From contig CM102284.1 of the NCBI GenBank assembly GCA_046563655.1, positions 1,612,001-1,676,000 on the forward strand: DNA of 64,000 nt. Reading direction: 5' to 3'. Positions 1-64,000 of this stretch are shown piece by piece. The DNA is from Yuukianura sp. NJ FZ-2021. Taxonomy: Eukaryota. Below the pieces are notes generated by a model. The model was not told where the DNA came from, did no database searches, and worked only from the letters and a program-made list of their open reading frames with translations. The position numbers and the translations under genes were made by a program. How positions within the stretch are numbered: position 1 is the first letter of the stretch; every line of letters begins with the position of its first letter.

Positions 1-1
1 A

Positions 2-1780
2 ATTGTACTTTCATCAAATTTGGCACAACTTTCCGCCATCCAAAATAATTACTGGCATGTACCACTATTCTCTATTTACTTCAAACCTGATTCAGCAGTT
101 CCATTGTCTATACGTACCGAACTTGCCTTTCCATGCAATCGTGCACTTCGAATGAACGTACATAATATGCGCAGCTTGCAACAGAAAGGACTGCGTATCG
201 TTCTTGACCAACTTTTTCAAAAACTAGTTTTTAGTGCCTGTCATGTTGAATGGATTTTAAACTCGCCTACTGACAGGCTACCAAAATTTCAAAAAAATTT
301 GTTTTGGGGATTGCGTATAATAGAGAAACCAATGGATTCGTACATTCAAATTGTGAGAGACCTGATTGCAATTTTTAACATGTCCAGAGTTGGTCAAAGT
401 ATTGAAAATGACAATTTTGAAACGGATTTCAACAGTGAACTTTTTTCTAATCAAATAACTTCCGAAAAATGTCAAACACAGTTCAGTAGTGTTGTTAGGG
501 GTAAGCATCCGCATCCGCCGGCTTCATCCAAAAACCTAGATTTACATATGGTTTGGATTAATACTGACGTTACGCCATCACTACAATCTAGAAAAGGTTA
601 CAATCGTAACTACGAACAACTGGACACGTACTCGTACATTACAAACACAATTTCCTTCAACTTTATAACCTGTGCTGAATACAAGAAATTCATATCATTT
701 GACGCCCTTTTGGAGCCGTACGAAACTGATGTCTGGTGTACAGCAGTTGCTTCATGTTGCATATTTATTGTTGCATTCTATGTGTATTCAAGGATGACAA
801 ATTCAAAAAACTCCTCACTATTTACCGTTGTTAAAATTGTGTTGGAGCAGGGTGCAAATGTTGGGCAGTATACTGGGTATTACAAGTCTTATTACGCCGT
901 AGTCACTTTATGTATACTTGGAATGCTAACGTTGATAAATGCATACAAAGGAGTGCTAACTGCACGCGTAACTTCACCGCGATTTACTCGCCAACTTGAA
1001 ACGATACAGGAAGCTGTACAAGGAGGCCTGCAACTTTTAGTTGAGACTAAACCCATCCGAATCAACAGCAATGAAGGATATCTCAGAAAAATGATAAGCG
1101 TGGACATGCCAATCAAAGCAAGGATTGCTGCAGTAACACTTTTTAAATTAGAAAGTAGTCGCTTTTATAACCTACTGAACGAGAGGTTAGGATTCCAAAG
1201 TAACAACAAGAACAAAGAGGAGAAGAAAATGCTAAATCATATACTTGAAAACACTGATTTGAATTCCAGTCTAAACTACAATACAACTGAAAAGCTGTTT
1301 GAGTGTAACAAAACAATTTGGGTGGCTGACCAAGAGTTGTTGGCTGAGTTCCGTCAAAGAACTGCAGTGGTGGAGTTTTTAAAAAATAATACACACATTG
1401 CTGAGAAGTTGTACATGGGTAAAGATAAATTTATGGAGCACTACGTTGTATGGACTGTTGGTCCCAATAAGTGGGACCGTGCAAATAAGGTTCATTTTCG
1501 AATGCAACGAATTTTGCAATCTGGCATTAAAACTCACTTGGAACAAATGGAAACTTTCAAAAATTTAACGCGCGTTTTGCGTCAACAAGCGCTGAGGAGT
1601 ACACTTACTAGATTGTCAATGCAACTTAACCTCACAGCGGTAACATTCATTTTGTTGGCTTGCCTTCTCGCCGTATGTAGTTTGGTGCTGATGGGAGAAT
1701 TGGTGCAAAATTTTTGTGCTAAATATTTTCAAACCTTGGAAATGAATTGCTACTGTTACTGGTTAAGAACTAAGGTATAA
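2..1780 (+). CDS. Divergent ionotropic receptor (IR / iGluR-related chemoreceptor), intronless, 5'-truncated by window edge
   Basis: Frame open from base 2. SFNFITC...FDALLEPYETDVW precedes M1; a pore-like LEQG segment follows; M2 LINAYKGVLTARVTSP, S2 lobe LETIQEAV, MQRILQSGI, and a C-terminal TM ending LMGE. Confidence 0.8.
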   Translation: MVLSSNLAQLSAIQNNYWHVPLFSIYFKPDSAVPLSIRTELAFPCNRALRMNVHNMRSLQQKGLRIVLDQLFQKLVFSACHVEWILNSPTDRLPKFQKNLFWGLRIIEKPMDSYIQIVRDLIAIFNMSRVGQSIENDNFETDFNSELFSNQITSEKCQTQFSSVVRGKHPHPPASSKNLDLHMVWINTDVTPSLQSRKGYNRNYEQLDTYSYITNTISFNFITCAEYKKFISFDALLEPYETDVWCTAVASCCIFIVAFYVYSRMTNSKNSSLFTVVKIVLEQGANVGQYTGYYKSYYAVVTLCILGMLTLINAYKGVLTARVTSPRFTRQLETIQEAVQGGLQLLVETKPIRINSNEGYLRKMISVDMPIKARIAAVTLFKLESSRFYNLLNERLGFQSNNKNKEEKKMLNHILENTDLNSSLNYNTTEKLFECNKTIWVADQELLAEFRQRTAVVEFLKNNTHIAEKLYMGKDKFMEHYVVWTVGPNKWDRANKVHFRMQRILQSGIKTHLEQMETFKNLTRVLRQQALRSTLTRLSMQLNLTAVTFILLACLLAVCSLVLMGELVQNFCAKYFQTLEMNCYCYWLRTKV

Positions 1781-1925
1781 ACATCGAGCTGAATAATTTT
1801 AGTACAATTCATGTTTGAACACTCAAGAGGTATTGCTGCACATTGTGTTAATTAGTTTAAACTGATCCTAGTACAACAAAATCAGTCTTTGTGGTAAAGA
1901 AAATGTTTGAGTTGATAATCATTAA

Positions 1926-4229
1926 TTAATCCTTGTGTGTGTCATTCAATATGAAGATTGTCTTTAGCGTTAGGAGTTCTTGTTCAATCTGGAATCAAAA
2001 TAAGGTAAAAAAAAATAAAAACTTTCCAAATTGAAATTCGGCACAAACATTTTCTTATATTTTACATTAACAAAAATCTAAGCTAAGTTTGTGTTTACCT
2101 GCATCAGTTTTTCCAACGCAGATTTTACTGGTCCTAGCCACCTCAACTGTTCCGCTCGAAAATCTTCATTTTTTTGCAAAAGTTGTCCAAAGTCTTCAAT
2201 TTGTAAATCTCTGCAGAAAAAAAAGTAAAATGTTAGCAACTGCAACTTTGCTGTAAAGAAAATTTGATGACTTTACTTGCTATAAGGTGAAAATTTTGGC
2301 CCAAAATTTGCAATATCTGATTTGTCCAACGCAGTTTCAAGCTCCTGCACTTTGAGAAACAGGAAAATATTAAAACTGAGCAGTAAAACTGTCAATGTAC
2401 AAAGCAAAATTTTGAGCGGGAGATCCGATCTCCATTGAACCAAATTTGCAGAAGTCACGTTGAAAATATTCAGACCGCTTGACTTTGAATGCTGGCCTAC
2501 AATATTTTAAGTTTAGTAAATTAAATTTAGCTAAATTATGAAGTCTTTTAGAATATTTTCTGTTTCGTTTACATTCTGTCCTTTGTGCGGGAACGGCAGG
2601 AGCAGGTCGTTTTTTTCGAAGTGGGCGCCGATGCTGTTGACTTATTTCTGAAATTGGTGCCTCTACTTCAACAGAATTTGCAGCAACTGGCTTTGGAAAC
2701 ATCGCTTCAGTGCTGAATTCACGTTTCAGCTCAGCATGTAACTGGGTGTAGTAAATTTCAAGTCCTCCCCACATTCCCCGTTCAATAAAAGCTGCAATAA
2801 CGAAAAGTTAGTCAATGTAGAAAAATTGTTTTTAAAGTAGCAGGTAATTATTCAAATTCTAAATATTTCGTTCAAACTGGGCATATAAAACATAATAATT
2901 ATAAGAAATAATAATAAGAAATAATAATTAAAAACATATTTGCTTACATTTCAATGGAGTCCATTTTCTAAAAAATAAATTTGCGACTGCCGTAATGTGA
3001 GATTCCTTTGGAGCGACGCGAGTCAAACAGAAGTGAACCGTCAAATAGAAGGAATCGGCATTTGGAACTTCAGAGTTGTTTGACTCCATGTCAATAGCAT
3101 ACAAGTATCCAGGTTTACTAACCGGTAGAAGAACCTATAAAATTGTATATTATATAAATAATATATATAATATAGATAAATATAAATAACAATATTTAAG
3201 AAATTTGACTAAACACAACATTTTCCTAAAAAACATTATGAGATTTACCTGTTTCTCTGAAACTTTGCAATATTTTGGTCCAATTTTGACTGGCACTTTT
3301 GCATAATAAGTGTTTCGTCGAACAGTTTCAGCGCCCTCTTCCGTCCATTCACCCATCACTGCATCTACAATAAAATTGCGGGTGTAAAATTAAAAAAAAG
3401 TAACAAAAAAAGGGAATGGAAAGTATTGAATTTATTTTTTTGCATAGTACTTATCGTTTCTCTCTTGTCCTGAAGATCTTGGATAAACTTTGAATTTGAA
3501 AACAGAACGTTGAACAGAGTGAAAACGTCTGTTTGAACATTACAATCTAAAACAGTCCTTCCCACGCTGTGATCCACCGTACAAGTTGGAATTTTGCAGT
3601 CTTCGTCTCGGGAAGACTCCGAATCCGACGATTCAGACGAAACTACTTTATTATTCATAGCTCTACCCAAATTATCTTCGTGCGCCTGTGCAGTGCCATT
3701 CCGTTTTGGGTCAGAATGCGCATGCTCCTGTTCACTCAATTTGTGTGGCGCATTGAGTTCAACCTATAATAGATAGCGTGACAAAATTAATATATTATCA
3801 ATTTCTGGATAACCTTCAGCTCTGTTAGACTCAGGTTAGATTTAGTCAAAAAATTTGAAAAAGAGTCTAATTTTAAAATAGATTGGTACTAACCATTTCA
3901 TAATTCTCGGATTTGCTTCTGTTTATTCCTTTGACTTCGTTCCCAACGGAGAACAATTTTGAAGCATCGATTTCACTCTTCCCGCCACGCGTGTATTGCG
4001 TTGGCTCCGACACAGCTTTGGTCAAGTTTCTTCTACGTAGAATCACACTTGTAGGGCGTGTGAATACTGTGCACAATTCAAAAATTATTGTTATAACCTT
4101 CCTGTATACTTTGTTTTCATTAATTGAATTATAATTAATTGATGAATACTGCTGTATCCCACCTTCTATTTGTGAATCGCTGTTGTCTTCTTCATTGATT
4201 GGAAATACTTGCTCCCGACTGCTCCTCAT
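1926..4229 (-). CDS. VASt (StART-like) domain sterol-transfer protein, GRAMD1/Aster-like, multi-exon with C-terminal TM and coiled coil
   Basis: Spliced exons give VFTLFNVLFSNSKF..GEW..IGPKYCKVSEKQ..YAIDMESNNSEVPNADSFYLTVHFCLTR..FIERGMWGGLEIYY (VASt), then TM LPLKILLCTLTVLLLSFNIFLFLKV. Last exon ends HKD-TAA at 1926. A further upstream exon near 4575-4650 is possible. Confidence 0.75.
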
Positions 4230-5127
4230 TGGATCGTAATTTTGAAACTAAAGATATATTTTTTGAAAGTAAATTCAATATTTTGAGAACTGTTATAAGT
4301 TTGACAGTTTTCTAGGGAAAGAAAATTTTTAAATTGTGCAGTGTAGTTTTAAGTGCAAAAAAAATGACAATCCTCATTATCGTCCAATGTCAAATTTTAT
4401 CACATCCTTTGCAATTTTGATAAACTAAAATTCAATAGCTTATTTGCAAGTCTGCTGAATGTCAAATGTTTTTAGCCTTTTTCCAAACTTTTGCGGAAAA
4501 TCAGTAATCAGTAAGATCAGGGTGCAAAACCCACAAAAACAAAAATTACACGGAAGAATGATAAATTAAAAACTCACCCAATCTGAATTATACATGCTTT
4601 GGCCATAAACTTTAGCACAGTCATCCTGACTAACGTATATGAACTCCCTAAATGCAAGTTCTTCTACTGTAATTAAGAAAGTTTTAATTATGAAACTCAA
4701 AATTTTAATACTTTTTGCATTAAAGTCTGAAAAACAAAATTTCTTTGTAACCGTACACGTTTGCAATATACAGCGCAGTCGGAGTAAGCGCACATAAGCA
4801 CTGACCAGTATGAAATTGTGTTTTGAAGCTAAACTGCGCAGATGTGGACTTGTTTTGATCAATTTAGATACAAAATTGTTTATTTCAAGTTCATTTAACT
4901 TTTAAGTTCTGTCGTTTTTTGTTTTGCTATAAAACTTAAAACGAAACTTACACCGCTAAAATCTAATGTTGATAATTTTAAATAATAGAAACTCGGAATA
5001 TAAAATGTGCATGCTAACCCAACATAGCCTAACTACGTTAATTATAATTACTAATCAATAAATAAACTCTACTAATGTTATTATGCCGTGCATAAATCTT
5101 TTTTCTTCTTGAGGTTCATTATTATTA

Positions 5128-5425
5128 TTAAATAGAGACAAAGTTTGGCAAAATGTGGAAATTTTCCAGAGTTTTTGAATTTCCGTGCTGCCTTCCTAAG
5201 TAGTAGTTCGGAATGGTAAAAAAGTAGAGAGCTGCATTGTAAGCCAGAAGTAGTGCACCAAGTGACACCAAGAAGAAAACTTCACGGTAAATCAACCAGT
5301 GTCCAAACGGAAGGTATGCACTAAACAGCAAAAAATATTCAAACAAAAGTTCAACACAAAACTTTTAAGAAAAACTTGATTTTTTTTAAACTAATGACTC
5401 ACTCAAGCCGAATATTAGGATCCAT
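5128..5425 (-). CDS. Possible small two-exon single-TM protein (~72 aa), or degenerate upstream exon(s) of the VASt gene
   Basis: ATG at 5425 (MDPNIRL) with a GTGAGT donor splices in frame to AYLPFGHWLIYREVFFLVSLGALLLAYNAALYFF...; no family recognised. Confidence 0.3.
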
Positions 5426-5860
5426 GTCTGTTGGAATTTCAGAAACTACGTTAGTTGGTATACAACTGAATACCAGTAACGCAAAACACGTCACTAACAA
5501 AAATTTCGCTTCCATCCGAAATTTCATTTTTCAAAACTTCCAAACTCTCCTCTGATTTTCTGTTCTAAACTAAACTTTTCGCAGACAAAAAGAAATCCCG
5601 TTCGGCAGGAAAGGAAATTTAACGGTGGATGGAGCCTCCGCGTCCAAAATAACTTCTTTTTTTTTAAATCCGCCCAAAAAGTATATAAACTATTATTCTA
5701 TTATTTAATAAATAAAATGGTGACAAAATGCCAAAAAAAATTCTAGAGTTCAATCAGGTACAAACAAAATTAGTCTCCAGGACTTTTAACAAATTGCTTT
5801 TGAATTAAGATTTATTTCTTAAAAATTCATAATTTTTAAAAACCAATTGTTTAAAAATTT

Positions 5861-6358
5861 TCAAAGCTTGAGTTCGTAAGTGTACCAATCCATTATAGGT
5901 CCAAACTCTCGTATTCCCACTTCCGTTTTGATACGTTCAAATCCCAGGTTTTCATAAATTTTTTGTCCATCAGTTTGAACAGACGTAGTAGTTAAAATTA
6001 TTTTTGTGTAACCTTGATTCCGGGCAAATTCAATTACAGTTTGAACCAACTTCTTGCCAATTCCTCTACAACGTCCTTCTGAAGTGACGAGCAACAGTCG
6101 GAGTCGCGCAGTAGTGTCGTTTACGCGAGTGCAAAAGACGCAACCAACTCGAACTCCATGTACTTCTGCTATCCACACGCCGTAACCATGACAATTCCGG
6201 TTTGGAATGAATTCGGCCAAAACCCGGGCTGTAAAGGCCTCCAACTTTGTCAAATCCCAGGCAAATTCATGGATGAAGACTTCACCGTGTTTGAGCAATA
6301 TCCAACCCATGTCGCCCGGTTTTTCCCCACGTCGTATTCTCAATCCAGAAGTTTCCAT
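5861..6358 (-). CDS. GNAT N-acetyltransferase resembling the GNAT domain of bacterial MarR-GNAT proteins
   Basis: Intronless, 165 aa: PGDMGWILLKHGEVF..E..WD, WIAEVHGVRVGCVF, ARLRLLLV, acetyl-CoA motif RCRGIGKKL, FARNQGY, IYENLGF. Confidence 0.9.
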   Translation of the reverse strand: METSGLRIRRGEKPGDMGWILLKHGEVFIHEFAWDLTKLEAFTARVLAEFIPNRNCHGYGVWIAEVHGVRVGCVFCTRVNDTTARLRLLLVTSEGRCRGIGKKLVQTVIEFARNQGYTKIILTTTSVQTDGQKIYENLGFERIKTEVGIREFGPIMDWYTYELKL

Positions 6359-6786
6359 GACTCTTGAAAATGAAAAAAAAAATTTCTAAAATAGGTTGTG
6401 TCGCGAGTTACAAAAATCAAGCTGTTTCTTAGAACAAACTCAAAGATTAATTGAAGACGGATCATGATTCGGCTCAACCTTGTAGGAATTACAAAATCAT
6501 CCACAGCATGTGTGATTCCTAAAAATATGTAATACGAACCAGGCAAAAAATAACGCAAATCCTAGAAGTTGGGGAAAACACGTCACTTCAAGACAGATTA
6601 ATTTAATTTATTCAACACAAGCTTCAACATATTAAAATCAAACTTCTGCTAATCTAACCCACGGAATATTTTATTCAAGACTTTACTAGCAGTTTTTGCT
6701 GTAGCAGTTTTTAGCACGTTTTGAAATGAATTTAGTTTGCATCATAAATCACATTTTTAGACGTCTTGTTAGGGATTTTACTACTA

Positions 6787-6993
6787 CAGTGGATTCTCTA
6801 AATAAGGGACAGGAGCTCCTCCTCTTTCTCACTTTCACTCGAAGTCGCGGTACCGTAAAGTTTTAATTTTGGAGGGAACGTATGTTTCAGTTTATCGGCT
6901 TATTTTTTACGATTGTTTTTTTTGGTTAATTTTTTTTTTGGTGCGAAACAAAAGTAATTAGATAATTAAATGGAATTAACTAATATTAATATA

Positions 6994-7033
<40 letters not shown>

Positions 7034-7390
7034 GCGCACAAACTGCGCAACAGCGCACAACCTGCGCAACAGCGCACAACCTGCACTGTATATAATATAT
7101 TATTTTATATAACCTGTTTAATAAGGGTGACATTCACAACGTAATTTGCATATAATATACCATATAATATTGATTAGTATATAGATATCACATATAATTA
7201 GCATTAATATATGAATATTATGTATATTAATATTAATTATATACTCTGAACTTCGAAACAGGAAATTTTCATTAGAATGGTGTTCCTAGCCTTAAATTCC
7301 ATATAACTGACCGTTTACCAGAAATCTTACGGTACTGGGGGAGGCGCCTACTACCAATCCTCCAATCGTGATTTTTTCCCTTATCCACTG
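6787..7390. mobile_element. Putative non-autonomous Tc1/mariner-like element remnant
   Basis: TA|CAGTGGAT at 6785-6794 and ATCCACTG|TA at 7383-7392; both ends also carry ATAAGGGA. The interior holds (TA)n and GCGCACAAC repeats. Confidence 0.4.
6989..7090. repeat. (TA)n microsatellite followed by short GCGCA(C)AAC tandem repeat
   Basis: Seen directly in the sequence. Confidence 0.9.
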
Positions 7391-8313
7391 TAATACACTC
7401 AAACCTTTCCACCAAAATTTCTAGCATATCGAAGTTTAAATTCCTTCATTTCCAGGTCCATGAGCGACTCGTAGACTTTAGTATTGATCCGTGTTAATTT
7501 CAAGTCAAAAATTAAAAATATGTAAAATGAGTATTGACGAAGAACGTTTTGATTTCCGGGTACATGTAGATGCGACGGATTCACTTCAACCAGAGACCTT
7601 TCTAGTGGTGGCTCATTAAAAACCAAATGAACAACTGCACAAGGAAAAAAAATTCACCTACAACTGCTGTTGTTCTAAATATTAACTAATGCCCCTGTAC
7701 ATAGCCGTGAGTATCGTTACTTACTTTCGACAGCAACAGAGTCACAGTCAACTCAACATAAAGCAGCAGCATAGCAGTAGTAGAGAGATTAATGCAAATA
7801 CAAGTTGAGCAATAGTGTATTATTTTATTTACAATAATATTTGATTTAACCCCACCTTTTTTCGTGCGTTTTTCCGAAATGTCGCCGCTCAAGCGTTGCC
7901 ACCCATTGTAGCTACTCACGATGGCTGCCAGCGGCTACACTGAGGGGCTAGAATGAAGGTCCTTATAGCTTACCTCAACCGAGTTTCTAACCTTATAAAG
8001 CAAACATCTGATGCATCCAAAATCCGAGATTTAGGGTAGCCCGCATGCGATGCCCGATCCTGCTGGATTGGAAGCTCGCACGCCTGCCTTGCCTGGGACA
8101 GGGACAGTGAAAGTGTCGAACTATGGATGAAACGGAGTGGAATTTTGGTCTGATTAGATTAATGATGCGATGAGTCACAGTCACTCATCATTAACTTCAC
8201 TTAAAATAATTACAGTTCCAATCTGCCTGGTCTGAAAAGACAAAGGAAAGTTTGGAAGCTGCTGGTCCTGTGGTTAGGATTCTTCATTGTCTTTGCATCC
8301 GAAAGACAAAAAA

Positions 8314-10311
8314 ATGGATCAAACTCCTCCAACGTTTGTTTACTTGGACAATTCCAACATATTTGTCAGTTCGCAGTCATACTCCAGCAAAATCAACAAC
8401 TACAGAGATGGGGTGATGGACATCCAATGTCGTATAAACACCAGCATACTACTTGACATCGTTTTGGACGGAAGGAACCCCATGCTGAAGAAGGCTTATG
8501 GGAATATGCCGAAAGAGGTGGGTCAATGGGTGCACATTTTGAATTGTTATGGTATTTTTTAAATATATTTTGGTTTTCGCTTATTGTTAGTTATTTTGGT
8601 TGGAGAGTAGATCCTGATCCGCAGTCTGTTTTTCTTTTAGTTCTTTTAGTTAGGTTATCAAATCAGGACACAGTGCACGGTGTTGAAGTTCAACACCGTG
8701 CACTGTGTCCTGATTTGATAACCTAACTCGCACTAAAAGAAAAACAGACTGCGGATCTACTCTCCAACCGTTATTTTTAGGTTTCCATGCATAATTTTCG
8801 TTTTTTCATCGACAGGTGAAACATGAGTTGGACAAGGCCGGATTCAAAGTGTTCCTATCAGATTCCGTAATAGGAGAAAAAGAAATCGACACCAAATTAA
8901 CAGCTGATGCTGTGGAAGATATTCTTATTCATCACTTTCGATCAAAGGATTTGAAAGGTCACAATGGGACTCTTATTCTTCTTAGTGGAGACAGGGATAT
9001 GCTACCGCTCATTCACTTGGCTAGAAAATACGAATGGGACGTGGAAGTATGGGCTTACGAAAACTCACTTACAGGAGCGTTCCAGATTGAGACAGAACGC
9101 AAGGAATACGGCAGCTTGATGGAGATCAAACCACTTGAAAAGCATTTCAAGGAATTTGTTTTCTATGATGAGAGGGTTCCTGATCTTGAGAAGAATAAGG
9201 AGCGGACTATCCTTGTTAGGTATTTTCATTTGATTTATACTGTTTGAAGTTTTCGATATGGGGAAAATGCTTTACGTTATAGATTTCGGGACAAAGGAGC
9301 CACGCTGAAAAAATTATCGCCAGATTCTAAAAGCAACGTGACACAGCTAGTATTAGAAATAGCAAAAGCCAAATTTCGTTTGCCAGTCGTTGGAAAAATT
9401 TTGGAACTGGATAACGGAAATGAACAAGCAGTTGCAATCGTTCTCGTTGTGGACGACCGGAAACAAAAGAAACCAGTCTATAATTTTCAAACAGATGTGG
9501 TTGACAAGTTTCCGGAATTTGAACGAGACTTAAGCAACCAACTTAGGAACAAGTTTATAAAGACAAGCGTTCACGTTTTGAATTTGGATCGTTCCGTGGG
9601 AAATACGGAGATTACGCAAATATTTCAAAGTTTTGGAGCCATTGTTGCATGTCATCTGGACCGTGATGACCAAGGAATGTCTAAGGGCGCAGCAATTGTT
9701 TGCTTTCAAAATGAATCATCAGCGATTAAAGCCATCAATACACTAAATGGGACCAAGTCACTAAACAATCAATTCCTGAGTGTCCGTCCGTACACTCCAG
9801 GTAATTCAAATTGATTTATAATTAATTGCTAAGACACTTTTTTTATAATGTAATAAGTTCCATTTCTGATTGTAAAATAGGTTCCTTTTCTGTTTCAGAA
9901 TCTGGAATTGACGCAGTATCAGTAACAATTTTCAGCGATATGACTCCACCAGCAAGAAATCACGGACGAGATGGTGGCAATACAGGGAATGCTGCTGGTG
10001 CTGCTACAGGAAATCGACATAACAGTACTAATAGTAGTAGCGGCGAGGCAAAAACTTATGGACAAAGTTCCAGCGGCGGTAGCGGAAATACTGCTCCTCC
10101 AAGAAATAGACAGAATAGTGCTAACACTGGCAATGGAGGCGCTAAACCAAAGGGCAACATTCCAGCACATCTTCATAAAGCATATCGTACCAAGTATTGC
10201 ACTTACGAACATTGTGACAAAGGGAAATGCGTAAGAGCTCATTCAGATGAAGAAATACGATGTTACCACTGCGGAGAGAACCACTTTTCTGAAGTTTGCA
10301 GCAAAAAGTGA
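8314..10311 (+). CDS. NYN (LabA/DUF88-type PIN) ribonuclease - RRM - G/N-rich linker - CCCH finger - CCHC knuckle protein, 4 exons, ~515 aa
   Basis: Exons 8314-8517, 8816-9219, 9283-9800 and 9881(or 9899)-10311 splice in frame at GT-AG. NYN motifs FVYLDNSN, EKEIDT, LLSGDRDM, WDVEVWAY; RRM VHVLNL..SKGAAIVCF; YRTKYC-x4-C-x4-C-x3-H and C-x2-C-x3-H-x4-C. Confidence 0.85.
8598..8769. mobile_element. Palindromic MITE in intron 1 of the NYN gene, 8-bp TSD
   Basis: Near-perfect 172-bp palindrome GGTTGGAGAGTAGATC...GATCTACTCTCCAACC centred on GTTGAAGTTCAAC, flanked by GTTATTTT at 8590-8597 and 8770-8777. Confidence 0.9.
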
Positions 10312-10450
10312 GTTATAAAGGGTCAAAGTGCTAAAAGAAAAACAGTGATTTATGTACATGGTATAAAACCAATCATTGTGGTTAGGCGATGCATAAGAAT
10401 TTTTGAAAGCGATTTTATCATGGCATGTATTTTTCTTAAGTTCGGCAAAA

Positions 10451-11011
10451 CGTAGCACGCCATTAGATCAAAAAAATTAGGTAAGCAGAATTGACGTCAG
10501 CAGAAAATAGGTAAGTTGAAATTAGGTAAGCAATGCATTTAGGTAAGCAATAGATTTAGGTAAGCAGAAAAGTGGTAAGTAGAAAGTAGGTAAGCGGCAT
10601 AATTAGGTAAGCAGGATTTACATAAGTCACGAAGGCAAAATGTTTGGTTAGGGTTTGCTCGTTACGTAAGGTTAACTTTATAGTTTCCCGCGCCGGAGGC
10701 GCGGTGTTAGGTTTTCAAAAGTTTGAGATACTGATTCCGTCTCGAGGGCCCTCGTTAAGGTTTGATTATGTTATCTAACGACCAAAATTTGAGCACTAAA
10801 TAAATAATAACTTTTTTCAAAATTTCACCTTCGTGACTTTTGCAAATCCTGCTTACCTAATTATGCCGCTTACCAACTTTCCACTTACCTCTTTTCTGCT
10901 TACCTAAATCTATTGCTTACCTAAATGCATTGCTTACCTAATTTCAACTTACCTATTTTCTGCTGACGTCAATTCTGCTTACCTAATTTTTTGATCTAAT
11001 GGCATGGAACC
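10451..11011 (-). mobile_element. Foldback / Mutator-like non-autonomous element A with AGGTAAGC repeat arms
   Basis: ~175-bp inverted arms each with 8 GGTAAG-type units; TSD CGGCAAAA at 10443-10450 and 11012-11019; ends CGTAGCA.../...TGGAACC; central hairpin CCCGCGCCGGAGGCGCGG-TGTTAGGTT. Confidence 0.9.
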
Positions 11012-11251
11012 CGGCAAAAATCTTATTTGAAAAAATTATAAATCACAAAAAAAAAACAAAAATGAAAAATTTAAAACATATTAATAGAAACTTATAAAAC
11101 AAATAATATAAAAATTAATAAATAATACCCACAGAAACTATTTTTTTTTAATTTCCAATTTATTTAAGTACCATATAGCTTGCGTTTACGCTAAGGTAAT
11201 TTTAGGCTATGCCAGTTATATTGCATCTAGAAAGCATTCGTGCTATCATCT

Positions 11252-12495
11252 TCATGGCTTCACTTGTAAAATATTTCCCAGTCCATATCGCTTCACATAC
11301 TTGTAAGCAAATAGTTCGCCATCTAGAATATACTTGGCCGTTTGTATATAATTTTCAACTGCCGGGTCATCTGGGAAGTATTCCAGTAGTTTGTTAGAGC
11401 ATAGCATAAAATCGGCATAAGCAAAGTGAAGATTTTGGAGGGAAATTTGAAAAGAATCGTCCAGTGACATTCCAGTCTGTGCCACACGCAGCAAAATTGG
11501 ACTCTCATGGATAGCCTTTTCCTTCAAATCTTTTTTAATCCAAAGATAGCATTGGCATTCACGCAAATTTCAGAGTAGCTTGTCACCATTTGGTCAAATA
11601 GGAGATCATCCCTGACTTCTTCCGGAAGTTGAATTCCAAAGCATGCACAAAGGAATTCCAAGTACAGCTCCATTCCATGGACATAGTGTAGCACTTGTGA
11701 ACTTAAATTCGGATGCATAAGATGTTGCCGCTTCGAAGCCAACTCAGTTTGCAGTAACTTTGCCTGAGCAGTTAAATAAGCACAGCGCATGGGAGGTTTT
11801 GAAAAAAAGTTTTCCCGCAAATTCAGTTCGGAAAGATCATTCAAAAACTGGGTACAAATTTTGACCAATCCAGATAACGTTTCACTTGGCAACATCGCGA
11901 AAGATTTAGCCGCGTACATCATAATCTCCTGATTGGATATGGCCAGACTCCAGCGCCGATGGAACCCCGCGTAAGGCACTGATTTTGTAACAGTTTGCGC
12001 ATGCTCGTCATGTGCGTCTATAAAATCATCTACGGCGTACGTTACACACCAAGTGTAGCTAATTGTGCGCATTACACGTGACTGTATGTCTTTTGAAGGA
12101 CTAAGGCATGCCGTTGCGACGATGAACTCTTGAAGCATTTGAGTCAATTCAGCAGCCGATTTGTGCGGGAAAATCGGTTTGCAAAGGTCAAGAAGATGAT
12201 TGGCGAGGTCACGGGTTGACTCTGTATCGTCCAAGCAAGAAGGCACAACGTACTCTCCCGGTTTCAAGACAAAAGGAATCTCACCGCGGCAGTTTTGAAT
12301 TTTACCAAAGACGGGATCAGATATTGTTCCAAGGTCAAACGACATTCCATGAAAATTCCTCCGATTTAAAAACGGTAGTGGAGGCCTGACACGCCCAAAC
12401 CCACAAAATTTTGAAACTGAACATTTTTGTCTCCAAAACAAACTTTTTGTTGGCAAATTTGAAATTTTTAAAAAACTTGAGACAGATTTGAACAT
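11252..12495 (-). pseudogene. Microbial-type class I terpene synthase-fold gene, copy 1, with a single 1-nt frameshift near 11531-11536 (pseudogene, assembly error or slippery site)
   Basis: Collinear with 13209-14453. AVDDFID (DDxxD), GIQLPEEV, NAIFGLKK|DL, KRY. The A-run has 6 A where 7 would keep the paralog's frame; the two ORF halves are otherwise intact. Confidence 0.7.
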
Positions 12496-13208
12496 TTCTT
12501 TAAGTTTTGTTGCACAAATACAGTGATGGATGTTGTGACACACTGAAACTTCTACTGAGCACATCATTAAAATATTTAACATGATATATTAAATATTTTA
12601 TCTATCTTCATTAAAGTTGTGAATTAACTGGTGTTTTGCGTGGAAACTTCCTTTAATGTAATTTCATGCTACAATTTATGCACGCCATAAGAAACTTAGG
12701 TTGACGTAAGTATTGTCGACCACGACTGGGGCTGTAGGGTACAGCGATAAAGTGTCGACACTCTCCACACCTTGTGTAAAGCACACCTCATCGCAACGAA
12801 TTTTGCCGGTTAGGTATTATGTTTTTGTGTTATCAGAAACTAAGTTGCCATGTAAGTAAAGTTGCCCTCCTAACGTAGCCACAAAGCGTGAATTGTTGCT
12901 GGGTACAATTGCGATCGAAAGACTTACTTCAACCAACATGAATTAAATGGGAGGAAAGGGAATAAAATTTCGCTTTTTCTCAAGAATGACGACGGCAAAA
13001 TAACTTATTGTCAAAACACCATGAATTTTGCTAGTTAACAACAAAAATACACAATTCACACAATAAGGATTTAAACTTATAATACCTATATAATATAATA
13101 TTATTTTATTTTTGCATTTTTTTCAGTTGCCAATTTATTTAACTAAATAGGATATTATTTTATGCCAGTTACAGTCTGAGCATGTAGGAATCATGCGTGT
13201 TGCCATCT

Positions 13209-14453
13209 TCACGTTTTCACTTGTAAAACATTTTCCCCTCCAAATCGCTTCATAAATTGGTAAGCAAACAGCGCACCATCTAAAACGTACTTGGCCATTT
13301 GTATATAATTTTCAACTGCCGTGTCTTCTGGGAAGTATTCCAGTAGTTTGTTGGAACTTAGCGTAAAATCGGCATAAGCAAAGTGAAGATTTTGGAGGGA
13401 AATTTGAAATGAATCATCCAAAGAAATTCCAGTCTGTGCCACACGCAGTAAAATTGGATTCTCCCCAATTCCCTTCTCTTTTAAGTCTTTTCTCAATCCA
13501 AAGATAGCATTGGTATTGATGCAGATTTCAGAGAAGCTGTACAACATTGGTTCAAATAGAATGTCTTTCCTCACTTCTTCCGGAAGTTCAATTCCAGTAC
13601 AGATGCAAATAAATTCCAGGTTCAACTCCATTCCATGGACATAATGAAATATCCTGGAATTCAAATTTGGTTGAAAGAAAGTTTCCCGCTTCCGACTCAT
13701 CTCAATGTGTAATAATTTCGCCAATGCAGTCTGAAGAGCACATCGCATGGGATATTTTGAAAAGAATTTTTGGCGTAACTTGAGAGCCGACAATTCATCC
13801 ACAAAAATGTTGCATGCTTTAACTAGTCCCGAACTGGCCTCACTTGGCAACGTCGCAAAAGTTTTTGCCGCGTAGCTAATGATGTTCTGATGTGACATGG
13901 CCCATGTCCAGTGTCGATGGAATCCCTTGTATGACACTGCCCGAGCAACTGCTTGCGCATGCTCAGCATTTGAATCAATAAAGTCATCTACGGCATATGC
14001 TATACACCATGTTAAACAAATCGCCCGCATTTCACGTGACTTGACGTTTATGTAAGGACTTAAACAGGCACTAGCCGTAATAAAGTCTTGAACTATTTGA
14101 GTCAACTGCTGATGAGATTTAAGCGGGAAAATCGGCTTACAAATGGCAACAAGGTCATTGACGAGGTCACTATTTGGATCGGGGTCACTCACGATAGATG
14201 GCAGCACATATTCTCCTGGTTTCAAAAGAAATGGAATGTCACCGCGGCAGTTTTCAATTTTACCAAAAACAGGATCCGATATTGTTCCAAGGTCAAAAGA
14301 CATTCCGTGGAAGCTACTTTGAATTGACAAGCTAGAAGGTGTAGTGATGCAACGATAGGTACAAACTTTTGAAATTGTGTCTACTTTTCGCCAAAACAAA
14401 ACTTTGTTTCGGAAGTTTGAAATTTTCAAAAAATTTAAAGCGAATCTCGACAT
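13209..14453 (-). CDS. Microbial-type class I terpene synthase / isoprenoid synthase-fold protein, copy 2, with putative mitochondrial presequence
   Basis: Intronless, 414 aa: YAVDDFID, GIELPEEV, NSE-position NAIFGLRKD, NPILLRVAQTGISLDDSF (cf. NLVxVL..GxSLQEA), KRF near the C-terminus. N-terminus is R/K/S/F-rich and nearly free of acidic residues. Confidence 0.8.
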   Translation of the reverse strand: MSRFALNFLKISNFRNKVLFWRKVDTISKVCTYRCITTPSSLSIQSSFHGMSFDLGTISDPVFGKIENCRGDIPFLLKPGEYVLPSIVSDPDPNSDLVNDLVAICKPIFPLKSHQQLTQIVQDFITASACLSPYINVKSREMRAICLTWCIAYAVDDFIDSNAEHAQAVARAVSYKGFHRHWTWAMSHQNIISYAAKTFATLPSEASSGLVKACNIFVDELSALKLRQKFFSKYPMRCALQTALAKLLHIEMSRKRETFFQPNLNSRIFHYVHGMELNLEFICICTGIELPEEVRKDILFEPMLYSFSEICINTNAIFGLRKDLKEKGIGENPILLRVAQTGISLDDSFQISLQNLHFAYADFTLSSNKLLEYFPEDTAVENYIQMAKYVLDGALFAYQFMKRFGGENVLQVKT

Positions 14454-15187
14454 TTAAAAAAAAACAAGTAAGTAGAATGAATTTCCTCCTCAACTTTTTA
14501 TACGTACTATTGCTAGATAGAAGTGACACTAAAACTTTGTTTTTCAGGATCTTTGAAGTTGGAAATTTGTTTTTGTGTAGAAAACATCCAGGATTGAAGA
14601 AAAACAGGTTTTGTACACAATTTCCTCATCAACAGATGCAAATCTAGTAAAAAAAAAAACTTGCATGAAAGCCCAGGAAGAACAGGATTCAAATGTAACA
14701 TTTTCTCACGAAATTCAAGAAAGCCAAACTTGTCAAACGACTCTAATTTTTGTAGCTAGCAAGAAAACCATTCGCCCTCAAGCACATTTTTTCTTTCCTA
14801 TTTTTGAAGCTAGTAAGATGGAATTCTGAAATTTTAAAAAATTAGAAAACAAAAATTTGAAATTTCAAGTGCGCTTTTGTGAACATTGTTATATGTATAG
14901 TTCATCCGCTGCTTTTCACTTTATTTATTAATAACATTTATTATTCTCTAATTTATAATGAAAATATGCAATTTTTGTTTTTAATATAAACCTTAAAACT
15001 TCAAACGCAAAACCAACTTAGACGCATATTCAAGAATGAGTTTCAAAAAAAGAAGGGAAACATTGAAGCAAAGAATGCGGGAAAACCCAATACCTGGAAC
15101 TCCATTTGCTCATTGTTTTTGTTTGTTTGTTTTTGTTTTTTTTTTTGTGAAATGGCGAGTGATTTTTCTGTTTCCAATTTTTTTTTT

Positions 15188-16465
15188 TTACACATTTTCC
15201 CTAGTTTTCCAGAAAAATCCTTTCATAGCTTCACTCACATTGCGGTAAAATTTGATTTCCGTTTCCATGTATTTGAACCACTCAGCCAATTCTTTTGCCT
15301 CGTCAAGTGTAGTTTCTCTTTCATAAATGTTAGAATGTGTCATTGAAGGTATCGGTCCAATGCCAACCCCTAAAAAATTATTTTGAATTTAAAAATAAAA
15401 AAACGTTGAAATTCAAAATTTGTTCAAAATTTTACATCCCTGACCTCCATATTGACTCGGCCTCGAACGTACACAAAGCAAACTGCATAAATTTGGGTGG
15501 GTTTCAAGTGTTCCTGAACGACTGTAAATCTGTACTTCCCTGTTCACTCCGGGACAAACGCACCGCGGGCCCTACAAAAACAGATAAATTTTTTGAAAAG
15601 TTTCTTTTTTGGAAAATTTTTCAACTTTAAAAAAAAAATGTTTTACTCCGCCATTCGAGAGGTAAACCAGTTCAGCCAAAAGAGTGTTAATTATTTTCCA
15701 AATCGTTGCTTCTTTGCCAAGTTCTTGTAAAAATTGGTTCTCTGTGATGTTTGCAGGATAACCACCGCCAAACTATAGTATAAAGAGCATGGTACGGTAT
15801 AAAGCGTATCACAAAGCAAAGAAATTTATCATCATCTTATTACAAAATTGAAAAATGTGAATATTTTTAGACCCTAAAATCAATTTTTCAAAATCATTTT
15901 TTTTCAACTTACGACATATTTGGAATTGAAGTCATTGTTTCTTCCTCCCGCCGCTTCAGGATTGCAACTATTAAGAAAACGCGGCACCACTGAAATACCT
16001 AGAAACCGAAATTGCAAAACACGAATTCAATTAAATAAATAATATATGTTACAAATAAAATATTATATTATATTTGAACAATACTAAAAAAATCTTCGTG
16101 ATTCATACTTCTGGAAGCGGCAATTGCAGAACATTTGGCGTAGCAAAAATTCTCGTACTGCACTAAACCTCCAGATGGCCCATAAGAGCAAAATGGTCTC
16201 CTCAATAACGGGCAGACGCAGTCGTCCTAATGTAATAAAATACGTAAATAATACATGATAACTAATGTTTATAATATATTTACTAGGGTTTATTTAATAG
16301 CCAAATAATATGGTTTAATAGATTGGTGTAATATGTAAGTAAACTTCAACCCCACAACAATCATTCAACAGCCATATTTACAAGCTTGAATTTCTTGAGA
16401 TTCGCAGTCCCTCTAGTTGCAAATAACACCAGCATCACGCTTGACAAAATTTTGAAGTGGCCCAT
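15188..16465 (-). CDS. Secreted protein with two non-classical Kazal-like domains, multi-exon (not in ORF track)
   Basis: Hand-spliced: signal MGHFKILSSVMLVLF; DDCVCPLLRRPFCSYGPSGGLVQYENFCYAKC; ELGKEATIWKIINTLLAELVY; CVCPGVNREVQIYSRSGTLETHPNLCSLLC; EWFKYMETEIKFYRNVSEAMKGFF-stop 15188. One internal acceptor (~15780-15870) is uncertain. Paralog at 25805-26956. Confidence 0.7.
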
Positions 16466-17382
16466 TTTGAAAACTCTTTCAACACAACACAACTCTTTTA
16501 GTTCTTCCTTCGAAATCTAAAAAATACAACTAAATATATTTACGCCTGCTTCACATAAACCCAGTAGTTCAACTAAATAAAGCCAAAACGAAATTTTTTG
16601 TTCAAACCGGAAGTTGCTTCGTACCGGACATGACAATTGTCCGGTCATGCGGTCAGACCACAGCAAAAACACACAAACGCAAAAGAAAAGAAAAGGAAAC
16701 GAAAACATAACAGAATAAACGTCATCCACAAAAGTAGTAAGGAATTTGAAATAAAATTGTCAGAAATCAATCAAATAGTAGCAGTAATTTAAAATTTAAC
16801 ATAAAAGTTAGCTACGCATTTTTTTTGCTTGTTAATTTTGTGATAATCCATGGATTTGCAGTAATAGCCTTACCGAAAAAGTAAAAACTCAGCTTGATCA
16901 GATTCCAATCCAAAAAGCTAATGAACTACAAGATTAGATTAAGTTCATGTAGTTAATAAAATAAACAACTAATGATAACCTGAGCATGACAAACGCAAAC
17001 AGTCATGGCGCAGTTTCGAACCACGGTCAACTAACTTTCGATATTTAAAAGTTCGTTGACTTAAACTGTTAGGTTAGTTTGTAAGCAAAATGGACAGCAA
17101 AACTGATATTTTTGGATTCGCGTCGCCACAAACGCTTTGTTGTTAAAAGTTCAATTAATTCTAGACGGTCTTTGAAAAGTATAAATGCAAGTTAAATACA
17201 GTTAAATAAACACAACTTTTTTGTATTTTTAATATTCAGTTACTTTCAAAAATTACTTCCTCAAATCTGCTGTGTTAAAAAAAACTGACCATAATACCGA
17301 GCTTGTTCAAAATTGAGCTTATCTTCTTTTCAAAAAATCGAAATTAAAACTTAAATTTTGGTAGTCGAAATTTCAAATTGCA

Positions 17383-17731
17383 ATGGGAAAGTGTGATCAT
17401 TGTCGCGGAAAAGGCACTACTGTTTGTACTGGATGCTACGGAGGGGGCAGTGACCCTTCGTGTATAAGTCCACCGTGGGTCCTGTACTTGCTACACAACA
17501 TTTGTGTTGCATGTGCTGGCTATGGGCGCCAATTGTAAGTCCTCCCACGGAAATTTCAATTTTCTAGACTTTACCTCAAAATAACCGCAGCATTAGGCCA
17601 ACCTAAACAAACTGTATTTAATTACAATTAACCAAAATTTTGTTCTAACTTAAATTTGTTTTGGCCTAAGGTGTTCACACTGCTCTGGAACTGGAAAATT
17701 TTGGACTACCAGCGCTAGTCCCAGTAACTAA
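17383..17731 (+). CDS. 70-aa stand-alone DnaJ-type zinc-finger (4x CxxCxGxG) micro-protein (not in ORF track)
   Basis: Exons 17383-17534 and 17671-17731 (GTAAGT/TAAG) give MGKCDHCRGKGTTVCTGCYGGGSDPSCISPPWVLYLLHNICVACAGYGRQLCSHCSGTGKFWTTSASPSN*. Confidence 0.8.
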
Positions 17732-17889
17732 TCTCCGGGCGTAGGAGAATTTCAAAATTCAAAAACAAATTTGTTTATATTTTACATATTTTTAAAGTTT
17801 TTTTTATACTAGTGTAAGGTCTACTTGACATCTAAAGTCAAATAAAATAATTTTTTACTCGAATCAGGTTGTGCTTAGGTTTGACCAGT

Positions 17890-18542
17890 TTAAAAATGGT
17901 AGTAAATTTTTGCCAATCTCTGAGCCAAGGGAACAATGGCATCGACGCCCTTTCCAGCATCGTTGCAATCTTGTTTCAGTTGCAAGTAGTCTGCATTTGT
18001 AACTTGAGTTGCATTTTCTGAAGGAGATCCATCACGACGGTACAGTTGATCCAGTCCCAAAACGAAGTTACAATATGCTTCTTTCCCATCTCCAAGAACA
18101 TGAATTTCAGTTTGTTCATCCACTGAAACACATTTTCAAAAACAGCCGTAAGTTTTTTGTTGTTTTTGAATGTTTGAATTTTGTGTTCAAAATTTTTAAA
18201 CTTCCCTAACTTGTCAAATTATCCTTGAGGTACTGCTCCATGTCAGCAATGTGGGTTCCATTTTGCTTGCACATTTCTTGAACATGGTTGAAGTAAACTT
18301 GATATTTTTCAGGAAGCTTTTCCTGAACAATTTTCTGTCCATCACAGTATGCCGCTTTTGCTCGTGCTTCTTTTTCTGGACTCCAAGGCTCGCTTGTTCC
18401 ATTAACAACTAAAGAAAAGTAAAAATTTTAGGCACAACTAGTTACAATGTTTCTAAAAAACATTATGTAGAAGGTAAACATTATTGAAAACTAACTTACG
18501 GTAAACACCAAATGCGAACACAACGCACAAAAATTGGAGCAT
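17890..18542 (-). CDS. Small secreted helical protein with 4 Cys, 3 exons, unknown family
   Basis: Signal MLQFLCVVFAFGVY|LVNG, exon 2 TSEPWSPEKEARAKAAYC...EMCKQ, exon 3 DEQTEIH..AYC..QDC..YYHF*; splice phases are consistent. Confidence 0.7.
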
Positions 18543-19004
18543 TTTGTTGTACGTTGATTTTAAAACACAAGTTTACAGCACAAAATTTAGTGCTCCTGAA
18601 GTAACACCAAAGTGCGGATGGTGATGGATGGGAGAGAGTGTATGATATATAAACGATGTTAATCAGTGAAGTAATTAAGAATGCATTAAAATGTCAATTA
18701 CTTAAGTTTATGTTAAACGTGTTTGGAACTAACTAATGAAAGACATGCAATGTTATGAAATCCTGTTAAAAGTGAAGGTCAAATTTCCCGAAGGCAGTTT
18801 TTACTGCAAAACATAGTCTAATTCCGAACCACTAGTCTCCTCTTAATACATTATATTCTCCGAAAGCCTTATCTGTCACTGCTGCAGTAAAAATCACACT
18901 AAAAGTGGACGCAACGTGCGTCAGATAAGAGAGAGAACTTTTATATTTCAAGTTTGGGTTACAATTTTGGTTAAAAACTACACAAAAAATATAATGTGAC
19001 GTCT

Positions 19005-19154
19005 GATCCGTTTCCGTGTCGTTTCCTAGTAGGAAACGGTTCCAATGCCAAGTGGAAACGGAAACGAAACAGAAACGACACGGATTTTTCGTTTCTAAAA
19101 TATTTGGAAACGGGCAAAAGTTCCGTTTCCAGACACGGAACTTGAACATCCCTA
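19005..19154. mobile_element. hAT-like MITE end fragment with GGAAAC subterminal repeats
   Basis: Clustered GGAAAC/GTTTCC motifs ending in GAACATCCCTA (TAGGGATG-type terminus); no partner TIR found. Confidence 0.35.
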
Positions 19155-20101
19155 GTCCAAAGTCAAACACCTTCAGGTTAAAACTTACTTCCATTGTCTT
19201 CGTAGAAGCTACTTTCTGTAGTACTAGGATAGAATAATATTAGAGATGTTTTTAATTATTTTCCTTAAAAATTAATTTCCTGAAAAAAATTTCGTTAAAA
19301 TTTCCTTAAAAAATAAAAAAAAAACGCAAATTGAGCTGGCGTCAGCCCGGATTAGAACCGGGTTTCTTAAGTAGTGAGAGCAACTTTTTGAATCAACTTT
19401 GTAAGTGAACATTATATGTGTTTATTGGCGGCAATGGAACAAAACTAATTTTTAATGTACAGAAAAGCATTCCGCGTACACCCTTAATCCTCATCAAAGT
19501 CATCGCAAAAAAGAAGACGAAGGTATGCTTCCGTCCAGGTTAATTTGGTGCTAGTTTAAGTTGTTGCTGCAGATGTTCTTGATTATCTGTGTTTTGTAAA
19601 AAAATCAATAAACATTAGAAATGCAATTAGAACCACATTAAGTTGTATAACTCACTACATAATTTTGGAAAAAGGAAATTTCCTTTTACTTAAGTAATGG
19701 AAACAGAAAAGTAAAACATTCCGCCCAAGCAAAATTGCCTCCGAGAAGCTTTTAACATTTCTTATCTGCATTTTACCATTCCAATAAGCAAATTGCCAAA
19801 AGTTCTCATACCTTCTTTATGTTTGCCATTTCTGTACATTAATATTTCAAGAGAAAACTTCGCTTTAAAGTTTCGTTTTGCTAATGTTTTCATTTAAATT
19901 TCAGTAGAAACCCAAGGGCAAAAAGCTAATTATATTAAGATGCCAGGAAATTGAAGTATACTTTTAAAAAAAGTATGTTATGACTTTCCTATCGCCAGAA
20001 ACGTCAAAAATTTGCAGTCGTCTTAAGCGCACGAAAATATCCGCACTGAAAAGAAGCGTCACTTAACTGTAAAGAACTCGTGAAGTTAATTTGTCAGGAC
20101 A

Positions 20102-22636
20102 ATGAGGAATTCCAAGTATTTGGACTATACACTCGGTGTATTTCATGCTGGATTCTTTTGGCATTGTTATACTTTTTATATTCAAAAAGATTCCAAATCT
20201 CGTTACGACGTTGTCAAATCTATGAAACCTAAGATTAAACGTATTACTGTTTGTGCTACAGTTTTGATGAGCATAAGTGTGAACTTGAGCGTTATATTCC
20301 TATGCGCTGTATTTGGAATTCCATATGAACCGAAACAAGAGTTAATAATGACGTTCATAGCAGTGATTGCGGTCGAAGTTCTGCTCATTGGAGTCCAAAT
20401 TTGGTACTTGAGCTGCATTGATGACATTCCTGGCATCGTGGCCGCATACATTAAAATTTATATACTTGCAGGTAGGTAGAAGTTTGTTGACCCATAATTA
20501 TATATGGTTCCAGGTCATAAGGGCTAAACCAAAAAGGGCTACTCCAATAAGGGCTACTCAATAAGGGCTAAAAAAAATAAGGGCTACTCCTATATAGGCT
20601 ACTCCAATAAGGGCTACTGTCAATAAGGACTACTGTCAATAAGGGCTACTATTAATAAGGGCTAGATTCAATAACAAACTAATTCAGTTACATGCTTAAT
20701 TAACTTCCACTGTTATATTCCTGCATCTTAAACCTAATCGTTGTAGAAAATATATCAAATTAAAAATCAAGACTTCCTCGTAATTTGCATAAGGGTATCG
20801 AAGATGCTCTAAAATGCCCTAAAGCTTTGGTATGGAAAACACTTAATCACTATTGTAAATTAAATAACCTAACGCCGCGCCTTCGGCGCGGGAAAATAAG
20901 CAAACATGCTTTAATTAAAGTAGCCCTTATTGACAGTAGCCCTTATTGACAGTAGCCCTTATTGGAGTAGCCTTTATTGGAGTAGCCCTTATTTTTTTTA
21001 GCCCTTATTGAGTAGCCCTAATTGGAGTAGCCCTTTTTGGTTTAGCCCTTATGACCTGCTACGATTATATATAGTATAACATCTTCACAAATTCAAAATT
21101 TTGGTATATTTCTAAATATTAATAACTCTGATTGTAACCCGGAGTGTATAAAAGTAACGAAAAATGACGCAATCGCGACTAGCTCCTCATGCTGGGCCAC
21201 CATTGTAAGTCATTGTGGCATAGGTCGTAAAAAGGAAAATAAAAAGTAAACTTTTGACCGGGAAGGAGGTCAATTAGGTTCACAAAAGTTGTTTGATAGG
21301 TTGAATACCTTTTGTTTAGTTCATCTTCTAAGTTGCCGCGGATGAAACCGGTTGACACTGACCTTTAACGCATTGATAACAATTGATATTCAATTGTTAA
21401 CATTTTCGGGTCGCTAAGTGGGTACCAGAAATGTTGAGCAGTTCCCGAAGTAATTGACCTAGACGTCTGGCCAGACAGACAGGCAGGCAGACAGAAAAAA
21501 TTAGCTTTCAATACTTAATAGAGGAAATTATGGTTGTTGAAATTTTTAACCAGCAAATTTTTTCGTAAAAGAAGCTGAAAAACTAACAAAGGTTAACCTT
21601 AATTTTTCAAATGTGTCAAAGTCGAACTATAGTGATTTGTCTCAGTTTTTTGCCAAAGCGAGCGGTATCTAACCCTGTCCTAATTTACAGAATCGAAAGA
21701 TGACTCAGAAGTTGCCAAACTTGACGACGGATTGAAACTGATGCTTTGGCTCTTCACTCTCTATCGCTACTGGGCAACCCCTGTAACGCTGGTTTTCTTT
21801 TACTTTACAAACAATGACGTATCACAGCTTCCGTTCCAAGTATACGCAAGAGTTATGGGAACTGAACCAAAATTTGAAGGCACTCATATTTTTCAGTACA
21901 TTATCTACCATGCAGGGATCGTAACGTATACAGTTGTTGGGTGCTTTTCGCTTTTAGCTGCCGTGTTCTCCGTATATCTATTTATACAATGCGCTCTGCT
22001 GTATGTCAACTCAAGTCGACATGGGATACATCAATGCGGGTATAGCAATATCATAAATTTTTAAAAACAATCACCTGAGCTTGAACATAAAAAATGAAAT
22101 TATAAAAAAAAACATTAACATATATTTTTGTTTTTTTTTACAGTAAAATTCTAGACGCAACGACTACTTGGAGTTCAGTCAATCAAATTCAACGGCAATA
22201 CAACATTCAACAAGTTTATTGTGCTTGGGCCAATGAAGTATTTTCAGGAATTGTAGAATTCTTGATTTACACAGCTTCCACTGTTCTCACGGTACTTCTA
22301 TATGGCCAGTTCAAACTAAGTAAATATCCATTCACATCGGTTTTCTTCGTCATTCTTGCCGATTTGTGCGCAGCTTTTACTATTGTATTTGCTTTAAAAA
22401 CGTGCCTTGAACTATCTGTGTCATTGTACTCAAACTCTTCGGCATGCTGCAAAATTGGCGGTAAAAAACAAACGGATGAGGACTGGGGAATGTACAATCG
22501 AAAATTCTGGAATTCAAAACGACCACTTGTTATAAAGGTTGGATCACACTTTGCACTGGAAACGAAACAATACATTCTCCACCTCTTCGGGGATATTATT
22601 CTTCAAAACACAATTTTTCTTATTATTACGTTTTGA
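20102..22636 (+). CDS. Divergent 7TM chemoreceptor (gustatory/odorant receptor superfamily-like), 3 exons
   Basis: Hydrophobic exons 20102-20471, ~21691-22037 and ~22144-22636; C-terminal FWNSKRPLVIKVG..ETKQYILHLFGDIILQN motif is shared with the receptors at 51.6 and 59.5 kb. Confidence 0.65.
20506..21063 (+). mobile_element. Foldback / Mutator-like non-autonomous element B with AATAAGGGCTACT repeat arms
   Basis: Inverted repeat arms; 9-bp TSD ATTATATAT at 20497-20505 and 21064-21072; ends GGTTCCA.../...TGCTACG; central AACCTAACGCCGCGCCTTCGGCGCGGGAAA. Confidence 0.9.
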
Positions 22637-22799
22637 ATATGTCTCATACGTTGAATACATTTCTCGCAGTTGAGTATTTATAGATAATAAGTTACTGTGT
22701 TTCACACCAATTTTTCAAAATTTTCAATTAATGCAGAATGCCATAGAAAACGCCAAGTTAATGAAAAAAAACATAGGCAACCACGCTATCCTGCCCTTA

Positions 22800-23120
22800 A
22801 CGTTTCTAAAAAATTAACCTATAGATAGGTAAAATTATTGAAAACTAAGTTACGGTAGACACCAATAAATGCGGACACAACGAATAAAAATATGAGCATT
22901 TTGTTGTACGTTGATTTTAAGCACAAGTTTACAGGAAAAAATTTAATGCTCCTGAAGAAAAACAGAAATGTGGATGGTGATGCGAGAGATAACCAATATT
23001 AATCAGTGAAGTAATTAAGAATTTATCAAAACTTCAATTACTTACCTATGTTTATGTTAACCGTGTTTGCAACTGCTAATAAAAAATATGCAATATTATG
23101 AAATCTGATTAAAAGTCAAG
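22800..23120 (-). pseudogene. Orphan duplicate of promoter plus exon 1 of the secreted-protein gene at 17890-18542
   Basis: Aligns by eye to ~18447-18780; encodes MLIFLFVVSAFIGVY with the donor changed to GTAACT; no exon 2 found. Confidence 0.75.
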
Positions 23121-23347
23121 TTAGAGTTGTAATTTATGTTAAACAAAACTTTAGGATTGTAGTGTTCCCGACTCTAATTGAGACAAAAAGTTCTCAATTA
23201 CTACAAAACAAGTTTATTTTTAATTTTTTTTTAATTTTTGTAAAATTGCCGGTTTAAGTTGATCTCACTGTTTCACTTGACATGGTTCTGCTGCGTATAA
23301 AAAGGAAACTATCGTCAGTTTCTCTGTTGCATTTAATTAAAAAAAAG

Positions 23348-25143
23348 TTAAAAATAATTTTCTGATTCCTTACATTTCTTTGCTACGTACGCGTCCACCA
23401 CTACCCTTACTAGCGGAAGAACAGTTTGTACCAACTTCTTCACTATAGAAAGCAAAGTACAAAAACAAATAAAAAATTCTCAATGTTTTTAGAAAATTCG
23501 AAAAGAAAGGAAATTATACTCACAAAATCCTCCTCTTTTTTTCTTGGAGTTTTGCATTGCTGCTCGTTGTTCCTTCAGTTCATTTTCTAGTTGGGCCAAT
23601 CTAGCAGTTGTTTCTCTTTCTAACGCATCTTTTTGTTGTTGAATTTGTTCCATTTCTTGCAGAATTCGTCTCCGTTCAGACTCTTGGTCCGATTTTAAAT
23701 TTGCCATTTGCTCGGCCATTCCCGCCAAAATATTCTCAAACCGATTGCAGTTCTTGTCAGATTCGGCTTTGACAGAAGCCATCTCTGCTTTACTATTGTT
23801 CAGTTGAACGTAAAATTCAAACGTTCGCTTTATGTCTTCAGTGAGAGCGTCCAAATATTCTCGGGTAATCGATGCATCTCCGATTTTTTTTAATCCTTTG
23901 AAAAGTTCTATGCTTTCCTTCATCAGTTGCCTGAAATACAGAAATTTTTGAACAATTAGATTTTTTTTAATTGAAATTTTATATTTTAAGAAATTCAAAT
24001 ACGTGTGGAAATCGAACAGCCGATCACGTGGAACTCCAGCATTGTCGTTTCTTTGTAAAAACTCCTTCAATTTTCGGTCGTAGTTTTTGATTGCAGCGTC
24101 TTTTGCTACTTCATGCTGAGCTTCAGCAGTAGATTGGTACAAAGTTTTAGTTTCTGGAATATTCTGAGTCAACGCATGCGCCCATCCCTCTACCAGAACT
24201 TGCAGTTGCCTCCCAGTCACGGCATGACCTCGGATGACCTTGGGAATAAGCTTGTCAGGGTTCAAAACGGTGGCGGTCAATTGTTCAAGATGCCGAACAA
24301 ATTCTGGTTCGACTTTTTTCAAATGAAAGTTTCCGTTTCGTGCCAATTCCTGTCCAGGATGCGGCATCAAGTAGACTCCGACAGACTCAAAACTGTCCAG
24401 GATCATCTCATGGACAAATTTTACTTCTGGAGGACTTCCTTTCTGGGGATTGATGAAATCCCTTTTAAAATTTTTCCCGCCACTGGATACATGGTCGTCA
24501 TAGTAACCATAGGAGTAGTCACCATGTTCAAAGTCTCGAACGAGGAACATAAGCTTTTGAAAAGGCTCGCTTTGGACTTCAGCATCTTCAACTCCAAGAC
24601 GGGCAAATCCGGCAAAAAATTGCAAAAATTGCAAAATGTCTTCGCTGATTTGGTTTTTGACGTTGAAAATAAGATGTGAGGATAGGAGCGAGCACAAGGA
24701 AAAAACGATTGCGTTTTCTTGCATTGTCGTTTGATTGTCAAAACTGCCTTGACTGTCTACCATCAGCAGAGCAATCCTAGAGCCTGACAATTCAAAAACA
24801 ATTTTAAAAAATTTTTTGTTTTCTTTTTTTGAATTTTTGTTATACCGTCAGATTTTTGAAGAATGAACGGTTCTCCCCAGATATATATTCCTGTTGTTTC
24901 GGGCTTGGTTCCGGATCGATACTTGAAGAAATCTTCGAGCGGATCTTCAATCCAATTCTGTTTTCCGGGAGATTTCAAAAAACGCAGAAAAACGGAGAGT
25001 AGAAAGGACTTTCCATGACGCAGCGGTCCGCAGATAGAGTAAATGGCAACCGGCAAATCTCCAACCGTTTTCAAAATTGAATTCAAACCTTCAGCGTTTA
25101 GTTCGTACTTTTCTCCAATTCTGCTGTAAATTTGAACCGCCAT
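23348..25143 (-). CDS. Atlastin/guanylate-binding-protein (GB1/RHD3) family large GTPase lacking the TM hairpin
   Basis: G1 GPLRHGKS, G2 PETTG, G3 DSQG, G4 LVRD, LMPHPG; helical bundle, coiled coil, then KKKRGGFLKKLVQTVLPLVRVVV in the last exon; 4 exons. Confidence 0.85.
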
Positions 25144-25593
25144 TGTTAGGTAGCCACAGTAGTTCGCAACGCTATTTGTTTTTGTCCAAGAGCTGAAATG
25201 AAGTTGAAGTGAAGAGTTCAATTTAACTTGAATCCGGAATCTGCTCAAATCAAATGCAAAGAAGTGCAAATTTGCAAACAAAAGCTACTATAGCAAAAAA
25301 TTATCTTTTGATTTCTGCGAAAATGATGATATGCGGTTTTCTTAGTCATTGTGTCAACACTTTAGTTGTGACTCCATGAAACACATAAGTTTTCTGCACA
25401 CAACAAAACATGAAAATGACTCACCATTTTCAATTTAATTGAACTCTGTCAAGTAATTCCTAGTTTACGTTGTGTTTTATTTATATAAAACTCAGCTTAT
25501 AATAATCCTATGCACTTTATACTACTATATGATTAGTATGCATTTCAATTCTAAAGAAATTTAGACTGATATAAAAGAGTCAAGTAATAATAT

Positions 25594-25693
25594 NNNNNNN
25601 NNNNNNNNNNNNNNNNNNNNNNNNNNNNNNNNNNNNNNNNNNNNNNNNNNNNNNNNNNNNNNNNNNNNNNNNNNNNNNNNNNNNNNNNNNNNN
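25594..25693. other. Assembly gap (100 N)
   Basis: Run of N. Confidence 1.
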
Positions 25694-25804
25694 ATATCCG
25701 ATAGGGTTGACGAGGCTTTGAATCATGTTAACCGTTTTTTCTTTTTCAAATTTTTTTTTAAAACTAGCGAAACAGTTTTTTTTACTTTAGTTTAATTCGA
25801 AACG

Positions 25805-26956
25805 TTATTTTTTGGCTAAGTTTGTCCATTCGGCAGTTTCCGGAAAGAGGCCTTTCATTGCTTGATTAATTTTGCGGTAAAATTTGATTTCAGATTCCAC
25901 CCAACTGAACCATTCCCGTACACTTCCATCGTAGCCCTGATTCATGACATTAGTTGATCCATTAGCCGAAGAGGTAGAAATATTGTTTAGCAAATCACAA
26001 TTTGGCCCAATCGGTATTTCTAGAACCAGGAAACAAGAAGGAAGTTTTTAGTATCATTTTCAAGCGCGGCATTTAACATCTAAATATTTATACCTTTACT
26101 GGTAGATCTGGCTACGCAATTGAGGCTGCACAAGTTTGGATACTCAATGATGTTGCCAGAAGGACCGAAGACACACAGTGGGCGCTTTATTCCAGGACAA
26201 ACACAAGATGGAGTCTGAAAAAGTTAAAAAAAAAAACGATGAAAATCAAATTGGGAAGAAAGAGAGTTAGAAGCGTGCACCGCACTTACAGCTCCCTCGA
26301 CAGAATAAACGAGTTCCATCATGAGTCCATTTGCCCTGTTCCAAATTTTGGATTCTTTGCGTGCGTCGACAATCCACTCCTGAGTGGTCCAATTTCCAAT
26401 ACCTTCAAATACCTATTACATATCGTTTTGTATTCTACTAATTAAAAAAATGTTTCATTTAATTAATAATTCGAATAAATTAGTAAACTCTTACATCATT
26501 TTCGCTCCCGCATTTGAAACGCGGAACAATTTCAAACTCTGTATGCAAAACATGTAAAGAAAAAATTATAAAGTCACCAACTTTTTAAACAAATATATTC
26601 CAAAACAGGAAGTTGCCAGGTCTGCAAATGGAGCTTACCTTTGATTTGTTTCAGCTGCACTGCGCATGACGCAACACAAAGATTTGGGTACACGATGGTA
26701 GTATTTCCGGACGGTCCGATTCCACAAACTTCTCTTTTGAAATTCGGACAGTAACAACTAGAACCGAACTGAAAATAAAATAAAGCGAATTGTTAATTTC
26801 CGGTAGAATAAGCTGGTTAATTAAAGTTTACTAATTAATTAAACTAAAAGTAAAATTACAAATTAAGAAAGATTGTATTTAACGTACGTCTAACGCAGTC
26901 GCACAAGTTATGCTTCCCAGCACAAACGTTGTCAACAGAATCACAGTAAAAGTCAT
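25805..26956 (-). CDS. Secreted double-Kazal-like protein, paralog of 15188-16465
   Basis: Signal MTFTVILLTTFVLGSITC; CYCPNFKREVCGIGPSGNTTIVYPNLCVASC; ARKESKIWNRANGLMMELVY; CVCPGIKRPLCVFGPSGNIIEYPNLCSLNC; EWFSWVESEIKFYRKINQAMKGLF. Confidence 0.75.
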
Positions 26957-27552
26957 GTCGAAGTTATAAGGCTTTGCTAATCTCCTCATTGAAACAAATT
27001 AATTTAAATATTTTATATAATTTGAATTAAATAACGAATAATTAATATTTTTTCGTTAACTAAACGAAATTAGTAAACAGCTAAAAAGTTCTGAAAGTTT
27101 TGGTGTATTTATGCATGAAAAATGGGGTGAAAAAATTGCAAAAGAGTCGCTCGTTGTCGTGTATGAATTTAATTAATTTTTCTCTCAAAATTTCCAGTTT
27201 TTGACGCAATCCTAAATTGTATAATAGAAATGCATGGAGCAAAATGAGGTCAAACATCTGGAGAACTTTAAGCAAGAAACTTGTTCCAGTTTCGAAAAAA
27301 AATTGGAAAGGAAAAAACTAAATTTTGAAGAGGGACGATTATGAAATCAATTTAGCACAAAAAAACATTAACACATGAAAAGAGAAACAGAAAAGAATTA
27401 GCCTAATTAAGTTAGTTAAATGCGTCATTGGCCTTAGTATTAGTTAAGTCAATTCAATGTAATCGAAGTTAAGTTTAAGTAAGTTGTAATTGTGTTGATG
27501 AGTGTTGATTATTTCGAAAAATAGGCCACAATTATTTCAATTTTGGATATCA

Positions 27553-28639
27553 TTATCTCGGCGAATGGAATCCACTCGTTCCGTCTGGCCCTCTAGGCTG
27601 CCTCAGAATCCTTTCAGCATCAAGTTTTGACGGTGGAAAGTGGACGGGTGGTGACACAATTGGAGACGAACTGGGTCTGGATCTTGATTTTCTCTTGTTT
27701 TTGGTTTTGGACATTCCAGTGTCAATGGATCCACCATCTCCACTTTGTCCAATTGTTGGACTTTGACTGAGCAGTGGATCTGGATCACGTTTAATATCAT
27801 TCGTGGACGCAGTAGGGATAGAAATAGGAGAAGATGCTGCTCCATCCCCCATCACAGCTCGAGTGACTTTCATTTTGAGGATTTCTGCTGGTGTCATCGT
27901 GGCCTCGAGTTCAGCTTCCTTCTCCTCTTCTAGAAATCTAACGTCTCCTAATATCCGCATCCGTGCTTCGCTGTATTCCTTCTCACGCTGTTTGTAAGGT
28001 AGAAAATGACGAAAATGAAACCCACACCAAAGTTTTTCATGTATCTTGTAAAACGTTTGAGTTTACCTGTGCAAACGTTTTGGTCGTTGTGACTTGCTTC
28101 TTTTCCTTGCGAGACGAACTGGCAGCGGCATTTGGAGTAGGAGAATTCTTAGGCCGAGCAAGAATTTTTAGCTGAGGTACAAACTGCGTTCGTAAACTCT
28201 CTTCTGTTGTACTGTCCAATTGAATCCCGGGAGAATTAAAATTGGCATTGGCAGGAATACCTACGGAAACAAGTACAAAACAAAAGATCATCGTGGTAGA
28301 ACAACACTGAATCAAGGCGTTTAGGTGTGCTAATTATGAACTTACCGACAGTAGCGGGGTCTTGACTTCGACGTAAAATGCGAAACTGTGGAGCTGAGTT
28401 GGGAGCAGCAGGTACATCGGTTGATGGTTGAAAACTGGCCGCTAAGGGGTCCAGTCTCGAGTGTTCGACTTTCACTTTGGAGGTATCCGGTACCATCTTC
28501 AACTTCTCTAACTGCTTCTCTAGTTTCTGAAAATTAAGGTAGTCTTTCGTTTCGTAAACATTCGAATTAAGTGAAAAATTGTCAATACCTCCGCATCTTC
28601 GCTAAATTCTTCCCAGTTCTCACATAAGGCATCACTCAT
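27553..28639 (-). CDS. SZRD1: SUZ domain-containing protein 1
   Basis: MSDALCENWEE N-terminus, PQLKILARP, KTFAQ|REKEYSEARMRILG (SUZ), ILRQPRGPDGTSGF (SUZ-C); 4 exons. Confidence 0.9.
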
Positions 28640-29129
28640 TTTCCTTCCAAAAGGTACACTCAATTGAAAAATCCTATGGTAAGCTTGGTCGATGCAACCC
28701 GACGATAGTCAGATGGTCTCCTTTCCTTTCCCGATGAAAACACAGCAGCAGACCCTGTACATAATCAGAATAAATACCCATAAGACACGTCTATCAGTTA
28801 CAGAATTAGTGGACGCTTACCAAACTCGTCACACCCACTATTACTTCGGAGGAAGCTGGATACCGATTGATATCCAGTCGAGCCGCCCTTTGTCAGCAGA
28901 TAATCATTGCCGAAGGATGCGGGAGGGGAGTATTATTAAAATCGATCAACTGTAAGTGAAGTCACAGCCAATTTCGAACAGCATAATGATAATTAAACGA
29001 AATTCAAGAAGTAATTGACCAGCAATTGAGTGGCTTATCGATGACTATGAAAAGTCAAACGTAAAAAAATCAATCCAAACTTACCCAACTACTAATGAAA
29101 CCGACGACAACCATATTACGTAGGGAGGC

Positions 29130-29480
29130 CATAGTTCGGCACTTACGCGATCCCTGCACAGCGATCCCGCGATCCCCGATCTCCGATCCCACTTTTGGGA
29201 ACGGGGAGCGCCGCTCTCCGATCTTTTGAAAAAGATCGGGGATCGGATGCAAGGGAGCGCAAGGTATTTTGCGATCTTCTTGCGATCCCGATCCCCGCTC
29301 CTAATGTTAACAGCACGGGGATCGGGGATCGGAAGCAGCGATCCTTTTCTCCCGTGACTGGATCGGGTCAGATCGCGGGGTAGGCTCAAAGATCGGGGAT
29401 CGCAGCGGGTAAGATCGCGGGGTAAGGCCAGAAGATCGGGGATCGCGTGTTTGGGAGCGCAGCAGAAGTGCCGAACTCTG
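29130..29480. mobile_element. hAT-type MITE (351 bp) with CGATCCC/GGGATCG internal repeats
   Basis: TIRs CATAGTTCGGCACTT / AAGTGCCGAACTCTG (1 mismatch); 8-bp TSD AGGGAGGC at 29122-29129 and 29481-29488. Confidence 0.92.
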
Positions 29481-31139
29481 AGGGAGGCAGCGACGACATG
29501 ACGAGAGAGGAGGTAGTTTTTTTTGCAATCTGCCAATCTCTTATGTGTGTAAAATTCAAATCCTGAGGTTCCCGCGCTTTTCGAATCCGAACTCTGCGTT
29601 GATATAAGGAGTAACGACAACAGTTAATTTTACAATGGTGTCGCCGTAGCCATAGCCAATTTAAAATTTCCAACAGATGGTTACACTAACAGGTATGTTT
29701 GTGGCAACCCATGTTGCCGTTTTTCTTCGCACTTGGACTTACCAACTTGAACGCACGTTTTCATGTCAATCCAATCTTACAGTGGATACACAAGGTACAC
29801 ATGATCCTTACTATAATCATAAATTTCTTGCAATTATTATAATTTGGTTGACGTCAGGGTAACACGACTTGCTTTGTGAGCACAAAACCGACGCAGTTCG
29901 TTTAATCGACACTTATACTGATGGAAATATTTGCCAAAATTATGAAAATTGCATAATGCGAAACATTTATCATATTTATATAAAATATATTATACAAAAA
30001 GAAAAAAGGAATTGTAAAAAAATTTAGTACTAATCTGGATTAGTCACATACTATTCACTTTTGGTATTAATATGAATATAAGATATATTTCGGATAGCTT
30101 AACTTTGGACAAAACGTTTTGTTTTGTTTGCTACAATAAAAATTTCGCATTATAAACGAAGTTCGAATAAAACTACTTTTCAAAAGCTTCAGTTTTCGTA
30201 GTTTATTTTATAAAATATTTGACAAACAGCAGCATTTACTATTTGATGGTGATTTTTAACTGCAATAGCAAAACCCACACCTTCACAGCGTGATCGCTAA
30301 AGAAAAAATAACTAATCTAGTCCTCAGATTTCCAGTACAATTCAGTGATAACTGGAATTGCCAAGATTTTCCAAATCAACTTCCAATTCAAAATGACAAA
30401 ATCAAAATATGAATACAAAATGTCACACTCCGTGTGCCAAATTTTTTTTTATAATATTTTTCCACTGCTGTCTTTTACGTTTTTGAATAAAGTAAAAATC
30501 CATTTGGAGCACTATGCGAGCACTTCAAATGAAGGTTGCAAAATTCAAAATTAACATTCCATAGCATGTTCTTTTCAGTAGAGGCCATACAGTCGCATAT
30601 GAGAAAAAATGTCAGTAAAGAAGAATTTCGTGATTTTATTTATCTGAAATTTCATTGAAATTTAGTTCAAATTTAGTAAGGCGTTGCTTTACTATTAAAA
30701 TAGAAATGAAAAAAAAAATTCTTGGTTTGATTTTTTTTCGTAACGGAATCTTTTGACCTCTAAAGTTTTGTAGAGGTCGAAGGTAAACCCCGGCCAAAAT
30801 CATGAGAAAATCGTTTTTGAAAATGATGCTTAATAATTTTATGCGTTCTGGCGAAGCGGCAAGCATAGTGGAAGTGGTGAAGCCATTACACGAAATCTTG
30901 TGCGAACTGCTTCAAAATATTTATGAATAAAGAAAACACGGCGTCTTTGTCACGTATATCAATAGTTTGAGAGACATGAGTAGTGGAGCGGCATTTTTGG
31001 TTTTGATTAACTTTACATTCCAAGGAGGCTTTAAAAACGCAGTTTCTACTCATCGCAATTTCTAGAATATTGAAATTAAACTATTTTTCTTTTGTAGAAG
31101 TTTTGTGACACTTTTGTGTTCCTTCGAAACCTGTTCAAA

Positions 31140-31931
31140 ATGCAACATGTACTTTTCATTCTGTTGGTTGCTTCGCTTACTGTAATCAACTGTCAATCTA
31201 CAACTGCAGCACCTACAACTGCTGCAACGACAACTGATACAACTACAACTGCTGCAACGACAACTGATACAACTACAACTGCTGCAACTACAACCGCAGC
31301 AACTACAACTGCTGCAACTACAACCGCAGCAACTACAACTGCTGCAACTACAACCGCAGCAACTACAACTGCTGCAACTACTACCACGCTTCCAACTACT
31401 CCGACAACTGCAGCAACTACTACCACGCCTCCAACTACTCCGACAACCCCAACAACCCCCACAACTACTCCGACAACCCCAACAACCCCCACAACTACTC
31501 CGACAACCCCCACAACTACTCCGACAACCCCGACAACCCCCACAACTACTCCGACAACCCCGACAACCCCCACAACTACTCCGACAACCCCGACAACAAC
31601 AACTATTACTACAACCACGACTACTCCTGCACCGGCAGTCACGTTACCGCCTTACAGTTAAGTTCACTGTTAATTTTTTTTATCGAAAGTTTTATTTTAA
31701 ACAATGTTTCAAACACTTCTTCAGCTGTTCCTGCTTCACCAATAACCTGCGCCCTCATACCTCGTTACACTACCAACACTGGGTATACTTGCGTTTGCGG
31801 AAACGGAATGTACACTTGTACCTCAACTGTTGGTAAGTTTTTACTCAAAAAATAAAATTTCAATTCTACAAAATTTAAAAATTGGTAGATATAAAAACTG
31901 ATATTTTATTTTCATAGTGGTCAGAGGCTGA
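31140..31931 (+). CDS. Secreted Thr/Pro-rich mucin-stalk protein with C-terminal 4-Cys mini-domain and VVRG micro-exon
   Basis: Exons 31140-31656, 31725-31832 and 31918-31931: signal peptide, TTTAA/TTP repeats, CALIPRYTTNTGYTCVCGNGMYTC, VVRG*. Confidence 0.8.
31199..31625 (+). repeat. Coding tandem repeats (ACTACAACTGCTGCA / CCGACAACC units)
   Basis: Seen directly; encodes the TTTAA and PTT repeats. Confidence 0.9.
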
Positions 31932-32457
31932 TGCAGGTAGATTTATACAACACAACGCTTACCTGTAATCATCTCAGAAATTGATTGACCTTGGAATCTT
32001 CAAATTTGTAACATGCGAATGTTGACCTAAGAATTCTGTGACTATTGATTTTTAGCATTTACGTGCTGGGCGTTTCCCCGTGAAACACGACATTAGTATC
32101 TTCAAGTTTAATTTCATTGTACGAACTAGTTTTGTTATTTAATAAATCTGCATCACGCTTTCAATGCTAAATTTGGCTACTTTATTAAACGCTGAATGCT
32201 GATTAATATCTTAATTGACCTTGTTCATTGTAGCTTCACGTGCAATGATAATTTTGCACGCTATTCCAAAAAATTCAATTCTTTAGTCCAATTTGTTTTA
32301 TGCCCAAATTCCTTTCTGTATAAATTGCTTTCAGAATTATACTTTTGTATCGTTTTCCAATTTGTGCTTTGAACAACATGTTTTTCATTCAAATGAATAT
32401 TTAAACCAATTTGGTATTTTTCCTTCACAAAGCATAATTTTTTTTTGAAAAAAAAAA

Positions 32458-35400
32458 ATGGAAATTTTGAAACTTGTGATTGTGGCGCTGGCAATTTTGG
32501 CGCCAATAAGAGTAACTTTCACTGCGGTGACAAAACCTACGTATCCCACAGTGAAAAAAGATGCGGCAGCAGTCGATGACTATTTTGGAATCAAGGTAAA
32601 ATGAAATTTTAAAAAAAGCAAAAACGTTTTTGAGGTTGAAATCATTAGCATAGTTTAAAAAGAAACTGTTTTTCAAAATTTGGAACGCAGATTCCAAATC
32701 CTTTCAAATGGCTAACAAAGGCAGACAAAAAAGCAAAAACGGCATTTATGACTGACCAGACTTCGACGACGAAGAAGTACGTCGCGCAAGTGCCCGCTGC
32801 TGACAGAAAATCAATTGAAAAATATATTGGAATGTATGAGCACGAGTCCGTTTTGAAGTTTTTGCCGCCAGTTAAAGCTGGTGACTACTTCTTCTTTCAT
32901 GATGAGTAAGCCAACAGTTCATGTTGCCGCATAAACTAAACCAATTTGACCTTGGCGTGAACTTGAACTTGTTTTTGAAATTTGGGTTTTAGGTTTGAAA
33001 ATAAAGTGTTTGTTCAAAAAGGTTTGAAGGGAAAAGCTACCGTTTTCCTCTCCGAAAAAAGCGACACTTTAAAAATTGCTGGCGGAAGAATAATAATTGA
33101 AGCGCCAACTTCTAATGGAGAAACTGTGGCGTATGCCTTCAGCTCATGCTTTACTATCGTATGTTACAGTACAGTCAAATTCAAAACTACCGCCACAGGA
33201 AAAGACTTGACAGACACTCTACTTAATGTCGAAAGCATTCAACACTTTTCGTGAGTTTAAAACTTCAACTTGGCGCGAATTGAAAAATTTGAATTCATTT
33301 ACCTCCATTCTGATTTTGAAAATGTAGGGACGCGTTGGCTTGGAACACGGATGGATCAGGGCTGTACTATCTCGTAAGTGTTAGCACGTCATTTAGACGA
33401 ATGAAATTCTCCGAAACACATTACTGCGAAACAATTTACTCCGAATGGTAATTAACTTCCCAAAGTCATTATAAAGTAAAAAATTGGGTTATGTTGTGTC
33501 AGAAATCATAAAGTTAGGTATGGTTATTCTAAACATCATTATGCTAGGTTTGATTAAGCCCGAAAACATGGAGGTTAGGTTTTTTTGTTTAACAACTACT
33601 TTTCGGAGTAAAACTATTCGCAGCACCTTATTCGAAGTAATGTATTTCGGAGAAATTCGTTCGGAGAAATGGCATTTAATTATGGTAAGTATCAGTGGAT
33701 AGAGAAAAATTCTATAAATTCCAAAAAATCATATCAGAATTTAAAAAAAAAGATAACGTTAGTGTACAATGCTTAAATTTTCCAACCCTTAGACTAATTC
33801 TGCAACTCCTGCTTCTCCGCCAAAAACAAAAGGAAAAGGTAAGAAGACTTTTCTTTTCCACCATACGATGGGCACCAAACAATCTGAAGATGTTTTGATT
33901 GCTGAGCTTCCACACATCAGTATTAGGTATAAGTGAAATCAGAAAAAAAGATAAAAAATATTTTGTGTATAAGAAATAAATTATTAAACAAAATTTTTGT
34001 TTTTCAAAATTTTTAGTGCAATGAAGTACTCTGATGACGGCCAATACTTAGCATTAGTGTACGACCATCATGTTTTATTCGAGCTAAATCCAAAAATGGC
34101 AGAGAAAATGAAAAACGATGAATCACAAGTTTACGTTTTGGAGTTGTGCGCCAATGGAAAGGCACCGTGCAAACCTACCAAAGACAAGAAACCAAAAATT
34201 ACCAAAATTCCTATTGGCGAGGGTTTGCTCCACGTAACTTTTACATTTCAAATTTTTTTTATATAACTCGATTTACAATCAATATTAGTACTTAAATATT
34301 AGTTGAAATGTACTTTTATTTATACTTAGTTTATAATATACGTTAATATAGTTTCTTGGCAACATTGGAACACAGCTCTACTTTTTTTTCGAATCTGAAG
34401 AGGATCATTGGAACAATAAAGTTTTGCATTTCGAAGTCGCCAACCACAAGCCCAAAGATTGGAAAGCTGTGGACGTAGCACCTAAAGGTTCCGAACTGGA
34501 AATTTTGCATGCGAAAATGATAAACAGGTTATTTCAATATACATTATTTATTTTTACACATTAATTAATTTAAATACAATGTAATTTTGTTATTTATAGC
34601 GAATACCTCTTTCTGGATGCTGCTAATATGGAACACGAAGAAACGCAAATACTGTACAACATCAAAACCAAAACTGCAAAAGAGCTTCCCCTTCGACATG
34701 GTCACTTCTTTGGGTTGTCAGCATTTCGCAAAGATCCGAATGTTATTTTCGAAGTTTCGACTATGGTTTCAAAAGCTGAGGCATTTGTGGTGGATACTAC
34801 TAAAACTCCATTAAAACTTGAGGTGAACATACATGAATCATTTATTATATTATTTTTATTCTTATACTTTATATTTATTCATATTTTAAATATTTTGCCC
34901 AGAAATTGCAACTTCCTGGAGCCGCAACAGATCCCTTTCGAGATACGCTTGTTTATGAAGACAAAAACTACACTTCACATGGAACTCAATTTCCAATGTT
35001 GTTGGCTCATCCACAGGTAAAAGATCTTTGGCATGCTCAAACAAACCAAAATTTTGACAGAAATTTTCAAATTTTTTTTTTAGAATTTCAAAAAAGACGG
35101 GAAAGCACCAATGCTATTGGTTCTTCAGTCGAGTGCTACAGCTACGATGACACCTTGCTCACTCAAAACAATGTTTACTCCGTTCATGGAACTATTTGGT
35201 GGCATTGTTGGTTTGGTTTCCGTTGAGATCCCAGAGTACGTCAAAAATGCTTTCAAAATTTGAAAATATTTCAGGCGCCAAAATTTTTTTGAATACAAAT
35301 GTCGTTTCAGACTACAGCTTAGTCCGCTTCCTCCAACACAAACTTCAGTAGAAAGTGCTGCTGCTGCTATTGAACTCCTTGTGAAAGAGAAATACGCTGA

Positions 35401-36196
35401 TAAAAACCGGTTGGTTGTCGTTCCAGAATTTAGCGAATTCAACGCCTTGATTGGTGCGCTGATTAATCAGCGTCCGGATTTAGTCGGAGCAGCGCTCCTT
35501 ATTGATCCACATTTACCATCAGCAAACATCCTCGACTACGATTCAAAAACACTGAAATGGATGCTGGAACATTCCTCCAAGTATTTTTTTTCGAATTTCA
35601 AGAAACCGTTCTAAAAATATTATGTTTCTTTCAAATTTTGGATTTAGAGCGCTAGATTTGAATCCATTTTACAAGGACAAAGCCACCACAAAGGAATTTT
35701 CTGCAATGTCGGCCGTCAGCAACATCAAGGCTCCAAAAGATACTAGCGTCCAGTACCCGGCAGTTTTCATTTTAGACCTTGGAACTGAAGATGCAATGAG
35801 ATATATAGCACAACTCCAAAGTGAATTGGGAAAACAGGTGAATTTACGTTTTTAAAGTTGTAATAATTAAAAAAATTGAAATAAAAATAGTCTTCTTCAG
35901 CACGTCGTAGACTTGCGTCTCCAGAAGACTAAAACGAAGGTTTTTTTTTGCTTTTACTGAACACTTCAACTGTACAATTTTAGGCAAAACCGTTTCTGGC
36001 CAAATTTCCTGTGGGTGCAGTGACTACTACTAAATCAATGGTAATTTCATAAAAATATTATTTTAATTTTTTTTCCAATTCCCAAATTTTGGAAAACTTT
36101 GTTTTTTCGTTACAGGAAGATGCTCAGACTGAGCAAATTGCAGACATGTTTAGCTTTCTGGCGTTGTCATTGGACTATAAAATAGTGACCAAATAA
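32458..36196 (+). CDS. Prolyl oligopeptidase (S9A)-like protein with signal peptide and lost catalytic motifs, many exons
   Basis: MEILKLVIVALAILAP..YPTVKKDAAAVDDYFGIK|IPNPFKWL; AWNTDGSGLYY; HTMGTKQSEDVLI; YSDDGQYL; LVKEKYADKNRL; INQRPDLVGAA; QYPAVFI; EQIADMFSFL; stop 36196. Confidence 0.8.
33382..33675. mobile_element. Degenerate third member of the foldback family, in an intron of the POP-like gene
   Basis: Starts TAGCACGTCATT (cf. CGTAGCACGCCATT) and ends AAATGGCAT; arms of CTCCGAA / TTCGGAG; internal GGAGGTTAGGTT. Confidence 0.5.
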
Positions 36197-36643
36197 AATT
36201 ATTTTGTTTTAATAAAAATCAGAAACATCAAACTTCAAAAAACGAAACAAAATCATTCTTCTAGGCACAGCATTTTAATATAATTCAATAAGCTTTTTTG
36301 CATTAATGTCAAAGTTTTGCTCTTAGGCTGTAAGTCTACGAATTAGAATAAAGTTCATGCGCTGCAGCAAAAAAAAATGAAAATATTGAAAGAAATTTAT
36401 GCTAAAGTCTTGTTGAAACTGCTTTGAAACGAGGAATTACAAATGCAGAACTGAAAATTAAGGAACTTTTTTGGTTCTAATGACGCAAGTGGTATCAGTG
36501 CTGTATAACATTTTTAAATACTTTGAAATAAAAAACTTTTGCTTTAGTTGTTCTTGCCAACCGAGAAAACATAGAAGCCTCTTACTAGACAGAATTTGAA
36601 ATTTTTCAAACTTGCAATTTCTTTTTCTAACTTTGTCTTCAAA

Positions 36644-37280
36644 ATGTTCAAATTCCTTGTAATATTGTTGACACTTTGGATAACTGTAACGAATGGCCAA
36701 AGATGGCATCATCATAGGAGCACCGAAGCTCCTGCGACTACCACAACTTCAACTGAACCAACTACAACAACTGCAACTGGATCAACACGACGAACAAGAA
36801 GACCAAGACCTACAACTCCGACAACGACAATTCCGGCAGCTACGACTCCGACAACAACAACTTTGCCACCAGGCTCATACAGTTAAGTTTTAGCTAAGGT
36901 TTTGGTTTAACACTCAAACCACGGAAGCACTGATTTCGACGTTTGAAAAGAAAAATACTGGAAACACCAAATACTGAATTCGGTGTTTCAGTAAACGCTG
37001 AATTAAAAGCATTGGGCTTTTCCCTAAATTTTTAAGTTTTGAAAAATTAATGTATAATTGTTAATTTTTAAAAATACTTTGTAGCTGTTCGAGTGCCGAA
37101 TGGATGTCCCTTCGGTGGCAGACCATACACAGCAGTAGGACATACCTGCACATGCGCCAACGGAATTGTGACTTGCAGGTCTCAATATGGTAATTCTATG
37201 ACGGAAGTTTTATGCTTACATAATTGGTCTAACACAACATTGCAAGCTTTTTTTCTGCCTTTTTAGTTGTCAGAGGATGA
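36644..37280 (+). CDS. Secreted Thr-rich mucin-stalk protein, paralog of 31140-31931
   Basis: Same 3-exon layout: signal MFKFLVILLTLWITVTNG, Thr stalk, CPFGGRPYTAVGHTCTCANGIVTC, final micro-exon VVRG* (37267-37280). Confidence 0.8.
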
Positions 37281-38398
37281 TGTGGAAGAAAACCTTAGCA
37301 GGACAGCGGCTTGTCAACGTAAACGATGAGCTTAAACTCATTTTTTCGTTGCTTCATGTTCGTACATATAACCTTCAACTTGGTAAACTGAAATTCAGAT
37401 TAATAAAACTTATTGTAAAACCTGACGTGCCTGTAAATAATACAATCAACTTTCACTAACGATAAGTTATTTTAGCGAATTTTTTATGTGTATTACAATG
37501 GTATATTTTCAAGGTTTCTCTCATAATTGTATATATGATCTTGAAATCATGCTTGCCTGGCGCATTTGAAAAGTAATGCATGCAACTCTTTTTGTCGAAA
37601 TTTTGTTGATACAAATTATAAAAGCCGCAACGTTATTGTATTTCAGATTTACTTTGATACAGTGCAAAGGAAATATTTGTCAAAAAATAGTTTAATATAA
37701 AATTTTTTTCATAGTAGGCTACTCTGATGATGAATTTTCTATTTTCAAAAATTATTTGTTGGAGTAGACGTTTACAAAGTCTTCCGATGATATTTTGGGC
37801 AGCTATTTTATTTGATATTATTCATTGCATTTTTACTCCCATTTAAGTATTCCACCTTCGTTTTGAAACTTTATACCATAATACACGTATTATGGGCGAG
37901 AAAATACGGTTTTCAAATTTTCTGCATCACAATTTTCAAAATTTTTATTTTCAGCAAATTCCGCTGAAACATGTTTTAAGTATAAAAAAAGAAGCCATTA
38001 CCTAGCCAAGTATTGTTCATGAAAAAGTTGTTGGCCTTGACAAGCAGGCAATCGTTCATTCAATTTGTGGCTACGGGTGACATTAATGTTCTAGTCATAC
38101 TTTACTTGACCATGATGCGGTGGTTTATTTCCAGAAAGAAGTGACACAAACGGGTATTCTTAGAATCGACTATTATTATAGACTACAGATGCCGGGATGA
38201 TTTAGGTTTTCAAAATGATTCATTGTTCATATTATAATTTATTGAGTTTGGGTACAGAAGTACATCTTCCTCAATTACGCTAAAACTCCACAACTTTGTA
38301 TTAAACTTGTGTTGCATTTGAAAATTAGATCAATTTCAGTTTGAATTTTTGAAAGACGTCACCTTTAGTGCTTGCCTTTAATTAGCAAGAAAGTTAAA

Positions 38399-40084
38399 AT
38401 GGATATATTACAAACAACACTCGTTGTCATCGTTTCCATGCACCTGTGTTTAGGTAAACCAAATGTTGCATGTTTCCATTTTTTATACTTCAAATATCAC
38501 ATATCATGATATGAATATACTAATAGTAATAGTGTATTATTAATTACACTATTAGTATTCCAACTGTATATATATAATATATGCATAATATTGATAAATA
38601 TATAGTATAATGATTTTCCATACCATTGCTGCTACTACATTACCGGTATTATATTACCATACATATAAACATATTATATGTATTCTTTATATAATATAAT
38701 TTATATCAACCTTTTTTAGCGGGAAAGTTGAACATTCCTTCTGCTCGGAACGGCTCAGGAGTTGAACTCGTAAGTAAAAAAAAGTTTACTTACGGTATCA
38801 AGATACGGTATTCGAAATAGGCATCAAGCGTTACATGATATTCGTTCTTTTGCATTTAAATACGTTTGGAATATAGCGCTCAGTCATTGGCGTTCCTGTT
38901 GGGCCTGGTGAAGGGAACTACTGGCCGTACAATACAATTCCATACGTGATTGACCCGTCCATGACCGCCGAGGACATTACAAACCTCAAGGCGGCAATTG
39001 CCGATTACCACAATAAGACATGCCTACAGTGGGTTCCACGCCAGACCGAAGAAGCCTATGTCCGATTCGTCCGGAATCTGCAGGGCAGCGGATGCGCATA
39101 CGCAGACAATTGTTACACTGGAGGAGAACGAGTGGTTACCATGGAAAATTGCAATGGTCGAGATACCTTTATACATGAAATGGGCCATACATTATGCTAC
39201 GGTCATGAACAAGATCGAAACGACAAAGACGAATTTGTCACAGACTGTAGTACTTCCAAATATGAGCATCTAAATTTTGGCCATCTCTATGACTACCGAA
39301 GTATCATGCACTACCGCTGTGGCGACTGCCTAGTACCGAAGATGGCCGGAGTGTCAAAAGAGGACTGTGGGTCTCCAAATGGACTATCTGTTCTAGACGC
39401 TGAAAAAATTAACGATATCTACCGTTGTCGAAGTATGTTACTTAACATTTACATGTTACATACATCGTTTTAGCCTTCTGGAGACGCATGTCTACGTCAA
39501 GCTGAAGAATACTATTTTTTATGAACATGAATTGGTCAAATTTATGTACTTATAATTTTTTTCTTACTACAGCTTGCGGCAAGGCTCCACACAGATTTAG
39601 ATTTCCGTTCGAGCTCGATCCAGACGATAGGGACAATAAACTAATCGTTGGCGGCAATGAAACAAGCGGTCAAACGCTCTACGTCTGCCGAGCTTACATT
39701 CGCGGTGACATTGTTTCTGGGAAAGCGTCTATTTGGAACGACAAATGGACTTGCTGGGTTGGCTGGGGTGGAGTCGAGCATCGTATAGAAAATATAGAGG
39801 AATTTGAAGTTTTAACATCCCAGTGGTTCATAAACGTTCATTGGGCGCGCTGGAATAATGGAAAGCAAGTGCCGTATTATGCAATTCCTGGAGGAAGAAC
39901 TGTAAGTGCAGAAACGATGTACATCGGAAGATGCCGCGTGACGATTGACGGAAAACAAGTATTTATTCCGGGGAAAATTCATGCAAACAATCCTACGTAC
40001 ATGTTTTACACCTACGGTGGTAGAGAATTCAAGTGTACTGACATGCAGCTACTTGTTTGCCGAGCAGAAGGAATAGGAAAGTAG
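38399..40084 (+). CDS. Secreted astacin (M12A) metalloprotease fused to a C-terminal DM9 repeat domain
   Basis: Signal exon at 38399; YWPYNTIPY, HEMGHTLCYGHEQDRND, Met-turn YDYRSIMHY; last exon has two DM9 repeats (IVGG..GQTLYVCRA..SGK; VPYYAIPGG..MYIGRC..IPGKI). Confidence 0.88.
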
Positions 40085-40510
40085 GATAAAAAAAACTGCA
40101 CAAAACAATTTCAAGTTTGAATCTTGTTTTGTGTTTTCAAATCGAAGGCAATAAAAACGACCATTGTCAAACTTTAACATAAAATTAAAGAAAAATTTAT
40201 GAAGCAAAAACTAAACAAAAAATGGTGGAAATGAGTTTTTTTTTAACGTGCAGGAGTAAAAAAAGTATGAATTCTACACAAAAAAAAACGAATTTTCTAA
40301 GCGTCGCAACAGAAACAAATACTTTTGGTCTATTTTAAGATTCATTGCCGAATAGAATCAAAAATAGTCGAAGTGGAAGCAAACAGCGAGTTGAACAGCT
40401 GAGTGGGCAGTGAAATGTGCTTTACATTAAATTTTTAAAATTACGAAAAAATTCAAATAAAGATCAATTTGTTTAACAATTTTTCGCAAAAAGTAATTAC
40501 AATTTGAATA

Positions 40511-41983
40511 ATGGCAAAGGAGCTTACTGACACTGAATATGTCTACTCGAAACCTTGTGGATTTCAACGCATAGTGAGACAAAAAGTAAGTTTTTGTTAA
40601 CTTTTTAGTGTAATTTTGTTTAGTTTTTACAATAAAACTGGCAACAGTGGACTGGCTATAAGCAATAGGCCTGCTCAGTTTACCGTTCGCGGCAAAACTT
40701 TATCTGTCATGTTAGTGCAACGAATCCAAAACAGAATAGTGAATTATATTTGAATCCAACTTGTTTAATTTTAGTCAAAAGTTGACCACGGCGGACAACG
40801 GCACGTGATTGGTGCAGATCCGACCACTTCCGCTGTACCGACGTACAACATGGCCGAATTGCTTCGCTGTACAGACTCCGCCCATTGCGTCGACGACTCT
40901 TTTCCACAATATTTTGGAGCCCTCAACATTGGATTTAGCGACCAGCGTGGGCGTGGTATTTTTGCCACTGAAGACATCGCTGCTGGTGATCTACTGATGG
41001 CCTCAAGAGCTCTAGCAATTGTCTTCCCAGATCTAATTTCGTCTCCATCGCGCCTTTGGCGCGAAGTTCAAAAGTTAGGAGCTCTACGCCAAGAAATCGG
41101 AACTTTGGTTGAAAACGACGCAGAAAAGGCTTCTCAGGTCTATCACTTGTACGCAGGACCGAAGTTGGGCTACGTGGAACCCGGAAAAGCTGAAGAATCT
41201 TCTGAGCGGATCGCTGATATGGAGCGGATCGAGCGGATTTGTTCTTTCAATGCCTTCCAAGGATCGGTCCACGGCTGTGCAGCAGAATCCTGTTTCGGTC
41301 TGTGGTACTTTCCGTCGTTTCTGAATCACGACTGCGTCGACGCAAACGCACGGTGGACCATTTTCAAAAACTTTATGTTCGTTAGAGCTCATCGACCAAT
41401 CAAAAAAGGCGCAGAAGTTCTAATTTGCTACGTGGATCCCAACGACTCTGCTGCCTTTCGTCGCAACTTTTTTCTAAAACATGAGTTTTTCTGCGCCTGT
41501 GCACTTTGTAAAACAGAACGCTCTGAAGGGCAGTGTGTCAGGAGACGACGAGAAATAATCTTAGAAGATTTTAGAAACTTGGATATGGACGCAGAAGACG
41601 ACTCGTTTTTGGGATCTGTCCAATCAGTGATCGACGAACTCGACTCACTTCGTCCCGCGCATGCGCCGTTGAACGTGTTTTTAATTCAACCACTCTTGGC
41701 GGCAGGTTTGAAATATTATGAGAAAAGGCAGTATGAAGAGGCCTTGCCTTACTTCCTCAGAGCCTTTGACCTCTCAGCCGTTTCTAGTCAAATGTCACTC
41801 ATTTGCATTAGCTGTGCATTTACAATAGCAACTTGCTTTCTGCGCAGAAGCAAAATGGACCTGGCTGCGCAGTGGGTAGCAATTTCAAAGGGATGGGTAT
41901 TCAACATTTACGGGACTACAGATGTAATTGAAATTTTGAGACCTCCTTTCTACCATGAAATGATTGTGCATAAACTGTTGTAA
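40511..41983 (+). CDS. SET-domain lysine methyltransferase (SMYD-like, no MYND finger) with C-terminal TPR-like helices
   Basis: Exon 1 40511-40585 joins exon 2 at 40775 in phase 0; RGRGIFATEDI, FNAF, GLWYFPSFLNHDC, IKKGAEVLICY, post-SET FFCACALC. Confidence 0.85.
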
Positions 41984-42132
41984 TTTTCTCCTTCGTTTCC
42001 TGCTCGTTTTCGGTTTGAAGTGGCTCGTTTTTCTCAGAAAAATAAAGTTGTGCTTTCTGTATTTCGTTTCTGGAAAAATTGTAAATAGCAATTTTTTATT
42101 TCATTTTTTTAATTTAGATTTTTAATCTCTTT

Positions 42133-43712
42133 TTACAAACTCCAAATATCAACCATGGTTCCATTTTCAAGTCGAACGTAGTTGGCCCGTTCTGTCCAAA
42201 TGTCGCGTGACAAGTCCAGTTCCACAACACGAGCTCCACGGTCCCAGTCTCCGTAACCACCGTAACCAGTACGTCGGTTGTAACAAATTTCCAAAGTTTC
42301 GTATTTGCAACACCACGAGTTACCTAACAATAGTTTATATAAAAATAAATATATAAATATATTAATTAATACAAATAAATTCTAAGATAGATATAAATAA
42401 TATATAAATGTATTTGTAGGCATACCATGGTCATGTCCGACAAAAGTTGTCAAAACGGTGGAGTCCAGCAATTGAAACATGAATCCTGTGTCCAGGTCTT
42501 GCGGTACGACTTTGTCATCTGTAAATTTTTAAAAGCACAAAAACCGTATAAAAATTTAACACAAAATTTCAGTTTAGCAAAATTCAAAATTGTAAAAAAA
42601 AAAATGATGTTGTACTAAAGTCCATCCTTACCAACTAACCCAACACACTGGTAATTCTCAATGTTGTCTTGGACAATATCGTAGTCAATTCTACAAAACC
42701 AAGAGACAGCAATGTTATCTACCTTTTTTTAAAGAAATTTTTAAGATTTGAGAGAAATTTTTTTTCAAAAAATTTCCACCTACGTTGGAATATGAAAAAA
42801 TGCCAAGGCCGGAATTTCTCCCCAAGTGGCAGCAATTTGATCTCGTTCAGCCATAAACCATTGAACAACAGCTTCATCAACATACGACGGGTAGATTCCG
42901 TTGGGGTCAAATCCACCGCGAGAATCAAAAAACCAAAGAATAAGCGCTGGAACGTCGCCCTCTTGTTTGTAAACAGGCAAGTAGTAATTTGTGAGTCCAG
43001 GTAAAGATGGATCTCCGTGTTGAGTGTAGGAGTTGGCATATTTGGATTCAGTTCCGAAGATCTCTTCTCTGGTAGTGGTGAGTCCGTTGTCATGGTTACC
43101 ATAAGTAGAAGCCCACTTGTAACCTCCTTGTGACACAGCCTCAAAGCAAGCATCGATGAATCGGGTTGAATTGGCAGCTACGGCATCGGCTGTCATCAAG
43201 TCGCCCGTGAAAACGACTAAATCTGGCGTCTCCATGTCCAGAAGCACCTTCATGACACGCGTTGAATTTGCATCTTGTTCCTTTCCAGTCCCTTCACCTA
43301 CTAGTTCAAGTTCACCATAGTGCCTATTTTAAAAAAAATTTACAAGATTTTTGTAACATTTTTACAAAAATTTTGCTACATTTCTACAAAAATTCTAAAA
43401 CAAACGCATAACTTATAATTTAGGTCTATAAATGTCCTGAATCAGAAGTTATGAGTTGAAACGAAAATAAATTATAAAATTAATTTTACTTATTTTTGTT
43501 CAAATTTAATAGTTTATAATTCCCATGTTATCGAAATTTAGTGGGAAATAATCATGTAACGACGTAATACGTGAGTGCGAAACTTACAAATCAGCAAAAT
43601 TCATAATTTTGAATTTCCCATTCGAGTTGAATCGAAGTGGCTCCTTGACAACGGGCAAAGCGTGTAGGAGTTGAGCCAAAAGCAAGAGGCCAGTGACAAG
43701 TGAAAACCTCAT
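42133..43712 (-). CDS. Secreted calcineurin-like metallophosphoesterase of the Dcr2 / plant PAP16-29 type, copy 1 (5 exons)
   Basis: Signal, LRFNSNGKFKIMNFADL|HYGE, PDLVVFTGD, YGNHD, FFHIP, GHDH, RRTGYGGYG..RGARV. Confidence 0.88.
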
Positions 43713-44611
43713 TGTGAAAAAGGAATTCCAAGAAAATCTACAAATTTGTGCTAAATTTGAGCTAATTTTGGAATAAAAACTTCTTGGCCACACTGGTAGA
43801 TACTATATGTAGCTGTCGTTTTTAATAGTTTCAATAATATCATGTAATTTGCTTGTTCAAATAATATCAATTCCTTCAACAACTTGATAAACTTGAAATT
43901 TGGCAATTGCGGTGATTAGATTATATTGCAAAGTTAAAGTTCAACATTAAAAATGCTAGAACTGTTGCAGATGGTAGTCTGATTATTGGGAAATGCAATG
44001 TCATTTGAAAGTTCTACATAATTGGTCTGCAAAAATCACTCAACACTTTGTATCTGTAACGAACGAATGACGCGCCAAAGTGCTTAAAACTTCAAAAATA
44101 TGAGTTCATATTCTTTTACTTTAGTAACTGTTTAATAGTTTTCAAATTTCAAAAAAATGGAAATACCCAGTGTTTTTTTTAAAGATAAGGTGTTTTTGAC
44201 TGGTTTTCACCAAAAACTTTATATTTCCTCATCCAATATAAAAATGTCAACTTTTTACTAATTACTTAATTGGATAATGAAATTTTGAATTTAAGCAAAA
44301 CTATTAGACTTTCGGCTTGAAAGCCGTTGAGCACTGAAGGATTGTAGTTGGTTGAATAAGTCAACAAAACTGGAGTCCACATCCATAAGTCAAAATTTTT
44401 TTAATGATTCTAATGCAATACAACTTTCATCAAAGTTGTGACAACTGTGCCTAAGCAAGTAGTTTGCAATTCAAAAAATTTGAGCATTAAAATAAAACAA
44501 TTTAATTCTGTGTGAACTGGTTTGCATTTCTTAAAGTCAAAGTATTTCAGTTACAATGAGGTGATTATTCTTAATACCAAATTCTTTGAGAATTTATGTT
44601 CTGCTCTACTT

Positions 44612-46068
44612 TTACAAACTCCAAATATCAACCATGGTTCCATTTTCAAGTCGAACGTAGTTGGCCCGTTCTGTCCAAATGTCGCGTGACAAGTCCAGTT
44701 CCACAACACGAGCTCCACGGTCCCAGTCTCCGTAACCACCGTAACCAGTACGTCGGTTGTAACAAATTTCCAAAGTTTCGTATTGGCAACACCATGAGTT
44801 ACCTAACAACAGTTAGTATGAAAACGTATTAATACAAACAATATTCAAATATAAACACAAAGAATGAATACATTAATTTGTAGGCATACCATGGTCATGT
44901 CCTACAAAAGTTGTCAAAACGGTGGAGTTGAGCAATTGAAACATGAACCCTGTGTCGATGTCTTGTGGTACTACCGCGTCATCTGTAGATCGTACCAGCA
45001 CAAAAATGATGTTAAAATTCTCAGTTCATCAAAATTAAAATTTTAAAAAACCGTTGTTGAACCGTTAACAAGTGAGGTCCATCTAATACTTACCGACTAG
45101 TCCAACGCACTCGAAAATTTCAATATTGTCTTGAACAAACTCGTAGTCAATTCTACAAAACCAAAGATAGAAAAAATATAGGTCCAAAATTATATAAATT
45201 TCTAAGATTAGAAAAAAAAAGTTTTCATTTTTCACTTACGTTGGAATATGGAAAAATGCCAACGCTGGAATTTTTCCCCACTTGGCATCAATTTTATCTC
45301 GTTCATCCATAAACCATTGTACAACGGCTTCATCAACATACGAAGGGTATGTTGTTGTTGAATAAAATCCACCGCGAGTGTCAAAAAACCACAGAATGAC
45401 TGCTGGTACGTCGCCCTCTTGCGGGTAAACAGGCAAGTAGTAGTTTGTGAGTCCCGGTAAATTTGGATCTCCATGTTGAGTGTAGGTGTTGGCATATCTG
45501 GACTCAATTCCAAAAATGTGTTCCCGCGAAATTGCGACTCCGTTGTCATGGTTACCATAAGTAGAAGCCCACTTGTAACCTCCTTGTGACACAGCCTCAA
45601 AGCATTGATCTATGTATTGACCTGGATTGATAAGTATGCCATCAGCTGTCAGCAAGTCGCCCGTGAAAACGACGAAATCTGGTGTCTCCATGTCCAGAAG
45701 CGACCTCATGACGCTCGTTGATTTTGAATCTTCGTCATTTCCAACAAATTCACCATAGTGCCTATTTTGAAACAATTTTACAAAAATTTAAAAAAAATGA
45801 AAAGGAACTCAGAAGTTTTGATTTAAATAAATATAATTAATACATTAATTATTTTTGTTATTTAATATTTCATTATGTCCGTATGTAGTTGAACTTTAGT
45901 GGAGCGTGTGATTCAAGTAGTGACGCAGTAATTCGGGACTTACAAGTCAGCAAAGTTCATAATTTTGAATTTTCCATTGGAGTTGAATCGTAATGGGTCC
46001 TTGGCAACGGGCGAAGCGTTTAGGAGTTGAGCCAACACCAAGACGCTAGCGATTAGTGAAGACCTCAT
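44612..46068 (-). CDS. Secreted Dcr2/PAP-type metallophosphoesterase, copy 2 (tandem duplicate)
   Basis: Same exon structure and motifs as copy 1; the upstream region is also duplicated. Confidence 0.88.
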
Positions 46069-47234
46069 TGGGAGAAACGAATTTCAAAAAATCTACAAAT
46101 GCTAGATGAATTTGAGCTAATTTGAAAATTTTCGAAAGCTGATGAGTGCAATCGAGCTGTATTTTTTAGTAGTTTTAATACTATCAGTATCAGTCAATTC
46201 GGTTGTTGAAATAATGTCAATTCCTTTAACAACTTGATAAACTTGAAATTTGACAATTTGAGTGATTAGATTGAATTGCAAAATTGAAGTTCAACATTAA
46301 TGTTGAATTCCTCGAGTTATATCATGTGGTAGAGTGATTGATTCTTCGGAAATCCGATGTCGTTTGAAAATTGCTTAAAAAGTGAAGTGCTTAGCCTTCA
46401 CACACGTTTGCTCATATGCCTCTTTAATTTAGTAATTTTTTTGGTTTTGGAATCAAAAATGAAATTCCAAAAAAGCGATAAAATATTCCAGGTGTTTTGA
46501 ACTTGTTTTAACAAAAAAAAAATTTTTATTTCCTCAACAAATACAAAAAAAATGTCAAATTTTTTAAATTTTGGGTTCGAGATAGTGTGCTTAAAATAAA
46601 GCCTTGAGACTTTTATTTCTATCGTTTACTGAAACCAAAGATTACTGCAAATCAAGCCTTGCCACTATTTTTGAACTTTTATGAAAAAAGGACATAAATT
46701 GACGTGAATTTTGTGGTAACATGTCGTGCAAATGTTTAAAAAAAAATTAAGCTACAGAAGATTTTTTATAATTCTATGCTATTTTCTTACTTTACTGCTG
46801 TGCTAATATTATACTGAAAAGCAGTTTCATAAAACAGAAACTTGAAAAGTTGCATGAAGAAAATGGAATTGAAAAGGCGAGTGGTCAAGGCAAACAAAAA
46901 GAAAAGTTCTGAAATGCTTTGCCTAAAAACCAATTTTGGTCTATTTTCGGAATCAATTTCACAAAATCTGCCGGTGGACTATTTTTCAGAATATCATTTT
47001 CCAGTTATTGCCAAAAAGTAAACATTTTAGGTTTTCAAATTTGGAAATTACGTTGTCAGAATGTACTCGTAGCTGTGGAACATTAAAAAAAAATTGGACT
47101 AGTTGAAATTTCGATCAAAACGGCTTCTATAAAAAAAGTCTTTTTACAAACTAAATCGCGTTAGACACGAAAGCTGAAATTTTGGTATTCCGCCGCCTGA
47201 ACGAAAACTTTGTTACATTTTTTTAAAAGCTAAC

Positions 47235-48867
47235 ATGGGATTTTCGTTTTCAAAATCTCACAAAATGGATATGGCGCTGCACTTTAGGTGGATTAAGTTC
47301 CTTATGGAAGTTGGTAATTTGTTCGGAGTTTTACCAGTGCTGTGGGACTTTGATCAAAGTATGCTTGTGGCAGTACGTCCTCAAAAGTTCTGTTTTAGAC
47401 CATGGGACATTACAAAATGGAGTTGGATTGGTCATCAACTGTTTCTAGTTTATGGATTTATTCACATTTACTGTCAAAATCAGTCCAATGGAGACATGGC
47501 ACAACAATTGGTGAGACACTCCATGGCGTTTATGGCCTCTGCAATTCCTACAATTGTTCAAGTGTTGCTCATTTTTCGTATGGATGAAGCCATTTCCGCT
47601 TGTAACCGCCTTCTCTACTTCTTTGCACTAAATCCAACCGGTAAATTTTTGAAGTTTACAATTTTTGGAATTTGTGAATTTGAAGGTAGATTTTGTAATT
47701 TATATTCACGGTTCGTAAACAAAAAAAACTCTTTTTACACCAGCTTGTCCAATAACTGGAAGTGTGAATAACTTGTGTGAAAAAAAATGTGCCTTTCTAT
47801 GGTATCTTTTTGCATGAAATATAAATATGGATTGGTGCAGAATTAGTTCAGTTTGTTTGAAGTTAATTGTTTGAAGTAAGACTTTTGGAAACCCTGAGGT
47901 AGTGGACAACCTGCTGTAGGAAATAAAATTTGCTGTATTTTGGTTGTCAAGGAACCTTGGTTATCTTTTGGTTTCAGTTGAGTATGCTGAACCTGCTACT
48001 ATTTCAAAATGGACCAGACACCTCGCACTTAGTGGACTGGTGATGTCAATTGGTAGTGTTCCATTTGCATTTGGATATGTCATTGTGGCATTGAAGTTCC
48101 CCGAACGACCACAGTTTCTGACTGGAGTACTTCCGGTTTCAACTGCAAATTATGCAAAGTACTACCTTGCTCCGCCCCTTTTTGGTTTTACTTTGGCCTC
48201 ATATTTAATTGTGGTGGCGGTTGCGCAGATCTGTGTAGCAATCAGTTTTGTGACGCTCCGTTTTCTCAATTATCTAAGGTATAACAATACGCATGCAACA
48301 GATTTGAAATTTCACATTCCAATTTTCAAAACTATAAGACTAAATATTTGGGATGATTTAAATTTATTCAGATCAAACTCTGCCCAAGAGCACACGACAC
48401 CGGAAGTCTTGATCTTAAGTTACAAATGTCTGCAAATTATATACATTCAAATTAACTCACTGTTTTGTGACTATGTTGTTCCAATTCTCAACACGTCAGG
48501 GACAATCATTGTGATCGTTTTCAATTTTGCACTAATTGCACTCAAATTATCAAGCATTATAATGCTCATTGTTCTTTTCATTTCGATGGCTACAATATCT
48601 TATATTCTACTTGCCTATGGCACGTTGGGCGGTATTACGGATGAGTCCAAAAAATTTATTTTCATCACTGGAAACAACGTTGGACGCTTTCAAAACAACG
48701 ACCAAAGTTGTCCTCTCGTTATTTCAAAATACCTGAAGTCCTTTCGTCCAATTCGAATCAAAATAGGACAATTTGGAACTTTTGATAGTCGTAGAAGCTT
48801 AAAATCCATTGGAACAATATTTATCTATACTGCAAGATTCACATTGACAGTTAAAAAACTACTGTAA
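47235..48867 (+). CDS. Divergent 7TM chemoreceptor-like protein, 3 exons
   Basis: Multi-TM exons ~47235-47640, 47979-48278 and 48372-48867; YKCLQI, and YLKSFRPIRIKIGQFGTF C-terminal motif. Confidence 0.65.
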
Positions 48868-49521
48868 CTAAACTTCACTTACAATTTAGTTAATTTAAAA
48901 TTAAAAAGCGATGTAGACTAACTCTAAGTTTAGCATAAGCTTAAAGTTAGCTAATTTTGAAATTTGAAATTGAGAATTACTTTTTCTTTAACAGGTTCGG
49001 CAATAACTTGAGTTTTAAGTTTTTTTTTTTTTTTTTTGCAAAACAAATCAAACCTGAATTCACCTAGTTTCAATCGCTGTTGGTATTGTAAGCTAATCCG
49101 AATGAAAAAATTCGGAGAGATGACTTTTGCTTTGGCAAATTCAAAGTAGAAAAGGAGTTCCAGATAGAAAAAAAAAACAAGGTAGAAAAAATTGCATGAC
49201 TCCAGATTTTTCGAAAAACTGGACTTATTGCGTAACCTGTTAAAGGAAAACTATTTCGCTGCCATAGCAACCTTGCCGTGCACTACACGAATGGCAATAT
49301 ACAAAACTTATGCCTTGTACACTATGCCTCAAAACATACTTCTAAAAGGAGGATATATCGTCTGCAAAAGTCAGCCGCTTAATAAGAACCAAAGCCTACC
49401 TAGAAATATCAATCAAAACACTTTCAAGTCGACCTGAATATAAAAGTGGCGTTTTTATGTTGGTGTGAAGTTGGTTCTATTTAGGATTTGACTTTCCGCA
49501 TCCACAATCAACCGCTTAGAA

Positions 49522-51474
49522 ATGTCTAAAAGAATTTTGGTTTTTACGATTTTGATACCACTTTGCCTGTCAGTGGGCAAGTCAAACTTGGACAATTTTG
49601 TAAATTGCCTTCAGCAAAATGGTTTATCGGAAGATTTGATTGTGACCAATAAGGATTCCGACTTGTATCGAGAACTCGATTTCCAAGAAGAGTTTTCCCC
49701 ATACGACGTCAAACCTGCAGCATTTGTTCTACCGGAAAACGCTGGTCATGTCAAGGTCATTGTTTCGTGTGGAAAATGTCATGCAGTTCGAATCGTACCT
49801 AAATCCGGCGGTCACTCGTCAGAAAAATATTCGTTTGGGGATCCGTCCTCAGTTGTCGTTGATCTTCGGAAATTAAATTCCATCGTTCTTGACAAATCGA
49901 GTAGAAAAGTTAGCGTCGGCGCAGGAACACGTGTAGGTCCACTGCTTAAAGCACTTTGGAATCAAGGTAAAATGTTTTTCCCGACAGGAATTTGTCCAAC
50001 GATTGGAATCGGAGGTCACGCAACCGGCGGTGGCCACGGTTTTTTGGCCAGAACGTACGGCCTTACATTGGATTACATTTTGTCCATGGACGTTGTCATA
50101 GCCAATGGGTCATTACTCACAGTGAGTCATGTGACTGGAAGTGACCTGTTTTGGAGTCTGCGCGGAGCCGGTGCCAATTCGTTTGGAATTGTCACATCTT
50201 TTGTATTCAGAACAGTTCCAGCTCCTCGGGCAGTAAAAGTTAGGACGCTGAAATACAGTTTGAAAAAATTTAAGAAAGTGTTTTCGGCTTGGCAGAATTT
50301 TCTTGTACAGGGTACGCGAAGCATAAATGGTCAACTGTACATAGACGAAAAAGAAATTCGAATATACCTGTTCAGTGTCATCCCGCCATTTTTTGAACAA
50401 ATCGACAGCAGTTTCCCGCCAACTCACTACAATACAACAAAATCTTTATCATATCCAGAGTTTCTTCACTATCAAGCGTACGCCTTCCCCGAGTCTTCCG
50501 GTGAGCTGAGTTCTAACTTACGAGGGAACATCCCCAACCTGTCTTTGAGTTTTTGAATTTAAAAAATACAGTCATATTCTGCATGTCAAAAGAAAATTTT
50601 GTGTAATAGTTTCGGTTGCCAACGCCGAAAAAAAATACCCCAACATGCATGGGCTCGAACCCCCGGACACACTCCAGGAAGTAGCAAGATTTTTTATGTC
50701 AAATTCTTCAGCAGAAAACGTCCAAATTGTATGCCATAACATCCTAACCGCGTTTTCTGTTGAAATATTTGACATTAAATTTTTTTCACTCCTCTGGAGC
50801 CACGGGTTCGAGCCCAGGTATGGGAATTTTTTTTTTGGCGTTGCCAACCGAAACTAAGGTAGAAAATTTTCTTTTCACATACAGAATATGACTGTATTAT
50901 TTAAATTTAAAAACTGGACAACAGGTTGGGAATGTTTCCTCGTTAGAAATAATCAAAGGCATTTTCAGGTGACGAGTCAATCAGCTCTGCAGGTGAAAAG
51001 CCTAACTCATCTCAACAACGACCGAACATCATTGGAAAGTCTTTCTTTGTTCAAAAGGCTCTCAAGGGTGCCGAAATTACTGAACTGCACACATTGTTTG
51101 ATGAGCAGCCAACAAATGCCACTTTTCGGTTTGAAGGCTACGGTGGCGCTATCAACGACCTAGAAGACAGCGCAACGTCGTTTGTGCACAGAAGAGGAAG
51201 GCTTGCAAACGCAGTTGTGAGGTTCGAGCAAAGTGGAGACACAAACTTGAATTCCCGTGGAATAAATTGGATTAAAAAATTCTATAAAAATGGTTGCGTT
51301 CTCTTCGATAGTCATGAAACTTATCAAAATTATCCCGATCGAGAAATAAAAAATTATCTACACAGGTACTATGGACGTAACCTCAGGCGCCTAATTCAAA
51401 TCAAGCAAAAATATGATCCAAATAACTTTTTTCGGTACCCACAATCAATACCTCATGTAAGCCGCATCAATTAA
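49522..51474 (+). CDS. Secreted berberine-bridge-enzyme-like FAD oxidoreductase (VAO/PCMH family), 2 exons
   Basis: Exons 49522-50500 and 50969-51474; KSGGHS (His) and GICPTIGIGGH (Cys) bicovalent-FAD motifs, DLFWSLRGAG..FGIVT, YQNYPD, YYGRNLRRL..KYDPNNFF..QSIP. Confidence 0.92.
50607..50856. mobile_element. MITE in the BBE-like gene intron
   Basis: Inverted ends TAGTTTCGGTTGCCAACGCC / GGCGTTGCCAACCGAAACTA, extending imperfectly through GGGCTCGAACCC / GGGTTCGAGCCC; possible TA TSD. Confidence 0.8.
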
Positions 51475-51571
51475 TTATTTTTTTTGAAAATAAAGAGAAG
51501 TAGTGCAGAAAAGTGCATTAAATTTATTTCGGTGTATATTTTAATATGGGTGAGCGAAAGCTTTGGTAATT

Positions 51572-52920
51572 TTACAAAGCAATTAAGAGATCGATTATGT
51601 TAGAAACGACTACATCTCCCCAAATATACAAAATAAATTCCATGGATTCAAATGACGCAGCGTTTCCAACCGTGACACGTAACGGCGTCATGGCTAGCCA
51701 AAACTTTTCATCGTATTTGGCCTTGTTCCGCACTTGTTTCCTGGTAACTGCAATGATTTCTTTAGATAGTAGATGGTGATTGGTGGCTAAGGTGTGTATA
51801 ATGGTAGTAGAAAAAATTGCAACAAAATCAGAAATGAAAACAGCAAATACAAGCGGAAGAGTTATTTCAGCACATCTAATCATTATAAAAGTTAAGGTAA
51901 TAACAGCAACTATGGCGTTGGCAAACCAGATAGTAAATCCTAAGCCGTAGGCTATATTGAATTCTTGTCCAGTCGCTTTAAGCTTCAAGTACTCCAATGT
52001 AAGTGGTACAGTTGACAAGACCTCGGAATCATTAGTCGTTCCTGCATTGTCGGCTGGCATTTCGCTGCAAAGAAAAAACATATGAGCAATAAAACTAAAT
52101 AATAATATAATGAAGAATAGCGTTATAATTTTTATAATAAAAATAACACCTTTATACATTTATTAATTTTTGTAACTTATTTTTTTCTGTAACTAACAAC
52201 AGCTTTGTACCTTCTTAAAAGTTCCACTAATCGCTGCTTCGTTACGAACAAATATGAGCACAACCAATGAGCATACACAAGGACATTGACTACAGCATGC
52301 CCCAAACCAATTGAGATTATTCCAATTGCACCAAGTTTAATTACAGTGTAAGTCCAAATATATGCACTGGAGTCGGGCGCGGCAGAAAAAGTGACTATGG
52401 ACACCGCAAGTCCAATTCCTTTATGCAATGAGCCAAAGAGTGCAGGAAATTGCCACCAACCAGCAAATAGCACAGGAAAGTACAGCATAGGGTAAATGAA
52501 TGCGTTGCAGCAGAAGAGAAAGCATAAAACTTCATAAGATCGCGGCAATTGTCCAGACAAATGGAACATTGCTTCTAGCGCAACGTTTGCTACATTGATG
52601 CAACGTAGGCGGAAGGCGGGAATAAGTTGAAAGAATTGAACCGCGTTCATTATGTTGAAGATGCCGTTTGCACCAATCGCTAGCGCTGTTTCGAATGCTG
52701 TTGTAGAACCAAAGAATGCTTCGTAGTACCAGTACGTTATCGCGCTTGTAACTACGGCAGTTGAAAAGATTGCAAATATTTTGCGTACTGATTCATCCCG
52801 AGTGTGGACGATGGAATCGGGTCCATTGCGTCCAAATTTGTATGAAACTGGGATGTAGTGCAGAAGTGCTCCCCATCCATACATAAGTTTTACCCACAAA
52901 TTTATCCTTCTACGAAACAT
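51572..52920 (-). CDS. Divergent 7TM chemoreceptor-like protein, 2 exons (paralog A)
   Basis: MFRRRINLW..., multi-TM; C-terminal KFWLAMTPLRVTVG..ESMEFILYIWGDVVVSNIIDLL. Confidence 0.7.
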
Positions 52921-53539
52921 GGTGCTATTTGGATCTCTGTCAGAGACTAAACTCAGACGTAAACGAGTTATTCGAATTGGTTTACCCATCCTGCCTGTGA
53001 GTGAAACCTTCAAAAATTTGACCTGCTTAATGCTAAATGAATTTCCTAGCTCAAGTTCCGTTTCGGCGGCAAAGTGTAGCAATACTGGTAGTGGTACTTT
53101 TGCTTTGGAATTCCTTTGATTAAATAGCATTCAAAGAAGCGAGTTGTGATGAGAATCCGGATGCCGGACGTGAGATTAAAACATTAAGAAATATTTGTTA
53201 TGAACGACCGCCTTTTCAAGGTGGATGTCAGAAATGTATTGACTCCGAGAATTTTCCATTCGAGTTACATGAAAAATTACTTTAATAAATTGGATATAAT
53301 AAAAAAAACTCTGGAATTGGGAATAGCAGTTAGATTCGCTGGTTGATAATGTATGCTAAAAGCTACAAAATCAACTTCAAGGTTATATTTCAGCTAGAAC
53401 TTTCGCGGAAGGCTTCATAAAAAATTTCACTGCCTCGTGTCATACCAAAGAAAATATAACTTTAGTATTAAAAACGAAAAATTTCAAAGAAAAACACTAC
53501 GGGAAATGAAACTTTTTAATAGGCTGCTTTAAGAAAAAG

Positions 53540-53760
53540 TTGTTGCATTATTCATCTCCTTATTCGCTTTCAGTGGTTTCAATTTTAACAGACTCAGGTT
53601 CTGACGTTGATGCTTGTGCATAGTCTTCAGCGTATTTCCCAGGTTTACGCTGGAAGTCAAAGGCAGTGACTGCGGTCTGAGCTGATTGGAGGGAAAGAAG
53701 CTTGGAGGAGACTGCAATGAGGTTCCAGAACATAAGTGTCGTGAAACAAAATATCAAAAA
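53540..53760 (-). pseudogene. Duplicated, frameshifted last exon of the Pro-rich gene at 63580-64000
   Basis: FPSNQLRPQSLPL and ETTESE match 63580-63775 but lie in different frames. Confidence 0.7.
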
Positions 53761-53785
53761 ATAGAAATTAAAAAAAAATCAGTAG

Positions 53786-53883
53786 GTCTCCGGAGTTTAA
53801 TTCAAACCAAGCAAAAATATGATCCTGAAAATTACTTTCGGTACCCTCAATCAATACCTCCTCATCTAAGCCGTACCGGTTAA
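53786..53883 (+). pseudogene. 3'-terminal fragment of a BBE-like oxidase
   Basis: LRSLIQTKQKYDPENYFRYPQSIP matches the end of the 49522-51474 gene; nothing homologous upstream. Confidence 0.8.
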
Positions 53884-54025
53884 TTTTTTTTAGAAATAAA
53901 ATTCAAAAAATTATCCAAATAAATATTTCTAATGGAATAAATCCAATCTAATACTAAATGCTGTTTAAGATCGCGTGTTAGTATTGTTTAAGAGGCGTGT
54001 ACTGACGTTAGATACCGAATACCGG

Positions 54026-54437
54026 TGTACTGAAATGAGTGTAACTCCGTAGACGACTTTGCAAGTTTGCAATAAGAAAGAAGTTATTGTCTTTTATTCA
54101 ATACAAGTAGGGATAAGGACACTAAGTCCTTGACCTCGCTGTGAGGCCTTACAAGTAGGGAATGTTCCAGAAAGACTGGAATGGAAGGAAAAGAATGAAT
54201 GTTCTAGGCTGGGTGCTGGCCGTATTTATACGGTCAGAAAGAAACATCAAAACGGAAACGAGGAGTTACGAGTAACTCCAAATTAGCATGAGTAAATTAG
54301 ACTTCTAATTTTAGATCTCTAACAAAAGGAAAATGTCTTTTGTTCTGCAGAAAATGAACTTTAACGAAAAGACAGATAATTAGCATGTGAACTCAAATGA
54401 ACTTTTAAGAAAAGTTGACGTTATGTTTTTCCTAACA
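54026..54437 (-). mobile_element. Solo LTR (412 bp), 4-bp TSD, Gypsy-like
   Basis: TG...CA ends flanked by CCGG at 54022-54025 and 54438-54441; on the minus strand TGTTAGG start, TATAAATA (54223-54230), then AATAAA (54093-54098), in LTR order. Confidence 0.8.
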
Positions 54438-54911
54438 CCGGTGCAAAGTTAAAGGTAATCAAGAAAAAACACTTTGTGCTCACACGGCATGAAACCTGGT
54501 TTACTTCAACCGCAATGCTAGGAGTTGAAAGCGGAAAAGCGAAATACTCTGAGAAAACGGTGAACGTAAGGCACAACGACTGACAATGTAACTGGAAAAT
54601 GTGGCCATGCCGTAATTAGTGGCTACAATAAGTGGCTACATCCTTATAGCAGTTGGCGTAGCCATTCTAACTTATGCTAAAAGGGCAACGATATTTTGGC
54701 GCGCAATGCAACCATTTCTTTCAGCTGCGGAGTGGCTACAATATAGGGCTACAATTATACTCGCTAAGCCTTACTTCAACCGAGAAACCAAAAAAGTGAA
54801 GTGAGGATTTGACTTTTTCGTTAATCGGTTAATAAGTATAAACAGAAGAATAGACAGTACTTAATCTACCCTAAACATTGTATATTTGACCGATTTATTT
54901 GCAGAGCTGCA

Positions 54912-56639
54912 ATGGTTAGTCCTGCGTGTTTCTTGTGTGGTGACAGGATCCGACGGCAACTGGGATTCAATGCTGGTGGTTTGACTGCTCAAAACAGACA
55001 AGTACTCAAATTTTTACGGCGATCGTGGTCCAATTCCCTGTTCACGCTCTTGAATTTGACCGACAGTTCGTGTCAGACGGCACTAGGAAGCGTACCATAC
55101 TGCATGTCTTGTCACCAAATAATTTTTGATGTGGAATTTGTAATCAGTACCATGTCTAAACTGGAACGTCGACTCGATCACTTCAGAAGCCAAGTAAAAG
55201 GCCTACTACTTCAATGCTACGAAAAGTCTCCATTGTATCGAGGGCTTATTGGACAACTTCTGTCATTCGAGGACTTGGAAGCAGCTGGGATTGACGCAGA
55301 GTAAGTTGTTTTTACGTAGGGAGTAAGTTGATGTTAAGTTGTACCTCAGATTTGCACAAACTGACTTGTGGCTTGTAAATGACTTAATTTGGATTTTGGA
55401 TTCAGGAATGGAGCATACGTAGATGACTGCGCCAATCTGACAGAAAACGATAAAAAACCGTTTTCGAGTGATCCTCTGGACGACGGAGAACACTACGAGG
55501 AAGTAGAACTTCAGAAAGTAGACGACGAGGACGACAACGAAGACTGGTTGTGGTTACCACCCTCTGCAAGAACAAATACATCAGAAAAGCAACAGCGGAA
55601 AACCTGCCTCCAGTCTCGCAAACGAAAAAGGGCCCCTGGTAAACCAGAAACGTTTCCATGCACAGTCTGTGAAGAAGTCGTGACTGGAAAAATAGCATTT
55701 CGGCGCCACATGCTGCTTCATACGGATCCCGAGGGTTCTTCGCCTCGCAAGCGAAAAAGGGCCCCTTCTAAACCAAAAACATTTTCTTGCCTTGTGTGTG
55801 AAGAAGTCGTGACTGGACAAATAGCATTTCGGCGCCATATGAAGGAGTTGCATCCTCCGGATTCCAAAGTTGCTTTCAAATGCCGCATTTGTATCAAGAG
55901 TTTTGACTCCGAAAATGAAGTTAAACAGCACGAGGGCTTACATGAGGCATTATCAAGCGATGGAATCAACCCTTTTCTTTGTGTTCTCTGCCCGGCCAAG
56001 CTAATCAGTCAGTATGATCTGGAGAAACATGTGTTGGCAGAGCACGAAACGAACGTTTTCAAGTGTGACCAATGTACAGAAGTTCGGACATCGGCGGAGA
56101 AGTTACGGTGTCACAAGAAGCGGGCCCATCTCGAGGGTGTGACGAAAATGTACAATTGTTCCGAGTGCTCGTATCAAGCAATTTTTCCATCCATGATTAG
56201 AACTCATGCCCGATTTCACAGCGAAAAGAGTTACCAGTGTGACATTGACAATTGCTCTGCTAAGTTCTACTTACAATCCCAACTAAACTTTCATCAACGA
56301 AAGTCTCATGGAGCTGATGGGAAACTGTATGCGTGTAACCTGTGTCCACGTACTTTTGTTCGGAAACTGTTACTCAAGTACCATCAAATGCATCATTCTA
56401 ACCTACGACCCTTCATGTGCGAAGTGTGTTCACTGACATTCAAGTCGGACAATAATTTAAGAACGCATCTTCGCAATACTCATTCGGAAAATAAGGTCAC
56501 TGGTGACAACTTGAAGTTACGACAACCTCGCAAAGCCCGTCTGTCAGTCGTCACTGATCAGATGCCAGCAGCATTGGTGTTCCAACCTATAGAAAAACCT
56601 CTGCAATCTCATTCTGAATTGAGCAATGTGAACAATTAG
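54912..56639 (+). CDS. ZAD-type C2H2 zinc-finger transcription factor
   Basis: Exon 1 has CFLC...YCMSC plus a helix (ZAD-like); exon 2 from ~55406 has an acidic linker and about 9 C2H2 fingers. Confidence 0.85.
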
Positions 56640-57533
56640 CGTATGAAGATTCATCCACATTAGGGATACTTTTATATTTCCTAATCGAATTACCTAATCG
56701 AATGACTAATGAAATCCCTGGAAGAAGAATAAACCAGTGGTTACAAGGCTTGGTGTTTTGTCGCAACGTCAACCAATTTATTCACAATGGCAAATCAGAT
56801 TTTGAAATCAGCAGAGTCCGAGGATTAGTGTGACAGGAAGCGAAATTTGTTAGTCAGCGAATAACGCTTAAGGTCGAACGTAGCAAAATTTTGAAAATGT
56901 GTTTACAAAATCATTTTGTAAGCAACCAGGCTTAAGTTTGTTATGTTGACTGTTCTGTATACGTCGATCACTTGAGCTTACAAAAGCGGAATCGACAGCA
57001 AACACGACATTAATAAAAAAAATTTCAATTCTCGGAATAAAAAAAAAACTTATGTTTGAAAATGACGTCAAAAGAAGACAAAATGTGCAAAACTTTGAAT
57101 TTGAATTTGAATAGAGCTCCAAAGCAGCTTTTTCAACCGCTTCGCCTGCACTACTTCTACTTCGATTTAAAAAATTTGGAAATTTACAATTTTGATTTAG
57201 AAAACTAAATAAATTTCATTATCCGGCGGAAAAACCATAAATTATTTTTAAATTCAGTTCGTCAACAGTATCGCAGATCCAGCATTGACTTAAACATTTT
57301 GTAATTTGAAGGTCGTTGAGAAGAAAGAGCTTAGAATATAAAACTACGTTGAAATTCATATTTTGAGTTTGAAAACAGCCTGCTGACGCTTGTTCTTTTA
57401 GTTCATAAATATTTGAAGCATACCGTGCAGAAATTCAGTTCTTGTTTCGTTTTGGTAAGTTCCAATAAAAATTACTTTTTCGAAAATAAAAATCAATACT
57501 TTTTTTTGTATATTTACAGTGTTACTTTTTAAA

Positions 57534-59258
57534 ATGATGTCTAAACTTAGCTTCGTACTGGTTGTTGCCAGCTTGATCGCCACCGCTCAAAGCCACTCCA
57601 TTGTTGAGAAAATCGTCCAGGACATTCTTGCCGCTCTGCCACCATGCCGTGCAGATCAAGCTCTCGTCAACGGCGCTTGCGTTTCAAAAGAAGGCGGGGC
57701 TTGTAGAACCTCTTTTTTCAGTTTCAGTACCGGTTGCATTCCAAATGCTGATTGCGTTTCTTCCAAATGCGTCTGCAAAGGAAATACTGAACCTATCAAT
57801 GGACTTTGCCTCAAGAAATCAAATTATGATTCTGGTTGTCTCTCTGACTACTCTTGCGACAATAGCCTCAAATGTATTCGCAAATCCCTGTTTTCCTATG
57901 CATGTTCATGTCCTGAAAATTCCAGTTACGATAGCAGCTACCCCAACATTGTCCATCGACCAGTTGTCGGTATTACCGCTGCAACCGTCGGTGCTTGCAT
58001 TAGAAACTGCGGACCACAAGCCACCTTCGACACAACAACACAAAGTTGTGTCTGTGTTGGAGAAACATACAAATCAGAGTCAGACGAATGCGTGCCAAAA
58101 AGCGGTGCAATTGAAAGCGAAGATGGAATCTACGCATGCCCAGTAGGAACAACATCGGAAGCAGAAGAATGCGCATGCTCTTTGGAGCACTCCGAACTTG
58201 TTGATGGCGTCTGTGAATGCCAAGGAGCAACTTTTTTTGATGGATCTGCCTGCCAGCCATACGCAAACGCCGAGCTCAGCGATGATAACGTATACGTCTG
58301 TCCAGCCGACACAATGCAAAACGACGAAACGACGTCCTGCGACTGCGTCGTAGCATCGGCAACGTATATTGACGGCTCATGTGAATGCCTTGGAGCATCT
58401 TCTCCTGATGATGAATCAAATCCAACTGCATGCCTTCCTTTTGAGAACGCTGTTCTCGATGAATCTAACATCTACGCATGCCCTGACTCCACATTGCCCA
58501 ACCCTGAACAGAAAACCTGCGACTGCCCCATGACATCCGCAGCGTACGTTGACGGCGCATGTGTATGCCAAGGAGATTCTTCTCCTGACGATGAAACAAA
58601 TCCAACGGAGTGTATTGGGTTCAAGTTTGCGGTTTTGGATGAGGCTGGAGTTTACGCATGCCCGGAAGGCACAATGGCTAATCCAGATACAAAGGAATGT
58701 CAATGCCCATTTGAGTCTGCACAGTATGATCCAGAAGCTGGAGTCTGCGTATGTCAAGGAGCATCTTCTCCTGATGATGAAACAAATCCATCGGTATGTA
58801 TCGGTTTCGAAAATGCCGTACTCGATGAATCTGCAACCTACGTTTGTCCGCCAAGCACCTTGCCGAATTCGGACAACCAGGTATGTGAATGTACAATGCA
58901 GGGTGCATCGTACGACCAGCAGTCGAAGCAGTGTGTATGTCAAGGTGCGTCGTACTCTGACTTGGAACAAAACCCCACAGCATGTATTCCATACACGGCC
59001 TCCATTCCTGACTCAGTTTCACCCGATACCGCTGTGTGCCCAGGCGAAACAACTCCCAACGATGAGTTTCGCGCATGCGTGGCTTCATGTGTCCTAGACA
59101 CTGAGCTCAGCACATGTACGTGTCCAGGGGATGCCGTTTCGATGAAGGATGGCCCAACCTGTGTACCATACACTGGTGCTGTGTACAACGGGGACGCTGG
59201 TAGCTTCCAGTGTTCTGGTGATACCACACCAGACGCCTCTGCTGAAGCGTGTATCTAA
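57534..59258 (+). CDS. Secreted acidic cysteine-rich repeat protein (EB-module-like N-terminus plus ~60-aa 6-Cys repeats)
   Basis: Signal MMSKLSFVLVVASLIATAQS; repeats such as CLPFENAVLDESNIYACPDSTLPNPEQKTCDCPMTSAAYVDGACVCQGDSSPDDETNPT. Confidence 0.8.
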   Translation: MMSKLSFVLVVASLIATAQSHSIVEKIVQDILAALPPCRADQALVNGACVSKEGGACRTSFFSFSTGCIPNADCVSSKCVCKGNTEPINGLCLKKSNYDSGCLSDYSCDNSLKCIRKSLFSYACSCPENSSYDSSYPNIVHRPVVGITAATVGACIRNCGPQATFDTTTQSCVCVGETYKSESDECVPKSGAIESEDGIYACPVGTTSEAEECACSLEHSELVDGVCECQGATFFDGSACQPYANAELSDDNVYVCPADTMQNDETTSCDCVVASATYIDGSCECLGASSPDDESNPTACLPFENAVLDESNIYACPDSTLPNPEQKTCDCPMTSAAYVDGACVCQGDSSPDDETNPTECIGFKFAVLDEAGVYACPEGTMANPDTKECQCPFESAQYDPEAGVCVCQGASSPDDETNPSVCIGFENAVLDESATYVCPPSTLPNSDNQVCECTMQGASYDQQSKQCVCQGASYSDLEQNPTACIPYTASIPDSVSPDTAVCPGETTPNDEFRACVASCVLDTELSTCTCPGDAVSMKDGPTCVPYTGAVYNGDAGSFQCSGDTTPDASAEACI

Positions 59259-59536
59259 TTTGAAGTATTTTTTGTCTAAAAAATAAACTTGAAAATCTAA
59301 ATTCGGGCCTAATAAAATCTTCATTTTAACACCAATTTAACAAATGACGGCAATACTTAATTATAAATTAAATGACATAAATACATGTATCACACTACAC
59401 ACTAAATATTTATTATTCGATCTTTTATTAAGCAAAATGTTGCATTCAAACTGTCGGTTTGTCTTCACCCGGCCCAGCAACGTACGTTAAATACATTTTC
59501 GTGTCTACTTTTACATGGTTATATGCTTTGGTAGTT

Positions 59537-61129
59537 TTACAAAGCAATTAAAAGATCGATTATGGTAGAGACGACTATTTCTCCCCATATGAATAAAATA
59601 AATTCCATAGATTCGAACGACAATACGTTTCCAACCGAGACACGTAATGGCGTCATGGCTAGCCAAAACTTTTCTTCGTAGTTGGCCTTTTTTCGCACTT
59701 GTCTTCTGGTAACTGAAATGAATTCTTTTGATATTAGATGCTGATTGGTAGCGATATGGAATATAATGTTAGCAGAAAGGATTGCAACAAAATCAGCAAT
59801 TCCAAGAGCAAATACAATCAGAAGAGGTATTGCAGCACTTCTAATCATTACAAAAGTTAAGATAATAACAGCAACTATGATGTTGGCAAACCAGATAGTA
59901 ACTCCTAAACCAAAGGCTATACAGAATTCTTGTCCAATCACTTTAAGCTTCAAGTACTCCAAAGTAATTGCGGCAGTTGACAAGGCCTCTTCTGAACCAT
60001 TTGTCGTCGCTGGATTGTCGGTTGACCTTTCGCTACAAAAAAAATATATGCGTAATTAGATTAAATAATAAATAATAATGAGTACTAATAATAGTCTAAT
60101 TTTTACTAGAATTTAATAACACATTGATAAAAAATTCACCTTTATAACAGCTTCATAATAGTGTTGCCAAACTGTATGTACTTACTGTACAGGATATTAT
60201 GTGGTAACTGCATCACTACTACATATTATGTAGTATGTGCAGTACGTCCAGGATTCATACAAATTTTGCAGTAGGTGTATATTATATACATTACGAAAAG
60301 CTTACTATGTTTAAGCTTGCTTACACATAGTACATGTAAAATGCACATCCATAATGTGTGTATAATACAGCATACTTTAATTACCCTTTTAAATTTTTCA
60401 TGATACAATAGGTTTTTACCTTCTTAAAAGTTCCACTAATCGCTGCTTTGTCACGAACAAATATAAGCACAGCCAATGAGCATATACAAGGACATTGACC
60501 ACAGCATGCCCCAAGCCAATTGAAATTATTCCCATTACACAAAGTTTAATAACAGCGTAAGTCCAAAAATATGCACTGGAGTCAGGTGCTGCCGAGAAGG
60601 TGAATACGGACACAGCAATTCCAATTCCTTTATGTAATGAGGCAAAGAGTGCAGGAAATTGCCACGATACAACAAGTAGCCCAGGAAGGAACAGCATAGG
60701 GTAAACGAATACATTGTAGCAGAAGAGGAAGCATAGAACTTCATAAGATCGCGGCAATTGTCCAGAGAAATGAAACATTGCTTCAAGTGCAACGTTTGCT
60801 ACGTTGATGCAACGAAGGCGGAAGGCGGGAATAAGTTGAAAGAATTGAACCGCGTTCATTATATTTACGATAGCGTTTACACCGACCAATAGTGTTGCCT
60901 CAAATTCTGTTGTAGAACCGAAAAAAGCTTCGTAGTACCAGTACATTATTGCGCTTGTGACTACGACAGTTGAAAATATTGCAAATATTTTGCGTACTGA
61001 TTGATCCCGAGTGTGGACGATGGTATCGGGTCCATTGCGCCCAAATTTGTATGAAACTGGGATGTAGTACAGAAGTGCTGCCCATCCATACATAAGTTTT
61101 AGCCACAAATTTATCCTTCGCCGAAACAT
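59537..61129 (-). CDS. Divergent 7TM chemoreceptor-like protein, 2 exons (paralog B)
   Basis: Closely similar to 51572-52920 with the same intron position. Confidence 0.7.
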
Positions 61130-62911
61130 GGAGCTATTGGAATCTATGTCACAGACTAAACTCCGACGAAAGCAAAATCGAGTTGGTTTACCCGCCTTGT
61201 GAGTAAAAACTACAAAAATTCGAATTTCTAAGAGAAAAAATGAACTTTAAGCTCCAAGTTCCGTTTCGGCGGCAAAAATGTAGCCATGAGTACCTAGTAT
61301 AATCCTATTTTCTTTGGAATTCCTTTGTTTAAATAGCATTTGAAGAAGCGAGTTGTGATGAGAATGTTGTTGCCAAAGGTGAAATTAAAACCATCACAAA
61401 TGCTTTTTATGGTTTTTAATTAATGTTCACGAGCTCCTTTTCAAGGTGGATGTCCGATCCGTAGCGATGCAGTGTTGATTAGCTTGTTCAGTATTAATCA
61501 ATTCATGAATATCTCGGATCCCGGACAATACCGTATATTGCCAGTCTTATTCCGTTTATAACTTCGAGACTTTTGCATTCCAGTCACAAAAAATACAATA
61601 ATAAATTTGACGTAATTAAAACGTCGTGCATTGGGAATAGAAGGTTGATTAAAGCTTGCTAGAAGCAAAAAATCAACTTCAAAGTTATAATTCAACTCGA
61701 AGTTAGGCGGAAAGCTTCATAAAAAATTTCACCCGTAGTCGTCAATGTTGAAAAATAAGTAAATATAGACAAATTTTACTTTCTAAAGCATCGCCAAGAT
61801 AGCAAATTATAAAAGTAAACGATTCAAAATTCATCATATTGTTTAATAACAATAACCAATTTATCATTTTATATCTTATCAAGCGATTGAAAAACACTAC
61901 ACTCTCGTTAACCTGGCTGAAATTTTTTACTGCAGAGTATTTTCGGTTTTCGCAGTTTCAAAAATCCTAGCTTTGTTAGTATTTCCAAAACCGAGTATGT
62001 AATTCTAAATTCATTTCAATTCATACTTTTGGTACAATATCAGCATGAGTTCCGCGTAAGATTTAAACTCTGAATTTACAATTAAGTTCTACCCAAACCG
62101 TACCATTTGCCTTCCGATGCATTACTTTGTAATTTCTTATTATTAAATACAAACCAATTTTGTAATAGAAGCATCCGTTCAGACTATGTAAGGAACCAAC
62201 AAATGGCGGACCTCCATTATGTGCAGGAAATACTTTTGTCCAACATGAAAATAGCTTCAAACGGATTTCAAAACATCTGTGATGCAATGATAAAATCCAG
62301 AGTTCAACACAACAATTTAGTTCGAGAAGAGATTTTGGACAGCGCTAAGCTATTTCGAGAATTGGAAGAACTCAAAAATCTTATTCGCAAATCAAGTACT
62401 GGTTCCCAGTAAATTTCACCTTAACTAACAAGATAATCGACTAAATTTACTCCAATGGTAACATAGACTCCAAACTGTAAAAATTTAGCTTAGAAACATT
62501 CAGTAAAAATATTAAACGTAAAAAAACTTTTCCATTCATTTTTTGAATGAACCTTATGCGCTAGTCCGTAAATGTCAAATTCAAAAAAAAATTGTTTCAC
62601 AGAACATTCACCTCGAGTCACACCTTTTTAAAGTTGTTCAATTTCTGTAACTTTATTCTGAAGTTTCACATGTTGAATTTAAACATCAATGTAAGTGCTA
62701 ACATACATATTTAAATCATCTCATGTCATCTCGACCTGACATACCTCATGCAGCTAGTTCCTGTAATCGTTGTTGATTTAAGTAGATTATATTGAATCTT
62801 CATTAAGCACAATGTTGCATTCAAACTGTCGGTTTGTTCTCACCCTGCCCAGCAACGTACCTTAAATTCATTTTTGTGTCTACTTTGACATGGTTAAAAG
62901 CTTTGGTAGTT

Positions 62912-63287
62912 TTACAAAGCAATTAAAAGATCGATTATGGTAGAAACGACTATTTCTCCCCAAATAAATAAAATAAATTCCATGGATTCCGTGACACGTA
63001 ATGGCGTCATGGCTAGCCAAAACTTTTCTTCGTAGTTGGCCCTTTTTCGCGCTTGTCTTCTGGTAGCTCCAATGAATTCTTTTGACATTAGATGCTGATT
63101 GGTAGCGATGTGGAATATAATGTTAGTAGAAAGAATTGCTACAACATCAGCAACGCCAAGAGCAAATACAATCAGAAGTGGTATTGCAGCACTTCTAATC
63201 ATTACAAAAGTTAAGATAATAATAACAGCAGCTATGATGTTGGCAAACCAGATAGTAACTCCTAAACCGTAGGCTATATTGAATTCT
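62912..63287 (-). pseudogene. Truncated third chemoreceptor copy
   Basis: Only the 3' part remains, with an internal deletion (PLRVT|ESMEF); at ~63287 it joins directly to a copy of the paralog-B upstream region (61563-61730). Confidence 0.8.
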
Positions 63288-63579
63288 TCGAGACTTTTGC
63301 ATTCCAGTCACAAAAAATACATTAATAAATTTGACGTAATTAAAACGTCGTGCAATGGGAATAGAAGGTTGATTAAAGCTTGCTAGAAGCAAAAAATCAA
63401 CTTCAAAGTTATAATTCAACTCGAAGTTAGGCGAAAGCTTCATAAAAAATTTCACTGTCTCAAATCATTTCAATGAAAGTAGGTAATAACTTTAGTACTA
63501 AAAACCAACCATTTTGAAAACAAAATTATGAGAAATGAAACTTTCTTTAATAAGCTGCCTTAAGAAAAAGTTGTTGCAT

Positions 63580-64000
63580 TTATTCATCTTCTTCGCTTTC
63601 AGTGGTTTCAAGTTCTTCAGAATCGGTTTCCGACATTGATGATTCCTCATAAGTTTCAGGGAATGGAGGTGAAGCGACTCCCGGGTTTACGCTTGAAATC
63701 AACGGTAATGATTGCGGTCTGAGCTGATTGGAGGGAAAGACGCCTGGAGTAGACAACCTTGGACCAAGATACTCTAAAACAAAATATCAAAAGAAAAAAT
63801 TAAAAATCAGTCCTATCAGTACGTTTTGTTAGTTGAGGGTCATGGCGAGGTTTTTTTTTACGCCTTTGAACAAATCTTGGAGACTGCATTCCTGGAGGCA
63901 TTGATGGCGGCATCATTCCTGGAGGTGGTGCTGGTGCTGGTGCTTGTAAGTAAGACCGCGGTGCAAAATGTCGTGCTCTCATTGCATATTCCGGTCTAAC
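63580..64000 (-). CDS. 3' end of a Pro-rich protein with acidic tail (gene continues beyond window)
   Basis: APAPAPPPGMMPPSMPPG exon splices to YLGPRLSTPGVFPSNQLRPQ...EELETTESEEDE*. Confidence 0.6.

Follow-up and report, generated by a model that had tools for sequence, protein, structure and literature searches.

Between positions 8,314 and 10,311 of the window (the whole 64,000-nucleotide stretch of DNA from Yuukianura sp. NJ FZ-2021 that was analysed), the DNA appears to encode a NYN nuclease domain together with an RRM and zinc fingers. This raises the question of whether the locus holds one gene, whether that gene is a fusion peculiar to one lineage, as the preliminary description proposed, and what its product might do. 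Our data suggest that it is probably an intact gene of a LabA-type NYN family whose targeting part has been remodelled, encoding a targeted endoribonuclease for mRNA turnover. The gene model, predicted from the DNA sequence, consists of four exons joined by three GT-AG introns (8314-10311, + strand), with the following features:

8314-8517, + strand: exon 1, residues 1-68, with NYN strand 1 and the putative first catalytic Asp, D12 (in DNSN); GT donor at 8518
8518-8815, + strand: intron 1, 298 nt, GT..AG, containing a hairpin MITE
8598-8769: the hairpin MITE in intron 1, 172 nt, flanked by the 8-bp direct repeat GTTATTTT (8590-8597 and 8770-8777)
8816-9219, + strand: exon 2, residues 69-203, with the NYN core (E89/E91/D93 and D127/D129) and the first strand of the middle domain
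9220-9282, + strand: intron 2, 63 nt, phase 2, GT..AG
9283-9568, + strand: first part of exon 3, remainder of the family middle domain, aligned with 13 full-length relatives
9569-9800, + strand: second part of exon 3, RRM_1 (Pfam match 9575-9772)
9801-9898, + strand: intron 3, 98 nt, phase 1, GT..AG, GC 0.235
9899-10182, + strand: first part of exon 4, G/S/A/N-rich low-complexity linker in place of the relatives' first CCCH finger
10183-10242, + strand: CCCH finger with YRTKY lead-in, homologous to finger 2 of the family tandem pair
10261-10299, + strand: CCHC knuckle-like motif, C-x2-C-x3-H-x4-C
10309-10311, + strand: stop codon TGA, overlapped by a consensus-looking GTGAGT (10308-10313)

The joined coding sequence of 1539 nt translates into 512 amino acids followed by TGA, with no internal stop, so that the four in-frame exons described earlier stand, here with exact coordinates and GT-AG introns. 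An in-frame stop (8275-8277) lies shortly upstream of the ATG at 8314-8316, the acceptors of all three introns are pyrimidine-rich, and read-through of any of the three meets an in-frame stop. GC content is 0.40-0.44 in exons versus 0.24-0.37 in introns.

The N-terminal half carries three acidic motifs: DNSN at residues 12-15, (E)KEID at 89-93 and SGDRD at 125-129. Pfam recognized the NYN domain (PF01936) from exon 2 alone, where its score of 27.8 bits (E 4.2e-6) exceeds the 24.2-bit cut-off by 3.6 bits; exon 1 alone gave no Pfam match, and its D12 aligned to the DNSN/DDSN column of the family. The acidic PIN site had been described as intact, and D12, E89/E91/D93, D127 and D129 are indeed all present in family-conserved columns. 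These columns supply a putative metal-binding acidic cluster, identified from conservation rather than by superposing the residues one to one on those of MARF1, whose NYN domain is a proven Mn/Mg-dependent endoribonuclease with four Asp (358, 426, 427 and 452) at the catalytic metal (available text of PMC6294520).

The PIN-like fold was seen in a relative, P0008, which is 38% identical to exon 2 over residues 19-120 and whose AF2 model has a pLDDT of 82.7. The NYN domain of that model was closest to bacterial VPA0982 (2qip, Z 18.4), followed by the MARF1 NYN (5yaa, Z 15.6) and then by a match at Z 8.3; Foldseek searches with the model returned 2qip at 1.1e-6 and 6fdl at 3.4e-5. The family profile gave a similar result against PDB sequences, matching 2qip at E 0.012, with no MARF1 chain among the matches listed at E ≤ 1. 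These results agree with the LabA-type assignment made from the motifs. A phmmer search of PDB sequences with exon 2 found only a chance-level match (1v47, E 0.68).

HMMER, run exhaustively with exon 2 as the query, identified 57 relatives at E ≤ 1e-3, 53 of which matched PF01936 at E ≤ 0.01. The library sequences carry no taxon labels, and names are known for three of them only: P0008 and P0058 from the springtail Allacma fusca, and P0005 from the fungus Jimgerdemannia flammicorona. The closest relative, P0001 (67% identity), keeps the EKE.D and SGD.D motifs and pairs with the window protein in the NYN tree (SH-aLRT 99), where the window protein groups with fragments P0001-P0003, apart from the Allacma pair; a 22-row group (SH-aLRT 91) holds the window protein and both the Allacma and the Jimgerdemannia proteins. 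Aligned with 13 full-length relatives, the spliced model is collinear over the acidic columns of the NYN and over the middle domain, as well as at finger 2 and at the knuckle. Of the 19 relatives that reach 350 aa, 12 combine a CCCH pattern with a knuckle, and in nine the knuckle is accompanied by at least two CCCH patterns.

Judged from these alignments, the predicted window protein is a divergent member of an uncharacterized eukaryotic NYN-middle domain-CCCH-CCHC family, and no orphan fusion. In the family layout, a LabA-type NYN is followed by an RRM-like middle domain, then by TTP-like CCCH fingers in tandem, and finally by a CCHC knuckle; compared with this layout, the predicted protein has gained a true RRM_1, has a linker where the first CCCH was lost, and has shorter versions of the other two fingers. 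Gene structure, domain content, family membership and these gains and losses are direct observations. The proposal of a lineage-specific fusion thus survives for the RRM-bearing form, with RRM_1 detected in 0 of the 57 library relatives at E ≤ 0.01, and fails for the combination of NYN, CCCH and CCHC, which is the existing family layout. Nor is the pairing of NYN with RRM new in itself, MARF1 being an earlier example (PMC6294520, in the text available). Word-index protein searches with exons 2 and 3 found no longer homologues at E ≤ 1e-3, which is weak evidence either way. In the literature, no paper on an NYN+RRM+CCCH+CCHC architecture was among the matches listed, and none was found that joins the NYN domain with springtails.

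Family alignments also inform the exon structure. Single family proteins align collinearly with exons 1 and 2, with the 5' half of exon 3 and with the last part of exon 4, and the middle domain straddles the exon 2/3 junction; we therefore regard the exons as parts of one gene, as was originally supposed. Intron 2 would fit a conserved exon boundary because homology to P0001-P0004 breaks off at the same ...LV(R/V) position, where three fragments (P0001, P0002 and P0004) stop and P0003 continues into non-homologous sequence. The TGA fits the family as well, since relatives likewise terminate 3-15 residues past the knuckle in the alignment.

Five sequencing runs, all of which we presume to be DNA, share words with the window: X1-X4, from one sample, share 0.78-0.97, and X5, from another study, 0.16; no RNA run was among those listed. 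The locus is probably a nuclear gene of an animal, most likely a springtail or another soil microarthropod. It is single-copy by coverage, X1 contigs spanning its exons at a word depth of about 24-26 versus up to 2924 in repeats, the latter at the MITE. A tblastn search of the window with the model matched the gene itself and no paralogue, all remaining matches having E ≥ 3.3. The inverted arms of the MITE are perfect (8616-8641/8732-8757 and 8648-8687/8689-8728), and one X5 contig skips 8590-8769, representing an empty site for the element. Between the window and the divergent X5 contigs, which may be alleles, paralogues or related species, 11 of the 18 listed exon differences fall at codon position 3 and one at position 2 (binomial P 0.014, in a tally of the best-supported 40 of 230 differences), and the sole listed exon indel (21 nt at 9451) is in frame. 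This third-position bias suggests that the gene is under constraint.

Such constraint would not be expected of a decaying or mis-modelled locus, whether a pseudogene or an NYN gene lying beside an RRM/finger gene and splicing to it in frame by chance. That reading draws on the prediction of the junctions from DNA alone, on protein searches that gave no annotated full-length protein of the locus, on the GTGAGT over the stop codon, owing to which the 3' end could differ, and on one X5 contig whose sequence differs from the window at 10151-10210, a segment that includes the first Cys of the finger. Yet the frame is open over four exons with canonical splice sites, intron 2 splits the middle domain, the RRM shares an exon with the remainder of that domain, and the finger and knuckle have their homologues at the C-terminus of the very family to which the NYN N-terminus belongs. 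We consider a pseudogene or chance junction highly improbable and treat the locus as an intact gene below.

In the P0008 model, the middle domain adopts a beta-alpha-beta-beta-alpha-beta arrangement (residues 199-293). Behind this domain, exon 3 of the window gene encodes the RRM that had been proposed, with RRM_1 (PF00076) scoring 50.5 bits against a cut-off of 20.7 (E 1.9e-13). Among PDB sequences the RRM had 57 matches at E ≤ 1e-3, with PABP, HuC and Sxl at the top; in NCBIfam it had a domain-level match to PABP-1234, and the RRM matches there were all far under the family cut-offs. RRM_1 is absent from all 13 aligned full-length relatives. When exon 3 was folded alone without an alignment, the pLDDT was 55, so that its secondary structure is a hint only, and the last strand of the middle domain was not distinct from RRM strand 1 in this poor model; alignment A2, which put exon 3 partly on NYN columns, was left out of folding.

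The RNP motifs of the RRM are degenerate, RNP2 reading VHVLNL and RNP1 KGAAIVCF. In the RRM consensus, three aromatic residues stack on RNA, one in RNP2 (position 2) and two in RNP1 (positions 3 and 5). The window RRM holds H, A and I at these positions (PABP has F at all three in the alignment), and RNA binding by this domain is doubtful because all three are non-aromatic. This substitution would suit a non-catalytic role, in which the protein would be an adaptor or RNA-binding regulator, its NYN domain serving for binding and its degenerate RRM acting as a UHM-like protein-protein module. The P0008 middle domain resembles the PARN RRM (2rok, Z 6.8) and the Tat-SF1 UHM (6n3d, Z 6.5) only weakly, which would also suit an adaptor, and members of NYN.COG1432 keep their active-site residues variably (entered as '1-5 (+/-)' in a table within the available part of PMC5499597). 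However, D12, D93, D127 and D129 are all present in family-conserved columns, and with these acidic residues conserved an abandonment of catalysis would be unexpected; we find the non-catalytic reading very unlikely and continue with a putative active nuclease.

The remainder of exon 4 is consistent with the preliminary description in part. The G/N/S low-complexity linker is present by composition, 52 of the 95 residues from 376 to 470 being G, S, A or N, and it is Cys-free where relatives carry finger 1 in the alignment. The adjacent CCCH and CCHC fingers both exist and are counted as fingers because their ligands align to the ligand columns of relatives; their spacing is non-canonical, and exon 4 gave no Pfam match at E ≤ 1 for either type. 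The CCCH finger (C476-x4-C481-x4-C486-x3-H490, after the YRTKY lead-in) departs from the canonical TTP-type C-x8-C-x5-C-x3-H (PF00642), and the knuckle (C497-x2-C500-x3-H504-x4-C509) departs from the canonical C-x2-C-x4-H-x4-C (PF00098), the C..H spacing of relatives ranging from x4 to x8. With a single CCCH pattern, the window protein lacks the tandem arrangement of the nine long relatives. The family profile matched TTP/TIS11-type tandem fingers (6nzl at 9e-6, 9y10 at 1.6e-3 and 1m9o at 0.011), and its knuckle columns matched TUT7 and retroviral nucleocapsid knuckles (8oef, E 0.0025).

A nuclease with such modules might be dedicated to defence or surveillance, the modules recognizing foreign RNA and the NYN domain destroying it, as was suggested for antiviral or anti-transposon activity. 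By analogy only, MARF1 restricts retrotransposon RNA in oocytes (available portions of PMC6294520 and PMC6217404), and Regnase-1/MCPIP1 and KHNYN-ZAP are described, in the published text available, as breaking down viral RNA; an arms race would fit both the quickly remodelled targeting part and the several divergent family members. Set against this, the listed differences to divergent copies resemble purifying rather than diversifying change, and the neighbouring genes (GNAT, terpene-synthase-like and, 13 kb away, GBP-like) are unrelated. PADLOC returned no match for the window exons, P0008 or P0001 and one weak, generic LabA-like NYN match for P0005 (E 2e-4). An antiviral, transposon or granule role finds no support in these results, and we think a dedicated defence function quite unlikely; turnover of mRNA remains our preferred context. 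Elsewhere in the window, ORFs at 2-1780, 47920-48867 and 52177-53130 had been considered as ionotropic or gustatory receptors and were dropped, having no Pfam families.

The distribution of the family allows a further, speculative reading, in which a fungal-type, LabA-like NYN-tandem-CCCH-knuckle gene entered soil microarthropods by horizontal transfer and later gained an animal PABP/ELAV-like RRM while losing a finger. Several hints point in this direction: the family's only large ESM Atlas cluster (120 members) is eukaryotic with Ascomycota as its commonest phylum, eukaryotic LabA-like PIN domains are said to be mostly fungal (PMC5499597, in the part available), and the named close relatives are from a springtail and a soil fungus. 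The window also has other patchily distributed arthropod genes, such as terpene-synthase-like genes (PMC11665903), and there are documented arthropod cases in which transferred sequence is fused to animal sequence (PMC13389597), though 'NYN' occurs neither in the main text of the latter paper nor in the 12 supplement files searched (out of 15). We hold this chimeric origin to be possible but rather unlikely. If the transfer were real, a foreign nuclease would have been re-aimed at new RNA targets, and a fungal origin would add a further arthropod case of foreign and host parts in one gene.

Enzymes combining RNA binding with a PIN/NYN domain, including MARF1, Regnase and KHNYN-ZAP, are central to vertebrate mRNA decay and to virus and transposon control. 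By analogy with MARF1 or Regnase, we infer that the most likely function of the window protein is that of a metal-dependent endoribonuclease guided by RNA-binding modules, with catalysis, RNA binding and pathway all belonging to this inferred part of the account. Compared with the family, the remodelling in this lineage placed RRM_1 behind the middle domain and swapped the first CCCH for a G/S/A/N stretch, while finger 2 and the knuckle stayed with shortened loops. With Mg2+ or Mn2+ bound by D12, D93 (with E89/E91), D127 and D129, the enzyme may cleave single-stranded RNA, and the substrate RNA or a partner protein would be gripped by the remaining finger and the knuckle, perhaps together with the RRM and middle domain. 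Acting in mRNA turnover, it would be a self-contained, targeted endoribonuclease, a counterpart to MARF1 (NYN + RRMs) and Regnase-1 (PIN + CCCH).

The locus points to a separate, unstudied eukaryotic family that combines a LabA-type NYN with a TTP-like finger pair and a knuckle, and in which the targeting part can be rebuilt inside a lineage, here by the gain of an RRM and the loss of a finger. If the protein is active, the family would provide a natural series for the evolution of nuclease target choice. We regard the locus as a sound annotation and a modest lead, with no new mechanism discovered.

Among known systems, bacterial LabA-like VPA0982 (2qip; COG1432) is the best structural and profile match to the nuclease domain. 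Bacterial LabA-like proteins are single-domain or OST-HTH fusions (according to the available part of PMC5499597), and they differ from the window gene in being without introns, RRM or zinc fingers. The C-terminal module of the family resembles the tandem fingers of TTP/ZFP36/TIS11 proteins, including the (R/K)YKT.xC lead-in, which reads YRTKYC in the window protein; TTP-type proteins have a C-x8-C-x5-C-x3-H pair, whereas the window protein has a single C-x4-C-x4-C-x3-H finger. Proteins of the TTP type work by recruiting deadenylases and are not known to carry a nuclease themselves. Regnase-1/ZC3H12A is likewise a PIN-like nuclease with one adjacent CCCH that aids RNA binding, and the P0008 model matched the ZC3H12C PIN-CCCH structure weakly (7ndj, Z 6.5). 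Regnase nevertheless belongs to another PIN-like family (exon 2 matches PF01936 alone at E ≤ 1, and not PF11977), and its finger follows directly after the nuclease, with neither RRM nor knuckle.

MARF1/limkain-b1 (NYN + 2 RRM + 8 LOTUS) shares with the window protein a PF01936-type NYN followed by one or more RRMs, which bind the target in the model proposed for MARF1 (PMC6294520, available text). It differs in having LOTUS/OST-HTH domains, found in no window exon and in 0 of the 57 relatives, and in lacking CCCH and CCHC motifs. The window NYN is also closer to bacterial 2qip than to MARF1 by both the profile and the P0008 model, and MARF1 falls in the eukaryote-specific NYN.1 group while LabA-like proteins fall in NYN.COG1432 (PMC5499597, in the part available). 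The absence of OST-HTH and of a PF11977 match places the protein outside the MARF1 orthogroup and the Regnase/ZC3H12 family, as had been anticipated. Its nearest counterpart is the NYN-middle domain-CCCH-CCHC family itself, whose members share its acidic motifs and middle domain and carry, in matching order, a homologous second CCCH and a knuckle at the end, and from which the window protein differs in its added RRM_1, its missing finger 1 and its shorter finger loops.

The stretch 8314–10311 (forward strand) is predicted to be a gene of four exons that splice in frame, as the preliminary description had proposed:

8314–8517, +, exon 1, from the ATG at 8314 to a GT donor
8816–9219, +, exon 2, from an AG acceptor with pyrimidine tract to a GT donor
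9283–9800, +, exon 3, from an AG acceptor with pyrimidine tract to a GT donor
9899–10311, +, exon 4, from an AG acceptor with pyrimidine tract to the terminal TGA

This structure is supported by the GT/AG borders, by the open 1539-nt join (512 aa, single terminal TGA) and by the introns, any of which leads to a stop within a few codons if translated through. An in-frame stop (8275–8277) precedes the ATG, and GC content is 0.40–0.44 in exons versus 0.24–0.37 in introns. A consensus-looking splice donor (GTGAGT, 10308–10313) overlaps the TGA; if used, the last residue or two would be lost and the protein would continue into an unknown exon. The present model's C-terminal end falls at the same place where its relatives end.

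Pfam places an NYN domain (PF01936, 27.8 bits versus a cut-off of 24.2) in exon 2 and RRM_1 (50.5 bits versus 20.7) in exon 3, towards its end. All three acidic motifs quoted in the preliminary description (DNSN, KEID and SGDRD) are present, at residues 12–15, 89–93 (as EKEID) and 125–129. A linker (residues 376–470) in which 52 of 95 residues are G, S, A or N leads to a C-terminus with a YRTKY lead-in, C-x4-C-x4-C-x3-H and then C-x2-C-x3-H-x4-C. The CCCH and CCHC patterns reported earlier thus exist, but both ligand spacings fall short of canonical length and exon 4, like exon 1, has no Pfam match at E ≤ 1.

An exhaustive HMMER search with exon 2 against 1.84 billion representatives returned 57 relatives at E ≤ 1e-3 (four at E ≤ 1e-10, one at E ≤ 1e-30), of which 53 carried PF01936 at E ≤ 0.01 and three a CCCH-type match; a Pfam scan found RRM_1 and OST-HTH in none of the 57. 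The top four matches (P0001–P0004; 67, 51, 40 and 45% identity) are fragments of about exon length that end, or enter unrelated sequence, at ...LV(R/V), the position where exon 2 ends, and this shared break suggests that related genomes have this intron too. When the spliced model was aligned by script with 13 full-length relatives, a common layout emerged: NYN with shared acidic columns, then a conserved middle domain, CCCH finger 1, a short helix, finger 2 behind a YK.K.C lead-in, and a terminal knuckle (C-x2-C...H-x4-C) 3–15 residues from the protein end. Pattern counts over the 19 relatives of at least 350 aa gave a knuckle with at least one CCCH in 12 and with at least two in nine.

Three of these relatives could be traced to a species: P0005, from Jimgerdemannia flammicorona, is a "hypothetical protein / NYN domain-containing protein", and P0008 and P0058 come from the springtail Allacma fusca, where they are annotated as unnamed products. 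For P0008 and P0030, the nearest large ESM Atlas cluster is "NYN domain-containing protein" (120 members, all eukaryotic, Ascomycota the commonest phylum). In a quickly built NYN tree covering 54 of 59 rows (the five omitted had NYN matches of <90 residues), the window's protein paired with P0001 (SH-aLRT 99) and then joined P0002 and P0003 (87), within a 22-row group (91) that also held the Allacma pair and P0005. Four relatives (P0029, P0030, P0042 and P0046) have an extra N-terminal Cys-rich stretch before the NYN (C..C...C.H..C..C), RING-like by eye; P0029, P0030 and P0046 share a five-row group in the tree, with P0042 nearby, beside P0022.

Among PDB sequences, a profile built from the family alignment matched three kinds of protein: TTP/TIS11-type tandem CCCH fingers (6nzl, E 9e-6; 9y10, 1.6e-3; 1m9o, 0.011; 1rgo, 0.031), knuckles of the CCHC type as in TUT7 and retroviral nucleocapsids (8oef, 2.5e-3) and the LabA-like NYN protein VPA0982 (2qip, 0.012); the 36 chains listed at E ≤ 1 included no MARF1 chain. 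An AF2 model of P0008 on the same alignment was confident (pLDDT 82.7, pTM 0.66), and its NYN matched 2qip (Foldseek E 1.1e-6; VIA Z 18.4, rmsd 2.9 over 156 residues) ahead of the MARF1 NYN (6fdl, Foldseek 3.4e-5; 5yaa, Z 15.6), the following match being far lower (Z 8.3). Together these results place the predicted nuclease in the LabA/MARF1 PF01936 kind, nearer the LabA side, with the structural part coming from the modeled relative, and they agree with the branch first proposed. The available part of PMC5499597 assigns LabA-like proteins to group NYN.COG1432, mostly fungal in eukaryotes, and MARF1 to the eukaryote-specific NYN.1 group. The middle domain of the P0008 model (199–293) is beta-alpha-beta-beta-alpha-beta, and its sole domain-sized matches are RRM-type (PARN RRM 2rok, Z 6.8; Tat-SF1 UHM 6n3d, Z 6.5); since these Z values fall in a range that the tool calls common, "RRM-like" is a lead rather than a finding.

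Unlike its family, the window's protein has a true RRM_1 after the middle domain. Finger 1 is missing, its columns filled by the Cys-free G/S/A/N linker, while finger 2 and the knuckle are retained with short loops; the finger of P0024 is likewise short (C-x5-C-x4-C-x3-H). Among the sequences compared, this RRM_1-bearing, one-finger form occurs in the window's protein only. The nearest solved relatives of the RRM_1 are PABP, HuC and Sxl, and the NCBIfam model for PABP gives a domain-level match. Three aromatic positions of the RNP consensus normally stack on RNA; they are all F in PABP and H, A and I in the window's RRM (RNP2 VHVLNL, RNP1 KGAAIVCF), which, judged from these residues, may have an atypical mode of RNA binding or a protein as its partner. 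Folding exon 3 as a single sequence gave a poor model (pLDDT 55), with middle-domain helices and strands continuing straight into RRM strand 1, and no inference was drawn from it.

In contigs from run X1, presumably DNA and possibly from the source sample, the exons had a word depth of 24–26, as expected for a single-copy gene, with zero differences to the window. In X5, a run from another study, some contigs were identical and others 10–13% different, RRM exon included; the divergent contigs may be alleles, paralogues or related species. In a tally limited to the best-supported 40 of 230 X5 differences, 18 of the 25 listed over 8273–10224 were exonic, 11 at codon position 3, six at position 1 and one at position 2 (binomial P 0.014). 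One contig lacks 21 nt at 9451 with the frame kept, and another diverges over 10151–10210, including the first finger Cys. The codon-position bias, the intact frame and the conserved acidic residues favor a gene under constraint.

We consider it rather unlikely that the gene is of fungal origin in soil microarthropods and was later joined to an animal RRM. Chimeras of transferred and animal sequence are documented in arthropods (PMC13389597, available part), and the term "NYN" is absent from the main text and 12 of the 15 supplement files of that study.

Intron 1 contains a 172-nt hairpin MITE (8598–8769; 8590–8777 with its duplications), with terminal inverted repeats starting GGTTGGAGAGTAGATC and the 8-bp target-site duplication GTTATTTT, a hAT-like arrangement. 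Its word depth reaches ~2900, versus ~25 in flanking single-copy DNA, and one X5 contig shows the unoccupied site, where the 8-mer is present once. Directly downstream of the gene lies a foldback-type repeat (10456–11006) with outer inverted 20-mers (10456–10475 / 10987–11006) and 174-nt arms (10471–10644 / 10819–10992), 95% complementary and made of TTAGGTAAGCA-like sub-repeats; word depth up to 1342 identifies it as a repeated family. Other ORFs in the window include:

11524–12588 and 13209–14453, −, terpene-synthase-like tandem paralogous ORFs (354 and 414 aa) with a DDFID motif; the second matches Pfam Terpene_syn_C_2 (E 3.4e-6)
23489–25284, −, guanylate-binding-protein-like GTPase over at least two ORFs (GBP N-terminal domain, E 1.6e-24)
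31098–31661, +, Thr/Pro/Ala-rich repetitive, mucin-like ORF with a signal-like N-terminus; all six frames are open across the repeat
42780–43328 and 45236–45787, −, metallophosphoesterase-like tandem paralogous ORFs (first, Metallophos E 1.5e-6)
47178–48867, +, hydrophobic ORFs resembling the two paralogous pairs listed last
49492–50556, +, FAD_binding_4 oxidase ORF (Pfam E 9.5e-26)
50953–51474, +, following ORF, by look presumably a berberine-bridge-type C-terminal part
51572–53130 and 59537–61246, −, hydrophobic, multi-pass-looking ORFs in two paralogous pairs

The FAD_binding_4 ORF and the putative berberine-bridge-type part represent a gene type met more often in fungi, plants and bacteria. 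A guess that the hydrophobic ORFs are chemoreceptors was unsupported, the one ORF scanned from the two pairs (52177–53130) matching no Pfam family at E ≤ 1e-3. According to PMC11665903, springtails, acariform mites and sciarid flies are the only arthropods with reported canonical terpene synthases. Taken with the Allacma relatives, the terpene-synthase-like ORFs make a springtail or a comparable soil arthropod the probable source of the window.

By homology, the predicted NYN would bind a divalent metal via D12, D93 (with E89/E91), D127 and D129 and would cleave single-stranded RNA. In MARF1, the NYN does so with Asp358, 426, 427 and 452; Mn2+ or Mg2+ enhances its activity, which is much lower in the D426A/D427A double mutant (PMC6294520). 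Across the family, single-stranded RNA may be brought to the NYN by the TTP-like pair of fingers and the knuckle; the corresponding module of the window's protein would consist of the single finger, knuckle, RRM and middle domain. The defence role suggested initially gained no independent support: PADLOC gave no match for the window's exons, and the neighbors are unrelated (GNAT, terpene-synthase-like genes, a GBP-like gene 13 kb away, astacin and a SET-domain gene).

Among the literature matches listed, we found no description of a LabA-type NYN with an RRM-like domain, tandem CCCH and knuckle, and the combination seems undescribed. Parts of it have precedents. NYN with RRM is already known in MARF1, of which the window's protein is no orthologue because it has no LOTUS domain, and PIN with CCCH is already known in Regnase, from which it is set apart by its different PIN-like family.

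Follow-up and report, generated by a model that had tools for sequence, protein, structure and literature searches.

Canonical terpene synthases are a recent addition to animal biochemistry, described from corals in 2022, from sponges in 2023 and from mites, springtails and fungus gnats in 2024-2026. Corals too carry 'microbial-type' terpene synthases, and the characterised relatives use substrates from FPP to GFPP. The 'microbial-type' family is known from springtails, mites and fungus gnats (PMC13638087, PMC11665903) and also from sponges (PMC9992776, PMC13483135). In springtails, 277 terpene synthase genes are reported from 21 of 26 genomes, and five enzymes, ScTC1-5, come from Sinella curviseta (PMC13638087); springtail and mite genomes are described as holding many such genes, often intronless (PMC13638087, PMC11665903). 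The sponge type I synthases are proven FPP or GGPP cyclases (PMC9992776, PMC13483135). Their reported hallmark is NDxxGxxxD, found in 12 of the 13 characterised ones (PMC9992776) and in 9 of 10 enzymes from Acanthella, all nine of which are sesquiterpene producers (PMC13483135).

Here we describe a pair of related genes in a window of 64,000 nucleotides, the whole stretch of DNA that was analysed. With a probability of roughly two in three, we read them as intact tandem single-exon nuclear animal genes for alpha-domain class I 'microbial-type' terpene synthases, in a host that is most likely a non-insect arthropod, for example a springtail.

Two tandem genes with a terpene synthase fold

Copy 1 (13209..14453) is an intact single-exon open reading frame of 414 amino acids resembling class I alpha-domain terpene synthases. 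Copy 2 (11252..12495) is its paralog, with 414 codons at the length of an A run that is supported by sequencing reads. Both genes lie on the minus strand, as do all features given below. The first-pass annotation had described two tandem intronless paralogs, and we found the reading frames exactly there; it did not mention a frameshift that the window sequence carries in copy 2 (see below). A tblastn search of the window with copy 1 returned these two copies alone. They share 63% amino acid identity over 414 codons, with a dS of 0.87 and a dN/dS of 0.26 overall and 0.23 in the core, indicating purifying selection after the duplication. Identity is unevenly distributed along the genes: by sliding identity, nucleotides about 990-1215 of the copy 1 coding sequence (13240..13463) are 83-93% identical to copy 2 compared to about 68% elsewhere, and dS is 0.46 at codons 323-413 versus 1.04 at codons 48-322. 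This stretch is probably a gene-conversion tract. About 40-50 bases upstream of the copy 1 ATG the sequence reads TATAAAAAG (14494..14502), a possible core promoter.

The terpene synthase fold that had been proposed for the pair was borne out by every method used. In a search with the Pfam profile PF19086 (Terpene_syn_C_2), which the first-pass annotation had suggested, copy 1 scored over the cut-off (27.4 bits vs 23.7, E 3.4e-6) and the frameshift-cut fragment of copy 2 under it (15.6 vs 23.7). The Pfam scores of the pair are thus marginal; 34 of 40 aligned relatives match the same profile. When a profile built from 40 family members was run against PDB, 70 terpene-synthase sequences matched at E <= 0.01, with 7w5f (5e-22) and 7zrn (1.2e-21) at the top and the DDxxD, NSE and RY motifs in register. 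The AlphaFold model of copy 1 (pLDDT 83.9, pTM 0.84) found class I synthases throughout the listed Foldseek matches (target TM-scores 0.65-0.78, E about 1e-6) and superposed on T-muurolol synthase (9hqd) in VIA-align with a Z of 29.0 and an rmsd of 2.9 over 302 residues. Pfam, PDB profile, AlphaFold, Foldseek and VIA therefore all agree on a class I alpha-domain. The N-terminal block alone (residues 43-130) gave chance-level matches only against PDB sequences.

A library of 1.84 billion proteins contained 56 relatives at E <= 0.001. A word-based search of 5.8 billion proteins with copy 1 gave no match, and the same kind of search with the 40-sequence profile gave P0041 as the single match. Taken together, the identity between the copies over their full length, their dN/dS and the 56 relatives place the resemblance beyond chance. 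By language-model features, the nearest named clusters were fungal Terpene_syn_C_2 families (0.94). In the tree, copy 1 and copy 2 are sisters (SH-aLRT 100). P0001, an environmental protein, joins them (99), and all three fall within a 22-row clade (96).

The active site is probably a variant of a known animal form

All the motifs listed in the first-pass annotation are present in both copies. The Asp-rich first metal-binding motif reads DDFID in each (D156-D160 in copy 1, 13974..13988, assigned by alignment, profile and model; 12016-12030 in copy 2). It aligns with the DDxxD/DDxxE of 7w5f and 7zrn, has the DDxxD/E form and lies at the end of model helix 140-160. The second metal-binding motif, assigned by alignment, is NAIFGLRKD in copy 1 (N315-D323, 13485..13511) and NAIFGLKKD in copy 2 (11528-11553, spanning the A run); its counterparts in the profile alignment are NEILSLQKE in 7w5f and NDIYSLRKE in 7zrn. 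Compared to the canonical ND(L/I/V)xSxxxE, it retains the Asn, has Ala as its second residue and carries Gly in place of Ser and Asp in place of Glu.

The annotation had regarded this second metal site as "rewired" and had derived from it a non-canonical chemistry or a non-catalytic role. This step was not supported. Most of the family has N-x3-G-x3-D, which is present in 27 of 40 aligned relatives and in every row of the 22-row clade, and a relaxed form, (N/D)Dxx(S/T/G)xxx(D/E), is reported from active sponge enzymes, which carry NDxxGxxxD, and from some plant enzymes (PMC9992776). The Gly/Asp second motif is, by this comparison, an old and conserved family state that is compatible with catalysis, and non-canonical chemistry is unsupported. 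The annotation was right that the motif changes predate the duplication; the aligned relatives make them older by far.

A second departure concerns the C-terminal RY dimer, which is RF in copy 1 (R403-F404, 13242..13247) and RY in copy 2 (11285-11290), as seen in the ORFs and the alignment. With the preceding residue the two copies read KRF and KRY, respectively, and RY occurs in 36 of 40 relatives. RF has an active bacterial precedent in a caryophyllene synthase (PMC5082573). The block GIELPEEV in copy 1 corresponds to GIQLPEEV in copy 2. Moreover, D156, D157, D160, G274, E280, R295, N315, G319, D323 and R403 are invariant in a 10-sequence alignment of the subfamily.

The only feature that, on alignment, is still unusual is the missing pyrophosphate-sensor Arg. 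In bacterial class I enzymes this Arg is usually found at N-46 (PMC5082573), and in copy 1 the residue exactly 46 positions ahead of N315 is F269, within F269-H270-Y-V-H-G274 (13632..13649, alignment and model) at the helix-G kink; the model helix breaks at G274. The copies read FHYVHG and LHYVHG, with Phe in copy 1 and Leu in copy 2 at the sensor position and a His beside it. Arg occupies this column in 23 of 40 relatives and the next one in 6 more; the remaining 11 of 40 have no Arg at either position. The nearest relatives, P0001, P0004 and P0007, carry an Arg in the next column, where the window proteins have His.

By analogy with the family, DDFID, the N315/G319/D323 motif, K322 and R403-(F/Y)404 would hold the Mg2+ cluster as well as the diphosphate group of a prenyl-diphosphate substrate. 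Departure of the diphosphate would leave a carbocation, to be cyclised or quenched inside the helical pocket. Without the sensor Arg, the way in which substrate binding triggers ionisation may be changed.

Could the proteins instead be catalytically dead descendants of terpene synthases, retained for a binding or regulatory role? The sensor Arg is gone from both copies, mutations in conserved motifs are usually critical for function (PMC5082573), and inactivity does occur in such families: of the five springtail enzymes, which carry the full set of canonical motifs, ScTC4 showed no activity in vitro (PMC13638087). However, the three Asps of DDxxD, N315, K322, D323 and R403 are kept in both copies at a dS of about 0.9; since metal ligands would be of little use to a protein that only binds, their retention counts against a dead enzyme. 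In addition, the 11 relatives without a sensor Arg keep the other motifs, which suggests that its absence is a tolerated state. We therefore consider dead enzymes improbable. The proteins are probably working terpene synthases, a variant of the known animal family.

Both copies begin with a basic leader

Residues 1-48 form a basic leader in copy 1 (14310..14453, by composition and model, predicted disordered) and in copy 2 (12352..12495, by composition). The first-pass annotation had pointed to a basic, nearly acid-free leader followed by FHGMSFDLG in both copies, and residue counts confirmed it: in the first 45 residues the net charge is +7 with one acidic residue in copy 1 and +9 with none in copy 2, and the FHGMSFDLG block follows in each. 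In the copy 1 model, pLDDT is below 50 for residues 1-41. Between the copies the leaders are 34% identical and free of indels, with a dN/dS of 0.49. A basic, acid-poor N-terminus at the level of copy 1 was found in 2 of 21 ORFs of the window, copy 1 among them. Copy 1, copy 2 and P0001 have leaders of 43-49 residues, with a net charge of +6 to +9 and 0-1 acidic residues, while those of the 13 other relatives having a leader range from -5 to +4.

Mitochondrial presequences occupy the N-terminal 20-60 residues, are net positive with few acidic residues, form an amphipathic helix and carry a processing-peptidase motif, of which an Arg at -3 is one cleavage pattern. Both leaders have the composition of a presequence (20-60 residues, net positive, almost acid-free). 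Their helical hydrophobic moment is 0.39-0.40 versus a background of 0.38 in the 21 window ORFs. No cleavage motif is common to both leaders: around the junction copy 1 lacks Arg, and copy 2 alone has Arg at -3 (RRNF/HG, the slash marking the junction), which fits the pattern. A Met, M51, is conserved in both copies exactly at the junction of leader and core. The leader, which is translated in our reading, may be a targeting peptide, and its composition makes mitochondria a candidate destination.

These data bear on the reading put forward in the first-pass annotation, that the basic leader directs mitochondrial import and that the proteins perform another chemistry (prenyl-diphosphate hydrolysis or prenyl transfer) or merely bind isoprenoids. 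The charge that sets the copies and P0001 apart from the other relatives, the disorder and indel-free alignment of the leader with its dN/dS, the RRNF/HG site and the missing sensor Arg all speak for it, as does the existence of N-prenyltransferases with a terpene-synthase fold (DabA and KabA). Yet the hydrophobic moment is that of the background, copy 1 lacks the junction Arg, and active sponge cyclases carry N-G-D. Furthermore, DabA lost DDxxD and kept N-T-E, whereas the window proteins keep DDxxD, and, the sensor apart, every metal and diphosphate ligand is strictly conserved, which points to catalysis. On balance this reading is unlikely. About equally doubtful is a composite one, a small arthropod clade of enzymes with a sponge-like N-G-D site and no sensor Arg that would be imported into mitochondria by a newly gained presequence and release linear or hydrolysed products from the prenyl-diphosphate pool of the organelle, in contrast to the cyclised terpenes usually made in the cytosol. 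On this reading, a start at M51 could in addition give rise to a cytosolic isoform.

Copy 2 is intact and the pair belongs to a eukaryotic locus

Our preferred reading of two working terpene synthases includes an intact copy 2. Its start is the Met homologous to that of copy 1 (MFKSVSS, 12495). The window sequence divides the gene into two frames (ORFs 11524-12582 and 11252-11566), and the break falls within the NAIFGLKKD motif, at an A6 homopolymer (11531..11536) that is one base short compared to read-derived contigs, as seen in the sequence and in a one-column gap of the DNA alignment. Frame 1 of the window stops at ...GLKKI* and the gene goes on in another frame, so copy 2 could be taken for a pseudogene and copy 1 for the sole working gene. 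However, the Logan contigs from 4 of 4 public runs insert one more T after 11530, at full depth. The runs come from two studies; X1-X3 are one sample of organism A, possibly the source of the window assembly itself, and X4 is from a second, related organism (B). The added T restores the frame and thus the gene. The 91 codons downstream of the break are open to the homologous stop, with a dN/dS of 0.22, and both copies are open in the read-derived contigs, so that a pseudogene is very unlikely. The reads also place a 5-base insertion behind 12516, which breaks the upstream in-frame extension of copy 2 to 12582.

The surroundings of the pair are eukaryotic and include an RRM/NYN gene, a GBP gene with a 62-base GT-AG intron, astacin, DM9 and C2H2 zinc fingers. 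DM9 and astacin were assigned by Pfam; an EB-module match was weak and sub-threshold, and introns are short. We also observed that ORF 2-1780 resembles arthropod ionotropic receptors (Atlas, 0.97; Arthropoda the commonest phylum in 8 of 8 listed rows), and that the relatives of a neighbouring SET-domain gene come solely from metagenome or read-archive assemblies. The receptor-like ORF led us to favour an arthropod host over a bdelloid rotifer, an amoeba or a sponge. There was no P450, prenyltransferase or other cluster partner among the 28 stop-to-stop ORFs around the pair or the larger ORFs, and no Rfam or tRNA match in the window.

GC of the genes is 0.40/0.42 and GC3 is 0.39, in line with host genes. 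A scan with subfamily-motif patterns gave 159 metagenome and 81 prokaryote-genome matches, none confirmed as relatives, and no prokaryotic carrier of the motifs; likewise, a pattern scan from P0006 gave 91 matches, none confirmed. The family as a whole may plausibly have a horizontal origin, though hardly a recent one, because GC and GC3 match those of host genes and the pattern scans turned up no prokaryotic carrier of the subfamily motifs. That the genes are microbial contaminants or were inserted horizontally very recently, as the single exons and the fungal feature clusters might suggest, is highly improbable given the base composition, the embedding among eukaryotic genes (the intron-bearing GBP gene and the arthropod-like receptor included), contig sequence of organism B that matches both copies and the failure of the subfamily patterns to find a confirmed prokaryotic genome.

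What the pair adds

The find is a modest variant and not a new kind of enzyme, because the odd metal-binding motif is also carried by active sponge enzymes. The pair and roughly 27 environmental relatives mean that the Gly/Asp second motif is not confined to sponges, and surveys that require the canonical NSE motif would miss such genes. The subgroup without the sensor Arg, whether its members work or fail, is a natural test of the necessity of that residue. If the leader is a targeting peptide, this may be the first organelle-directed animal terpene synthase; our literature search returned nothing relevant on a mitochondrial microbial-type terpene synthase, nor on terpene synthases of rotifers, tardigrades or nematodes. 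Otherwise the pair just enlarges a family that is already growing.

Comparison with known systems

Bacterial and fungal synthases (9hqd; 7zrn, a 10-epi-cubebol synthase; BcBOT2, 8h6u; TaTC6, 7w5f; Cop4, 8gr5) share the fold (Z 26-29) and have their motifs in register in the profile alignment, but they are only 9-15% identical and have the canonical NSE triad, the sensor Arg and no basic leader. The glutamate N-prenyltransferases DabA (6vkz, Z 28.4 over model residues 43-411) and KabA (9m1w, Z 27.1 over 38-410) match the fold as well as true cyclases do and give the widest N-terminal coverage, being the only matches to reach residues 38-43; they are described as having N- and C-terminal additions with a beta-hairpin (bioRxiv 10.1101/2020.03.31.014811). 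In DabA, DDxxD has become NDxxA and N-T-E is kept (bioRxiv 10.1101/2020.03.31.014811), the reverse of the window proteins, in which DDFID is kept and the second motif altered.

The sponge type I synthases (uBuTS, PhTS, AgTS, StTS, AcT1TS1-10) have a second motif with a central Gly and a terminal Asp, as in the window proteins, and also RY; their genes are mostly single-exon, lie in tandem clusters and match standard HMMs weakly. They differ in that they retain Arg close to the sensor position, have Asp at the second position of the motif (Ala in the window), start with another N-terminus and end 2-10 residues past RY. Among 567 sponge type I sequences (PMC9992776), AIFGL, SFDLG, ILRKVV, DGQIY, GLQKD, PILLRV and six GLx[KR]D variants had no matches, and by eye none of the 56 library relatives resembled the sponge enzymes. 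The N-G-D motif common to the window family and sponges may be convergent.

The enzymes of springtails, mites and fungus gnats share with the window pair the alpha-domain-only class I fold, a length of about 410-470 amino acids and nuclear, often intronless, multi-copy and divergent genes; the window host is arthropod-like too. By eye, ScTC1-5 have the same order of blocks (an N-terminal beta block, LSP...DDxxD, SLEEAF-like and RY regions) and, 20 residues ahead of the second motif, G(I)xL..E(V)R. They differ in having the canonical NDxxSxxxE, the sensor Arg and RY, where the window proteins have NAxxGxxxD, Phe or Leu with His, and RF in copy 1, and ScTC1, 2 and 5 have a longer N-terminal region with acidic residues in place of the basic leader. 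This comparison by eye hints weakly at a kinship of the window pair to the springtail enzymes, and the window genes or close orthologs may already be within the 277-sequence springtail set.

Reading frames and divergence of the synthase pair

The tandem paralogs and motifs described in the first-pass annotation were recovered as two homologous ORFs on the minus strand. Copy 1 (13209-14453) has 414 codons without interruption. Copy 2 runs from 12495, the Met homologous to that of copy 1, down to 11252 and occupies two frames in the window, where one base missing from an A6 run (11531-11536) splits the frame inside the NSE-region metal motif quoted in that annotation (NAIFGLRKD or NAIFGLKKD, N315-D323; hereafter the second motif). 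We compared Logan contigs of four public runs from two studies over 11000-14800: X1-X3, all of a single organism-A sample, and X4, of organism B. All four runs carry, at full depth, an extra T behind 11530 that restores the frame of copy 2; the organism-A sample is possibly the source of the window assembly, and independent read support is that of organism B only. In addition, all three organism-A runs have 5 extra bases behind 12516; with these, the more upstream ATGs are no longer in frame with copy 2, which favours MFKSVSS as its start. A candidate core-promoter element, TATAAAAAG, lies 40-50 bases 5' of the copy 1 ATG. No third copy was found in the window by tblastn.

The two proteins are 63% identical, with zero indels over 414 codons. 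Nei-Gojobori comparison of the copies gave a dN/dS of 0.26 overall (dS 0.87) and 0.23 in the core (codons 48-322); the N-terminal leader (codons 1-47, 34% identity) had a dN/dS of 0.49. In codons 323-413, dS was 0.46 and DNA identity was 83-93%, compared to ~68% in the remainder of the gene. The lower dS and higher identity of this segment point to gene conversion after the duplication. Organism B contigs match both copies at ~90% identity, which places the duplication before the split of organisms A and B. Homology between the copies ends a few bases 5' of the ATG and ~60-100 bases past the stop, and the GC (0.40 and 0.42) and GC3 (0.39) of the pair resemble those of neighbouring genes.

The reads also revealed variation in this region. 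At 11864-12150 and 12429-12452, a second version is present at about half depth in X1-X3, with 22 differences within one 213-base contig and organism B's letter at several places, an indication that the organism-A sample contains two divergent haplotypes or strains. In the intergenic spacer, X1-X3 contigs skip 108 bases at 12719-12828 (with one other letter in between) and X4 has a different skip of 78 bases (12723-12802); these are structural variants of the spacer between the copies.

Genomic surroundings

The window is eukaryotic and gene-dense. Neighbouring genes encode GNAT, NYN, RRM, GBP, astacin, DM9 and SET proteins, two metallophosphoesterases, a BBE-type FAD oxidase and C2H2 zinc fingers; a 62-base GT-AG intron interrupts the GBP gene. 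Three adjoining ORFs at 8816-10311 (plus strand) are probably one gene, directly downstream of copy 2 on the opposite strand; they encode an NYN domain, an RRM and a tail rich in Gly and Asn whose end resembles a Cys/His zinc knuckle. The GNAT acetyltransferase lies 5 kb from the synthase pair (5861-6358, minus strand), and the berberine-bridge-type FAD oxidase (FAD_binding_4 plus BBE) extends over two ORFs 35 kb from it (49522-50556 and 51094-51474, plus strand). Since members of both families occur typically in microbes or plants, these two genes are possibly further old foreign acquisitions.

The metallophosphoesterases are tandem calcineurin-like paralogs (42780-43253 and 45236-45775, minus strand), and a further long ORF in a different frame overlaps each of them. 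Multi-pass membrane ORF paralogs with no Pfam match, at 51572-53130 and 59537-61129 (minus strand) and also at 47235-48867 (plus strand), form pairs ~7 kb apart, each split in two ORFs, and may represent a lineage-specific receptor family. A signal-peptide ORF at 31116-31661 (plus strand) consists nearly entirely of mucin-like Thr/Pro/Ala repeats and explains why GC skew dips strongly at 30-32 kb. A 592-residue single-exon ORF (2-1780, plus strand) runs off the window start and has a faint Pfam match to Lig_chan (E 0.72). It matches the Atlas at 0.92-0.97, with Arthropoda the commonest phylum in all eight rows listed; five of these eight carry Lig_chan on 14-70% of members, and one of the five is named 'Ionotropic receptor'. 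This ORF is probably a divergent ionotropic chemoreceptor and, as a lead, hints at an arthropod host.

The pair has a terpene-synthase fold

The proposed terpene-synthase fold was upheld. Copy 1 matches Terpene_syn_C_2 above the Pfam cut-off (27.4 versus 23.7 bits), as do 34 of 40 family members individually. A phmmer search of 1.84 billion representative proteins returned 56 relatives at E <= 0.001, the top one being the environmental protein P0001 (36% identity across the full length); all 20 relatives looked up originate from metagenome or read-archive assemblies. The 40-member family profile matches 70 PDB terpene-synthase sequences at E <= 0.01 (7w5f, 5e-22; 7zrn, 1.2e-21), with DDxxD, the NSE region and RY all in register. 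An AlphaFold model built from the family alignment reached pLDDT 83.9 and pTM 0.84, with residues 1-41 below pLDDT 50 and a helix broken at G274. The Foldseek matches listed are exclusively class I synthases, and VIA-align superposed the model on T-muurolol synthase with Z 29.0 (rmsd 2.9, 302 residues). Comparable Z values were obtained for many bacterial and fungal enzymes and also for the N-prenyltransferases DabA (28.4) and KabA (27.1).

A basic N-terminal leader

Ahead of the SFDLG-type block, copy 1, copy 2 and P0001 have 43-49 residues with net charges of +7, +9 and +6 and 1, 0 and 0 acidic residues, respectively. Among the other relatives, 13 have a leader of at least 15 residues, with net charges from -5 to +4; two of these (P0020 and P0026) begin with a hydrophobic, signal-peptide-like stretch. 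The leader is translated sequence and not an untranslated region: in both copies its frame is open and free of indels, and in P0001 the junction lacks a Met. A Met at the exact leader/core junction (M51) is kept in both copies and, speculatively, would permit a leaderless isoform. The leader is basic and acid-poor, but its helical hydrophobic moment is not above background and no cleavage motif common to the leaders was found. A mitochondrial presequence is thus possible, although on balance less likely than not.

The second metal motif is widespread and the sensor Arg is missing

Motifs were counted in 40 aligned rows, window included. DDxxD/E is present in nearly every row covering that region, and RY in 36 of 40 (copy 1 has RF). 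The second motif is N-x3-S-x3-E in 11 rows and N-x3-G-x3-D (N-G-D) in 27, including the window; the remaining rows are N-G-E (P0024) and degenerate (P0046). A quick maximum-likelihood tree was built on 39 rows, leaving out the short rows P0010 and P0021 and adding the N-terminal part of copy 2. In it, 10 of the 11 canonical-motif rows make up one side of a branch with SH-aLRT 99, and the eleventh (P0054) lies on the other. The window copies are sisters (SH-aLRT 100), joined next by P0001 (99), within a clade (96) of 22 rows, all of them N-G-D. The Gly/Asp motif is thus ancient and conserved, and G319 and D323 are invariant in a 10-sequence subfamily alignment.

The pyrophosphate-sensor Arg follows a rule by which, in bacterial enzymes, it lies 46 residues before the NSE Asn (N-46; F269 in copy 1; PMC5082573). 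Arg occupies this column in 23 of 40 rows and the next position in six more (P0001, P0004, P0007, P0010, P0014 and P0021); 11 rows, window included, have it at neither. Both window copies have His at the site of the shifted Arg of their nearest kin. The lineage-specific change is the absence of any Arg around the sensor position, with His in place of the shifted one.

Comparison with characterised enzymes

The first-pass annotation had taken a 'rewired second metal site' as a sign of non-canonical chemistry or a non-catalytic role, a step that is not supported given the frequency of N-G-D in the aligned rows (27/40) and an equivalent motif in active sponge synthases. According to PMC9992776, 12 of 13 characterised sponge synthases carry an unusual NDXXGXXXD, whose Gly occurs in plant enzymes too; all active ones have RY, and the genes are single-exon. 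Likewise, in PMC13483135, 9 of 10 Acanthella enzymes combine NDxxGxxxD with RY and produce sesquiterpenes, the remaining one (NNxxGxxxD, SY) produces cembrene B, and most of the genes are intronless, with seven clustered. In bacteria, too, enzyme activity is described with the first NSE residue altered and with an RF dimer (PMC5082573). With these active precedents there is no longer a basis for taking the second motif or RF as a sign of lost or changed chemistry, and the 'rewired' site is a known, catalytically competent variant. The fold's known prenyltransferases, as described for DabA in bioRxiv 10.1101/2020.03.31.014811, lack DDxxD and retain N-T-E; the window pair shows the reverse pattern, keeping DDxxD and altering the second motif.

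Both the lack of the sensor Arg and the basic leader are genuine features, and the pair is best placed as a new variant within animal microbial-type terpene synthases. Such synthases have been published for mites and fungus gnats (PMC11665903) and for springtails, where 21 of 26 genomes together hold 277 genes, 45% of them intronless (PMC13638087). Compared by eye, the five Sinella curviseta springtail synthases ScTC1-5 (PMC13638087 supplement) have a block order like that of the window proteins, whereas their canonical motifs and N-terminus are unlike those of the window pair. We infer that the window pair may be a member of the springtail clade.
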